A stretch of DNA of 32,000 nucleotides from Edaphobacter aggregans. Its GTDB lineage: Bacteria > Acidobacteriota > Terriglobia > Terriglobales > Acidobacteriaceae. This document shows, one piece after another, positions 1-32,000 of this stretch. The DNA is taken from positions 5,010,001 through 5,042,000 of the forward strand of contig NZ_RSDW01000001.1 of the NCBI RefSeq assembly GCF_003945235.1, in the 5' to 3' direction. Position numbers and translations under genes: made by a program. The notes under the pieces are model-generated. The model saw nothing but the letters and a program-made list of their open reading frames with translations, was not told where the DNA came from and did no database searches. How positions within the stretch are numbered: position 1 is the first letter of the stretch; each line of letters starts with the position of its first letter.

Positions 1-126
1 CTGGAGAGGGTAAGACCTAAAAGGGTACCGCTTTCAATTTCAACAGCAGCGATAGCTGAGCTAACAAGAGAATCAGCCAAAAGAATCAACAGACTCGCCC
101 GTACTGGGCGTTTTTTGTCGTTTTAA
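1..126 (+). CDS. possible 3' end of an upstream gene (partial, frame 1, stop TAA 124-126)
   Basis: Frame 1 is open from the window edge to TAA at 124-126 and is followed directly by a hairpin at 126-150. No recognisable motif, so support is positional only. Confidence 0.2.
   Translation: MERVRPKRVPLSISTAAIAELTRESAKRINRLARTGRFLSF
96..116 (+). terminator. weak intrinsic-terminator-like hairpin
   Basis: CGCCC (96-100) / GGGCG (106-110) stem with a 5-nt loop, followed by TTTTTT (111-116). The stem is short. Confidence 0.3.
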
Positions 127-160
127 GAGCCTGGCCGCGTGCCGGGCTCTTTCCATTTCC
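126..160 (+). terminator. hairpin followed by T-rich tract
   Basis: 10-bp stem AGAGCCTGGC (126-135) / GCCGGGCTCT (141-150) with one G-U pair and a 5-nt loop, then TTCCATTTCC. Confidence 0.4.
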
Positions 161-179
161 GCTCCAAAGGAGATTCGCT

Positions 180-854
180 ATGGCTACATCTGCATCCCCG
201 CAAGGGCCCGTGCTGCCGTTCGCGCTATCACACGAAAAGAAAGCTGCCTCAGGATCAATCGCCAGCGATCACTCACTCCTCGAAATTGATCGTGAGTTGG
301 ACATGCTCTTCGACAAGATGCAGGACGAACTGGAAGAGACAGGCGAAGCCAGTCCTGAGAGCATCGAACGGTTTCACTCGTTTTGTGATGCATACGGCGA
401 GAAGGTCGATCGCATCGGCCGGTTCATTCGCGTCATGGAGGCTCGTACAGCCTATTGCAAGGCCGAGGCGGCTCGACTCGTTGCGAGAGGCAAGATTGCC
501 GAGAACAAGGTTGAACAGACCAAGTTGCTCATTCTCTACTACCTGCAAAGCCGCGAGATTACTAGGATGGAAGGGAAGCAGTTCACCCTCCGCTGCCAGA
601 AGAACTCGCAGGACTCGGTGCGCATCAGCGATCCCGAACTGATTCCGTTGCGACTAAAGCGAATTGAGGCCCACTTCGACGGTGGCACCTGGGAACGCAT
701 CGTTGCGGCGCTCCCGGATGAACTGAAATCCATCCTGAACGCGAGTGTTCAGGACATCATTCCGATGAATGACGCAATCAAGCAGGCCTTCGCTCAGGGA
801 GATGCAGTCGATGGAGCGACAGTTACACGGGGGCATCACGTCCGGGTTGCATGA
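180..854 (+). CDS. Siphovirus Gp157-like phage protein
   Basis: ATG at 180 lies 7 nt after AAGGAG. The layout matches what I remember of the Gp157 family: an N-terminal coiled-coil (EKVDRIGRFIRVMEARTAYCKAEAARLVARGKIAENKVEQTKLLILYYL), then GKQFTLRCQKNSQDSVRISDPELIP, and a C-terminal GDAVDGATV...VRV. Confidence 0.65.
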   Translation: MATSASPQGPVLPFALSHEKKAASGSIASDHSLLEIDRELDMLFDKMQDELEETGEASPESIERFHSFCDAYGEKVDRIGRFIRVMEARTAYCKAEAARLVARGKIAENKVEQTKLLILYYLQSREITRMEGKQFTLRCQKNSQDSVRISDPELIPLRLKRIEAHFDGGTWERIVAALPDELKSILNASVQDIIPMNDAIKQAFAQGDAVDGATVTRGHHVRVA

Positions 855-1666
855 GGTGATTCTCGATGGGACGAGGTGGGTAGCATGGATCCTTTGCGCA
901 GATCATTGAAGACGCGAAAGACCGTGTTCTGGCCCGCCGCGTCGAAAGCGGGGGTACATCAAGGAGATATACGAAACTTGCATGCGCTGTGCGACTTTGT
1001 ACTTATAGCCTCCGTGAGTGGCTACACCTCCCTGAGGCGGGAGAATCGTATCATTGAATGGCGAAGTTAAGGCGAAGATGGTAATGAGTATGGTTGCACT
1101 TTTGCGGTCCCGAATTGAAGCGTCTTTGGCTGGCCGTATTCCTTCCACCTCGACTCCGCGCCCTAAGCGCTAACTGGAATCGTTATCCTGCGGCCTAAAT
1201 GAGATAGATTGCCTCAGCGCATTTCCACGGGGAACATTAGCGGAAACATGCGGGTCGAAAAGCACGGGTGGACCAGTCTGGTGCACGGTCTGTTGGCTGC
1301 CTGCGTTTGCCGCAAGAGATGGCAGCGCCTTACGCCGATCTTCTTCCGTAAGCGATCGACAACTCGGCGGAACTTTCTCAAGGGCTCAAGTTCCAACTCA
1401 AAGACCTGGGTTATGAGTTCCCGCTCATATTCTCGCCTCAACGGATTACGACACGTGCATTGAGGAATACGAGCCTAGCGATTTCGCCATCACGTACCTA
1501 TACAAGCGATATCTGCGACTTCCGGAAGGAATTCGCTAGTCCTTGGCGAGGGACGGCACCATGTGGGAAGAACAATGGTAGTCAACTACGATTAGGATAA
1601 TGACGAACGCCTCTGATGTGATGAAACTTGCTGCCGTTACAATTGAGTCCGGACTCGGAAAGATTG

Positions 1667-4600
1667 ATGCCACGTATATTCGACAACATCGAGTCTAATC
1701 TGCTTCCCGCGCTGCGGACGACGCTGAACGTTGCTGACCGCTCTGATTTTTGTGTCGGCTATTTCAATTTGCGCGGGTGGAAGGCCATTGATGATCTCAT
1801 CGAAAAATGGCCAGGGGGGCCCGGAAAACAGTGCCGGCTTCTCGTCGGCATGCAACGGCCGCCGCATGAAGAACTGCGTGCGGCTTTTAGCCTTATTCCT
1901 GGCGATGACAAATTAGACAACCAAACCGTCGCACGCTTGAAGAAACGCTTGGCTGAAGACTTCCGAAGCCAGCTTACTTTTGGAGTGCCAACGAATGCGG
2001 ACGAAGCGGCTCTACGCAGGCTTTCCGCACAACTTAAGGCTGGGAGGGTGGTCGTCAAGCTTTTCCTTCGTCATACGTTGCACGCCAAGCTGTATCTCCT
2101 CTTTCGTTCAGATCCGATCAACCCTATCGTTGGTTTTCTCGGAAGCAGTAACCTCACGCTTTCGGGACTTTCTCACCAGGGAGAACTGAATCTCGATGTA
2201 ATGGATCACGATGCAGGCAAGAAGCTAGCCGGGTGGTTCGAAGATCGCTGGATTGACCATTGGTGTGTGGACATCACCGCCGAGTTGATCCAGATTATTG
2301 ATGAGAGCTGGGCACGTGAGGAAATTCCGCCGCCGTATCAGATCTATGTGAAAATGGCCTACCACTTAGCTCAAGAGGCCCGGGCAGGACTTTCTGAGTT
2401 CCGAATACCATCAGAATTTGGCCACAGGCTTTTCGATTACCAGGTCGCTGCCGTTAAGATAGCCGCTCATCATTTAAACAAGCGCGGCGGGGTTCTGATC
2501 GGTGACGTGGTCGGTCTCGGAAAAACGCTGATGGCAACCGCTCTGGCTAAAATTTTTCAGGATGATCACTTCACCGAAACTCTCATCATCTGTCCGAAGA
2601 ACCTAGTCAAGATGTGGGAAGAGTATGTGTCGCAGTATCGACTCCTAGCGAAAGTTCTCTCCGTGACCGCCGCGGCGCGGGAACTGCCCGAGCTGCGACG
2701 TTATCGAGTGGTACTGATCGACGAGAGCCACAATTTGCGTAATCGTGAGGGAAAGAGATATCGAGTAATCCAGGAATACATTCAAGAAAACGAGAGCAAA
2801 TGTATTTTGTTGTCGGCGACGCCTTACAACAAAACCTATTTGGACTTGTCGAGCCAGCTCCGCTTGTTCTTGCCAGACGATAAGAATCTGACAATCAGGC
2901 CGGAACGTCTTTTGCGAGAATTAGGTGAAACCGAGTTTATTCGTCGACATCAATGCGATGTCCACTCTCTGGCCGCATTTGAAAAGAGTGGATATGCAGA
3001 CGACTGGCGCGAACTAATGCGGCGCTACATGGTACGTCGAACACGAAGCTTCATTCAGGATAACTACGCAGATACCGACACTTCTACGGGTCGCAGATAT
3101 CTTACGTTCGAGGATGGTTCCCGGTCTTATTTTCCCGAGCGCGTTCCAAAAACCGTAAAGTTTCGCATCGACGAACGAGACCCGTCTGACCAATACGCGA
3201 TGTACTATGCTGCTGACGCTGTCGGCGCTATCAATGCGCTCACTTTGCCACGCTATGGTCTAGGCAATTATGTTGCCCCCCGGCCCGACAAAGCAGCCAC
3301 GGCAACGGAGGCTAGGCAGCTTCAAAATCTCTCGCGCGCAGGAAAACGGCTAATGGGATTTTGCAGGACGAATTTATTTAAGCGGCTAGAGAGTAGCGGT
3401 TCCGCCTTTCAGCAATCAATCGAGCGGCACATCTTGAGAAATCACATTTTCCTGTTTGCCATCGAAAATGGTTTGCCCCTCCCCTTGGGCACTCAAGACT
3501 CTGGCCTTCTCGACACAGGGAACTACGATGAGGACGTTGACGATGAGACCGCCAGCGCTGACATGTTTGATGACAACAACGAAGATGATCCGAAAGCCTC
3601 GCTGCGTCCATTGCATCTTAGATCGGCAGAAGATTTTGCCAGACGAGCCGAGGAAGCGTATCGGGCATATGCCAACCAATTCAAGAATCGCTTCAAATGG
3701 CTGCGGGCAGATCTTTTCGTCTCGTCTCTTGCCAAGGACCTGGCGAGCGATGCCGCGAGTTTGCTTGTAATTTTGGGCCGATGTGGAGAATGGAATCCTG
3801 ATAAAGACGCGAAACTTGCAGCGCTATACAAGCTTCTGACAGAAGAACACCCCAATGAGAAGGTCATCGTTTTCACCCAGTTCGCTGACACGGTTCGATA
3901 TTTGGAGACTCAACTCCGTGCGCGCGGATTACCTCGCCTAGCCGGTGTTACCGGGGAGGCAGAAGACCCCACAAGCTATGCGTGGCGATTCAGTCCCGTC
4001 AGTAACAATAAGCGAGATCGAGTCTCCGAGAATGAAGAGCTTCGCATTCTTGTGGCAACCGATGTTCTGAGTGAAGGACAGAATCTACAGGATGGCTCTA
4101 TCATCGTCAATTTTGACCTACCTTGGGCGATCATTCGTCTCATTCAGCGGGCCGGTCGCGTCGATCGTATTGGACAGAAATCTGAAAAGATACTTTGCTA
4201 CTCGTTCCTGCCGGCCGAAGGTGTAGAGAATCTGATTAGGCTCCGTGCTCGCGTCCGTCAACGTCTGCACGAGAATGCCGAGGTGGTTGGCACAGATGAA
4301 GCGTTTTTTGAAGATGAGAGAGAGAGACAAAAACTCTTTGATCTTTACCATGAAAAGGCTGGGATTCTGGACGGCGAAACCGACACCGAAGTTGATCTCG
4401 CCTCTTATGCCTATCAAATTTGGAAAAATGCGATTGATCGGTTTCCTGAATTGCAAAAGACGATCCCCGCCATGCCGCCCGTGGTCTTTTCGACGCACTC
4501 CCATAGAGCGACGGAGAAAAGGCCAGACGGCGTTCTAGTGTATCTTCGGACCGCCGAAGGCAACGATGCTCTTGCATGGGTAGACAAGGCGGGTAACAAC

Positions 4601-5065
4601 GTCACTGAGTCTCAATTCGAGATTTTGAAAGCGGCAGAATGCTCACCTGATGCGCCAGGATTACAACGACAAGAGGATCATCACGACCTAGTACGCAAGG
4701 GGGTAGCGGTTCTCGTAGCCGAGGAAAAGTCTGTCGGTGGACAACTGGGACGTCCGTCGGGAGCTCGCTTCCGCACATACGAACGACTCAAACGCCATGC
4801 GGATCTGATGAAGGGTACATTGTGGGATATCCCGCAACTCGCTAAAGTGATCGAGGAGATTTATCGTTTTCCGTTGCGCCAATCAGCCGCGGATACACTC
4901 AACCGCCAGCTGAGATCTGGGATTTCCGATCAGAAGCTGGCTGAACTGACCATGGCACTACAAGACGACGATCGATTCTGCGTGGTTCAGGAAGAAGAAC
5001 ACGCCGATGAACCCCAGATAATCTGCTCGCTCGGGCTTACATCCGACAATAACCCGAAAGCCTGA
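1667..5065 (+). CDS. PLD(HKD) nuclease domain fused to an SNF2-family SF2 helicase/translocase
   Basis: One HKD motif: HAK at 2081-2089 and GSSNLT at 2141-2158. Helicase motifs: GLGKT 2513-2527, DESH 2720-2731, [33 protein letters not shown] prefer ATG 1667 (MPRIFDNIE...) over the track's TTG at 1628. Confidence 0.9.
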
Positions 5066-5072
5066 GGAAGCG

Positions 5073-8000
5073 ATGTCTCTCAACCCCACCAGAGCGCGAC
5101 AACATCTACAACATGGCGATCTCCGCTCCCTTTTTATTGAAGACCTTGGGTGGGATCACCATGAAAGCGGCGTTGAGATCACAGTCTCTGACGAACAGAT
5201 ATCGCTTCGCGGACTGGCACAGAAGCGTGGCATGATCGCGTATCAATACGCTACATCAGCGGGTCAGTCCCTGCCCGCCTATTCGCAACGTAGAAAAATC
5301 GAACACCAGATTGCCAAGGTCGCGCACGAACATTTGATTGTTTTCACTGACACAGCCAATCACACCCAGATATGGCAATGGGTGAAGCGGGAGAGTGGTA
5401 AGCCGGCAGCGTGCCGCGAGCATACGTTTCACACCTCACAACAGGGCGAGGCTTTGCTTCAGAAACTTCAAGCTATTGCTTTCACGCTTGAAGAAGAGGA
5501 GCGGCTGTCCCTCACCGATGTGACGCGACGAACACGCGCCGGATTTGATGTCGAACGTGTTACCAAGCGGTTTTATGACCGTTTTCAGAAGGAACATAAA
5601 GCGTTCCTGAAGTTCATTGAGGGAATCACCGAGCGCACCGATCACGAATGGTACGCGTCAGTTATGCTCAATCGGCTGATGTTTGTGTATTTCGTTCAGC
5701 GAAAGGGGTTCCTGGACGGAGACCGCGACTATCTTCGCAACCGGCTTAAGCAACTCCGGGAAGAGCACGGCCGGGATAAGTTTTATTCGTTTTATCGCTA
5801 TTTTCTTTTGCGCCTTTTCCATGAGGGCTTGGGTGGCAGAAAGAGAACGATCGATCTTGAAAAGCTTGTCGGTCGTATCCCTTATCTAAATGGAGGCCTC
5901 TTCGATATCCATGAACTTGAATCGCCAGATCGCTACGGGAAGACGATTCAAATTCCAGATGAGGCCTTCGAGCGAATCTTCGACTACTTTGACCAGTATC
6001 AGTGGCACTTGGATGAGAGGCCGCTTCGAGCGGATAACGAGATCAACCCAGACGTTCTTGGGTACATATTTGAGAAGTACATCAACCAAAAGCAGATGGG
6101 CGCGTACTACACAAAGGAAGATATCACCGAGTACATCTGCAAGAATACTGTTATCCCATTCTTGTTTGACGCCGCCCGCGCTGAGTGTAAGGTAGCCTTC
6201 GAAAATCCGAAAGGTCCGACTGTTTGGGATCTGCTCAAGAATGACCCTGACCGTTATATTTATTCCGCTGTCCGTCATGGAAATGACATACCATTCCCGG
6301 CCAGCATTCAAGATAGTCTTAGGTCCAAAACTCTGCAGAATGCAGTTAGTAGCGAGCCTGCACGCACGGTCGAATCGCGCATGGCTTGGAATAAGCAGGC
6401 TCCAGAAGCGCATGCACTCGCCACAGAGAACTGGCGCGAAGTCATAGACCGTCGGAGCCGATACGAAGAATTGAAGCGTCAGCTCACAGATGGTGTAGTT
6501 TCTTCGATAAACGGCTTGATCACACGCAATCTGGATATCCGCCAATTTGCGCAAGACGCAATCGAGAATTGCGAAGGCCCCGATCTGCTTCGCGCTTTCT
6601 GGCATTCCATTCAGGGTGTGACCATCCTCGATCCGACATGCGGCTCTGGCGCGTTCCTGTTCGCAGCCCTCAATATTCTCGAACCACTCTATGAGGCGTG
6701 TCTCGACCGAATGGAAGCGTTCATTGAGGATCTAGAACGATCCAGCGAGAAACACGGTCCGGAGAAGTTTTCGGATTTTCGCAAGGTTTTAGCTCAAGTC
6801 GCAGGGCACCCCAATCGGCGTTATTTCATTTTCAAGAGCATCATCCTTAATAACCTTTTTGGGGTCGACATCATGGAGGAGGCTGTCGAGATATGTAAGC
6901 TTCGCCTCTTCCTGAAACTTGCTGCCCAGGTCGAACCAGACCCCTCCCGTGAAAATCTCGGGATTGAACCTTTGCCGGACATCGATTTTAATATCCGGGC
7001 AGGCAACACACTTGTTGGTTATGCCACATACGACGAAGTGACAAAAGCTGCATCTAGCAGTTTTGACTTCAATCATTCAATGGCGAAGATCTCTTCGCAG
7101 GCGGCGGAACTACAACAGGGATTCGACGTATTCCGCGAGCAGCAAGTCGGAGGGGATAGCTCATTTCCGATCGAGGCCAAAAAGCAACTGCGAGAGCGTC
7201 TCAAGGCCCTCGACGATGAACTTAACCGACGTTTAGCGACAGAAAGTGGTGTTTCACCTGCCGACAAGCAAGCGTATGCCAAATGGCTGAGGTCTCACCA
7301 ACCGTTTCATTGGTTCGTTGAGTTTCACGGAATAATGAATCGCGGTGGATTTGATGTGATCATCGGAAATCCGCCATATGTAGTCAACACTCCCGAGAAG
7401 GTGTCCTATACGATCCAGTCGGACCGCTTTGTAACTTACCCCTGCAAGAATCTCTACGCCATTGTCTTCGAGCGTTCGCTGAACCTGGCCCACTCTATCT
7501 CATCTGTGGGATTGATAGTTCAACTGACGGCACTCTCTTCCGAAAAGATGAAGCCATTGCAAGACTTGCTGATCCAGAGAGGTTTCCTCGTAGCACCGTC
7601 TTTCCCGCGCCGCCCGGAATCAATATTTGACGGCGTGGAGATGCCGGTAACGATATTGATTTCTCGCTCAGAAGACAAAGGCATGTTTACTTCCCGGGTC
7701 TCGCGTTTTTACACCGAACAGCGATCTGTTGCGCTTAGCGTTTTGTCTCTAACTAACCATACCGCCAGGCTGCAAAATCACCGCATTGGGAAAATAGGGT
7801 CCGAACTGGAGCTCGGCATCCTTGCAAAGGTCCTAACGAACAAACTTCAGCTTGAATCACTCACAACTGAGGTGTCCGAAAACGCGCTTTACTATCAGGA
7901 GGCGTGTCGATACTGGGTAAAGGCTTGCAAAGGGTATCCATTTTTTCGACGTAACGGAGAATCGATGCGGCCTCCCCATGGACGCACTGCGTTCTTTCAG

Positions 8001-8393
8001 AGTCGTGAGGCCTGCGCATTCGCTGCATGTTTGATCACATCAACCCTGTTTTACTGGTTTTATAGCTGTTTTTCCGATTGCGAACATATCAACGACTCGT
8101 TACTGAAAGGGTTCAATATTCCCGGCTCCTGGAACACTGCGGATTGGGTGTCGATTGAGCGGCGCCTTGCACAGAGCCTCAAACAACACTCTCGTCGCAA
8201 GACTATCAATACGAAGCAGGGTCATAAGATCGAGTACGACGAACTGGATGCGTCGACGTCCAAGGAGATCCTCGATGATATTGACCGCGAGTTGGCGCAT
8301 CAGTATAGGCTCACGGAGGAGGAATTAGACTTCATCATTAGCTATGACATCAAGTACCGCATGGGTGTCGTGATGGAGGAAGAGGAGCAATGA
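5073..8393 (+). CDS. large gamma-class N6-adenine DNA methyltransferase (Eco57I/type IIG-like) with N- and C-terminal extensions, presumed target-recognition region
   Basis: SAM motif I ILDPTCGSGAFL (DPTCGSG at 6630-6650). Catalytic motif IV GNPPYV (NPPY at 7368-7379). Motif order I then IV. The gene starts 8 nt after the helicase stop, with a GAGGAAG RBS. Confidence 0.9.
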   Translation: MSLNPTRARQHLQHGDLRSLFIEDLGWDHHESGVEITVSDEQISLRGLAQKRGMIAYQYATSAGQSLPAYSQRRKIEHQIAKVAHEHLIVFTDTANHTQIWQWVKRESGKPAACREHTFHTSQQGEALLQKLQAIAFTLEEEERLSLTDVTRRTRAGFDVERVTKRFYDRFQKEHKAFLKFIEGITERTDHEWYASVMLNRLMFVYFVQRKGFLDGDRDYLRNRLKQLREEHGRDKFYSFYRYFLLRLFHEGLGGRKRTIDLEKLVGRIPYLNGGLFDIHELESPDRYGKTIQIPDEAFERIFDYFDQYQWHLDERPLRADNEINPDVLGYIFEKYINQKQMGAYYTKEDITEYICKNTVIPFLFDAARAECKVAFENPKGPTVWDLLKNDPDRYIYSAVRHGNDIPFPASIQDSLRSKTLQNAVSSEPARTVESRMAWNKQAPEAHALATENWREVIDRRSRYEELKRQLTDGVVSSINGLITRNLDIRQFAQDAIENCEGPDLLRAFWHSIQGVTILDPTCGSGAFLFAALNILEPLYEACLDRMEAFIEDLERSSEKHGPEKFSDFRKVLAQVAGHPNRRYFIFKSIILNNLFGVDIMEEAVEICKLRLFLKLAAQVEPDPSRENLGIEPLPDIDFNIRAGNTLVGYATYDEVTKAASSSFDFNHSMAKISSQAAELQQGFDVFREQQVGGDSSFPIEAKKQLRERLKALDDELNRRLATESGVSPADKQAYAKWLRSHQPFHWFVEFHGIMNRGGFDVIIGNPPYVVNTPEKVSYTIQSDRFVTYPCKNLYAIVFERSLNLAHSISSVGLIVQLTALSSEKMKPLQDLLIQRGFLVAPSFPRRPESIFDGVEMPVTILISRSEDKGMFTSRVSRFYTEQRSVALSVLSLTNHTARLQNHRIGKIGSELELGILAKVLTNKLQLESLTTEVSENALYYQEACRYWVKACKGYPFFRRNGESMRPPHGRTAFFQSREACAFAACLITSTLFYWFYSCFSDCEHINDSLLKGFNIPGSWNTADWVSIERRLAQSLKQHSRRKTINTKQGHKIEYDELDASTSKEILDDIDRELAHQYRLTEEELDFIISYDIKYRMGVVMEEEEQ

Positions 8394-8938
8394 CCGACCT
8401 GCAGAGCCTGACGCTAGACGGATTGCATGAACGTCACCCTGGTCTGACTCAAGCCTTGGGGCAAACCTATTGCGAGGCGGCGTCGGTTTGCTTTTCGCGT
8501 CATCATCAGCCGCCGGTCACTGTCTCACTGAAACACGGTGAAACTCAGCAGCTACGTTTCCTCAACTTTCTTGTTCCTGATGTGCGAGTTCGCAACGCAA
8601 ACGCCAATGAAATTGATGCCACGGAAGCGGCCGCGTACGGTGTATCACTAGCAGCCGTTGAAGCAGTTGCCGGATTGGTTGCTGTTCGAAGGGCGGAAAC
8701 GCTGACAGGTGCAGATTGGTATGTCGCTCCTGAGGGCACAGGTGCAGACGACCTGGAGGACTGCATCCGTTTGGAAGTATCAGGCATAAGCGGCGGAGGA
8801 AGTAGCGATGTCGTCCGTCGCCTTCAGGAAAAGGTCGCACAAACGGCGCGTGGGAAGAGCAACTTGCCCGCAATGGCATCCGTCGTTGGCTTCAAGGTGC
8901 TTGAAGTAGCAATTTCACCTTTAGGGGCAGGAGCATGA
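8390..8938 (+). CDS. hypothetical protein (182 aa), translationally coupled to the methyltransferase
   Basis: ATGA start/stop overlap at 8390-8393, with a GGAGGAAGAGGAG RBS inside the end of the upstream gene. Protein-like composition. A possible nuclease-like D...E pattern (GADWYV ... RLEVSG) is inference only. Confidence 0.7.
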   Translation: MTDLQSLTLDGLHERHPGLTQALGQTYCEAASVCFSRHHQPPVTVSLKHGETQQLRFLNFLVPDVRVRNANANEIDATEAAAYGVSLAAVEAVAGLVAVRRAETLTGADWYVAPEGTGADDLEDCIRLEVSGISGGGSSDVVRRLQEKVAQTARGKSNLPAMASVVGFKVLEVAISPLGAGA

Positions 8939-10047
8939 CGTGGGCTGAATTTCATGCCGCAAGTGAAAAGACCGCAATGGAAGCCGGGCAGTTTTTCCGC
9001 GACGGAAATATCACGCAGGCACTCCCGTTATACGCAAAGGCGGCCGAACTTGAACAACATGCGCTTGCAGTAGTTGACACTTCCAAGGTCCGCACCAGGG
9101 GTATCACGGCGGTTAGCGCAGTATCTTTGTGGTACAAAGCCGTTGACTACGATCGTGCAGAACAGTTGGCACATTCAATGCTCGGTGATCCATCAATACC
9201 GGCCTTTGCGAGAATTGATTTGCGTAATCTCGTCCAGGCCATCTGGACAGAGAGTTCTAAGCAGGCTGCAAATGTTTCGTTCCTTCCCGGGCAGGTGTAT
9301 GTCTCGGTTAAAGGAGGAGAGGTTGTAACTGGCGGGGCACCACTAGATTTGGTTATAGAGAAGGTACAGACGATTCAGGCAATGTTCTATCGGACCATCG
9401 AATTTATAAAAGACATGCCGCTGCGTCCCCGCGGCGCACCAATCCGTGACATCCAGGAAGCGTGTCGTCCATGGCTCTTTCAAGCCGCACCGGGAAGTTA
9501 CCAATTTTCTGTGGCGATTCAGGAACCGAAACAACGTGATTTTTTCAAAGAAGATATTCGGCCAGACCTTGTGGCAACGCAATTTCTTGACATTCTTAGG
9601 GCCACTACAAACGAAGATCAGAGGCAGCTGGAGCAGATCGTTCCCAGCACTGAATATCGCAACGTTTTCTTGAAGCTGTCGCGCAATCTCGCTCCCACAG
9701 GAAAGACCTTCGGGTCAATTGAATTTCGTACATCCACCGGTGAAGCTCCCATCGCGCTAACACCCGACGCAAGAACGGCCATTAACGAGACACTGAAGAA
9801 AGGCCGTCCCCCGGTATCACAGGATGCGCCCGAAGACGAAGAAGAGATTGTAGGAATGCTTCGAGCAGTTGATCTTGATAAAGACTGGCTCGATGTGACG
9901 GTCAATGGTCAGGCGGTCCATGTAACTGGGCTTGGAGATGCGATGGACGATCTCATTGGACCGATGGTAAACAAAATGGTGAAGGTACAGATTGTCAGGA
10001 AGGTCAATGGCCCATTTCGTTTCCGGGATATTGAAGTTAACGAATGA
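8935..10047 (+). CDS. hypothetical protein (370 aa) with a helical TPR-like N-terminus
   Basis: ATGA overlap at 8935-8938 with a GGGGCAGGAG RBS. Long ORF with balanced composition. No motif I can name. Confidence 0.75.
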   Translation: MTWAEFHAASEKTAMEAGQFFRDGNITQALPLYAKAAELEQHALAVVDTSKVRTRGITAVSAVSLWYKAVDYDRAEQLAHSMLGDPSIPAFARIDLRNLVQAIWTESSKQAANVSFLPGQVYVSVKGGEVVTGGAPLDLVIEKVQTIQAMFYRTIEFIKDMPLRPRGAPIRDIQEACRPWLFQAAPGSYQFSVAIQEPKQRDFFKEDIRPDLVATQFLDILRATTNEDQRQLEQIVPSTEYRNVFLKLSRNLAPTGKTFGSIEFRTSTGEAPIALTPDARTAINETLKKGRPPVSQDAPEDEEEIVGMLRAVDLDKDWLDVTVNGQAVHVTGLGDAMDDLIGPMVNKMVKVQIVRKVNGPFRFRDIEVNE

Positions 10048-10352
10048 TAGCGATTTATAGCTTCGTTAAGTTTCGGTACAGCGACCAAAGACGATCGCCT
10101 TATTTCTCTTTTGACTTCAGGTTCAGACTGACGGTATTGCAGGCACACCGCAAAGATTCAGGATTAGAACTCTGCGCCGCGAATTGCCAGGCTGAAAGAC
10201 GCGAAAGATTCTTTGTAAGCCGTCACGAGAGGTTCGAAATCCTTTTTTCCGAAATTCGCCATGCGTTATAGTGAACGGCCTTGTTCACGGCCCACAGCCT
10301 TACCGACCAGAAGTGCTCCGAGCGTTGAGCGGCGCTGTTTTACAATCGGCTC

Positions 10353-11282
10353 ATGCCAAGAAGCCGTCGCTACCTAATTCCGAGCACTGGCGAGTCATAC
10401 ACCGCCGCGAAGGTCAAGAAACTCTCGATCGAACAGCAGACGGAAGTCATGCGCCACTGGTTTGAGGATCGATATATTGCTCCGGATGAGCTGCCCTACG
10501 ATTCCGGTGAGGGTGGGATTCAGTGGATTGGGAGCGGCCCTTATAACGCCGACCAGCAGCTTCGTCAGGAGTTTGATGAGGTCGCCTCTGGCGAGGCGAT
10601 TGCCAAACTATCTTCCGATTTAGGCGACTTACACTACGAGTGGGCTAAAAGGCCTGACGCCAGCGAGTACGACACGGAGGAAATGTCTGATTGGATCGCC
10701 AGCGTCGATCCCTTTTTTGCTTTAATGACGGGCTTGAGCGACATCGAGGAAACAACCAAACGGAAACGCACTGTCCGAGATGGCAAGATCCTTCACCGGC
10801 TACTTTTCGCAAATGTTGTCACTTCGCTCGAAACATATTTGGGTGACGCGTTTACGAAGGTGCTTCTCTCCCGAGAAGATCTGCTCTTTCACTTTTACCG
10901 AACGAACCAGCGTTTCCGAGAATTCGACCCGCAGCCACCGGACACAGAGCCGACCGAACAACATATGAGGACTATTGTTGAGAATTTCATGGCTTGGAAC
11001 ATCTGGCACCGCATGACGCGAACCGCAAGAGTCTACAAAGATGCTTTGGGTATCGAGCTCCCCGCAGACCTCGGCATCATAGGGCCTGCGATAGGCTTCC
11101 GGCACGATATAGTGCACCGCAACGGGAAATCTGCAGCAGGCGTGGTGGGAACGTGGGGCATCGCCGAAATTCTGGCCCTCACGGAGGCCGTGTCAGGGTT
11201 GGCGACCGATATCCAGAAGAAGATCGACAAGCTATCGCCAAAGGTGAGCACAATCGACGATGGCGGCTTTGTCCAAATCTGA
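10353..11282 (+). CDS. HEPN-like domain protein (C-terminal Rx4H motif)
   Basis: FRHDIVHRNG: the R codon is at 11100-11102 and the H codon at 11115-11117. Upstream helices (SLETYLGDAFTKVLL) resemble RiboL-PSP / MAE_28990-type HEPN families. The N-terminal ~150 aa are unassigned. The RBS is weak, so the start is uncertain. Confidence 0.5.
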   Translation: MPRSRRYLIPSTGESYTAAKVKKLSIEQQTEVMRHWFEDRYIAPDELPYDSGEGGIQWIGSGPYNADQQLRQEFDEVASGEAIAKLSSDLGDLHYEWAKRPDASEYDTEEMSDWIASVDPFFALMTGLSDIEETTKRKRTVRDGKILHRLLFANVVTSLETYLGDAFTKVLLSREDLLFHFYRTNQRFREFDPQPPDTEPTEQHMRTIVENFMAWNIWHRMTRTARVYKDALGIELPADLGIIGPAIGFRHDIVHRNGKSAAGVVGTWGIAEILALTEAVSGLATDIQKKIDKLSPKVSTIDDGGFVQI

Positions 11283-11818
11283 ACATGACTGTGGGAAATG
11301 GCCCGTCGTTGACCACCGGATAGAAAGCCTAGCCGTGACAGTCGTCGAAGAGTCGAAGCAGAGTGTTCAGGAGAATTGCCATGCGATGGCACAACAATAG
11401 ACGAACAATTATGGCAGACAGCGATTACATGGCAGAGTGGTCCCAGACCGAATCAAGTAGATTGTTCCTTGAGTATGGGCTGGAAGAAGTGATTTCAGTG
11501 CGTCGGGACTTCGTAACGAAGACGGCAAAAATCTGAGAGATGCCATAATGACGGATCTGATTGGACGTGCGGCGGTCCGTTGCTGCGCCGGATATCCAGC
11601 GGCGTTTGATTGGAGAATTTCGAGTTCCTCAAGACAAGCACCATACGTGGCCTCGAAAGAGACGGCTTCACGATCGATGACGGGACGCCGCGGCCAAGGT
11701 TGCAACGGGCGACTGATCTTCCAGCAGCTGACAGCGAAGTCCATGTGCTCTTAGACCTCTATCCAGATCGCCTCGGGTGACGACCGGCAGCGAGCTCCCG
11801 CCGAATCCGACCGAGTCC

Positions 11819-11854
11819 CAATCGAATCACTGAATCCGCCGAGTGATTCGATTG
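11819..11854. repeat. perfect 13-bp inverted repeat (hairpin) with a 10-nt loop
   Basis: CAATCGAATCACT (11819-11831) and AGTGATTCGATTG (11842-11854) are exact reverse complements. No T-run on either side. Confidence 0.8.
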
Positions 11855-12111
11855 AAGACGTCGAACAGGGAACGCCGGCCCAACAGGAACCCCTCTAAGT
11901 ATGACCACAGTCTCTGCATGCCAGAATGTCTTCTGACATCTGACAACCGCTACTGGATGGGCGAGCGGGATCGCCTAAAAAAGCACGACCGTCCATTGAG
12001 CATCAGGTCACTGGTCGCGGGATTTGACCGAATTTTTACACTGACATACAAACCAAGTCGCCCTGGGATGGGAACAACCAACCCAGCTATGTCGAGAAAG
12101 GAGGCCCTGAT

Positions 12112-14949
12112 ATGGCCACTAACACCGTAGCGTCCGCGGGAATATCTGTGAAACGCGTTGTGAGCAAAGAGGGCATTGATCCCTTCGATGCCGTGATCTG
12201 GGAAAAACGCGAGGCACGCATCGACGACGCCAAGGGCAATAGCGTATTTCGGCAGGAGGACGCGCGGGTTCCGGCAAACTGGTCGCAAACAGCCCTGAAT
12301 ATCGTAGCCTCAAAGTACTTCCACGGCAGGATCGGCACCGAAGAGCGCGAGAAGGGTGTCGACGAGCTCATCCCCCGCGTTGTCTCCACCATTCGGGCGG
12401 CCGGGGAACAGCAGGGCTATTTCTCATCCTTGGAAACGGCCGATAGCTTCCAGGCCGAATTGACGATGCTCCTACTCGGCCAGTACGCGTCCTTCAACTC
12501 GCCGGTGTGGTTCAACGTAGGCTGCCATACGCTTGAACCCGAGAACAAGGCAAAGAGCTGGCATTGGGACGCGGCGCGGGAAACAGTCATTCAGGCAGCC
12601 GCAGGGTATAGCAAGCCACAGTGCTCGGCCTGCTTTATCAATTCTGTCGACGACTCAATGGAATCGATTCTTGATCTCGCCAAGACCGAGGGGATACTGT
12701 TCAAGGGGGGCTCGGGAACGGGAACTAACTTCTCGGCCATCCGCGCCTCAATGGAAAGCCTGTCAGCAGGAGGAACTGCCTCAGGACCGCTTTCTTTCAT
12801 GCGTGGGTATGACGCCTTCGCCGGCGTGATCAAATCGGGCGGAAAGACCCGCCGTGCGGCGAAGATGGCGATTCTTGATGCCGACCACCCCGACATCGAG
12901 GACTTCATCCACTGCAAGAGCAGGGAAGAGAAGAAGGCCCAGGCCCTAATCGCTTCCGGTTACGACGGCAACGGTCCCGACTCTGAAGCCTACGCCTCGA
13001 TTTTCTACCAAAACGCCAATAACTCGGTCCGCGTGACCGATGAGTTTATGCGCAAAGCGGAAGAAGGTGGTGAATGGGCTCTCACCGGCCGCATCGACGG
13101 CAAGCCGGTCAAAACCGTCCGGGCACGCTCGCTGCTGTGGTCGATAGCAGAAGAGACGTGGCGGTGCGGTGATCCCGGGATGCAGTTCGATACGACCATT
13201 AATGCGTGGCATACTTGCCCGCGGTCCGGTCGCATTGCCGCCTCCAATCCGTGCTCGGAGTATATGTTCCTCGACGACTCTGCCTGCAACCTGGCTTCGC
13301 TCAACCTGCTTCGCTTCGTCACCGACGAAGCATTCAACATAGCCTTGTTCCAGCATGCGGTACGCGTGCTCATTATCGCCCAGGACATCCTGGTCGATAT
13401 GGCGGGATATCCGACCGAATCCATTGCCATCCACTCCCACGACTACCGACCGCTGGGTCTGGGATATGCGAATCTCGGAGCGTTGTTGATGAGCCTCGGG
13501 CTCGCCTATGATTCTCCCGAAGGCCGGGATATGGCTGCGGCCATTACCTCGCTGATGGGCGGAACCGCATACAGAACATCAGCACAGGTGGCAGCGATGA
13601 CATCGGAGTTGACGGCTGCAGACCCGGAGTTGAAGGACACGCAGAGCGGCGCGTTTCCCGGCTATGAGCGGAATCGAGAACCATTCCTCGATGTGATCCG
13701 CAAACACCGCGAGGCCGCGGAGGCGATGGTTCTCACCGCAACTTCGGTGGCTCTGACGCTGCGGGAGACGGCCGTTAGCTGCTGGCAGGAGGCAGAACGC
13801 TTTGGCGAGCAGCACGGCTTTCGCAATGCGCAGGTCACGGTCCTGGCCCCGACTGGCACGATCGGATTCATGATGGATTGCGACACCACGGGCATTGAAC
13901 CTATGCTCGGTGTAGTCATCTTCAAGAAGATGGTGGGCGGCGGATATCTCACCCTGGTCAACCAGACGGTCTCGAACGCCTTGAACCGGCTAGGTTACTC
14001 ACAAGAGGAGATCGAGGTGATCAGGGAGTATATCGAAGAGAACAACATGATCGAGGGCGCGCCGGGACTTCACGAGGAGCACCTGCAAGTGTTTGATTGC
14101 GCATTCCGACCATCCAAGGGCAAACGTTCGATCGGCTGGAGCGGTCATATCGACATGATGGCGGCGGTGCAGCCCTTCCTGTCTGGGGCGATCTCGAAGA
14201 CGGTAAATCTGCCGTCTGAGGCAACCGTCTCTGATGTCGCAGAGGCATACCTGTCTGCCTGGCGCAAGGGACTGAAGGCGGTCGCAATCTATCGCGACGG
14301 CTCGAAGACCTCCCAGCCAGTCAGCGCGTCCGCTTCGGCTGTCAAAACGAGTGTCACGTCGACGTCTCCGGCCGACCTTTCAGGCCCTCCGGCGGCGAAC
14401 CGTCACCGTTTGCAGGACGAACGCTCGGCCATCAACCATCACTTCTCCATCGCGGGTCACGAAGGCTACCTGACTGTCGGACTTTACCCCAATGGGCAGC
14501 CGGGCGAGATCTTCGTGCGCATGGCCAAAGCAGGTTCGACGATTGCTGGCCTTATGGAATGCTTTGGTACGGTGGTGTCTGTCGGCCTGCAACACGGAGT
14601 GCCGCTCAAGGTCCTGTGCGACAAACTCTCCCACACCCGGTTCGAGCCCTCCGGCTGGACCGGCAATGAGGAGATGGGCTACGCCAAATCCATCATGGAC
14701 TACCTCTTCCGCTGGATGGAGCTGCGCTTCCTGTCAGGACCGCAGCTGCCTCTGTTCGCCACGAAAGAGGCGGCCAGCGGGAATGCCGACAGGGTGCCAA
14801 ACCACACCCCTGACGGCATCTCCCACTTCCTCCACGATGCGTACGAGGTAGGCGATGCGCCGCTGTGCTCAACTTGCGGCTCACTTATGGTTCGTAACGG
14901 TAGCTGCTACAAGTGCGCAAATTGCGGCGGTACTAGCGGATGTTCTTGA
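12112..14949 (+). CDS. nrdJ: class II (adenosylcobalamin-dependent) ribonucleoside-diphosphate/triphosphate reductase
   Basis: 945 aa. Typical RNR core segments: NPCSEYMFLDDSACNLASLNL, VLAPTGTIGFMMDCDTTGIEP, SKTVNLP. C-terminal CxxC...CxxC zinc ribbon (CSTCGSLMVRNGSCYKCANCG). GGAGG RBS before the ATG. Confidence 0.95.
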   Translation: MATNTVASAGISVKRVVSKEGIDPFDAVIWEKREARIDDAKGNSVFRQEDARVPANWSQTALNIVASKYFHGRIGTEEREKGVDELIPRVVSTIRAAGEQQGYFSSLETADSFQAELTMLLLGQYASFNSPVWFNVGCHTLEPENKAKSWHWDAARETVIQAAAGYSKPQCSACFINSVDDSMESILDLAKTEGILFKGGSGTGTNFSAIRASMESLSAGGTASGPLSFMRGYDAFAGVIKSGGKTRRAAKMAILDADHPDIEDFIHCKSREEKKAQALIASGYDGNGPDSEAYASIFYQNANNSVRVTDEFMRKAEEGGEWALTGRIDGKPVKTVRARSLLWSIAEETWRCGDPGMQFDTTINAWHTCPRSGRIAASNPCSEYMFLDDSACNLASLNLLRFVTDEAFNIALFQHAVRVLIIAQDILVDMAGYPTESIAIHSHDYRPLGLGYANLGALLMSLGLAYDSPEGRDMAAAITSLMGGTAYRTSAQVAAMTSELTAADPELKDTQSGAFPGYERNREPFLDVIRKHREAAEAMVLTATSVALTLRETAVSCWQEAERFGEQHGFRNAQVTVLAPTGTIGFMMDCDTTGIEPMLGVVIFKKMVGGGYLTLVNQTVSNALNRLGYSQEEIEVIREYIEENNMIEGAPGLHEEHLQVFDCAFRPSKGKRSIGWSGHIDMMAAVQPFLSGAISKTVNLPSEATVSDVAEAYLSAWRKGLKAVAIYRDGSKTSQPVSASASAVKTSVTSTSPADLSGPPAANRHRLQDERSAINHHFSIAGHEGYLTVGLYPNGQPGEIFVRMAKAGSTIAGLMECFGTVVSVGLQHGVPLKVLCDKLSHTRFEPSGWTGNEEMGYAKSIMDYLFRWMELRFLSGPQLPLFATKEAASGNADRVPNHTPDGISHFLHDAYEVGDAPLCSTCGSLMVRNGSCYKCANCGGTSGCS

Positions 14950-14973
14950 TTCGATCGTGGCTTATAAGCCATA

Positions 14974-15010
14974 GGCCCACTCATTTCGGCGATTGAGTGG
15001 GCCTGTTTTA
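14974..15010 (+). terminator. rho-independent terminator after nrdJ
   Basis: 10-bp perfect stem GGCCCACTCA (14974-14983) / TGAGTGGGCC (14994-15003) followed by TGTTTTA. It sits between convergent genes. Confidence 0.75.
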
Positions 15011-15062
15011 CGTGTTCCCACTTAGGGGTTGCCCCTGGTCTCTATAAGCTCTGCTGATAAGT

Positions 15063-16565
15063 TCAGCAATCATTGTCCGAGGGTCTGTGTGCGGGCCTCT
15101 GTAGCTCCGCAAGAAGACGCGCCGCCCTTTCGGTGGCTCGGCTAAGGCCACGCTCCGCCGCCAAAAAACCAATTGCTGCGTGAGGATCGGGAATGTCTAG
15201 TAGAGCGAGAGCATGCTCGGCGACAAGCTCCTCAAAGGCAGTGCGCGAGGTCATCAATTCCCGAAACGTTGGGTTGTCAACCCTTGCAATCGCAGCCCGA
15301 CTCTCTAATGTGTCTTCGTCAAGGTCGAGCACGTTGGCTTCGATTCGAGTTGCTCCCCACAGTCTCCATGATTCTGAATCGCTATTTACAGTGGCGCGCA
15401 TTGTTTTTTCGCTTGCCAGAACCCTATCCGGATAACTCGGCTGTTGAGTATTCATTTCATTGGAGGCCAAAGCTCTCACCCATAGAGAATCGCTCTTTTT
15501 TCGTTCTGACAGCTTGCAAGCCATGAACCAAAGCAGCTCGCTCTCGAATTCTTGACGATTGACGGCAACATAGTCTGCTCGATTCTCAGCAATGCTCACA
15601 ATCATGGTACTCACGGCGGCTCGTGGATTAATTACATTCAAGAGCCTAAGTGCTTCCTCAGCTATGATCACCTCGAATGCAGCACGATGCACTAGCAAAT
15701 TGTGGTTGTCGATGGGCGAGCTCTTCGAAACATTTTCCAAGCTAGGCTCGTCCTCTGGATCGAGCACATAATCCTCAATCCGAGTCGCTCCCCATTTTCG
15801 CCAGCTCTTAATTTGTGCAGTCACTAACGTGTTGAGGCGTAATTCTTCCGCTCGTTTTGTCAGCGATTCGCGATATCGTAGAGCGAATTCCACGTTTTCC
15901 GGTTTTCTGAGATGTTCGGACCAAGCGCTGGTATTCTTGGACGGATCGTCTAAATGGGCCACAATAAAATCGGTAAGTCTCTTGGCTCTAATGTCGCAGA
16001 GGGCGTTGACACACTGGTCGACTGCTGAGGCATCGGTAACTCCGAGAAAGGTAAAGGCACGTTGAGCAACGTCCAGCTCTAAATCTACTTTCTGTGCCAC
16101 TAGTTCAAACACAGTTGTAGGTATCTTGCCCACGCTCACCCGGTCTCTCATAGTGTCATAAAAGGCTTCAACATGATTATGAACTCGCTCGGTGAACCAG
16201 AGGCGCCAGCCTTCTGACAGATTGCCGCCTCGAGCTTCTACGACTTTCGCTGCAGCCATCAATTCCACTCGGTAGTTCGCTCTGGCATTCTGAGATACCG
16301 AAGTCGCTAGATATCGAATCCAAAGATTATCGCTCGATGCTCCTTCGTTGAGTCGCTCAGCCACATAGTCGATCGTAACCTTCGACTGAGCAGATTCCTG
16401 CTTCCAGAATTGGTGGAGCTTGAACCATCCATACGCTTTCCAGCCTGCAAATAAGGCAACTGTTATTACAAGAGCCTTCACTAATCCAACAAGTATCGCG
16501 AGAAGCACGAAGACGACGAGTAACGACCAGTAGAGTCGGGTTTTAATCTTCGATTCAACGCCCAT
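15063..16565 (-). CDS. membrane-anchored protein built from ~140-145-aa internal repeats (unknown function)
   Basis: Strong GGAGGG RBS. N-terminal hydrophobic stretch LYWSLLVVFVLLAILVGLVKALVITVALFAGW. The recurring signature SD(N/S)LW(I/V)R.LA ... (S/G)WR(L/K)W(G/F)(A/T)(T/E)R(I/V) is encoded near 16182-16210, 15774-15803 and 15340-15372. Confidence 0.7.
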   Translation of the reverse strand: MGVESKIKTRLYWSLLVVFVLLAILVGLVKALVITVALFAGWKAYGWFKLHQFWKQESAQSKVTIDYVAERLNEGASSDNLWIRYLATSVSQNARANYRVELMAAAKVVEARGGNLSEGWRLWFTERVHNHVEAFYDTMRDRVSVGKIPTTVFELVAQKVDLELDVAQRAFTFLGVTDASAVDQCVNALCDIRAKRLTDFIVAHLDDPSKNTSAWSEHLRKPENVEFALRYRESLTKRAEELRLNTLVTAQIKSWRKWGATRIEDYVLDPEDEPSLENVSKSSPIDNHNLLVHRAAFEVIIAEEALRLLNVINPRAAVSTMIVSIAENRADYVAVNRQEFESELLWFMACKLSERKKSDSLWVRALASNEMNTQQPSYPDRVLASEKTMRATVNSDSESWRLWGATRIEANVLDLDEDTLESRAAIARVDNPTFRELMTSRTAFEELVAEHALALLDIPDPHAAIGFLAAERGLSRATERAARLLAELQRPAHRPSDNDC

Positions 16566-16879
16566 CGTTAGCCCTCCGCAATCATGGACTGGAGAACTCG
16601 TAGCTATAAATTGGGATTTTAGACCTTTAGCTTTCCGGTCGGGTAGTTTTCTGGACGGTGGTCAGCGGCACGCTTGAAGCGAGATCAGCGCGCTGTTTAA
16701 CTTGTTAGGGCTCCCCATTCGATCAACTCTGTGCTGCCCGTCGAAAAGATTGCGTAACGCCAATGATACCGCTCAAGACGCACCCGTATCCAGGGGTGCC
16801 CTGATTGTGCGAAGCCATCCGCATGGTAGGGACATTCAATGTTTGTGCGACGAGGCAGTTGCCCGAGTGCTCAGCGGTA

Positions 16880-17308
16880 TCCGTCTCACCCATTTCAACC
16901 AGAGAGAGGGTCCCCATGTTGACATTACCTTTCGTCGATGTCCTGAAGAACCGGGGCATCAGCGATCTCGATCGCTTTCTTGTCCCGTCCTCCTGGAGTG
17001 ATCTGCCGTCTCCTTTTGACATCGAGGAGATAAAGCCTGCCGTCACACAGATCCTCCATGCAATTCGTTCGCAGCGACCGATCGCCATCGTCGGTGACTC
17101 CGATTGTGATGGTGTTCTCTCAACCGCAATTCTCGAAGCGACGCTACGCAGGCTCGGAGCTCAACCGGCCGTCTACCTTCCTCATCGCGACGAAGGCTAT
17201 GGCCTTAGCAATGAGGTGGTACATCGGTTCTCTATCGATGGCACGGGTCTCCTCATTACCATTGACAACGGAATTAACGCAGCCGGCCCGGTCCGGCTTG
17301 CCCGGCGT
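16880..17308 (+). repeat. left copy of a ~430-bp direct repeat (recJ leader plus 5' coding region)
   Basis: Aligns by eye with 19245-19670. Homology starts at CCGTCTCACCCAT (16881 / 19246) and stops after CGGCG (17307 / 19670). Confidence 0.85.
16916..17308 (+). pseudogene. truncated 5' fragment of a recJ paralogue (first 131 codons)
   Basis: MLTLPFVDVLKNRGISD...NAAGPVRLARR matches the N-terminus of the intact RecJ at 19279 in 117 of 131 residues (manual count). The frame then diverges and stops at 17359. The DHH and DHHA1 motifs are missing. Confidence 0.8.
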
Positions 17309-17448
17309 GCTGTTCGTCATAATGGTTCAGGTGTCTGCGATTGCCAAGCGCACTCGTGAGCGTTTTCCTACCGAGAAGGAACAGGATTACGACTGGTCGC
17401 AGAATGATCCCGCTGGTCATTGGGAAGCGCATAAGGACGATAAGAAGA

Positions 17449-17478
17449 AGCCATCCTAAATCCTCTTCGGTCGCACTC
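17449..17478 (+). repeat. boundary motif copy R1 (AGCCATCCTAAA + CCTC..TCGC)
   Basis: AGCCATCCTAAATCCTCTTCGGTCGCACTC. The TAA inside it terminates the ORF frame ending at 17459. Confidence 0.6.
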
Positions 17479-17530
17479 GCCAGCGGCTAATGCTGGGGCG
17501 AAATGAGATAATTTGGCGGCGGGCGTGACT

Positions 17531-17968
17531 ATGGATGAAAAAGACATTGCCGTTGAAGAGTGGAAACAACTTCAGACCATCATCGGTCGCTTTGACACCC
17601 TTGAATTTCAGATACGAGGTTGGCTCCTGGTCCTGCTTGGCGTTCTCCTTACCGCCTTGTTTTCCGAAAAAGCCCAGCTCAAGCCATCAGCGTTCGGCCT
17701 GATTGGCATGTTTGCGGTAGCTGCATTCTGCTCGATGGAACTGACTACAAGAAGGCCAAAGCGAATCGCGATAATTCGGGCATACGATGTCGAAAAAGCT
17801 ATTAGGCAAAACGCGCAATTCGATAGTCCCCGCATTGCGTACAGCTTTTCGAACAGCCCTAAGGCCACGATTTGGGACATCCTTGCAGAATTCAAAATTG
17901 CCCACGTCTGGACGTTCTATGTGCTGCTGTTTTCTATCATCCTAGCGATTTGGCTCATCCGAAGGTGA
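17531..17968 (+). CDS. small integral membrane protein (145 aa, ~3 TM)
   Basis: First ATG of the ORF is at 17531. Amphipathic N-terminal helix, then hydrophobic segments WLLVLLGVLLTALF, FGLIGMFAVAAFCSM and VWTFYVLLFSIILAIWLI. The overall shape is reminiscent of 2-3TM effector (SLATT-like) proteins, but that is not established. Confidence 0.55.
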   Translation: MDEKDIAVEEWKQLQTIIGRFDTLEFQIRGWLLVLLGVLLTALFSEKAQLKPSAFGLIGMFAVAAFCSMELTTRRPKRIAIIRAYDVEKAIRQNAQFDSPRIAYSFSNSPKATIWDILAEFKIAHVWTFYVLLFSIILAIWLIRR

Positions 17969-17976
17969 TGTCTCCG

Positions 17977-18005
17977 AGCCATCCTAAAGCCTCTCGGTCG
18001 CGCTC
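17977..18005 (+). repeat. boundary motif copy R2
   Basis: AGCCATCCTAAAGCCTCTCGGTCGCGCTC, 9 nt after the stop of the 17531-17968 ORF. Confidence 0.6.
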
Positions 18006-18091
18006 AAGTCGAATGTTCGGGAAGGTGCCGCGATGCAATAGATGCGATGGGCTTGGCCCTCGAATAACAGGTTCCCTGTATCATTCCCGCC

Positions 18092-18928
18092 ATGAAGATC
18101 AGCGACCGTTTTACGGATTATGGCCTTATTGGCGGACTGTTCTGGGTACTTCAGTTCATTATTTGGTTCGCGTGGCGAGACGAGCCTGTTGCACAGGTGT
18201 TTGCGAGTTTCACCGGCCATTTCGACAAAATAACCGGCGCATCCGCGACCCTCGTCGCAGCCATCGGCCTGATCGCAGTGTTTTCTACAGGGTTATTCAT
18301 AAATGTTGCAGGGGTAGTGATTTTCCGAAGGTATGAGACATTTGCTTTCAGAGATAACCTGAACCGAAATTTGCACTGGCTGAAGCCTTTCTTGGACGCG
18401 AACTCACTCTACGTTCGTGATGACCTGCGGCGAATAGTAGCCCCGCTAGGGTATGAAAAACGTAGAGCTATCGACAACAAGATCGCAACGTCCGAAGGCC
18501 AAAACGAACGAAAGGGCATCTTTGAGTATTCAGCTGCTGCCCGAGATGCTTATGTCAGACTGGATTCGTTTTTGCTCTCATACGTCGCAATCGCAGCGGG
18601 CGCAGACAAGACCAAAATGCACGACGACCGAATAGCTCTCGCAGATTCGGTCCGCGCAGTAGCAGCCGCATTAGTGATTTGGGGTATGGAGATGATTGGT
18701 TTCATCCTCGTCTCCAAGCACACCAGTATTGTTAAGGCCCTCACGGTTCTTTCGATGTGTGCAATGAGCGGCTTGGCGCTCAACGTAGTGATCGGGGCAT
18801 TTCAGCGTGTGTGCAGTACTCTATTCGCTCTTGTGTATGTGATCTACGAGAGGGATCATCCTGAACTCAAGCCAGGCAGCGTTACAACTGTCAAACCGCC
18901 CTCAGAGGGAATCCTCAAGCCATCCTAA
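18092..18928 (+). CDS. integral membrane protein (278 aa, ~5 TM), unknown function
   Basis: ATG start. Hydrophobic segments GLIGGLFWVLQFIIWFAW, LVAAIGLIAVFSTGLFINVAGVVIF, VAAALVIWGMEMIGFILV and LTVLSMCAMSGLALNVVIGAF. The stop lies inside motif copy R3. Confidence 0.65.
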   Translation: MKISDRFTDYGLIGGLFWVLQFIIWFAWRDEPVAQVFASFTGHFDKITGASATLVAAIGLIAVFSTGLFINVAGVVIFRRYETFAFRDNLNRNLHWLKPFLDANSLYVRDDLRRIVAPLGYEKRRAIDNKIATSEGQNERKGIFEYSAAARDAYVRLDSFLLSYVAIAAGADKTKMHDDRIALADSVRAVAAALVIWGMEMIGFILVSKHTSIVKALTVLSMCAMSGLALNVVIGAFQRVCSTLFALVYVIYERDHPELKPGSVTTVKPPSEGILKPS

Positions 18929-18951
18929 AACCTCGTTCCCTCGCTACGCTC
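18918..18951 (+). repeat. boundary motif copy R3
   Basis: AGCCATCCTAAAACCTCGTTCCCTCGCTACGCTC. The TAA at 18926-18928 is the stop of the 278-aa ORF. Confidence 0.6.
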
Positions 18952-19054
18952 AACCAAATTCTTACGCTCCGCTTTTTGATTTACCCCATTGACTCCGTCA
19001 AGGGGCAAGCGCCTGCGGCGTAAAAAAAGAATTTCGTTGCCCCTCACTCACATC

Positions 19055-19069
19055 GGTTTTCGGATGGCT
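19055..19069 (-). repeat. inverted partial copy R4 of the boundary motif
   Basis: The reverse complement of GGTTTTCGGATGGCT is AGCCATCCGAAAACC, which matches R3 (AGCCATCCTAAAACC) at 14 of 15 positions. It encloses an inner 8-bp inverted repeat, AGGGGCAA 19001-19008 / TTGCCCCT 19037-19044. Confidence 0.5.
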
Positions 19070-19244
19070 TATTGTTATCAACCGAAGGACTCACCATGGG
19101 GTTACGATCTTTACGGCAACAAACCAAAATCCAAGCGCGGTCAGCACTTCCGGCACAGCTATTGGGGATGGTGGGATTTCGTCGGCGCATGCCATGATTG
19201 GCGTTCTGGCAGATGTGCAGATGCAGGTCATAGGAAGGCGCATA

Positions 19245-19670
19245 CCCGTCTCACCCATCCCAATTCAGGAGAGGTCCCATGTTGCTATTACCTCTCGTCG
19301 ATGTCCTAAAGAACAGGGGCATCAGCGATCCTGATCGCTTTCTTACCCCGTCCTCCTGGAACGATCTGCCCTCTCCTTTTGACATCGAGGGGATGGGGCC
19401 TGCCGTCACACAGATCCTCCACGCGATTCGTTCGCAGCGCCCGATGACTATCGTAGGTGACTACGATTGTGATGGTGTTCTCTCAACCGCAATCCTCGAA
19501 GCGACGCTGCGCAAGCTTGGAGCTCAACCAACCGTCTACCTTCCTCATCGCGACGAAGGCTATGGCCTTAGCAACGAGGTGGTGCACCGGTTCTCTATTG
19601 ATGGCACTTGTCTCCTCATCACCATTGACAACGGAATCAATGCAGCCGGCCCGGTCCGTCTTGCGCGGCG
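19245..19670 (+). repeat. right copy of the ~430-bp direct repeat (part of the intact recJ)
   Basis: See the left copy at 16880-17308. Confidence 0.85.
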
Positions 19671-20799
19671 CCTGGGGATTGGGGTGGTGATCGTGGACCA
19701 TCACCACATCGAAACGCGAGCGGAGGCGACTGCCGTGTGGTCGGAACACTTCTGCGCTGCCGGTATCGCAGTCCTGCTTTCGTGGGCCCTGCTTGAAACC
19801 GCCGGGGCCAGCGAGATCGGCTGCTTTCTGGCCGGTCTGAGCAGACTCGCGGGGATCGCGTCGATCGCGGATTGCGTGCCGTTGACCGGACCTACGAGAA
19901 CGCTGACGCGAATCGGCCTGGGCGAATTGGCCCATACCCGCCATGCCGGTCTTCGCAAAATGCTGACAATGGCAGGCGTTCGTGACAACGAAGTGCCTAC
20001 CTCTGAGCAGATCGCCTTTCGCGTAGCGCCTCGTATCAATGCGGCTGGGCGCGTCGGTCATCCGAACGAAGCCCTTCAGATGCTAAACGCGGTGGACCCG
20101 GACCGACAGGTTGAGCTCGCTCTTTCACTCGACTGCCTGAACAGGGAACGGCGCAAACGAGAAAAGGAAGCGCTCGAGGAACTGCTCCCGATGGTACCGA
20201 GTGACGTTCCGAAAGGTCTGGTGATCTATGGTCCGCATTGGAAGAAGGGAATCGCGGGGATACTTGCCAGCCGGGTTCGGGAACGCTACGGTGTGCCGTC
20301 CTTCGTGCTCGTCCAGGACTCGCGGACGGGAATGGCGGTAGGCTCGGGTCGAAGCGTTGAAGGCTTCAGCCTGATCGATGCCTTGCGCAGCTGCCAATCT
20401 GTGCTTCACCGCTTCGGCGGACATGAGCAGGCAGCGGGGGTGACGCTCACAGTAGAGAACATCCCAGCTTTTCGGCAACAGTTCGAAGCGTTTGTGTGCC
20501 AGCACCCTCCCGGCCTGACTGAAGAGCCTACCGCAGAGGCGGATTTGGACCTCGAGTCGGCTGGACGAGTCTTCCATAACCAACTTCGCCTGTTGGAGCC
20601 ATTCGGGATCGGGAACCCTACACCGATCTTCCGCATCCGGGATGTGTCGGTCCGGCCGGCATCTCCGGGTTTTGCCATCATCCGGCAGCGCAACCGGGAG
20701 TTGAGAGCTCGCTGGTCGGAACCGGTGAAAGGCCGCGGCGCCGTTCTCGTAGCGCTGAATGGCACCTCTGCCACGATCGTGCGATTTCATCCGGAATAG
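19279..20799 (+). CDS. recJ: single-stranded-DNA-specific exonuclease RecJ (DHH family)
   Basis: Motifs: DCDGV, YLPHRDEGYG, ITIDNG, VVIVDHHH (DHH), GGHEQAAG (DHHA1). AGGAGAGG RBS. At 506 aa it is shorter than E. coli RecJ. Confidence 0.85.
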   Translation: MLLLPLVDVLKNRGISDPDRFLTPSSWNDLPSPFDIEGMGPAVTQILHAIRSQRPMTIVGDYDCDGVLSTAILEATLRKLGAQPTVYLPHRDEGYGLSNEVVHRFSIDGTCLLITIDNGINAAGPVRLARRLGIGVVIVDHHHIETRAEATAVWSEHFCAAGIAVLLSWALLETAGASEIGCFLAGLSRLAGIASIADCVPLTGPTRTLTRIGLGELAHTRHAGLRKMLTMAGVRDNEVPTSEQIAFRVAPRINAAGRVGHPNEALQMLNAVDPDRQVELALSLDCLNRERRKREKEALEELLPMVPSDVPKGLVIYGPHWKKGIAGILASRVRERYGVPSFVLVQDSRTGMAVGSGRSVEGFSLIDALRSCQSVLHRFGGHEQAAGVTLTVENIPAFRQQFEAFVCQHPPGLTEEPTAEADLDLESAGRVFHNQLRLLEPFGIGNPTPIFRIRDVSVRPASPGFAIIRQRNRELRARWSEPVKGRGAVLVALNGTSATIVRFHPE

Positions 20800-20867
20800 C
20801 TGTATTTATTGGTGGTTTGACAGAAAACGAGGGTCGTGGGATAAACGTCCGCAAGTTAGGAGGCTTT

Positions 20868-21710
20868 GTGGACGTACTCACAGAAGAACTTGAAAAATAC
20901 ACCCGGTCGCTGGAAGGAATCATCCTTCCCCGCTCACTCATGGATTGTTTCGAATATCACCGAAGACGAGAGATGAGGAATGCGGCCAGCTCGTTCAACG
21001 ACAACGAACTCAGCTGGTTTCTGCATATGATGAATGAACTTCGCGGCGTGGAAGACAGAAAAGAGGATTTCGACCTACTGTTCTATCCCGTCATGTACAT
21101 GATCGATCACCCCGCCTGGACGGCGCCGCCGGGACTTGAGATCGAGCTCCCCCCACTCAATACTGCAGTGTATGACCAGGCAAGCACTGGTTCTATGTTC
21201 AGACAGATCGCGGAAGATGAGATCGCGCGACTAAAGACGCTGGCTGACACCTATCCGGACGATGCGGTGATCGGATTGGCCAGGATCGCTGTGGCGGCCC
21301 ACCTCGACGACACTCCGATCGTAGATCGGCGTATGTCGATTCGATATCTCGCGATGAATACCAGCGCGAAGCTCGAGGACCTTTGGGCTGGGGACGATAC
21401 CCTGTGGCTGGAAACCGGAACACGTAAGGTGACACTGCCGGACGTGGTTGCCGAACTCAAGGCAGAGCTTCTTCAGCAGCGGGCGGCCATCGCCGAGGAA
21501 AAGGTGACGGAGAAAGATTTGGTCTGCTACACAGAAGGAGAGATCAAGTACTTTGCTTTCAATCCTGACAAGTTTCTCCTGTCGGGTAAGACGAGGCATA
21601 TGCCGCTTTGCGGCTTGTGCCAGGAACAAATTGCTCGCTGGATTGAAACCGTGCGAAAGGCAGAGGAGAAGATGCTGTCAGAGCGAGACGGCCAGGTACG
21701 TCTCCACTGA
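20868..21710 (+). CDS. hypothetical protein downstream of recJ
   Basis: The ORF is open from TTG 20817. I prefer the in-frame GTG at 20868, preceded by AGGAGG (20858-20863). No recognisable motif. Confidence 0.5.
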   Translation: MDVLTEELEKYTRSLEGIILPRSLMDCFEYHRRREMRNAASSFNDNELSWFLHMMNELRGVEDRKEDFDLLFYPVMYMIDHPAWTAPPGLEIELPPLNTAVYDQASTGSMFRQIAEDEIARLKTLADTYPDDAVIGLARIAVAAHLDDTPIVDRRMSIRYLAMNTSAKLEDLWAGDDTLWLETGTRKVTLPDVVAELKAELLQQRAAIAEEKVTEKDLVCYTEGEIKYFAFNPDKFLLSGKTRHMPLCGLCQEQIARWIETVRKAEEKMLSERDGQVRLH

Positions 21711-21718
21711 AGCTGGAG

Positions 21719-22438
21719 CTAGGGCACGATCTTCAGGGGATAGTAATAAACCGTCTCGTCGCTCTCGTGCGTGGTCGAGAGGTAGTATGCGCCGGGATTC
21801 AAGTGCTCAAGGTGCAGAGTTGTCTCAAGCAGAGTCTGCTGCCCTTTCTGCAATGCAGTCCCTTCACTGAATGGCTCTTTCTGATCTGGCTGTCTTGTTC
21901 TGCTGACTGTCACAAGATACGAGCCAGTCTCACTGAGAGCCGGGAGAATGAGCGTGACTTTTACTGTCCTTGCGGGAAGAGTGGCGAAGGCCTGTTCGTT
22001 GGAAGATCCCCGCGTGGCTGCGGCCGTAGAAAGGTCAACGGTTTCGGATATCGGAGACAACGAAGAATCCTGTTGGGCCACTTCATCAGGGCTCCGATGG
22101 GTGTGCAAGCGGTAGGCAAGAAACAAAACGCCTACGAGGACAAGAGTCGCCAGCGCCGTCAGACCGGCTAACAAAGGTATGTTCCGAGGTTTTGGGCTCT
22201 CCTGACGCAGCTCCATTAAGCGCCGCAGACATCGAGCACAATGAGAGACGTGGACGACACGCGGATCGAGAAGTGAGGGCTTTCGCGAGGACCAGGCCAG
22301 CTTTCTCAGGAACTCTTCATCGATCTCTTCACAATCAGAATCATCAACAACATGTGCCGGTGGGAGCTTGCGGTAGAGCTCAGCAAACCATTCTTCTGAT
22401 GGAACCTTTCGTGCGTCCGGCTTATTTTCAAAGTTCAA
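21719..22438 (-). CDS. putative anti-sigma factor (zf-HC2-like, single TM)
   Basis: HVSHCARCLRRL (Hx3Cx2C), then the TM segment IPLLAGLTALATLVLVGVLFLAY and a ~120-aa extracytoplasmic tail. TTG start with a GAGGA RBS. It lies downstream of a sigma-like gene. Confidence 0.45.
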   Translation of the reverse strand: MNFENKPDARKVPSEEWFAELYRKLPPAHVVDDSDCEEIDEEFLRKLAWSSRKPSLLDPRVVHVSHCARCLRRLMELRQESPKPRNIPLLAGLTALATLVLVGVLFLAYRLHTHRSPDEVAQQDSSLSPISETVDLSTAAATRGSSNEQAFATLPARTVKVTLILPALSETGSYLVTVSRTRQPDQKEPFSEGTALQKGQQTLLETTLHLEHLNPGAYYLSTTHESDETVYYYPLKIVP

Positions 22439-22577
22439 GACGAAGTCCTCGCATGTACGCTCAACCCCTCCGAACGAATCGAAATCACGTTCGGACGTGC
22501 TTACAGCACCTTCAGACCCACGACGACAGAGCCTTAGGGAAATCCTTATTGGGGAGGAATCCGATATTGAGTGATTT

Positions 22578-23144
22578 TTAGCGAACTACACGCATGCCCC
22601 TTCCTAACCGCTCCAGCGCGGCATCAGCCTCCCGACGGAAGGCAATCCGTATCGAGTTATGGTCAACTTCAAACGTCTTTCCGATCTCGCGCCATGAGTA
22701 ACCCATCCACAGCCACGTGGCTACTTCCTGAGCCTGGGGCGAAAGCAGGTCCAGAATCTCTCGGATGAGCATAGCCTCGGTTGGATCTGGGATCTCTGTT
22801 GAAGAGAAGTTTAGCTCAAGGTCATGGGTTGACCCGACGGCCTCTTCTTTTCTTCTTCGATTCGCCATCTGCTTGGTGACCCGGCGTACCTGGCTTCTCA
22901 GACGGGCCGTGAGTTTCTCCCCCGAAGGCCGGGGAGAGGTACGAAGTGCATACGAGTGGATGGACTCAAGCGCTTGCTCCATAATGTCCACACCCAAACT
23001 TTCGTCATGCAGGTAAGACCACGCCGAGAGTTGAGCATACGGCCAGGTCCTCTGCACGGCCGCCATCAGGCCATTTCGGAGCTCATCCTCCAGAGAATCC
23101 TGCCACTTCCAGAGGAGTTCAGCAGTATAAGTCTTGGTGGACAT
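22578..23144 (-). CDS. sigma-70 family (ECF-like) sigma factor, divergent
   Basis: Region-4-type HTH: LSPQAQEVATWLWMGYSWREIGKTFEVDHNSIRIAFRREADAAL. Region 2 is atypical. I prefer ATG 23144 (MSTKTY...) over the track's TTG at 23159. Confidence 0.5.
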   Translation of the reverse strand: MSTKTYTAELLWKWQDSLEDELRNGLMAAVQRTWPYAQLSAWSYLHDESLGVDIMEQALESIHSYALRTSPRPSGEKLTARLRSQVRRVTKQMANRRRKEEAVGSTHDLELNFSSTEIPDPTEAMLIREILDLLSPQAQEVATWLWMGYSWREIGKTFEVDHNSIRIAFRREADAALERLGRGMRVVR

Positions 23145-23417
23145 GAGTTTTGAGACCAAGAGCGATTTGTACCGCGGATAAAAGAGTACCGTCAGACGTG
23201 TTTTGCGTCCAGTCGAACAGAGTTTTTTCCCTGTTTTCCACAGACACTTGGGAATCCAAAGTGCCTTTAGCTTTCAGGAGGGCTGTAGCGTCCGACCACC
23301 TCCCCAAAGCACCAGTCAAATTGTTCGTCGATTCGCAGGGAAAATCTGTCTATATGACACTTCCTTTTCCGGGCTCCTTGTGCATACTGTACGGGAACGA
23401 AGGGAGAATCGCCCCGA

Positions 23418-24116
23418 ATGGAGACCAACGCAGGAAAGACAATCCGCCACAAATGGCCAAGAGAAGCGCACCGCCTGGTTCAAAGGGCGGTTCGCACCAC
23501 CGACAAAACGTCCAAAGCAGTCCTGCTGCACTCGCAGCTGGAGGAACTGACTGGGCACGGTAGCCATGCTTGTTGGCGATTTCTCCAGCGTTATGGGATC
23601 ACTCGGCCAGGAACCGGAAAACGGAGATGCTGGGATGATCCGGGAATCGTAGATTTCGTGATGGAGCACGGCTACAGCGCCGCCTCTGAGAAGTTCGGTT
23701 GCTCCAGGAAGGCTCTTTACAGCTTTATGCAGAGGCAGCAGCGTGGAATCGGCCACTGCAGCGGGCAGTATGGACTCAACCAACTCAGAAAATTGCTGAG
23801 TGTAAGAGTGGAGACGATCCAGTATTGGATAAGCGCCGGTTATCTGGAAGCGAGTCAACAAGTGTATGGCGGGAAAACCACGTATGTTGTTTCCGACGAC
23901 CAATTGCGCCGTTTCCTGACGCGTGAGGCGGCGAATATGGTTCCTCTGCGACGATTCCCGGAAAAACGCGCCGAGTTTCTCAGCACATATCTCTACGACG
24001 AAAAGCACATGAACCTTGGGCTTCTTCGCACGCGGGAGAGTAAGAAAGAAGGTGAGGCATACAGAGAGTACATGGAATCCAACCGCGGCGAAGATTCGCT
24101 CGCAGATGTCGACTAG
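23418..24116 (+). CDS. DNA-binding protein with an excisionase/MerR-type HTH
   Basis: LLSVRVETIQYWISAGYLEA...GKTTYVVSDDQLRRFL fits the excisionase-family HTH pattern. GGGAGA RBS. Its composition is more protein-like than the antisense ORF at 23316-24008. Confidence 0.55.
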   Translation: METNAGKTIRHKWPREAHRLVQRAVRTTDKTSKAVLLHSQLEELTGHGSHACWRFLQRYGITRPGTGKRRCWDDPGIVDFVMEHGYSAASEKFGCSRKALYSFMQRQQRGIGHCSGQYGLNQLRKLLSVRVETIQYWISAGYLEASQQVYGGKTTYVVSDDQLRRFLTREAANMVPLRRFPEKRAEFLSTYLYDEKHMNLGLLRTRESKKEGEAYREYMESNRGEDSLADVD

Positions 24117-24313
24117 CGTCTCTTGGTTAGGCCCAATGCCTTGAGCAATAGCCTGCCGAGTTTCTGCTGCCTTCCGCTCCTGGTCAGCGGGATACCGATC
24201 TTTCTGGACAGATTGCTCTTTGCCGCTGAGATCCCGAACAGCCTGCGCCAGCTGAATCCTCCGAGGTTCATCGTCTCACCCCCTCCGGCAATCTTGGCGC
24301 GCCGGCGCGCTCG

Positions 24314-24868
24314 CTATGCGGGTCGGCGTTCTTTGATCTCCCACAGAGATTGATCACAACTCGCATTGACGCCACACCCGCGACAGCGGTTCTTCTGATT
24401 GTGACTCCTGTCAGCGCAGTTGTTGAATCGAGATTTACGAACCTCCTGCACGACAGTAGCGAACCACGCAAGATTTTCGTCGGTTGGGACTACTTTGCGC
24501 GCTGTCTCCCCGCTATAGATCACCAGCCCGTAGGGCACTCGTTCCCGGTAGTTCTCCCGCACCAGCACAATATAGGCAAGCACCTGAATCAGGTGATTGG
24601 GATAGACGCCGCCCTGTGCCGGCGGCTTGGCCGACTTCTTGAATTCAACAGGAATAATGCCTTCGGCATTTCTGATCAGGCAGTCTGGCTTGCCGTGGAT
24701 GCCGTATGCGCTGGACCGTAAGGTCACGGCGGCCATGGGCTGCCCGGAATGGTCCTGGTAAAACACATCGCCGTTTGGCAGCCCGAGCCGCCGGCGCCGC
24801 TGCTGGCTCCGACGCAATAGGACGAACCCCACGAGTAAGGCCAGGATTGCGAACGCGAGGAGAATCAT
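24314..24868 (-). CDS. Cas4-like PD-(D/E)xK nuclease, C-terminal half with an N-terminal TM anchor
   Basis: TM segment ILLAFAILALLVGFVLL. Nuclease motifs GKPDCLIRNAEGIIPVEFKKS (D...ExK) and QVLAY (QxxxY). C-terminal CRGCGVNASC (Cx2Cx5C). ATG 24868 overlaps the upstream stop as ATGA. Confidence 0.7.
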   Translation of the reverse strand: MILLAFAILALLVGFVLLRRSQQRRRRLGLPNGDVFYQDHSGQPMAAVTLRSSAYGIHGKPDCLIRNAEGIIPVEFKKSAKPPAQGGVYPNHLIQVLAYIVLVRENYRERVPYGLVIYSGETARKVVPTDENLAWFATVVQEVRKSRFNNCADRSHNQKNRCRGCGVNASCDQSLWEIKERRPA

Positions 24869-25137
24869 TTCAAGAAACTCCACACAAACAACACAAGCAA
24901 AAGCAAGGCGATGAGGAGAGCCGCATAGGCGCCGCCGGTAAGCGCATCCGTTCTTGCGAGTTGCTCGCCCTGCTCTTTATGCCACATCTCGCCTTGCGCC
25001 TGGGCCTCGCGTGCCTCGGCGTCCGATGGCTTCTTCTGAACCATCTTGAGCCACCATGCACGCCGGCAGTACACGAACTCCGCCAACTCACTCACACGGA
25101 TTGGATCTTCAGGCCCTGGCACCTCATCATTCGGCAT
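24865..25137 (-). CDS. Cas4-like nuclease, N-terminal fragment with a C-terminal TM anchor
   Basis: VSELAEFVYCRRAWWLK matches the N-terminal Cys motif of Cas4/RecB-family Fe-S nucleases. It ends in the TM segment AYAALLIALLLLVLFVWSFL. Confidence 0.6.
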   Translation of the reverse strand: MPNDEVPGPEDPIRVSELAEFVYCRRAWWLKMVQKKPSDAEAREAQAQGEMWHKEQGEQLARTDALTGGAYAALLIALLLLVLFVWSFLK

Positions 25138-25197
25138 CCATTTCCACTTTCAGTCAAATTGGCAAATCAACTCAAGTCACACCACAGGAGCTTCGTC

Positions 25198-25785
25198 ATG
25201 TTCCGAGAATTGTCGCCTCTACTGACCCGGCGCAGCCTGGTCCTCACCGTATCGTCGATCGGCGAGGGCCGCATCCGCCTCACGATCACTCCGCGTCCCA
25301 CCGATAAGGATGAATCCAGGGAAGTGATTCAACCCCTCGCCGTCGAAGGAACCGCCGAAGAGCTCGATACCGATCTGGCCAAGGCCCTGATCGACTATAC
25401 GGCGGAACACCTGACGCTTGCCCGTTCGCTCGAGCAGGTCAAGGCAAACATGGAAGCGGCACTTAAAGAAGCCAAGGAAGAAGCAGCGAAGAAGGTCGCA
25501 GATGCGAAGAGGGCCATCAAACCAGCTTCGACAAAGACCGCCATGGCCCCTGCGCCCGAAGTCAGTAAGCCTGCGCCTCCAAGCCTGTTTGATGCCCCCA
25601 AGGAGCCTACGGCCAATCCGTCGGCGGCGAAAAAGCAGGTTGCAGACGACGATGAGGACGATGATTCGGATATTCCTTCACCCGGGGCGGCGGTGCAGCC
25701 CAGCATGTTTGACACCCAAAGCGAGGAAAACGAAATTCTGAAGGAGGCATTTTATGGCACTGATAACGACCACGCTGCCGCGTGA
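25198..25785 (+). CDS. PRTRC system protein E-like
   Basis: MFRELSPLLTRRSLVLTVSSIGEGRIRLTITP ... GTAEELDTDLAKALIDYTAEH, then an Ala/Lys/Pro-rich linker and an acidic tail (DDDEDDDSD). This matches my memory of the PRTRC E family. AGGAG RBS. The ORF upstream of 25198 is antisense to the Cas4 genes. Confidence 0.65.
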   Translation: MFRELSPLLTRRSLVLTVSSIGEGRIRLTITPRPTDKDESREVIQPLAVEGTAEELDTDLAKALIDYTAEHLTLARSLEQVKANMEAALKEAKEEAAKKVADAKRAIKPASTKTAMAPAPEVSKPAPPSLFDAPKEPTANPSAAKKQVADDDEDDDSDIPSPGAAVQPSMFDTQSEENEILKEAFYGTDNDHAAA

Positions 25786-25960
25786 ATTTATCCTCGACGG
25801 CCGAAAGCTGGCCGATCCGAACCCCGCAATGTCCGTTGATGAGGTACGGACTCATTACACCGGGATCTATCCGGCGCTCAACAACTCCTCCTACGAGGAG
25901 CAGCTGACCGAACGCGCCCGAACCATCACCTTCACTACTTCAATCGGGCACAAGGGTTAG
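25754..25960 (+). CDS. PRTRC system protein C-like (prokaryotic ubiquitin-like beta-grasp)
   Basis: 68 aa. Strong GAAGGAGG RBS. Ends ...TSIGHKG with a C-terminal Gly, as remembered for PRTRC C / Prok_Ub proteins (..IGTKG). Confidence 0.7.
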   Translation: MALITTTLPREFILDGRKLADPNPAMSVDEVRTHYTGIYPALNNSSYEEQLTERARTITFTTSIGHKG

Positions 25961-25966
25961 AAGACA

Positions 25967-26197
25967 GTGGCCCGCCCGCTGCGTAAGACAACTCCGCAAT
26001 CCCGCAGGGTCCTGCTGGCAGAGCTCGACCGGCTCAGCCGGCAGGAACGCACTCCCAATGAACAGACCATCGAGAGGTTCCTCCAATGCAAACAGGAGCA
26101 AAAGGCATCGGCAATTGCAGCCGCGATTTCGAAAACCGGGAGTCATCCGCGGGAGATGCTGGCAACTCCGGTCGGCTTGCTGCCCTGGCTGCACTAG
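25967..26197 (+). CDS. possible small helical protein (76 aa, GTG start); overlaps the next ORF by 112 nt
   Basis: Starts 7 nt after the protein C stop. Helical, charged composition. It competes with the 5' end of the 26086 ORF, so it is uncertain. Confidence 0.3.
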   Translation: MARPLRKTTPQSRRVLLAELDRLSRQERTPNEQTIERFLQCKQEQKASAIAAAISKTGSHPREMLATPVGLLPWLH

Positions 26198-27252
26198 GCC
26201 TCAGACGACACAACCCAGGGCTGGTTCTAGCCGCGCTGAAGTCAATCCCAACCTCGTATACCTACACCCAGGGAGGGGACACCGCGGTTGCCTTTGCGCG
26301 CAGCCTCGTGGAGCTGGGCCTGGGCTCGCCCGAGATGTGGCAACGTCACAATGCCAATCCATCGCTGTTCATTCGGAGCGCGATCAATGAATGGCTTCAA
26401 TCGTTGGGAGCTGCGGACCTCGTTAATGATGTGAGCATCGATCTGGCCATCGTCGATGAACTTGATGACGGCATCCGGCAAGACAAAGGAAAGCTCTTCA
26501 TCCTGTTAGAAACCTCCGATGGCTGTGGATTTCTGTGCGTAGGCAGCGCCCTGCGACTGCTTGAGGAAGAACACGCAGGCCTGGGGCGCTCCTTCTATAT
26601 CGTGCTCTCAACTTTCATGAACCGGTGGATGGAGATCTACGACAGTTCGCGAGCGGAGTACTTCTATGAGCGCTGGAAAGAAAGCATCGAGATGGACATC
26701 GAGGACTGGGACGGCTCCGAGGCAGCGTTTCAGTTGTATTGCGAGAATAACGACATCCATCTTCCAGACCTTGTGGCGTCGACTCCCTCCTGTATCCGGG
26801 AGATCAACTTCCACAAAGAATTAAAAAAGCTAAAGCAACACATTCATATGCTGAGGCAACACCGGGCAGGGAAGCATGGAGCATGGATCGAACGTGTCCT
26901 CGCAATTGCTCGCTTCCTCAAGCCCGAACCTGGCATGGATTACCGGGAGATCGATGGGATCTGGGACGATGGCCCGCTGCCAAACTGGGCATTGGCGTTC
27001 CAACCCCATGACCCCATTACCCAGGCCTTCGATGAGGAAGCGCAGTGTATGTACGAGTCCTCGCATGCGCCGGCATGGATTGCGTCGCTTGATCCAACGG
27101 ACACCAGGGACGTCAGACGTGTGCTCACGCACATCCAGCGGCTCGTCACCATCAACCGGGAGCTGGTATGCCTCTCCAAAGCCCTCGAAAGGAGCGCACC
27201 CATTGCAGGCACAGATCAGTCTGAGTTCCACCAAGAGCTTCGAGTTGCGTGA
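26086..27252 (+). CDS. PRTRC-associated protein in the position of protein F
   Basis: 388-aa ORF between the Ubl and E2-like genes. GAGAGG RBS 8 nt before the ATG. Assignment rests on position and size only. The first ~30 aa are Gly/Ser-rich and may not be real. Confidence 0.5.
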   Translation: MQTGAKGIGNCSRDFENRESSAGDAGNSGRLAALAALGLRRHNPGLVLAALKSIPTSYTYTQGGDTAVAFARSLVELGLGSPEMWQRHNANPSLFIRSAINEWLQSLGAADLVNDVSIDLAIVDELDDGIRQDKGKLFILLETSDGCGFLCVGSALRLLEEEHAGLGRSFYIVLSTFMNRWMEIYDSSRAEYFYERWKESIEMDIEDWDGSEAAFQLYCENNDIHLPDLVASTPSCIREINFHKELKKLKQHIHMLRQHRAGKHGAWIERVLAIARFLKPEPGMDYREIDGIWDDGPLPNWALAFQPHDPITQAFDEEAQCMYESSHAPAWIASLDPTDTRDVRRVLTHIQRLVTINRELVCLSKALERSAPIAGTDQSEFHQELRVA

Positions 27253-27925
27253 GGCTCTCCTTATCTATCGCACCGACAGAGACTCGGAGCGAACAGGGCC
27301 CTCCGCTTTCGTCACGAAACATAGCATTGCGGTCGATCCTTCCGGGGCCCCGTCTCTTGGCGCAGGATCCCCGATCCAGGAAGGAGACCTCCTCACGCTC
27401 TGTGCGCAACTACGCAGTGCGCTTCCGATCGAGTTTCTTCCCTCGAACGTGCTGGTCCGGTCGGAGGACTCCATTACGTGGTGGACGCCGGCATCCATGC
27501 GGCGGATGTTTTACGCGAAGGAAAAGAGCACCGAAGTTGCGCAGTTGTCGGGAAAGAGGTTTCCTCAGCCGCCGTTGGTCTTTCGCGCGCGCAAGCGTCT
27601 TCTCGAAGTCCGTGCACTCTTGCGGGACGAACGACCGAACCAACAGACGGCTCTCTACCGCGCGCCATACTGGAACGTAAACGACGACGGCGATGTGTGT
27701 CTCGGCACCGCACGTGTGCCTTCACAGGCGACTGTCGATTCGCTGCCGAGGTGGGAGAGCGCGTTCTTTGAAAGTGAGTTCACTCATCCCAATGCTTCAA
27801 AGAAACTGACCGAATATCCCGGCGGCTTCGTCGGACTGTGGAGATCGCTCGCCGAAAAACGACGATTTCCTGCAGAGTTTCTTGCCGCCGCCAACCAAAC
27901 TCTCCATCAGTTCATCACCTCGTAA
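27203..27925 (+). CDS. PRTRC system protein B-like (prokaryotic E2/UBC-like)
   Basis: ALLIY ... WWTPASMRRMFY ... PPLVFRA ... LYRAPYWNVNDDGDVCLG (Cys codon at 27698-27700) ... WESAFFESEFTHPN ... GGFVGLW. There is no ATG after the upstream stop. The TTG at 27203 is preceded by AAAGGAG. Confidence 0.7.
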   Translation: MQAQISLSSTKSFELREALLIYRTDRDSERTGPSAFVTKHSIAVDPSGAPSLGAGSPIQEGDLLTLCAQLRSALPIEFLPSNVLVRSEDSITWWTPASMRRMFYAKEKSTEVAQLSGKRFPQPPLVFRARKRLLEVRALLRDERPNQQTALYRAPYWNVNDDGDVCLGTARVPSQATVDSLPRWESAFFESEFTHPNASKKLTEYPGGFVGLWRSLAEKRRFPAEFLAAANQTLHQFITS

Positions 27926-27970
27926 GCGCAGCGGACCATCGCGAGCTCTTATCTGCCGGGAGGCTCGTCG

Positions 27971-28783
27971 ATGAAGATTGTCCACACGCTATCGAATCTA
28001 GATAGTCCATACCGGCGCGCGCTCCGCGTTCTTCTTATCGGCTCGGGAGGAAACGGCAGCGCAGTCCTCTTTGGACTGCCATACCTGCACCGCGCGCTCG
28101 AGGCGTGGGGCAGGCCAGAAGGCATCGACGTGACGGTCATGGATGGCGATGTCGTGTCACCTACCAACTGCGTGCGGCAGCCCTTCGGTGCCGCCGACGT
28201 GGGGCACAACAAGGCCACCATCCTGGTCAATCGAGTCAACATCTTTCATGGGCTCGCGTGGCGCTCGGAGGAGTGCTTCTTTTCGCAGCACACCGGAAAC
28301 CCGGGCACGGCCTACGACAGCACCATCGATTTCGTGATCAGCTGCGTGGACACCCGGGCTGCGCGTCGAGAGATGCATGAAGCCTTCCAATCCTGCTCAG
28401 GCCCCTGGCGTAATCTGCGCTACTGGCTCGACTTGGGGAATAACGAAAGCAATGGGCAGTTTGTTCTGGGCCAGCCTCTGAATGACATCAACCGCCGGAG
28501 CCGAACCCGGTTGCGAACCGTGACCGAACTCTTTCCCTCGATCATGGATATCTCGCAAGGCGAAGGGCCATTGCCCAATTGCTCTGCTGCCGAGGCCCTT
28601 TCGCGCCAGGAACCATTCATCAACAGCGTCCTGGCTGCCAGTGCTTTGGCCATGCTCACCCGGCTCCTTCGCTATGGCAGCCTCAACCATCATGGTGCGT
28701 TCTACAACGCGGAACCAGGACGTACAACCCCGATTCCGATTGATCCCGAAGCGTGGAACAAACAAGTGAAGTTACAACGATAA
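27971..28783 (+). CDS. PRTRC-type ThiF/E1-like adenylyltransferase
   Basis: Rossmann motif GSGGNG at 28040-28057. MDGDVVSPTNCVRQPF is an E1-type D.D.V...N..RQ motif. 270 aa. GGGAGG RBS. Confidence 0.85.
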   Translation: MKIVHTLSNLDSPYRRALRVLLIGSGGNGSAVLFGLPYLHRALEAWGRPEGIDVTVMDGDVVSPTNCVRQPFGAADVGHNKATILVNRVNIFHGLAWRSEECFFSQHTGNPGTAYDSTIDFVISCVDTRAARREMHEAFQSCSGPWRNLRYWLDLGNNESNGQFVLGQPLNDINRRSRTRLRTVTELFPSIMDISQGEGPLPNCSAAEALSRQEPFINSVLAASALAMLTRLLRYGSLNHHGAFYNAEPGRTTPIPIDPEAWNKQVKLQR

Positions 28784-28826
28784 TTTGGTCATAACGGCCA
28801 GCTTATGTTCCGTGCGATTGCATTTT

Positions 28827-29438
28827 TCAAAAAACGAGGGGCAGAATATAGTTGCCGCTGGTCGGGCCTCCTTGAGGTGCCTCGAGTGGTGTAGAGGCAC
28901 CGGCGGTGCTTGCTACATCGGTGTGCACACCACCCGCCGCACAGACACCGTTCGTCGGCTGCCCATTAAACCATAGACTGAAGCACTTCGAACAGAAACG
29001 CCAATTATCTTGCGTTGATTGAATATTTTTCCCAGTATGAATGAAGGGTAGAATATAGTTGCCGCTGGTCGGGCCTCCTTGAGGTGTCTCGGGTGGTGTA
29101 GAGGCACCAGCGTTGCTTTCTCGATCGGTGTGCACACCACCCGCCGCACAGACACCGTTCGTCGGCTGCCCATTAAACCATAGACTGAAGCACTTCGAAC
29201 AGAAACGCCAATTATCTTGTGTTGATTGCGTATTTGTCCCAGTATGAATGAAGGGTAGAATATAGTTGCCGCTGGTCGGGCCTCCTTGAGGTGTCTCGGG
29301 TGGTGTAGAGGCACCAGCGTTGCTTTCTCGATCGGTGTGCTCACCACCCGCCGCACAGACACCGTTCGTCGGCTGCCCATTAAACCATAGACTGAAGCAC
29401 TTCGAACAGAAACGCCAATCAGCTTGCGTAGATGCCAT
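28827..29438 (-). CDS. three-repeat Cys-rich protein (69-aa module x3), unknown family, no signal peptide
   Basis: AAGAGGAAA RBS. Each module reads WRFCSKCFSLWFNGQPTNGVCAAGG.H...GGPTSGNYILP. Confidence 0.75.
   Translation of the reverse strand: MASTQADWRFCSKCFSLWFNGQPTNGVCAAGGEHTDRESNAGASTPPETPQGGPTSGNYILPFIHTGTNTQSTQDNWRFCSKCFSLWFNGQPTNGVCAAGGVHTDRESNAGASTPPETPQGGPTSGNYILPFIHTGKNIQSTQDNWRFCSKCFSLWFNGQPTNGVCAAGGVHTDVASTAGASTPLEAPQGGPTSGNYILPLVF
28835..29420. repeat. three tandem 207-bp DNA repeats (coding)
   Basis: GAATATAGTT recurs at 28844, 29051 and 29258. Copies 2 and 3 differ at one position over their first ~162 nt by manual comparison. Copy 1 is slightly more diverged. Confidence 0.9.
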
Positions 29439-29648
29439 ACAGTTTCCTCTTTCTTAGGTGTGGATTTATACACAGGTGGTTCTCATCTCGTCGAAAATAA
29501 CTAAAACATCCGCGACGGTATAGTAAAAACGCGACATTCCGTAAAAAATATGAGAGGATTATGCCTCCCGGCATTTACGGCCTCGTCACAATTTAAGAAG
29601 AGTTCTGCGTTACGCCTGACGCTCGGATAAACCGATTCCAGCAAAGGC

Positions 29649-29700
29649 CATTATCCTTCGTTGCGCAAGAGTTATAGGGATTTGAGGGCAACTCTCCGTG
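29649..29700 (+). promoter_or_regulatory. araC-family gene leader, copy A of a duplicated ~52-nt element
   Basis: CATTATCCTTCGTTGCGCAAGAGTTATAGGGATTTGAGGGCAACTCTCCGTG, ending in the GTG start. It is similar to 30607-30658. Confidence 0.5.
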
Positions 29701-30558
29701 CATGAGACCCACTTAGCTTCTCCTCGCCTTGAACTGAAGGCCTACGTTCGTGCCTTTGCGCAGCGAAAGCTGGAGGATGGCAGTACTGAACTTGTCGAGC
29801 CGGCGCCGGCGTATCTAGAGCAAATATTGGACCTTGAATTCGGCGTCCGCCCTGTTGCAGAATTGGGAAACGCCAGCCGATTCACGCATAATCGACTTAC
29901 CCTGGTTGGGCCAAGTGCTTATCGCCCGTTCAATCTGCATCTCTATGGCGGGGTGGAGTCTTTCGCGATCTTCTTCCAGCCCCTGGCTTTTGGGCAACTC
30001 TTTCGATTGCCTTTAGGTCCTTTCGTCAATCAACACCACGACGCATATGCTGTGTTGGGCGCCGAAGCTGATCAACTGTGGAACAGGATGGCCGAGACCC
30101 CCACCTTCGCCGAGCGAGTCAAGGTTGCAGAGGCATATCTGCTCCAGAAGGCATTGAACGCTGAACGAAATACCTCAATCATGAATGCGGCGCGTTATAT
30201 GTTCAGAGCGAAGGGTGCGGTGCGGTTGAATGAGGTTGCGAGTCAGCTGTCCCTGGGACTTCGGCAGTTCGAACGCAATTTCCTCGGTGAAATTGGTCTG
30301 AGCCCGAAGCTATATTCGCGAGTAGCGCGATTCCAGGCTGCGCTTGATACGAGAATCCATCGGCAGGATACCCGCTGGGCCCACCTCGCGAATGAGTTTG
30401 GATACCACGATCAGATGCACATGATCAAAGACTTTCAAAAACTCAGCGGGTTGACTCCAGAACGCCTTCTCTCGCTGATCGGCGACATGCGTCCTCCAGC
30501 GCTGACCGACACGGTTGGTGAAAGTCAAAGCCTGACTCGATTAAGGCCAAGGCAATGA
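29698..30558 (+). CDS. AraC-family transcriptional regulator
   Basis: C-terminal double HTH: LSLGLRQFERNFLGEIGLSPKLYSRVARFQAAL ... FGYHDQMHMIKDFQKLSGLTPERL. GTG start. Confidence 0.8.
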   Translation: MHETHLASPRLELKAYVRAFAQRKLEDGSTELVEPAPAYLEQILDLEFGVRPVAELGNASRFTHNRLTLVGPSAYRPFNLHLYGGVESFAIFFQPLAFGQLFRLPLGPFVNQHHDAYAVLGAEADQLWNRMAETPTFAERVKVAEAYLLQKALNAERNTSIMNAARYMFRAKGAVRLNEVASQLSLGLRQFERNFLGEIGLSPKLYSRVARFQAALDTRIHRQDTRWAHLANEFGYHDQMHMIKDFQKLSGLTPERLLSLIGDMRPPALTDTVGESQSLTRLRPRQ

Positions 30559-30606
30559 CTATCATCGCCTTATCACTCATTGACCGGGACTTACGCCCAG
30601 ACCGAG

Positions 30607-30658
30607 CATTTATCTTTCGTTGGCGCAAGACTTTTAGGTGTTTGATGCTGCTCTCGTG
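30607..30658 (+). repeat. copy B of the araC leader element
   Basis: CATTTATCTTTCGTTGGCGCAAGACTTTTAGGTGTTTGATGCTGCTCTCGTG. About 42 of ~54 aligned columns match copy A by eye. It abuts the truncation point of the SRAP fragment. Confidence 0.5.
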
Positions 30659-30804
30659 TCTCGATCGCGGCGAATTACGGGCTGATGCGTCGTCGGGGCG
30701 ACGTTGTAGTCCCACGGAGCCAGGATAACGTCATCGCCATGCACGACGCGGAACGATTCAGCGATCTTCTGTTTGTCAGAGCGTCGGTAGTAGCGGCCAC
30801 ACAT
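30634..30804 (-). pseudogene. truncated SOS-response-associated peptidase (SRAP/YedK-like) 5' fragment
   Basis: MCGRYYRRSDKQKIAESFRVVHGDDVILAPWDYNVAPTTHQPVIRRDRDTR has the invariant MCGR start and the YNVAP motif of SRAP proteins. It stops after 56 codons, whereas full-length SRAP proteins are roughly 200+ aa. It falls below the ORF-track length cutoff. Confidence 0.6.
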
Positions 30805-30908
30805 GAATTATTTAGTGAAATCCGTCCGTAGAATTTGCAGCCTCTGATATACGAGGCTACTCCTCCGGCCAGCCTTCGATGGTCTCGACTGTAGTGTGGC
30901 ACTGAAGA

Positions 30909-32000
30909 TCAGGGCAGGAGTAGCCCGGCGGCCGTGCCTGGGAAGGCGCGAATCCATTGGCCGAAGAATGGATCTTCGAACCGAAGCCTCATCCCCCCCT
31001 CGTGCTCCTCTTCGCGGACAACGTCCTTCTCGATCAGAGCGCTGACCGATCTCTGGACGGTCGACGCACCTTTGCCGATGAACTGTGAGACCTTTTGTGA
31101 CTGTAAACGCGCACCTTGTTCGTTGATGATGGCAAGCAAGGTCTTCTGCTGAATGGCGGTGAGGGCTGCCCAGATCTGGGTATAAAACGGATCGTACTGC
31201 CTGGCAATGAGCAACATCGAACTGGTCACAACTTCGGTCGTCAGGGCCACGCTCTCGGAGGACGATCTGCCCCGCAATTGGTCCCAACACGTGTGAGCCA
31301 AAAGCTGGACGTTGTAAGGAACATCCTCGGCAAATTGGAGGATGCTGGTAATCGCTGCGGGATCGTCAACCGCGAACCCACTTCGCCGGAACTTATCTGT
31401 CAGGAACTTCTCAAAATCAATTCGCGGAATCGGGCCAATAAACCGGATCGTTCCGAGGCGATAGAAGGGCCTCGTGGCGTCCATCGTCATGTCGGTGAGC
31501 ATCCGGGTCTTGGAGCCCGCGAAGACATATCCGACATGCTTGTGGCGTTGGATAGCGGCCCTTATCTGGGACTCAGCCTGTCGGCCGCCGATCTCAATGA
31601 GGCGCTGGAATTCGTCGATGATGAGCCCAACGGCGCGTGTCTTGGGTTGTTCGCTTGCGAGTGCTTCCAGGCCATTCAAAGCCTCGATCAGGAGACTGAC
31701 ATGTTCTTCGCTCCTGGAGGCGACGTTCACCCCCAACTTTGCGGTCCAGGCATCCTGCGTGACGCTGAAACTGAGCTCAGGCCGGAGCTTTGAGAAGAAC
31801 TTTGTGATCTGCTCACCCACCCGTTCCACCTTTCCTTTGAGGTTCTTCGCGGCGGCAGCGATCAGTGCGGCGACCAGCAGGTCGAGAGACGGGAAGCTCT
31901 CCGCGTCGAACCTGAGGATGACGGCATTCTTGCCGGCGAGCCGGTCTTCCGCAGTCTTCAGGATGGAGGTCTTGCCGTATCTGCGGGGCCCGATGAGAAA
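30909..32000 (-). CDS. AAA+ ATPase (archaeal-ATPase / ORC-like family) with a C-terminal winged-helix-like region; 5' end lies outside the window
   Basis: The frame stays open past the track's start to the window edge. Walker A GPRRYGKT is encoded at 31968-31991 and Walker B is LIIDEFQ. The C-terminal part reads QQKTLLAIINE...STVQRSVSALIEKDVV. Confidence 0.75.
   Translation of the reverse strand, partial: FLIGPRRYGKTSILKTAEDRLAGKNAVILRFDAESFPSLDLLVAALIAAAAKNLKGKVERVGEQITKFFSKLRPELSFSVTQDAWTAKLGVNVASRSEEHVSLLIEALNGLEALASEQPKTRAVGLIIDEFQRLIEIGGRQAESQIRAAIQRHKHVGYVFAGSKTRMLTDMTMDATRPFYRLGTIRFIGPIPRIDFEKFLTDKFRRSGFAVDDPAAITSILQFAEDVPYNVQLLAHTCWDQLRGRSSSESVALTTEVVTSSMLLIARQYDPFYTQIWAALTAIQQKTLLAIINEQGARLQSQKVSQFIGKGASTVQRSVSALIEKDVVREEEHEGGMRLRFEDPFFGQWIRAFPGTAAGLLLP

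Follow-up and report, generated by a model that had tools for sequence, protein, structure and literature searches.

Do the two genes at the 3′ end of a helicase/methylase operon in Edaphobacter aggregans serve the R-M enzymes encoded in front of them, or do they form a system of their own? The genes, here called C and D, lie in a stretch of 32,000 nucleotides (positions 5,010,001 to 5,042,000 of contig NZ_RSDW01000001.1), referred to below as the window. A preliminary description had presented their products as a protein with a possible degenerate PD-(D/E)xK fold and a TPR-like protein, and had proposed that they are either an R-M-guarded pair analogous to PrrC or specificity/assembly subunits. 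Both ORFs are present as described (Table 1), and all peptide strings quoted for them are found in the translations. The claimed start/stop coupling is borne out as well: the ATG of C at 8390 overlaps the stop codon of the methylase and the ATG of D at 8935 that of C, which gives 4-nt ATGA overlaps at 8390–8393 and 8935–8938. Ribosome-binding sites of the GGAGG/AGGAG type are located close 5′ of both starts.

Table 1. Features of C, D and their neighbours in the window (positions counted from its first nucleotide), and R-M genes at C–D in other loci.
Feature	Position	Strand	Description
PLD/HKD nuclease + SNF2 helicase	1628..5065	+	Neighbour outside the cassette; Pfam PLDc_2, SNF2-rel_dom, Helicase_C
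Eco57I/MmeI-type N6-adenine methyltransferase	5073..8393	+	Neighbour outside the cassette; NPPY motif, long C-terminal region
Gene C, 182 aa	8390..8938	+	ORF; predicted PD-(D/E)xK fold with N-terminal extension of ~70 aa
D76-A-T-E79 codons of C	8615..8626	+	Helix α1, motif ANEIDATE; first acidic position of the proposed active site
D109 codon of C	8714..8716	+	Motif TGADWY, start of β2 (strand 108–114); equivalent of the 'PD' aspartate
E129-V-S131 codons of C	8774..8782	+	Motif RLEVSG, β3 (126–133); '(D/E)xK' position, Ser for Lys
K148-V-A-Q151 codons of C	8831..8842	+	Helix α2 (138–154)
Gene D, 370 aa	8935..10047	+	ORF; partner protein translationally coupled to C
D residues 1–112	8935..9270	+	Five-helix TPR-like N-terminal domain
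D residues 113–295	9271..9819	+	Central α/β domain with the most conserved motifs of D
D residues 301–368	9835..10038	+	C-terminal five-stranded OB-like barrel, helix between strands 3 and 4
MmeI			Directly upstream of C–D in L001
Type ISP			Directly upstream of C–D in L006
Type III Mod/Res			Directly upstream of C–D in L008, L018
Type III-like			Directly upstream of C–D in L014, L019, L021, L049, L055, L145
Type I-like			Directly upstream of C–D in L012, L054
Type I cluster			C–D embedded after hsdM-hsdS in L056, L144
Type I			C–D divergent to it in L057
DUF1156-methylase/SNF2 system			C–D divergent to it in L143

Judged from their relatives, C and D are genuine genes and chance ORFs are excluded, since each has a large set of homologous clusters: 963 protein clusters for C and 1602 for D, with 58–100% identity among the matches listed. 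The 100% matches for the pair are EDE15_4203 and EDE15_4204 of E. aggregans. Neither protein has a match in Pfam (2025 copy), NCBIfam 20.0, PADLOC 2.0 or PHROGs, nor a profile match to PDB sequences. Two large families are therefore without an entry in those databases, that of D comprising 2079 representative clusters at 50% identity over many phyla. Members of the D family are all approximately 365–390 aa long, with 0 fusions among the best 150.

The position of C and D directs attention to the genes in front of them. The helicase probably starts at ATG 1667 and matches the PADLOC model C3a139 'HKD+Snf2' (2.5e-49). The methylase is recognised by Pfam Eco57I (1e-22) and MmeI_Mtase (4.9e-9), and over its full length by PADLOC REase_MTase_IIG (PDLC03628, 1030 bits). 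As C and D are co-oriented with the methylase, C is start/stop-coupled to it and no promoter- or terminator-like site was called between the genes, they might belong to the HKD-SNF2 helicase/methyltransferase system as integral subunits (specificity, assembly or nuclease). A survey of 80 loci with a methylase 50–75% identical to that of the window makes this highly improbable. Beside close methylase relatives, C or D occurs in 0 of 53 loci, whereas the helicase is retained upstream in 51 of 51 (alignments mostly begin at residues 7–14), and elsewhere C–D joins unrelated R-M types, or none. The earlier proposal of specificity/assembly subunits is thereby refuted. In the related loci, the slot 3′ of the methylase holds DprA/SLOG-like, GmrSD_N-HNH, DUF3644, PIN-GNAT or ASCH genes, and in 50 genome loci with C–D the sole similarity to the helicase or methylase of the window consists of generic matches to helicase C-termini. 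The HKD-SNF2 helicase-nuclease and the methylase are a conserved two-gene restriction system, and in the window C–D occupies the variable accessory slot behind it.

Two assignments of the whole operon to known defence classes were rejected. A helicase and an N6-methylase are present as in BREX-related (BR/Hma) Type-2 loci, but DUF499 and DUF3780 have no match in the six window proteins scanned (180 to 11282). Class 1 DISARM was likewise dismissed, the similarity being partial and limited to DrmD-like/DrmMI-like proteins, with no DrmA, DrmB (DUF1998) or DrmC.

While the methylase relatives do without C and D, the two genes keep to each other. They are adjacent in essentially every locus having upstream sequence, 35 of 40 pairs show the 4-nt overlap, and loci with C only or D only were not seen except for decayed remnants. 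Besides the pair, no gene is conserved; the next-largest neighbour cluster covers four loci. Where close relatives reside in different contexts, nucleotide similarity ends at the cassette borders, the conserved DNA extending from approximately 60–180 nt upstream of C through the stop codon of D and no further. Moreover, loci of different genomic context are intermingled on the D tree. C–D is a self-contained cassette that has moved horizontally as one unit, and it is found in Acidobacteriota, Alpha-, Beta- and Gammaproteobacteria, Actinobacteria, Nitrospinota, Planctomycetota, Spirochaetota, Ignavibacteriota and other phyla.

A toxin–antitoxin-like addiction or abortive-infection pair, in which D neutralises the toxin C and the pair stabilises the carrier island or R-M operon, would likewise show strict pairing, coupled translation and frequent residence on islands. 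Type I clusters that harbour C–D also contain classical PIN/Phd and PIN/MazE pairs. We nevertheless regard such a pair as unlikely: the presumed antitoxin D has double the length of the toxin, no DNA-binding repressor domain can be recognised in it, the conservation of both proteins is unusually high, and the virtual lack of loci with one partner argues against it as well.

Synteny with R-M-like genes in other genomes, which the preliminary description had put forward as a check, was found. R-M genes stand next to C–D in approximately 19–21 of about 60 loci, a raw count of about a third to which a common location on mobile islands may have contributed. The cassette lies at the 3′ end of, or inside, unrelated R-M operons of Type I, MmeI-type IIG, Type ISP and Type III; further hosts are DUF1156-methylase/helicase systems and the HKD-SNF2 system of the window with its Eco57I-type methylase. 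In at least 15 loci C–D is tightly co-operonic with R-M genes, and it seems to lodge preferentially in R-M operons. Approximately 60% of the loci have no adjoining R-M gene. Other neighbours include PADLOC PDC-M38, GajB-like, LmuB-like, NERD and DarT genes, and some are plain housekeeping genes (MetH, Mfd, holA, LptE). C–D also resides on integrative conjugative elements (ICEs) and occasionally alone among housekeeping genes; the stand-alone copy L051 has no R-M gene within 10 kb.

These contexts bear on the analogy with PrrC, which combines an ABC-ATPase-like part and an anticodon-nuclease domain in one protein and is tied to one Type I partner in the EcoprrI operon. By this analogy, C–D would be a guard that is masked by contact with an R-M enzyme and turns into a suicide nuclease once a phage inhibits that enzyme. 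The position of the cassette mimics that of prrC, as seen in the L056 and L144 copies inside Type I clusters, and the co-operonic loci fit the analogy too. However, C and D are 45–80% identical although their R-M partners come from at least five unrelated architectures; close relatives of the pair occupy different contexts, and R-M-free copies exist, L051 for example. In addition, searches of Pfam, NCBIfam and PADLOC gave no match to PrrC, nor to the ATPase and HEPN domains found in it, for either protein. A PrrC-type guard of one R-M partner is therefore improbable.

Mobile elements are a second recurrent surrounding. Integrase, relaxase, ParB and PRTRC genes occur near C–D, the window included, and the gene of the anti-restriction factor ArdC immediately precedes the pair in L003 and L060 and lies no more than 10 kb away in L006, L027 and L058. 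Together with the OB-like barrel of D described below, this would suit a cassette that serves the mobile element, be it by anti-restriction, restriction alleviation or establishment/repair, e.g., of incoming single-stranded or nicked DNA. We give this reading little credence, as an anti-restriction factor tightly co-transcribed with R-M operons that look active would defeat its own purpose. Furthermore, no copy occurs in 72,556 plasmids and 50,697 phages, collections that may under-sample the environmental taxa carrying C–D, and 2.9 million viral contigs hold two truncated remnants only.

The structural models suggest what the cassette may encode, with C as the proposed catalytic subunit. Small PD-(D/E)xK nucleases, including Hjc, have an α-β-β-β-α-β core with a Glu on α1, an Asp on β2 and a Glu on β3. 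Read along the chain, the AlphaFold (AF2) model of C (pLDDT 91.5) has its core elements in this order (helix 74–94, strands 96–103, 108–114 and 126–133, helix 138–154, strand 161–167), with acidic residues on α1, at the start of β2 and on β3. Among 39 genome-derived homologues with a median pairwise identity of 50%, D76 and Q151 are invariant (39/39), D109, E129 and S131 are kept in 38, K148 in 37 and E79 in 36; the acidic residues D76, E79, D109 and E129 are likewise conserved in 109 metagenome sequences. Conservation of the D/E residues had been set as a check, and the E / D / E-x-S pattern is indeed kept. The lysine two residues past the β3 acid is absent, the position being taken by Ser131. 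The approximately 70-aa N-terminal extension in front of the core carries the invariant residues H16, C34 and H39.

Foldseek searches of the PDB returned nothing for C at E ≤ 0.001. The best match, which is weak, is the CinB nuclease (E 0.035, probability 0.87); the SPARDA DREN domain, Cas4, ACE1, AdnA and a tRNA-splicing endonuclease follow, and several PD-(D/E)xK nucleases are among these weak matches. Comparison by hhalign with single NERD and single Cap4-nuclease sequences was negative. The PD-(D/E)xK layout recognised earlier thus stands in its order of secondary structure, its acids at canonical positions and its Ser for Lys, with weak Foldseek support. The label 'degenerate' is doubtful, because all three acidic positions hardly vary and the next helix carries a lysine, K148, that is near-invariant too. 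PD-(D/E)xK members without the lysine or with a relocated one exist, and K148 is a candidate for such a relocated catalytic residue. Because the canonical lysine is absent, C could also be a non-catalytic binding module.

The AF2 model of D (pLDDT 81.9) contains both the helical N-terminus and the β-rich C-terminus that had been described. Its N-terminal helices (3–22, 26–46, 52–68, 72–83 and 90–112) are antiparallel. The D protein of the window has no Pfam TPR match at E < 0.1; sub-threshold matches (E 0.002–0.03) occur in a few of 41 divergent homologues, the commonest family in three of them, and Foldseek weakly matches D to complexes of XAP2 and LapB (E 0.2–0.25), which contain TPR proteins. 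The central domain, with the motifs GQVxVSVKGG, CRPWLFQ, PGSYQF and FLKLSRNLAP, is helix-rich in the model and had no structural or sequence relative in Foldseek and sequence searches; loops 114–118, 131–135 and 184–187 of D have low pLDDT. As modelled, the C-terminus is an OB-like barrel (strands 301–313, 318–323, 326–331, 348–355 and 361–368, helix 338–344). Its top Foldseek matches are OB folds, i.e., RPA, PolD, CusF/SilF, CspA, IF1 and Stn1-Ten1, with probabilities of 0.9–1.0 but E-values of 0.02–0.3 (best 0.022). Most of the conserved barrel residues are acidic, an unusual feature for a nucleic-acid binder. D evolves slowly and has one uniform architecture, unlike typical phage-sensing domains.

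The domain content of the pair also bears on a modification-dependent, Type IV-like module that attacks modified phage DNA and complements R-M. TgvAB does so, and C–D shares its genomic habit of a two-gene unit inside and outside Type I clusters (PMC11411939). Moreover, C–D exists without a cognate methylase, as Type IV enzymes do, and a GmrSD_N-HNH gene holds the same 3′ slot in relatives of the window's system. Against this, DUF262 (GmrSD_N) and DUF1524/HNH are absent from C and D in Pfam, PADLOC and NCBIfam, SRA, EVE, ASCH and other known modified-base readers as well as an NTPase are missing, and D has a helix-rich central domain where a reader fold would be β-rich. A module of this type therefore seems a poor prospect.

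C–D is thus an autonomous, portable two-gene cassette and not a subunit of the methylase. Its most likely role, to which we give about even odds, is that of an auxiliary, R-M-independent defence nuclease. C would be an active metal-dependent nuclease of the PD-(D/E)xK fold, in which D76/E79, D109 and E129 bind the metal and K148, on the following helix, supplies the lysine missing from β3. As the two genes are translationally coupled and strictly co-occur, D is expected to bind C stoichiometrically, and the TPR-like domain, the conserved central domain and the OB-like barrel of D may serve to target or gate the nuclease. Together, C and D would then act as a second layer of defence, independently of R-M. 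Their target should be common to all contexts, for example invading or already restricted DNA or single-stranded intermediates thereof, and not one particular R-M partner. Since the cassette also exists without a methylase, the host must be able to tolerate its activity unaided, which would therefore have to be structure-specific, modification-dependent or infection-activated.

A bolder version, which we put forward tentatively and hold to be possible rather than probable, is that C–D is an unrecognised, widespread defence system in its own right, a type-agnostic 'restriction companion'. In it, nuclease C would be gated by D, a partner with a new central fold, in response to a signal that accompanies every restriction event or its failure. 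The trigger could be DNA ends, intermediates that are single-stranded, or some general ploy against restriction. A signal of this kind would account for one conserved cassette serving Type I, IIG, ISP, III and SNF2-type systems alike.

Should C–D prove to be an auxiliary nuclease, a new and very portable second-layer effector would join PrrC, TgvAB and the backup restriction endonucleases of BREX, and its occurrence irrespective of R-M type would suggest a trigger that restriction systems of every kind have in common. Experimental handles are the small nuclease predicted for C, with Ser replacing Lys in its active site, and the conserved central domain of D, for whose fold the searches gave no relative.

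Compared to known systems, C–D, with its predicted nuclease, resembles PrrC as an accessory element inside or behind an R-M operon, and in L056 and L144 it follows hsdM-hsdS as prrC does. It differs in consisting of two proteins that have no ATPase and no homology to PrrC, and in having many unrelated R-M partners or none. TgvAB is a two-gene, GmrSD-like (DUF262/DUF1524) Type IV system from the VPI-2 Type I cluster of Vibrio cholerae with proven anti-phage activity (PMC11411939). Both are two-gene units found within R-M clusters and elsewhere, autonomous modules complementing R-M, but C–D is devoid of GmrSD domains and its role in defence is a proposed one. Auxiliary or backup PD-(D/E)xK effectors are encoded beside BREX and BREX-related (Hma/BR) loci, and the HKD-SNF2 helicase and N6-methylase of the window resemble the Type-2 BR effector/methylase pair (PMC12839542). 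The concept of a restriction-endonuclease-fold effector recruited beside a methylase/helicase core is shared, with C as the putative effector; the scanned proteins of the window are without the defining DUF499 ATPase and DUF3780, and C has no match among the known REase families and an obligatory partner in D.

With the RecB-like/Cas4 nucleases and Hjc, C has the order of the core and the acidic positions in common, and its conserved Gln on the helix after β3 recalls the QxxxY helix of the RecB-like proteins. It deviates from them by the Ser in place of the β3 lysine, by having no Tyr after Q151 and by the 70-aa N-terminal extension with H16, C34 and H39, which is unique to C; its structural matches are insignificant (best E 0.035) and a sequence match is lacking. 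Hachiman (HamA nuclease and HamB helicase) and Shedu each combine a PD-(D/E)xK effector with a sensing part. C–D differs from both in having no helicase or ATPase, no PADLOC match to HamA or SduA and another domain composition in D, but it would share with them the principle of a small REase-fold effector that is controlled by a partner or sensing domain and resides in defence islands.

Genes C and D, encoding a 182-aa protein and its 370-aa partner, constitute an autonomous, translationally coupled and horizontally mobile two-gene cassette at the end of a run of four consecutive ORFs. Both are real genes. Shine–Dalgarno-like purine runs lie just 5′ of both starts, and identical proteins are recorded in Edaphobacter aggregans as EDE15_4203 and EDE15_4204. 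A protein-cluster search yielded 963 homologous clusters for C and 1602 for D, with source names reading 'hypothetical protein' throughout among the matches listed. A profile search with D yielded 2079 representative clusters at 50% identity; in the best 150 of these, complete members are ~365–390 aa long and domain fusions are absent. The preliminary description had read C and D as operon-embedded and start/stop-coupled to the methyltransferase, and this layout, with its ATGA overlaps, is indeed found in the window. Every peptide string that it quoted was located in the translated C and D.

Features of the window, of proteins C and D and of related C-D loci (positions refer to the window unless a locus is named)
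Feature	Position	Strand	Description
Helicase ORF	1628-5065	+	1145 aa; first of four consecutive ORFs
Methylase ORF	5073-8393	+	1106 aa
Gene C	8390-8938	+	182 aa; ATG start overlaps methylase stop (ATGA)
Gene D	8935-10047	+	370 aa; start overlaps C stop (ATGA)
C residues 1-70	8390-8600	+	N-terminal extension
D residues 301-370	9835-10047	+	barrel and tail
309-aa ORF	10353-11282	+	just 3′ of operon
945-aa ORF	12112-14949	+	~2 kb 3′ of operon
Window gene	180-854		Siphovirus Gp157-like
Window gene	19279-20799		RecJ-like (DHH/DHHA1)
Window gene	24706-25785		PRTRC system protein E
Window gene	27971-28783		ThiF-family
D76, E79 of C			candidate active-site residues; first helix (ANEIDATE); position fits fold
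D109 of C			candidate active-site residue; start of second strand (TGADWY); position fits fold
E129-V-S131 of C			candidate active-site residues; third strand (RLEVSG); position fits fold
D, N-terminal part	residues 3-112		five helices (structure model)
D, central part	residues about 113-295		alpha/beta, low-confidence loops (structure model)
D, C-terminal part			five-stranded barrel, helix between strands 3 and 4 (structure model)
L001			MmeI-type IIG enzyme directly 5′ of C-D
L006			Type ISP enzyme directly 5′ of C-D
L008, L018			Type III Mod and Res directly 5′ of C-D
L014, L019, L021, L049, L055, L145			Type III-like helicase plus Mod directly 5′ of C-D
L012, L054			Type I-like helicase/methylase/S-subunit sets directly 5′ of C-D
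L004			three-gene ResIII system directly 5′ of C-D
L002			small methylase directly 5′ of C-D
L056, L144			C-D inside Type I clusters after hsdM-hsdS, adjoining PIN toxin-antitoxin pairs
L057			C-D divergent to Type I system
L143			C-D divergent to DUF1156-methylase/SNF2 system
L053, cassette and upstream DNA	226-2155 of L053
L006, same DNA	5868-5960, 9273-11109 of L006
ArdC-type gene	3627-4757 of L003		directly 5′ of C-D
ArdC-type gene	6458-7360 of L060		directly 5′ of C-D

With each GTDB species represented by a single genome, a scan recovered 50 C-D loci from many phyla. C adjoins D in essentially all of the loci that include upstream sequence, and the 4-nt overlap is exact in 35 of the 40 called pairs. 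No third gene is conserved with the pair, the next-largest neighbour cluster being present in only four of the 50 loci, and relatives of the window helicase or methylase were not found in these loci beyond generic helicase motifs. In a neighbour-joining tree of D, genomic contexts are interleaved and one clade keeps a Type III-like locus. Where close relatives lie in differing contexts, the DNA that they share extends only from ~60–180 nt 5′ of C through the stop codon of D. In one locus (L053), cassette and upstream DNA are those of another (L006), but the 3.3-kb body of a Type ISP gene is missing, and L053 looks like L006 after loss of that gene; some of the 'stand-alone' copies, at least, may thus have arisen by deletion from copies linked to restriction-modification (R-M) genes. 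No inverted repeats occur within window positions 8200–10400 and no repeats flanking the cassette were found; two short direct repeats within the same stretch are probably due to chance, and the window holds no convincing terminator 3′ of D. A tblastn search with D returned nothing from 72,556 plasmids or 50,697 phages, and a scan of 2.9 million viral contigs (IMG/VR) gave only two remnants, both truncated.

The two genes upstream of the cassette belong together. The helicase protein combines a PLD/HKD nuclease and an SNF2 helicase in one chain (Pfam PLDc_2, SNF2-rel_dom and Helicase_C); it also matches the PADLOC 'HKD+Snf2' entry (2.5e-49) and has DrmD-like similarity. As most homologues align only from ~residues 7–14, its true start is probably ATG 1667 (MPRIFDN...) instead of the listed TTG at 1628. 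The methylase is an Eco57I/MmeI-type N6-adenine methyltransferase with a full-length match to PADLOC REase_MTase_IIG PDLC03628 (1030 bits). In a reverse test, 80 metagenome loci (L061–L140) were fetched that encode methylases 50–75% identical to the one in the window. An HKD-SNF2 helicase lies directly 5′ of the methylase in 51 of the 51 loci with enough upstream sequence, and neither C nor D is present near it in any of the 53 loci with at least 1.8 kb downstream. Helicase and methylase are therefore a conserved, restriction-like two-gene system, and C-D stands outside it. These counts refute the earlier suggestion that C and D are specificity or assembly subunits of the methylase, and leave next to no probability that they are integral subunits of the window R-M system. 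The slot 3′ of the methylase, filled by C-D in the window, is variable in the relatives: many carry a ~185-aa DprA/SLOG-like gene (sub-threshold PF02481), and others GmrSD_N-HNH, DUF3644, DUF6883, DUF6431, PIN-GNAT or ASCH genes.

Further genes in the window complete this picture of the surroundings. The 309-aa ORF is probably a HEPN-type RNase, on the basis of its match to phrog_17908 (8e-19), weak HEPN-family matches and an RHDIVH (Rx4H) motif; it was not found beside C-D in other genomes. Judged by its translation alone, the 945-aa ORF, whose product ends in a Cys-rich tail, resembles the class II (B12-dependent) ribonucleotide reductases. The GC content is 0.50–0.55 over 1–11 kb, below the 0.58–0.59 at 12–15 kb. 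The window also carries the Gp157-like, RecJ-like, PRTRC protein E and ThiF-family genes, and as a region it has the look of an integrative mobile island.

C-D has a strong tendency to occupy the 3′ end or the inside of R-M operons of unrelated types. Synteny with R-M genes, to which the preliminary description had given weight, is present in ~19–21 of roughly 60 loci, a count that is a lower bound since many contigs are short and the R-M query set was limited. R-M genes directly 5′ of the cassette are on the same strand and usually 7–80 nt away. Other neighbours are genes typical of defence islands or mobile elements: PDC-M38, GajB-like NERD-UvrD, LmuB-like ATPase, NERD, DarT, ArdC, integrases, relaxase and ParB. 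A minority of copies sit amid housekeeping genes, one of them (L051) with no R-M gene or methylase within 10 kb; some copies neighbour MetH and Mfd. In one clade, with Burkholderiales and other Betaproteobacteria among its members (L014, L019, L021, L055, L145), the cassette is part of a recurring larger locus, ordered as a ResIII-like helicase, a ~950-aa N6_N4 methylase, C, D, sometimes one or more further genes, and a UvrD/NERD (GajB-like) helicase. In the L145 variant, a PDDEXK_3 gene lies 5′ of the methylase and no ResIII-like helicase was seen. The contigs on which an ArdC-type anti-restriction/metalloprotease gene directly precedes C-D (L003 and L060) are conjugative-element-like, and ArdC is also present within 10 kb of the cassette in L006, L027 and L058.

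These contexts bear on three other readings of C-D. Little credence can be given to a PrrC-type guard, the analogy drawn in the preliminary description, given the diversity of partners and the stand-alone copies. Where a methylase looks like an orphan, as in L002, C-D could also be its primary restriction nuclease. As a general rule this is unlikely: a majority of the partner systems encode a nuclease themselves, and certain C-D copies lack a nearby methylase. A role in anti-restriction or establishment, to the benefit of a mobile element, would agree with the ArdC neighbours, but fits poorly with tight R-M co-transcription and is distinctly doubtful.

No match to C or D was found at E<0.1 in Pfam, PADLOC, PHROGs or NCBIfam, and three alignments compared with PDB sequence profiles yielded no meaningful match. 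The AlphaFold2 model of C (pLDDT 91.5, pTM 0.90) has an N-terminal extension of ~70 residues followed by helix 74–94, strands 96–103, 108–114 and 126–133, helix 138–154 and strand 161–167. As modelled, this alpha-beta-beta-beta-alpha-beta topology is the element order of the restriction-endonuclease-like fold. The E / D / E-x-S pattern noticed earlier is correct: D76, E79, D109, E129 and S131 are retained in 36 to 39 of 39 genome-derived homologues (median pairwise identity 50%). The term 'degenerate' does not suit this site, because the acidic positions are all kept and the helix after the third strand bears K148, which is near-invariant, and Q151, which is invariant. Some PD-(D/E)xK members carry a relocated lysine on that helix, and RecB-like enzymes have a QxxxY motif there; we infer that K148 may substitute for the catalytic lysine.

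The structural comparisons are no more than suggestive of the nuclease fold. Several weak Foldseek matches of C in the PDB are nucleases of the PD-(D/E)xK fold, the best being the CinB nuclease (E 0.035, probability 0.87), next to tRNA-splicing endonuclease, the SPARDA DREN domain, Cas4, ACE1 and AdnA; neither the C nor the D model matched anything at E≤0.001. By hhalign, the C profile matched neither a NERD protein nor a Cap4 nuclease nor the profile of D. Topology and acidic residues thus agree with the PD-(D/E)xK superfamily, while the canonical lysine and significant structural similarity are missing, so membership of C at the fold level is likely, though unproven. The N-terminal extension contains invariant H16, C34 and H39, with H38 and, further on, C125 conserved at ≥90%; these residues may mark a site that binds metal and has nothing to do with the nuclease core.

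The model of D (pLDDT 81.9) consists of three parts. The label 'TPR-like' is a fair one for the N-terminal helices, since sub-threshold TPR matches turned up in a few of the 41 divergent homologues scanned against Pfam; the scan found no DUF covering D. The strongest conserved motifs are in the central domain, for which sequence and structure searches detected no relative. The C-terminal barrel resembles the OB folds of RPA, PolD, CusF, CspA, IF1 and Stn1-Ten1, with Foldseek probabilities near 1 and E-values of only 0.02–0.3. Conserved residues of the barrel and tail are mostly acidic (D317, D338, D339, D365, E367), which is unusual for an OB fold that binds nucleic acids and is a hint that metal or protein may be bound.

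There is about an even chance that C-D is an auxiliary defence nuclease complex independent of any one R-M partner. C would be an active PD-(D/E)xK-type nuclease and D its stoichiometric partner, directing or gating it; together they would act as an auxiliary defence effector that needs no single R-M partner. Because some copies lack a nearby methylase, the nuclease would have to be intrinsically safe for the host, i.e., structure-specific, modification-dependent or infection-activated. A toxin-antitoxin or abortive-infection pair is rather unlikely. A Type IV-like module comparable to TgvAB is quite improbable, as no known reader domain was found in C or D.

Among known systems, the helicase and methylase of the window resemble the effector and methylase pair of the 'Type-2 BREX-related' (Hma) systems described by Rakesh and Krishnan, which are defined by a DUF499 ATPase and DUF3780 (PMC12839542). 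Neither of these occurs in the six proteins of the window that were scanned, so that the operon as a whole is not a BR/Hma system; nor is it DISARM, the DrmABC genes being absent. Literature searches found no description of the C-D pair. In its genomic habit, an accessory module at R-M loci, C-D is like PrrC, TgvAB (PMC11411939) and the backup REases of BREX/BR, but it belongs to none of those families, since tests for the domains that define them were negative. It is fairly labelled an unannotated, widespread, defence-island-associated predicted nuclease cassette, and its most unusual feature is the association with R-M systems whatever their type.

Follow-up and report, generated by a model that had tools for sequence, protein, structure and literature searches.

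On the reverse strand of the 32,000-nucleotide window, by which we mean the whole stretch of DNA analysed, two open reading frames (ORFs) in different frames meet at positions 24865–24868. The upstream ORF (24865–25137(−), 90 amino acids, MPNDEV...WSFLK) encodes a small protein, here called the small subunit or N-half, and the downstream ORF (24314–24868(−), 184 amino acids, with its ATG at 24868 and its stop at 24314) encodes the large subunit or C-half. Stop and start codons share an ATGA overlap (24865–24868(−)), with a GGAG 9 nt upstream of the ATG, an arrangement compatible with translational coupling of the two genes. The C-half has an alternative in-frame start upstream of the ATG, a GTG at 24883; we prefer the ATG on the basis of homologues and of position 1 of the HMM. 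A scan of positions 24000–25400, including the 60-bp divergent intergenic region, found no sigma-70-type promoter, and the two terminator-like matches in the same span both lie within coding sequence, at chance level. In the current annotation the small subunit is a ‘hypothetical protein’ and the large subunit is ‘Cas4’.

A first-pass annotation, made from the DNA alone, had read this pair as a Cas4-like Fe–S nuclease made as two polypeptides, with a membrane helix on each side of the break. It described the ATGA overlap between different frames, a transmembrane helix at the end of the upstream product and another at the start of the downstream one, the D...ExK, QxxxY and Cx2Cx5C motifs in the latter, and a division of the four cluster cysteines between the two chains. 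These readings held when the sequence was re-examined and homologues were compared. The overlap is read directly in the DNA, both helices and all of the motifs are present, and the split recurs in 75 of 84 related loci. This comparison puts the reading on much firmer ground than the DNA alone could. The pair is best described as a putative Cas4-like nuclease in two pieces.

Cas4-type features of the two halves

The two halves match different parts of the Cas4 family model. TIGR00372 (NCBIfam cas4) aligns with the N-half over model positions 1–46 (E = 1e-3) and with the C-half over positions 58–178 (E = 3e-16); scored separately, the C-half reaches 59.7 bits and the N-half 19 bits, against a cut-off of 65. 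The C-half also exceeds the Pfam cut-offs for PF01930 (Cas_Cas4; 30.3 bits, cut-off 22.7) and PF12705 (PDDEXK_1; 35.2 bits, cut-off 22), and a Pfam search of the N-half returned no match. When a profile of uninterrupted homologues was aligned with the type I-C Cas4 structure 8d3l, its N-terminal part fell on residues 4–68 and its C-terminal part on residues 65–203. The evidence on fold comes from an AF2 model of an atypical re-fused homologue, P0026, and not of the window proteins. This model (pLDDT 80.9) comprises a helical hairpin and an alpha/beta core, and its top Foldseek match is the type I-C Cas4 8d3l_I (E = 3e-6, probability 1.0), with further matches to 7mi5 Cas4, MGME1, SSO0001 (4ic1), Dna2 and AddAB. 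Its hairpin part calls for caution (in the MAFFT alignment the membrane helix of the C-half was laid over that of the N-half) and its C-terminal cysteine region is of low confidence.

The large subunit carries the catalytic motifs of the family. Asp62 (GKPD; codon 24683–24685), Glu75 and Lys77 (VEFK; codons 24644–24646 and 24638–24640) form a catalytic core encoded within 24638–24685(−), followed by Gln95...Tyr99 and by a C-terminal Cx2Cx5C motif comprising Cys162, Cys165 and Cys171 (CRGCGVNASC, 24356–24385(−)). Across an alignment of 22 diverse C-halves, Asp62, Lys77, Gln95, Tyr99 and the three cysteines are invariant and Glu75 is at least 90% conserved. The D...ExK residues are conserved among uninterrupted homologues as well, and the three cysteines are invariant there too. 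The small subunit contains Cys24 (25066–25068(−), motif ELAEFVYCRRAWW), the predicted first Fe–S ligand, which is invariant in all 75 N-halves; the uninterrupted-homologue profile aligns it with Cys1 of the type I-C Cas4 in 8d3l. The first-pass annotation had recognized this N-terminal Cas4/RecB cysteine, but its account of the N-half was incomplete: a near-invariant histidine, His53 (24979–24981(−)), lies in a conserved G-x3-H motif and is kept in 74 of 74 informative sequences, and Trp28 is kept in 74 of 75. His53 aligns with the EGQHLH region of 8d3l, which holds the conserved histidine of type I-C Cas4. The role that we propose for it, that of an active-site metal ligand, derives from His62 of SSO0001, described as a ligand in work cited in the available text of PMC12501428.

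The four cysteines expected of Cas4, one N-terminal and three in Cx2Cx5C, are thus present but spread over two polypeptides (Cys24 in the N-half; Cys162, Cys165 and Cys171 in the C-half), and the Fe–S site is predicted to be composite, shared by both subunits. Because His53 aligns with the metal-ligand histidine of Cas4, both subunits probably contribute to the catalytic site as well. The pair departs from the single soluble polypeptide of Cas4 in that 75 loci have two ORFs, each encoding a transmembrane helix.

Both helices lie far above the hydropathy threshold of 1.6 applied to the best 19-residue segments. Helix 1 occupies approximately residues 66–88 of the small subunit (24874–24942(−)) and scores 2.70 over residues 71–89; across the 75 loci its median is 2.57 and its minimum 1.87, and a median of only three residues follow it. 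Helix 2 occupies approximately residues 2–18 of the large subunit (24815–24865(−)) and scores 2.74 over residues 1–19. It is followed directly by RRSQQRRRR, and the ten residues after it carry a median net charge of +3 over 81 loci. Membrane helices with a positive-inside charge pattern occur in all loci examined. From hydropathy and charge we infer the membrane topology of both subunits, the small one being tail-anchored, with its Cas4 helix region N-terminal and cytoplasmic and its transmembrane helix C-terminal. The C-terminus of the N-half and the N-terminus of the C-half are both predicted to lie on the periplasmic side.

Conservation and proposed origin of the split

A search of homologues, as the first-pass annotation had proposed, found the two halves on the same strand in 75 of 84 related loci of Acidobacteriota and Chloroflexota, and in a single ORF in none of the 84. 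Cultured carriers include Pelolinea submarina MO-CFX1 (NZ_AP018437.1, locus L054) and acidobacterial isolates. The 144 C-half homologues are nearly all 165–190 amino acids long, and the 39 stand-alone N-half homologues range from 63 to 133 amino acids. Junctions among the 75 loci are varied: ATGA in 27, TGATG in 7, gaps of 0–30 nt in 17, of 31–150 nt in 9 and of more than 150 nt in 13. Some have an in-frame TAA, TGA or TAG with a fresh start codon after it, others a spacer no longer than about 140 nt, and the widest have gaps of 670–1400 nt with other genes inside; at one locus (L003) a 210-amino-acid gene separates the halves. In every case the C-half opens at the membrane helix with a start codon of its own. 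Purifying selection acts on both halves, with dN/dS of about 0.09 for the N-half and 0.08 for the C-half and values across both of 0.08–0.16. The Cys, Asp, Glu and Lys positions named in the first-pass annotation are conserved as well.

Nine loci lack an identifiable N-half. In eight, the C-half retains all catalytic and cysteine residues and no N-half lies within 8 kb; the ninth (L063) begins at a contig end. Genomes without an adjacent N-half include Candidatus Roseilinea NK_OTU-006, the Thermoflexus MAGs and those of L028, L030 and L031. A refined N-half HMM recovered no partner in the loci without an N-half; the missing gene may sit at some other place, or else the large subunit is self-sufficient. 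Four decayed copies (L009, L025, L026 and L033) have frameshifts within the C-half, unlike the break at the junction.

Single ORFs with an internal membrane hairpin, the other outcome that the homologue search had been meant to look for, do exist, in distant homologues such as those of methanogens. Among the best 150 representative clusters of a family of roughly 1100 members, 30 are uninterrupted homologues with a membrane insert at the same position, among them Cas4-annotated proteins of Methanofollis and Methermicoccus; the membrane segments of uninterrupted forms number 2, 4 or 8 at one insertion point. Because such single-ORF relatives exist, the split is best explained as a derived fission, which leaves the two-gene finding standing; by sequence comparison the gene seems to have been split within a membrane hairpin. 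An ancestral Cas4-like protein would have gained a transmembrane hairpin between its N-terminal Cys/His helices and its catalytic beta-sheet core, and the gene would then have been cut at the hairpin turn, in a bacterial lineage now represented in Terriglobales (Acidobacteriota) and Anaerolineae (Chloroflexota). We also considered whether P0026, the sole close fused homologue (one 259-amino-acid ORF), might be the intact ancestral fusion. We rejected this reading: aligned at the DNA level with split relatives, P0026 has a 17-nt deletion, and its conserved histidine is replaced by Gln. Judged by this alignment, it is a secondary re-fusion.

Genomic neighbourhoods

A PRTRC-type cassette (25198–28783(+); PRTRC_E, Prok_Ub, an unassigned ORF, Prok-E2_D and ThiF, by Pfam) lies across a 60-bp divergent intergenic region (25138–25197) from the small-subunit gene. 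The first-pass annotation had reported this divergent arrangement, which is correct here, where PRTRC_E starts at 25198, and is seen at loci L001, L002 and L084, but it does not hold as a general property of the pair. PRTRC_E-like neighbours occur at about 10 of 27 acidobacterial loci and at none of the 57 others, and about 17 of the 27 acidobacterial loci lack PRTRC genes, so co-occurrence is not consistent. Acidobacterial contexts are heterogeneous, and the more constant neighbours lie on the side opposite PRTRC: an HTH_17 protein at 22 loci and a sigma-like protein at 18. In Terriglobales the surroundings are mobile-island modules (PRTRC and HTH, sigma and anti-sigma genes), with an S41 peptidase and a CHAT protein at some loci. 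Anaerolineae show a syntenic order of N-half, C-half, nadK, a B-box membrane protein and recN, with the pair upstream of nadK–recN; nadK–recN adjacency is itself widespread in bacteria regardless of the pair. The archaeal uninterrupted forms have unrelated neighbours.

Scans of the window found no CRISPR-like tandem array and, among the large ORFs scanned, no other cas-type protein, in agreement with the first-pass annotation. Among the annotated members of the recurrent neighbour clusters of the 84 loci there are likewise no cas genes, and in these scans the adjacency to cas1, cas2 and an array that marks CRISPR adaptation genes is lacking. The ‘Cas4’ label on the large subunit wrongly implies a CRISPR component. 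A phage-borne pair was also considered and dropped: tblastn of the C-half against INPHARED phages gave no match, a scan of IMG/VR found no relative, and tblastn against PLSDB gave a single weak hit, to a plasmid of Paludisphaera (28.7% identity).

The proposed enzyme and its relatives

Two ORFs that abut exactly and in different frames are what a sequencing frameshift or a recent mutation in one real gene would leave, and the 259-amino-acid ORF of the close homologue P0026 could be taken for the undamaged form. This explanation is nonetheless extremely unlikely. The break is present in all 75 two-half loci, from independent assemblies in two phyla, at junctions that differ and can even hold entire genes; selection on both halves is strongly purifying (dN/dS 0.08–0.16), which is not the signature of a pseudogene; P0026 arose from the split form through its 17-nt deletion and no longer has the conserved His; and truly decayed copies look otherwise, with their frameshifts inside the C-half. 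We give just as little credence to programmed ribosomal frameshifting or stop-codon bypass yielding one fused polypeptide. The ATGA overlap, its one-nucleotide change of frame and the conserved position of the break would suit such recoding, but no slippery or junction sequence is conserved among the ATGA, TGATG, in-frame-stop, spacer and 670–1400-nt junctions, the C-half invariably has its own start at the membrane helix, and an Rfam scan of the window returned no match and hence no Rfam recoding element. Because the split recurs in 75 of 84 loci with many junction types, we discount assembly error, recent pseudogenization and programmed frameshifting alike.

Two further readings accept the genes as they stand. 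In one, the large ORF alone is the nuclease, a truncated, membrane-anchored PD-(D/E)XK protein devoid of an Fe–S cluster, and the small ORF encodes an unrelated or accessory membrane protein. The eight loci with an intact C-half and no nearby N-half fit this reading, as do the missing Pfam match of the N-half and its weak matches to Cas4 HMMs (E of about 1e-3), and a Methanosarcina solo-Cas4 mutant lacking the cluster is described as still active (PMC13621843, citing PMC12501428, from the text available). We consider it unlikely, given that the N-half covers exactly the part of the Cas4 model absent from the C-half, that hardly any sequence in either phylum departs from its Cys, Trp and His, that the same two parts are joined in one chain in uninterrupted homologues, and that the three C-terminal cysteines stay invariant, which would be unexpected if there were no fourth ligand. 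The pair might instead be a dedicated PRTRC component, the nuclease arm of a ubiquitin-like system on a mobile element and not an independent enzyme; the divergent arrangement with PRTRC_E, 60 bp apart here and seen again at L001, L002, L084 and about ten acidobacterial loci, invites that view. It is quite improbable in light of the roughly 17 of 27 acidobacterial loci and all Chloroflexota loci that lack PRTRC genes, of the steadier acidobacterial neighbours on the other side and of the unrelated neighbours of the archaeal uninterrupted forms.

From the homology to Cas4, the conserved split and residues, the purifying selection, the membrane helices and the uninterrupted relatives, we consider it likely that the products are two subunits of one membrane-tethered Cas4-family Fe–S DNA nuclease with this hairpin-fission origin and the following architecture. 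The soluble part of the small subunit, with Cys24, Trp28 and His53, would face the cytoplasm, and the Arg-rich stretch after helix 2 would hold the nuclease core of the large subunit (Asp62...Cys171) on the same side. Helix–helix pairing within the membrane would bring the soluble parts together, such that the Fe–S cluster (one plus three cysteines) and the metal site (His plus Asp, Glu and Lys) would form solely in the heterodimer, and ATGA coupling would allow matched synthesis of the subunits.

Such an enzyme would operate outside CRISPR adaptation, and its most likely task would be to trim or cleave DNA ends on the membrane's inner face. The pair appears to be vertically inherited in Anaerolineae, in its nadK–recN neighbourhood, which faintly suggests a repair-type role; in Terriglobales it travels with mobile-island modules. 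A more specific proposal, which we hold to be rather unlikely, is an assembly-gated membrane nuclease, each subunit inactive alone, that would provide CRISPR-independent surveillance of DNA entry or processing of DNA transfer near PRTRC. Its metal site and inter-subunit Fe–S cluster would arise only on contact of the two single-pass subunits. Such a Cas4-type nuclease for DNA ends would sit on the inner side of the membrane, at the entry and exit points of foreign or transferred DNA, and would have been recruited onto acidobacterial mobile islands. If the two-subunit enzyme is confirmed, it would be a natural two-piece Cas4 nuclease and could serve to model what the cluster and the N-terminal helix each add to activity, as well as being a clear case of gene fission at a membrane hairpin; some ‘solo-Cas4’ proteins would then act at the membrane, narrowing the search for their function.

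Nucleases of the Cas4, AddB and Dna2 type are known as soluble single-chain domains whose ends are tied by an Fe–S cluster; in the AddB/Dna2 type the cluster fastens the N-terminal portion of the nuclease domain to the C-terminal one. The pair shares its fold class with AddB, Dna2 and RecB-family Fe–S nuclease domains, and Dna2 and AddAB are among the fold matches; those domains, unlike the pair, are soluble, single-chain and parts of large helicase–nuclease proteins. The best sequence and fold matches are with CRISPR Cas4 (PF01930, TIGR00372; type I-C 8D3L, Cas4/Cas1 7MI4/7MI5, SSO0001 4IC1 and Pcal_0546 4R5Q), which likewise has the D...ExK core, QxxxY, one N-terminal and three C-terminal cysteines and the conserved His. 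The pair differs from CRISPR Cas4 in being two polypeptides whose break is flanked on both sides by transmembrane segments, in having no cas1, cas2 or array nearby and in a C-half that scores under the TIGR00372 equivalog cut-off.

In their survey of bacterial solo-Cas4, Hudaiberdiev et al. 2017 (PMC5704561) describe, in the text available, a monophyletic solo-Cas4 shared by ‘many Chloroflexi’ and Thermoanaerobacterales, which the pair resembles as a Cas4-family gene outside CRISPR loci with apparently largely vertical inheritance in Chloroflexota; the words ‘split’ and ‘transmembrane’ are absent from the main text available for that paper. The only biochemically studied solo-Cas4 in the literature found is that of Methanosarcina mazei (PMC12501428), encoded outside CRISPR loci, with a reported [4Fe-4S] signal and reported metal-dependent cleavage of double-stranded DNA. 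We do not equate the two: the available text describes a soluble, oligomeric protein ‘without RecB motif’ and mentions no membrane segment, whereas the pair has a clear RecB motif. A full-text literature search of incomplete coverage, including the portions available of PMC5704561, PMC13621843 and PMC12501428, turned up no split or membrane-embedded Cas4. Two Cas4-annotated hairpin proteins of methanogens, from Methanofollis formosanus (WP_220682637.1, 274 amino acids) and Methermicoccus shengliensis (WP_052353351.1, 266 amino acids), share with the pair the domain order, the insertion point, the Cys, His, Asp, Lys, Gln, Tyr and C-terminal cysteine residues and the non-CRISPR neighbourhoods. 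They differ from it in being single archaeal polypeptides, 31–37% identical, with some relatives having 4 or 8 membrane segments. Set against the known domain, the pair is membrane-interrupted and stably encoded by two genes, with the predicted cluster ligands, and probably a metal ligand, on separate polypeptides.

The gene pair and its motifs

On the minus strand of the window, a 90-amino-acid ORF (24865..25137; the N-half) is followed by one of 184 amino acids that runs from an ATG at 24868 to a stop at 24314 (the C-half); the two genes overlap in an ATGA at 24865-24868, which holds both the N-half TGA and the C-half ATG. This ATG is preceded by a GGAG at a distance of 9 nt. An in-frame GTG at 24883 offers an alternative C-half start (189 amino acids); the ATG at 24868 is the position favoured by most homologues and is position 1 of the family HMM. 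Each ORF contains one strong 19-residue hydrophobic window at the junction, with hydropathy values of 2.70 (N-half 71-89) and 2.74 (C-half 1-19), the latter directly followed by RRSQQRRRR. Coordinates and hydropathy thus bear out the first-pass annotation, which had described two ORFs joined by this overlap and meeting at transmembrane helices. The residues that it listed are all present as well: Cys24 of the N-half is located in ELAEFVYCRRAWW, and the C-half carries GKPD (Asp62), VEFK (Glu75 and Lys77), Q95xxxY99 and C162-x2-C165-x5-C171.

The proposed Cas4-like identity holds for both halves. The NCBIfam cas4 model matches the N-half over model positions 1-46 (E = 1e-3) and the C-half over positions 58-178 (E = 3e-16), PADLOC Cas4 models behave in the same way on the two halves, and the C-half scores above cut-off for both Pfam PDDEXK_1 and Cas_Cas4. 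As had been read from the sequence, the PRTRC_E gene starts 60 bp from the N-half gene on the opposite strand; an array scan found no CRISPR-like array within the window, and the large window ORFs scanned included no other cas-type protein.

Conservation of the split

A search of 5.8 billion proteins returned 144 relatives of the C-half, nearly all of 165-190 amino acids and starting with the same membrane helix, and the N-half search returned 39 stand-alone proteins of 63-133 amino acids. Scanning one genome per species identified 543 loci encoding relatives. The best 80 of the 543 were fetched; the fetched loci derive from Acidobacteriota (Terriglobales/Acidobacteriaceae, about 50-69% identity), Chloroflexota (mainly Anaerolineae, 32-42%) and a few other MAGs. 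Six-frame, stop-to-stop translations of the window and 83 loci (n = 84) were searched with HMMs of both halves: 75 carry the two on one strand with the N-half first, and in none of the 84 do they share one open frame.

The form of the junction varies by lineage. ATGA overlaps occur in 27 of the 75 loci, TGATG overlaps in 7, spacers of 0-30 nt (some of them a single in-frame stop and then a new start) in 17, spacers of 31-150 nt in 9, distances of more than 150 nt in 13, and another overlap in two decayed copies (L009 and L026). One locus (L003, 36% identical) has the gene order N-half (80 amino acids), a 210-amino-acid HEAT/adaptin-like gene (L003 5205-5837) and C-half, with equivalents of the intervening gene in several Anaerolineae (L040, L045, L047, L048 and L070). 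In three distinct locus groups, dN/dS is 0.08-0.16 for both halves. Assembly error and recent pseudogenization, raised in the first-pass annotation as readings that homologues could expose, are incompatible with a conserved break, varied junctions and these dN/dS values, as is programmed frameshifting at the junction; the combination rules out all three. The split pair is a real, conserved feature.

The putative ligand and catalytic residues are conserved too. Among 75 N-halves, Cys24 is invariant, Trp28 is present in 74 and His53 in all 74 informative sequences; a set of 22 diverse C-halves shows no variation at Asp62, Lys77, Gln95, Tyr99 or the three cysteines, with conservation of at least 90% at Glu75. 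Loss of these Cys, Asp, Glu and Lys residues, which would have spoken against the first-pass reading, was therefore not seen.

Some loci depart from the intact pair. In L009, L025, L026 (Tunturiibacter gelidiferens plasmid NZ_CP132940.1) and L033, internal frameshifts or truncation disrupt the C-half, and these are apparently decaying copies of the pair. In eight loci (L028, L030, L031, L038, L051, L055, L066 and L081) the membrane-anchored C-half is intact and keeps every catalytic and Cys residue, and a refined HMM detects no N-half on either strand within 8 kb; the partner may be encoded elsewhere in the genome, or the large subunit may work alone. A ninth locus without an N-half, L063, begins at a contig end.

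Uninterrupted relatives, fold and predicted mechanism

An exhaustive phmmer search with P0026, a close 259-amino-acid single-ORF homologue, against 1.84 billion representative proteins gave 1120 matches at E ≤ 1e-3. Classified with the two HMMs, the best 150 of these comprise 114 with only the C-half (94 with exactly one predicted membrane helix), 2 with only the N-half, 4 with the C-domain and a long N-terminal extension, and 30 with both parts in one chain of 260-581 amino acids, separated by 2, 4 or about 8 hydrophobic segments. The single ORF with an internal transmembrane hairpin that had been envisaged earlier thus exists among these best 150 relatives and is absent from the 84 loci. Two uninterrupted forms that carry the annotation 'CRISPR-associated protein Cas4' come from Methanofollis formosanus and Methermicoccus shengliensis. 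The former shares a 4-nt overlap with an RNase H gene (L085 7576-8825) and the latter lies near XPB helicase and DUF790 (Bax1-like) genes (L087 4144-8657); no cas genes were found near either at these two archaeal loci.

P0026 was initially read as the intact ancestral gene, and its DNA (L084) and a lost histidine overturned that reading. The locus keeps the TGATG junction of split relatives, a 17-nt deletion just upstream brings the N-half into the C-half frame (L084 2790-2920), and Gln occupies the site of the otherwise invariant His. On this sequence evidence, P0026 is either a secondary re-fusion or an error in one contig. The simplest history is that a Cas4-like gene gained a membrane insert, that in a bacterial lineage the gene would then have been split at the hairpin turn, and that the parts occasionally re-fused.

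In a profile of the uninterrupted homologues, positions 5-71, which take in the Cys1 helix and a G-x3-H motif, align to residues 4-68 of type I-C Cas4 (8d3l), and positions 144-271 to residues 65-203, so that the membrane segment is inserted where canonical Cas4 runs unbroken. AlphaFold2 modelling of P0026 from an alignment of both halves (pLDDT 80.9, pTM 0.69) gave three helices, the Cys helix at residues 14-32, a long one at 39-90 and a further one at 93-110, together with an alpha/beta core; the second membrane helix was misaligned by MAFFT in the input and confidence is low at the C-terminal Cys region. Foldseek against the PDB placed this model, which represents P0026 and not the window proteins, closest to type I-C Cas4 (8d3l_I, E = 3e-6), followed by Cas4/Cas1 (7mi5), MGME1, SSO0001, Dna2 and ACE1.

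The best account of the pair is a heterodimeric, membrane-tethered Cas4-family nuclease; we infer its subunit binding, Fe-S cluster, nuclease activity and topology. The small subunit would be tail-anchored, with a median of only 3 residues beyond its helix, and in the large subunit the helix would come first and a positively charged stretch next. This arrangement predicts that both soluble parts are cytoplasmic, as an Fe-S domain needs. Helix-helix pairing in the membrane would replace the covalent hairpin, and a predicted Fe-S cluster (one plus three Cys) and metal site (His plus Asp/Glu/Lys) would each be completed across the subunit interface. The counterpart of His53 in SSO0001, His62, is described as a metal ligand in the passages quoted in PMC12501428 and PMC13621843, suggesting that the metal site, like the Fe-S site, is split across both polypeptides. 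The earlier proposal that Fe-S ligands are divided between the polypeptides agrees with the cysteine conservation on both; it covered only the cysteines, and His53, a predicted metal ligand, also lies in the N-half.

Genomic setting and relation to known Cas4 proteins

In Chloroflexota, NAD kinase (37 loci), B-box/membrane protein (27) and RecN (33) genes lie downstream on the same strand, often with a translin-like gene upstream of the pair or the HEAT-like gene between its halves. Acidobacterial pairs adjoin a module (window 21719-24116 and L004-L025) of a convergent HTH_17 protein (window 23418-24116; 22 loci), a sigma-70 region 4 protein (22578-23159; 18 loci) and a recurrent putative anti-sigma membrane protein (21719-22438), joined in many loci by S41 peptidase-PDZ and TPR-CHAT proteins that are absent from the window. 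On the other flank, PRTRC genes occur in only some 10 of the 27 acidobacterial loci, so the PRTRC link is a local association on acidobacterial islands and not a defining feature. Searches of phage genomes and IMG/VR contigs turned up no family member, and PLSDB plasmids yielded one weak match.

On a 4.8-Mb Terriglobales contig (L001 1-5252), Tn7-like TnsA, TniB and TniQ adjoin the PRTRC cassette and split nuclease, a block that may be transposon cargo. In the window, a tandem repeat (28839-29433; 207-bp unit, 2.9 copies, 95% identity) lies immediately after the ThiF-like PRTRC gene and overlaps a 203-amino-acid minus-strand ORF (28827-29438). At 1628-8393, a fused HKD(PLD)+Snf2 helicase (PADLOC 'HKD+Snf2', DrmD-like matches) is followed by a type IIG restriction-modification enzyme of full length (1030 bits) and then by three unassigned ORFs (8390-11282), an arrangement that looks like a defence island. 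The same island holds a class II (B12-dependent) ribonucleotide reductase and a RecJ-like DHH/DHHA1 protein (12112-14949 and 19279-20799); a RecJ-like gene also lies near the pair in 6 acidobacterial loci. Our account is weakest on biological role: the recN, RNase H and XPB neighbours suggest repair-type DNA end processing as one possibility; another is that the pair handles transferred or foreign DNA on mobile islands.

By motifs, Pfam score and modelled fold, the pair appears to be a member of the Cas4/RecB-like nuclease family, with a score short of the TIGR00372 equivalog threshold, and the first-pass interpretation of the feature was correct. Fe-S clusters between subunits occur in other protein families, such as the nitrogenase Fe protein; we know of none in RecB-family nucleases. 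The pair should be of moderate to high interest to nuclease, CRISPR and Fe-S specialists and, pending proof of a function, of less to biology at large. The literature searched, whose coverage is incomplete, yielded no account of a split or membrane-embedded Cas4, so one may already exist; the main text of Hudaiberdiev et al. 2017 (PMC5704561) mentions neither a split nor membrane segments. In contrast to canonical Cas4, the window pair is neither a single soluble chain nor cas-linked; it fits the solo-Cas4 category as set out in that text, which describes monophyletic solo-Cas4 in many Chloroflexi.

What the first reader, a model, noticed from the sequence alone, without database searches (positions are those of the whole stretch)
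25198..28783. Reduced PRTRC-type ubiquitin-like conjugation cassette (E, Ubl, F-position, E2-like, E1) with no ParB or JAB partner
Seen in the sequence:
- a 68-aa beta-grasp-sized protein ending in ..KG;
- an E2-like protein with a candidate catalytic Cys in NVNDDGDVCLG;
- a 270-aa ThiF/E1 with GSGGNG and D.D.V...N..RQ;
- a protein E-like gene and a 388-aa unknown.

Established knowledge: TIGRFAMs defined PRTRC (ParB-Related, ThiF-Related Cassette) as a conserved set of mostly plasmid- or ICE-borne genes of unknown function. E1/E2/Ubl(/JAB) operons such as Bil and type II CBASS Cap2/Cap3 act in antiphage defence.

This cassette appears stripped of several expected partners. I recognise no ParB-like gene, no actin-like protein D, and no ORF with a JAB/MPN HxH...D signature. 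It is paired divergently with the split Cas4-like nuclease and lies near an excisionase-type HTH gene.

Inference: it is a minimal Ubl-conjugation module, possibly repurposed as a defence or MGE-maintenance system whose target and function are still undescribed.
Basis: partly seen in the sequence, partly recalled or inferred. Interest (0 to 1): 0.75.

Follow-up and report, generated by a model that had tools for sequence, protein, structure and literature searches.

The report
ParB-less, JAB-less PRTRC ubiquitin-like cassette
This is a real, intact operon for a bacterial ubiquitin-like tagging system of the already catalogued but never tested PRTRC family, in a stripped-down six-gene form that is common on mobile elements of soil Acidobacteria.

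Summary
Curated models identify 25198-28783 as PRTRC E, PRTRC C (Prok_Ub, ending KG-stop), PRTRC B (Prok-E2_D) and the PRTRC ThiF-type E1. The 388-aa "unknown" is a divergent PRTRC F. The window is Edaphobacter aggregans chromosome, and public databases already name the B and F genes as PRTRC.

The cassette is reduced compared with pMOL28, which reads ParB-E-C-F-B-A-ThiF, where A is DUF2016 plus JAB. I found no PRTRC-type ParB or A in the window or in 84 related loci (up to ±10 kb where the contig allows).

Loss of JAB or ParB is not unique. Pelobacter, Thiodictyon and Pseudomonas plasmids lack A. Phage Dina and a Polaromonas plasmid lack ParB.

Cas4 adjacency is confined to the nearest relatives. 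No cassette protein matches a defence model beyond weak E1 similarity. Recurrent neighbours are SSB, DUF3150, methyltransferase, helicase and integrase genes.

Best reading: a working E1-E2-Ubl module of an integrated mobile element with a pre-matured Ubl. Function remains untested.

Verdict: new variant of a known kind, moderate interest.

The parts
25198..25785 (+). PRTRC protein E (195 aa). It has an N-terminal globular domain of about 105 aa, then a Lys/Ala-rich stretch and an acidic low-complexity tail.
   Evidence: TIGR03741 scores 74 bits and PF19556 39.6 bits. An AGGAG lies 8 nt upstream of the ATG.
25579..25593 (+). PSLFD short linear motif in the tail of E. A second copy, QPSMFD, lies at 25696-25713.
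   Evidence: An [LMI]F[DGES]-type motif, or a terminal L[FL] tip, is present in 41/66 E tails, against 1.5 expected from shuffles. Canonical E proteins end in DLSSLL, DDLQLF, SFELF and similar tips. The resemblance to the beta-clamp-binding motif QL[SD]LF is inference only.
25754..25960 (+). PRTRC protein C, a 68-aa ubiquitin-like protein (Prok_Ub) that ends in KG directly before the stop codon.
   Evidence: TIGR03738 scores 48 bits and PF14454 53.5 bits. The KG-stop ending is found in 76/79 homologues. GAAGGAGG lies upstream. The gene overlaps the 3' end of E by 32 nt.
25967..26197 (+). Protein X, a 76-aa conserved small protein with the motifs RF.QC and (W)LPP/LLPWL. It matches no Pfam, NCBIfam, PADLOC or PHROG family.
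   Evidence: X is 51-54% identical in L001 and L002 and was found in 48 related loci. Searches gave 356 homologues of about 70-80 aa and 136 cluster representatives at 50% identity. It is independently called as a gene in L001, L002 and L100.
26086..27252 (+). Divergent PRTRC protein F (alpha-hel2 family). The ORF is 388 aa as annotated, but the conserved core begins near 26200. The first 37 residues overlap X out of frame and are not conserved.
   Evidence: UniRef names it 'PRTRC system protein F'. hhalign against the canonical F profile gives probability 89% and E 2e-6. Fourteen of 45 homologues hit PF14456. In the AF2 model (pLDDT 78), residues 1-62 have pLDDT below 50. No PDB fold match was found.
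27203..27925 (+). PRTRC protein B, an E2-like protein (Prok-E2_D) of 240 aa. Cys166 lies in the motif YWNVNDDGDVCLG, and His195 is invariant.
   Evidence: TIGR03737 scores 194 bits and PF14460 137 bits. The sequence is identical to the NCBI protein 'PRTRC genetic system protein B'. The Cys is invariant in 91/91 homologues. It aligns to Cys85 of human UBE2D2.
27971..28783 (+). PRTRC ThiF-family E1, 270 aa, a single adenylation domain. It carries GSGGNG and D.D.V...N..RQ, plus invariant Cys123 and Cys202.
   Evidence: TIGR03736 scores 238.6 bits and PF00899 44.7 bits. Conservation was measured across 80 homologues. The closest solved structure by sequence is the Cap2 E1 domain, at E 0.005.

Best explanation
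The region is a six-gene, translationally coupled operon, E-C-X-F-B-ThiF. It encodes a PRTRC-type ubiquitin-like conjugation system and belongs to the backbone of an integrated mobile element of Edaphobacter aggregans.

Likely mechanism (inferred):
1. The single-domain ThiF-type E1 adenylates the free C-terminal Gly68 of the Ubl (protein C).
2. The Ubl passes, probably through the invariant E1 Cys202, to the invariant Cys166 of the E2 (protein B).
3. The Ubl is then attached to lysines of a target.
4. E, X and F are the specificity or scaffold part of the system. E carries a conserved LF-type docking motif in a disordered tail.

Because the Ubl is made in mature form, no JAB is needed to process it. 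With no dedicated isopeptidase, tagging would be one-way, or reversed by something else.

The biological role is most likely the one PRTRC has on plasmids, ICEs and temperate phages. That role would be support of the element's own DNA replication, establishment or maintenance, not host defence.

Shown here: gene identities, operon layout, conservation of the catalytic residues, absence of ParB and JAB, and the mobile-element context. Inferred: thioester relay, target class and role.
For: - Curated HMMs match above their cutoffs for E, C, B and ThiF. F is homologous by profile comparison.
- The operon is tight, with overlaps or short gaps between genes and Shine-Dalgarno sites.
- The same gene order is seen in the 80 Acidobacteriota genome loci kept from a scan that found 241 relatives, plus metagenome contigs. 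None has a PRTRC-type ParB or A in the flanks held (up to ±10 kb), while the same HMMs recover all controls.
- Catalytic residues are conserved: E2 Cys in 91/91, E1 Cys123 and Cys202 in 80/80, the nucleotide loop, and the Ubl KG-stop in 76/79. The E2 active-site motif aligns with YHPNINSNGSIC of UBE2D2.
- Residues 110-239 of the E2 model follow the order helix, four strands, Cys loop, three helices, as in UBC folds.
- In JAB+ cassettes, 5 of 7 Ubls carry residues after the KG (3 to 72 aa). In JAB- cassettes, 0 of 5 do, and neither do the acidobacterial ones.
- Mobile-element context: neighbours include SSB, DUF3150, a DUF6094 methyltransferase, a helicase and an integrase. One contig whose name ends in '_c' (182 kb, possibly circular) carries MobA/MobL and ArdC. 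Several genomes hold two copies. The backbone is shared with L099 and L100.
- The same neighbour types flank canonical PRTRC.
- Iyer et al. 2006 (PMC1779556, Table 1 row 6d) predicted this operon type and the conserved His C-terminal to the E2 Cys. That His is H195 here.
Against: - No experiment exists for any PRTRC system. A literature search found only annotations.
- Foldseek found no significant PDB match for the E2 model, so the UBC fold rests on Pfam and on topology.
- The E1 catalytic Cys is assigned from conservation only.
- The target is unknown.
- 36 of 68 well-covered related loci depart from the compact layout, through interruption, frameshift or an undetected E. Selection on the cassette is therefore not universal.
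- F lacks a canonical start codon at the position used by its homologues.
- My ParB and JAB models are PRTRC-specific and could miss very divergent versions. Only 3.2 kb downstream of the cassette is visible in the window itself.
Confidence: 0.55

Rival explanations
1. It is an anti-phage or anti-plasmid defence system that works like Bil or type II CBASS. The Ubl would be conjugated to invader proteins, and the cassette would be defence cargo of the element.
For: - E1, E2 and Ubl chemistry is shared with Bil and Cap2. The E1 is weakly similar to Cap2 and PADLOC E1-E2 models.
- The window also carries a type IIG restriction-modification enzyme and an HKD-SNF2 helicase.
- A PRTRC cassette sits next to the CII-like regulator region of temperate phage Dina.
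- Iyer et al. considered a protective role.
Against: - E, C, X, F and B match no PADLOC model.
- Recurrent neighbours across 85 loci are SSB, DUF3150, methyltransferase-helicase and integrase genes, not defence islands.
- The restriction-modification and helicase block is about 18 kb of extra cargo that is absent from the closest relatives L099 and L100.
- Canonical cassettes are linked to a ParB.
Confidence: 0.15
2. It is a decaying remnant. A canonical PRTRC lost ParB and JAB by deletion, and the remaining genes are no longer functional as a system.
For: - 36 of 68 well-covered acidobacterial loci are interrupted, frameshifted or have no adjacent E detected.
- Insertions of IS21, toxin-antitoxin pairs and other genes lie mostly between F and B.
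- The start codon of F is lost in the window clade.
Against: - The same six-gene order persists down to about 40% protein identity. The genome scan found 241 relatives and kept 80 loci.
- All window ORFs are intact and coupled.
- Catalytic residues and the KG terminus are invariant or nearly so.
- 32 of 68 loci are compact and complete.
- A lineage-specific gene (X) is conserved within the cassette.
Confidence: 0.1
3. The E1 and Ubl act as an acyl-adenylate or sulphur-carrier pair, as ThiF/ThiS and MoeB/MoaD do. No protein tagging takes place, and B, E, F and X have unrelated roles.
For: The E1 is a short single-domain ThiF/MoeB-like protein with weak hits to thiF models. No isopeptidase is present.
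Against: - An E2-family protein with an invariant Cys and a UBC-like active-site motif always lies next to the E1.
- No sulphurtransferase, rhodanese or cofactor-synthesis gene recurs nearby.
- The related canonical cassettes carry a JAB isopeptidase.
Confidence: 0.05

Closest known systems
Canonical PRTRC cassette (TIGRFAMs/NCBIfam; operon type 6d of Iyer, Burroughs and Aravind 2006), e.g. Cupriavidus metallidurans pMOL28
   Same: It has homologous E, C (Prok_Ub), F (alpha-hel2), B (Prok-E2_D) and ThiF in the same order. It sits on mobile elements beside DNA-metabolism genes.
   Different: pMOL28 reads ParB-E-C-F-B-A-ThiF. The window lacks ParB and A (DUF2016+JAB) and has an extra 76-aa gene X. 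Its F is too divergent for the curated models and carries a clade-specific LETSDGCGF motif. Its Ubl ends at KG, whereas the pMOL28 Ubl ends KGAYAQI.
JAB-less PRTRC cassettes on plasmids (Pelobacter propionicus pPRO1, Thiodictyon pTs417, Pseudomonas antarctica pP27494_1, P. aeruginosa pPUV-13)
   Same: There is no protein A, B is followed directly by ThiF (except in Thiodictyon, where ThiF follows E), and the Ubl has no residues after the terminal Gly or Ala.
   Different: They keep the PRTRC ParB upstream of E. X is not annotated, and only weak X-like ORFs are seen in pPRO1 and pMOL28.
ParB-less PRTRC cassettes (Ralstonia phage Dina; Polaromonas sp. JS666 plasmid 2)
   Same: There is no ParB next to the cassette, and the element is not a classical partition-dependent plasmid locus.
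   Different: They keep protein A (JAB), and their Ubl is a 129-146-aa precursor with a long C-terminal extension.
BilABCD (bacterial ISG15-like / type I Bil ubiquitination system)
   Same: It comprises separate E1, E2 and Ubl proteins, and Ubl conjugation to lysines has been shown experimentally (bioRxiv 10.1101/2023.09.26.559546).
   Different: The Bil E1 has tandem inactive and active adenylation domains (PF14459 N-terminus) and a mobile Cys domain, and Bil includes a JAB DUB. Here the E1 is a 270-aa single domain, the E2 belongs to another family (PF14460), there is no DUB and no PADLOC match, and E, X and F have no Bil counterpart.
Type II CBASS Cap2/Cap3
   Same: The E1 adenylation domain is the closest solved relative by sequence (Cap2, E 0.005).
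   Different: Cap2 is a fused E2-E1 that conjugates a CD-NTase and pairs with the JAB protein Cap3. No CD-NTase, effector or Cap3 is present here, and E1 and E2 are separate genes.

Membership tests
PRTRC (ParB-Related, ThiF-Related Cassette; NCBIfam/TIGRFAMs) | ThiF-family E1 matching TIGR03736 above its cutoff | tested here: met
   238.6 bits against a cutoff of 144.75, E 6e-71.
PRTRC (ParB-Related, ThiF-Related Cassette; NCBIfam/TIGRFAMs) | Protein B (TIGR03737 / PF14460 Prok-E2_D) | tested here: met
   194 bits against 131.45, and PF14460 at 137 bits.
PRTRC (ParB-Related, ThiF-Related Cassette; NCBIfam/TIGRFAMs) | Protein C (TIGR03738 / PF14454 Prok_Ub) | tested here: met
   48 bits against 45.95, just above the cutoff. 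PF14454 scores 53.5 against 25.
PRTRC (ParB-Related, ThiF-Related Cassette; NCBIfam/TIGRFAMs) | Protein E (TIGR03741 / PF19556) | tested here: met
   74 bits against 37.95, and PF19556 at 39.6 against 26.
PRTRC (ParB-Related, ThiF-Related Cassette; NCBIfam/TIGRFAMs) | Protein F (TIGR03742 / PF14456 alpha-hel2) | tested here: inconclusive
   The window protein has no curated-model hit. Homology is nonetheless supported. hhalign of the clade profile against the canonical F profile gives E 2e-6 and probability 89% over 267 columns. Fourteen of 45 homologues hit PF14456, best E 3.9e-5. The position in the operon is the same, and UniRef gives the name.
PRTRC (ParB-Related, ThiF-Related Cassette; NCBIfam/TIGRFAMs) | PRTRC ParB-family protein (TIGR03734) next to the cassette | tested here: not met
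   An HMM built from five PRTRC ParBs gave no hit in the window or in 84 related loci, while the controls scored E 1e-245 or better. NCBIfam and Pfam scans found no ParB.
PRTRC (ParB-Related, ThiF-Related Cassette; NCBIfam/TIGRFAMs) | Protein A (TIGR03735; DUF2016 + Prok-JAB) between B and ThiF | tested here: not met
   The B-ThiF gap is 45 nt. The A HMM gave no hit in any acidobacterial locus, while the controls scored E 1e-99 or better.
PRTRC (ParB-Related, ThiF-Related Cassette; NCBIfam/TIGRFAMs) | Protein D (TIGR03739, actin-like) | tested here: not met
   None of the 18 window ORFs scanned gave an NCBIfam hit. D is also absent from the annotated stretches around the canonical cassettes inspected.
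PRTRC (ParB-Related, ThiF-Related Cassette; NCBIfam/TIGRFAMs) | Carried by a plasmid, ICE or other mobile element | tested here: met
   Relatives lie next to MobA/MobL, ArdC, SSB, DUF3150 and an integrase. Several genomes hold two copies. The flank downstream of ThiF is variable. The ends of the element in the window were not mapped.
E1-E2-Ubl protein-conjugation systems (generic) | Ubl with an exposed C-terminal glycine | tested here: met
   ...IGHKG-stop in the window, and KG-stop in 76/79 homologues. The beta-grasp fold itself was not modelled.
E1-E2-Ubl protein-conjugation systems (generic) | E1 adenylation domain with a nucleotide-binding loop and a catalytic Cys | tested here: inconclusive
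   GSGGNG and the D.D...N..RQ motif are conserved. Cys123 (in the SCVD motif) and Cys202 are invariant in 80/80. Which Cys forms the thioester, if any, is inferred.
E1-E2-Ubl protein-conjugation systems (generic) | E2 with a UBC fold and a catalytic Cys | tested here: inconclusive
   The Cys is invariant in 91/91. The motif aligns to UBE2D2 Cys85, at hhalign E 0.02 over 21 columns. The secondary-structure order of the model is UBC-like. However, Foldseek found no significant PDB match (best E 0.09, unrelated), and there is no sequence match to PDB.
E1-E2-Ubl protein-conjugation systems (generic) | Formation of thioester intermediates and isopeptide conjugates | not testable with these tools
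   This needs biochemistry.
BilABCD | [quoted passage not shown] | tested here: not met
   The E1 is a 270-aa single ThiF domain. There is no PF14459, no JAB, and no PADLOC hit for C or B.
Type II CBASS (Cap2/Cap3) | CD-NTase and effector with a fused E2-E1 (Cap2) and a JAB (Cap3) | tested here: not met
   No CD-NTase, effector or Cap3 is present in the window. E1 and E2 are separate genes. Only weak E1 similarity is seen, at 16-25 bits.

The most novel reading that the evidence does not exclude
PRTRC is a replisome-directed ubiquitin-like tagging system. Protein E docks on the beta sliding clamp, or another replication hub, through the conserved LF motif in its disordered tail. It brings the E2~Ubl to a replication or element-establishment protein. 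The acidobacterial form would then show that ParB and the JAB isopeptidase are dispensable accessories, and that the small protein X, so far unannotated in canonical cassettes, is a core subunit.
Probability: 0.15. Interest if true: 0.75.

Novelty: new variant of a known kind. Interest (0 to 1): 0.4.

Why it matters
PRTRC is one of the bacterial E1/E2/Ubl operon types predicted in 2006. Unlike Bil and CBASS Cap2, I found no experimental study of it in the searchable literature. It is nevertheless widespread on plasmids, including large Pseudomonas aeruginosa plasmids, and on ICEs and some temperate phages.

The acidobacterial lineage described here is a natural minimal version. It has no ParB and no isopeptidase, and its Ubl is made ready for use. 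That defines the smallest gene set to reconstitute. It also shows which parts are accessory, and it adds one overlooked small gene (X) and one conserved docking motif in E as handles for finding the target.

The window itself does not reveal a new kind of system.

Tried and rejected
- **F fold.** A Foldseek search of the F model (pLDDT 78) against PDB found nothing significant, so the fold has no solved relative and gives no functional clue.
- **E2 fold.** A Foldseek search of the E2 model (pLDDT 85) found no UBC hit. A sequence profile against PDB also found nothing.
- **Is X part of canonical F?** The idea that X is the N-terminal part of canonical F was not supported.
- **Are the Ubl extensions X fused to the Ubl?** I tested the long C-terminal extensions of the Ubl in Xanthomonas, Dina and Polaromonas. 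hhalign gave E 0.46, 0.41 and 0.042, the last over a 6-residue FLRC match only. The idea was dropped and remains only a positional equivalence.
- **Is X-F a programmed frameshift product?** In most homologues F has its own ATG overlapping or abutting the X stop, which is ordinary coupling. One library protein (P0396) reads as an X-F fusion but could be an assembly error.
- **Is Cas4 a functional partner?** Rejected, because it clusters in only 8 of 85 loci.
- **Does F replace JAB as a Cys protease through the LETSDGCGF motif?** No evidence beyond the conservation of the motif.
- **Technical dead ends.** A six-sequence E2 alignment was too diverse for the genome scan. The window's own proteins are not in the contig index, so close relatives were used instead. 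PHROGs gave nothing for cassette proteins.
- **Literature.** Only annotations were found. One preprint expands PRTRC wrongly as a pilus system.

Full report
**1. What is at 25198-28783**

Six ORFs lie head to tail on the + strand.

- **E, 25198-25785.** It matches PRTRC_E: TIGR03741 scores 74 bits against a cutoff of 37.95, and PF19556 also hits.
- **C, 25754-25960.** This 68-aa protein matches PRTRC_C (48 bits against 45.95) and Pfam Prok_Ub (53.5 bits). It ends ...IGHKG-stop.
- **B, 27203-27925.** It matches PRTRC_B (194 bits against 131.45) and Prok-E2_D (137 bits). Its real start is TTG 27203, behind AAAGGAG. That gives the 240-aa protein NCBI already calls 'PRTRC genetic system protein B [Edaphobacter aggregans]'.
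- **ThiF, 27971-28783.** It matches PRTRC_ThiF (238.6 bits against 144.75).

The source is the E. aggregans chromosome (locus tag EDE15_4223).

**2. The 388-aa 'unknown' is a divergent protein F**

- The window protein hits no Pfam or NCBIfam model.
- UniRef names it PRTRC F.
- A profile of its 22 homologues aligns collinearly with a profile of six canonical F proteins. hhalign gives probability 89% and E 2e-6 over 267 columns.
- Fourteen of 45 homologues reach PF14456 (alpha-hel2), best E 3.9e-5. No other family recurs in more than two.
- An AlphaFold model (pLDDT 78, pTM 0.75) is mixed alpha/beta and has no significant PDB neighbour.
- The first 37 residues of the annotated ORF overlap the preceding gene out of frame. 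They are not conserved and are modelled with low confidence. Most homologues start at an ATG that is CTC in this strain.

**3. A sixth gene was missed**

- ORF 25967-26197 (76 aa, here called X) is 51-54% identical in two related contigs. That is as conserved as its neighbours.
- It recurs in 48 related loci, with a conserved RF.QC and a C-terminal (W)LPP motif.
- A word-indexed search found 356 homologues of about 70-80 aa. An exhaustive profile search of 1.84 billion representatives found 136 clusters.
- None has a Pfam domain or a functional name.
- Gene callers call it independently.
- Canonical cassettes show no annotated equivalent. Unannotated ORFs at the same C-F junction of pMOL28 and pPRO1 show weak similarity: hhalign E 5e-4 and 1.3e-4, with 0/30 shuffles reaching the observed score. 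This is suggestive only.

**4. How reduced the cassette is**

The pMOL28, Aromatoleum, Xanthomonas, Burkholderia and Sphingobium plasmids read ParB-E-C-F-B-A-ThiF. Protein A is DUF2016 plus Prok-JAB, and ParB carries ParB_N plus an HTH. In the window, B and ThiF are 45 nt apart and nothing ParB-like precedes E.

I built HMMs from the canonical ParB and A proteins and searched every six-frame ORF of at least 40 aa.

- The search covered the window, four metagenome contigs and 80 genome loci, with up to ±10 kb of flank where the contig allowed.
- There was no hit in any acidobacterial locus.
- All controls scored between E 1e-99 and 1e-263.
- Precomputed Pfam annotation of eight related contigs agrees.

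The genome scan found 241 relatives among GTDB species representatives. The 80 loci kept are nearly all Terriglobia, and several genomes hold two copies. The E-C-X-F-B-ThiF form is thus a lineage trait, not a local accident.

**5. Neither loss is unique**

- Already annotated PRTRC cassettes lack A in Pelobacter pPRO1, Thiodictyon pTs417, P. antarctica pP27494_1 and P. aeruginosa pPUV-13.
- They lack ParB in Ralstonia phage Dina and Polaromonas plasmid 2.
- Pseudomonas accounts for 141 of the 348 plasmid records with a B homologue.
- The new points here are the combination of both losses and the presence of X.

**6. A pattern that explains why JAB can be lost**

- In JAB+ cassettes, 5 of 7 Ubls continue past the KG. 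The extensions are AYAQI, AHA, and 61, 62 and 72 residues.
- In the five JAB- cassettes from plasmids and the window, none continues past the terminal residue.
- Among the surveyed homologues, 76 of 79 end at KG-stop.
- JAB is therefore probably needed at least for precursor processing.
- A lineage that encodes mature Ubl can do without it.
- Whether conjugates are ever removed in such lineages is unknown.

**7. Catalytic equipment**

- The E2 Cys (C166 in YWNVNDDGDVCLG) is invariant in 91 homologues.
- His195, C-terminal to that Cys, is invariant too. Iyer et al. noted this for their operon type 6d.
- hhalign places the motif on YHPNINSNGSIC of human UBE2D2, Cys on Cys (E 0.02, 21 columns).
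- The AlphaFold model (pLDDT 85) has an extra N-terminal beta-rich domain. It then follows the UBC order of helix, four strands, Cys loop and three helices.
- Foldseek gave no significant PDB match, so the structural test is inconclusive.
- The E1 keeps GSGGNG, the Asp/Asn/Arg-Gln motif and two invariant cysteines, C123 and C202.
- The E1 is a 270-aa single domain. Its nearest solved relative by sequence is the Cap2 E1 domain, at E 0.005.

**8. Protein E**

Behind a globular domain of about 100 aa lies a highly variable Lys/Ala- then Asp/Glu-rich tail. The tail contains a short conserved motif: PSLFD, LGLFD, LSLFD or SLFG.

- With a strict pattern it is found in 41 of 66 tails, against 1.5 expected from shuffling.
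- Canonical E proteins end in DLSSLL, DLASLL, DDLQLF, NNLFA, SFELF or SLW.
- This resembles the beta-clamp-binding motif QL[SD]LF, which I cite from established knowledge and did not test.
- Two plasmids carry a dnaN paralogue beside the cassette.
- I treat clamp docking as a lead, not a finding.

**9. Context**

- The closest relatives share a backbone: SNF2 helicase, Gp157, RecJ-like DHH, two minus-strand genes, an HTH protein, a Cas4-like nuclease, the cassette, a variable stretch, and SRAP.
- In the window, about 18 kb of extra cargo sits between Gp157 and the RecJ-like gene. It comprises an HKD-SNF2 helicase, a full-length type IIG restriction-modification enzyme (1030 bits) and a class II ribonucleotide reductase.
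- Across 85 loci the only recurrent neighbours are SSB (17 loci), DUF3150 (16), a DUF6094 methyltransferase (16), a helicase (13), an AAA protein (9) and a DUF1257 protein (10), a radical-SAM protein (10) and an integrase (8).
- One contig whose name ends in '_c' (182 kb, possibly circular) has MobA/MobL and ArdC.
- The same gene types flank canonical PRTRC.
- The Cas4-like gene clusters in only 8 loci.
- No cassette protein except the E1 (weakly) matches PADLOC, and none of those tested matches PHROGs.
- About half of the well-covered loci (32 of 68) are compact and complete. The rest are interrupted, mainly between F and B, by IS21, toxin-antitoxin pairs or other genes, or have frameshifts.

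**10. Interpretation**

The identity as a PRTRC variant is secure. The mechanism, E1 adenylation of Gly68, relay to the E2 Cys and attachment to a target, follows from family knowledge and from the conserved residues. It has never been tested for any PRTRC. The literature holds only annotations and the 2006 prediction.

The context favours a role in the element's own DNA replication, establishment or maintenance over host defence. I put about 0.55 on that reading, 0.15 on defence, 0.1 on a relic and 0.05 on a non-conjugating carrier role.

**11. Verdict**

This is a correctly spotted, real and intact cassette. It is a member of a catalogued but uncharacterised family, in a reduced six-gene form that is new as a described variant but not a new kind of system. 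Interest is moderate. Its value is as a natural minimal set for the first biochemical test of PRTRC.

Noticed in passing
window 24314-25137, minus strand: The Cas4-like PD-(D/E)XK nuclease is encoded as two translationally coupled ORFs. The N-terminal piece is 90 aa (24865-25137). The nuclease core is 24314-24883, with a probable ATG at 24868 overlapping the TGA stop. Each piece carries a hydrophobic, transmembrane-like segment at the junction. The same split, in different frames, is conserved in L001, L002, L010 and L014, and is called as two genes in L099 and L100. It is therefore not a random frameshift.
   Followed up: partly
window 1628-10047, plus strand: A defence-like block. It holds an HKD(PLD)-SNF2 helicase (PADLOC candidate C3a139, E 2.5e-49) and a full-length type IIG restriction-modification enzyme (PDLC03628, 1030 bits), followed by two unknown genes of 182 and 370 aa. 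The block is absent from the closest related elements, so it looks like inserted cargo.
   Followed up: partly
window 28827-29438, minus strand: A 203-aa protein made of three near-identical 69-aa repeats. At the DNA level there are 2.9 copies with a 207-nt period and 95% matches. Each repeat reads WRFCSKCFSLWFNGQPTNGVCAAGG.H. Only weak zinc-ribbon hits were found, and the function is unknown.
   Followed up: partly
window 26176-26202: The ATG that starts F in most homologues (...LAALT-M-ARQ) is CTC in this strain and in its 87%-identical relative (ALGL). F must therefore start at the upstream ATG 26086, overlapping X by 112 nt, or at a non-canonical codon by reinitiation after X.
   Followed up: partly
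window 25579-25593 and 25696-25713; E proteins of L001-L101: A conserved LF-type short linear motif lies in the disordered tail of PRTRC E (PSLFD, QPSMFD). Canonical E proteins end in DLSSLL, DDLQLF or SFELF. The motif resembles the beta-clamp-binding motif. Plasmid dnaN paralogues lie beside the cassette in Xanthomonas pLH201.1 and P. aeruginosa pPUV-13.
   Followed up: partly
L007 7652-7918 (pMOL28) and L090 5699-5956 (pPRO1): Unannotated ORFs span the C-F junction in a frame different from both genes and show weak profile similarity to X. hhalign gives E 5e-4 and 1.3e-4, with 0/30 shuffles as good. One library protein (P0396) reads as an X-F fusion.
   Followed up: partly
F proteins; window about 26500-26530 (residues 140-149): A nearly invariant LETSDGCGF motif, with a conserved Cys, is specific to the acidobacterial F clade. 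It is absent from canonical F proteins, which share only the acidic FDEE/[IL]DD motif.
   Followed up: no
window 30634-30804, minus strand: Only a 56-aa ORF starting MCGRYY... is present. It resembles the N-terminus of an SRAP (YedK) protein. That reading rests on my own knowledge of the MCGR start, since the ORF was not scanned against any family model. Related elements have SRAP genes of 143-263 aa at the equivalent flank, one of them split by a group II intron. The window copy may be truncated.
   Followed up: no
window 21719-23159, minus strand: Two conserved genes of the element backbone. One is a 193-aa protein with a weak sigma-70 region-4-like match (E 0.005). The other is an adjacent 239-aa protein whose sequence shows a central hydrophobic stretch. 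Together they may form a sigma/anti-sigma-like pair.
   Followed up: no
L023, L035, L039, L042, L045, L071, L076, L080, L085: In these cassettes the F-B junction is a recurrent insertion point. Inserts include IS21-like elements, PIN or nucleotidyltransferase toxin-antitoxin pairs, a possible ligase-like gene (read from the sequence, not scanned) and larger gene blocks. B-ThiF mostly stays adjacent.
   Followed up: partly
literature: A 2025 preprint on a Sphingopyxis ICE expands PRTRC as 'Pilus Retraction/Contraction system'. This is a misreading of the TIGRFAMs acronym and shows how little is known about the system.
   Followed up: no
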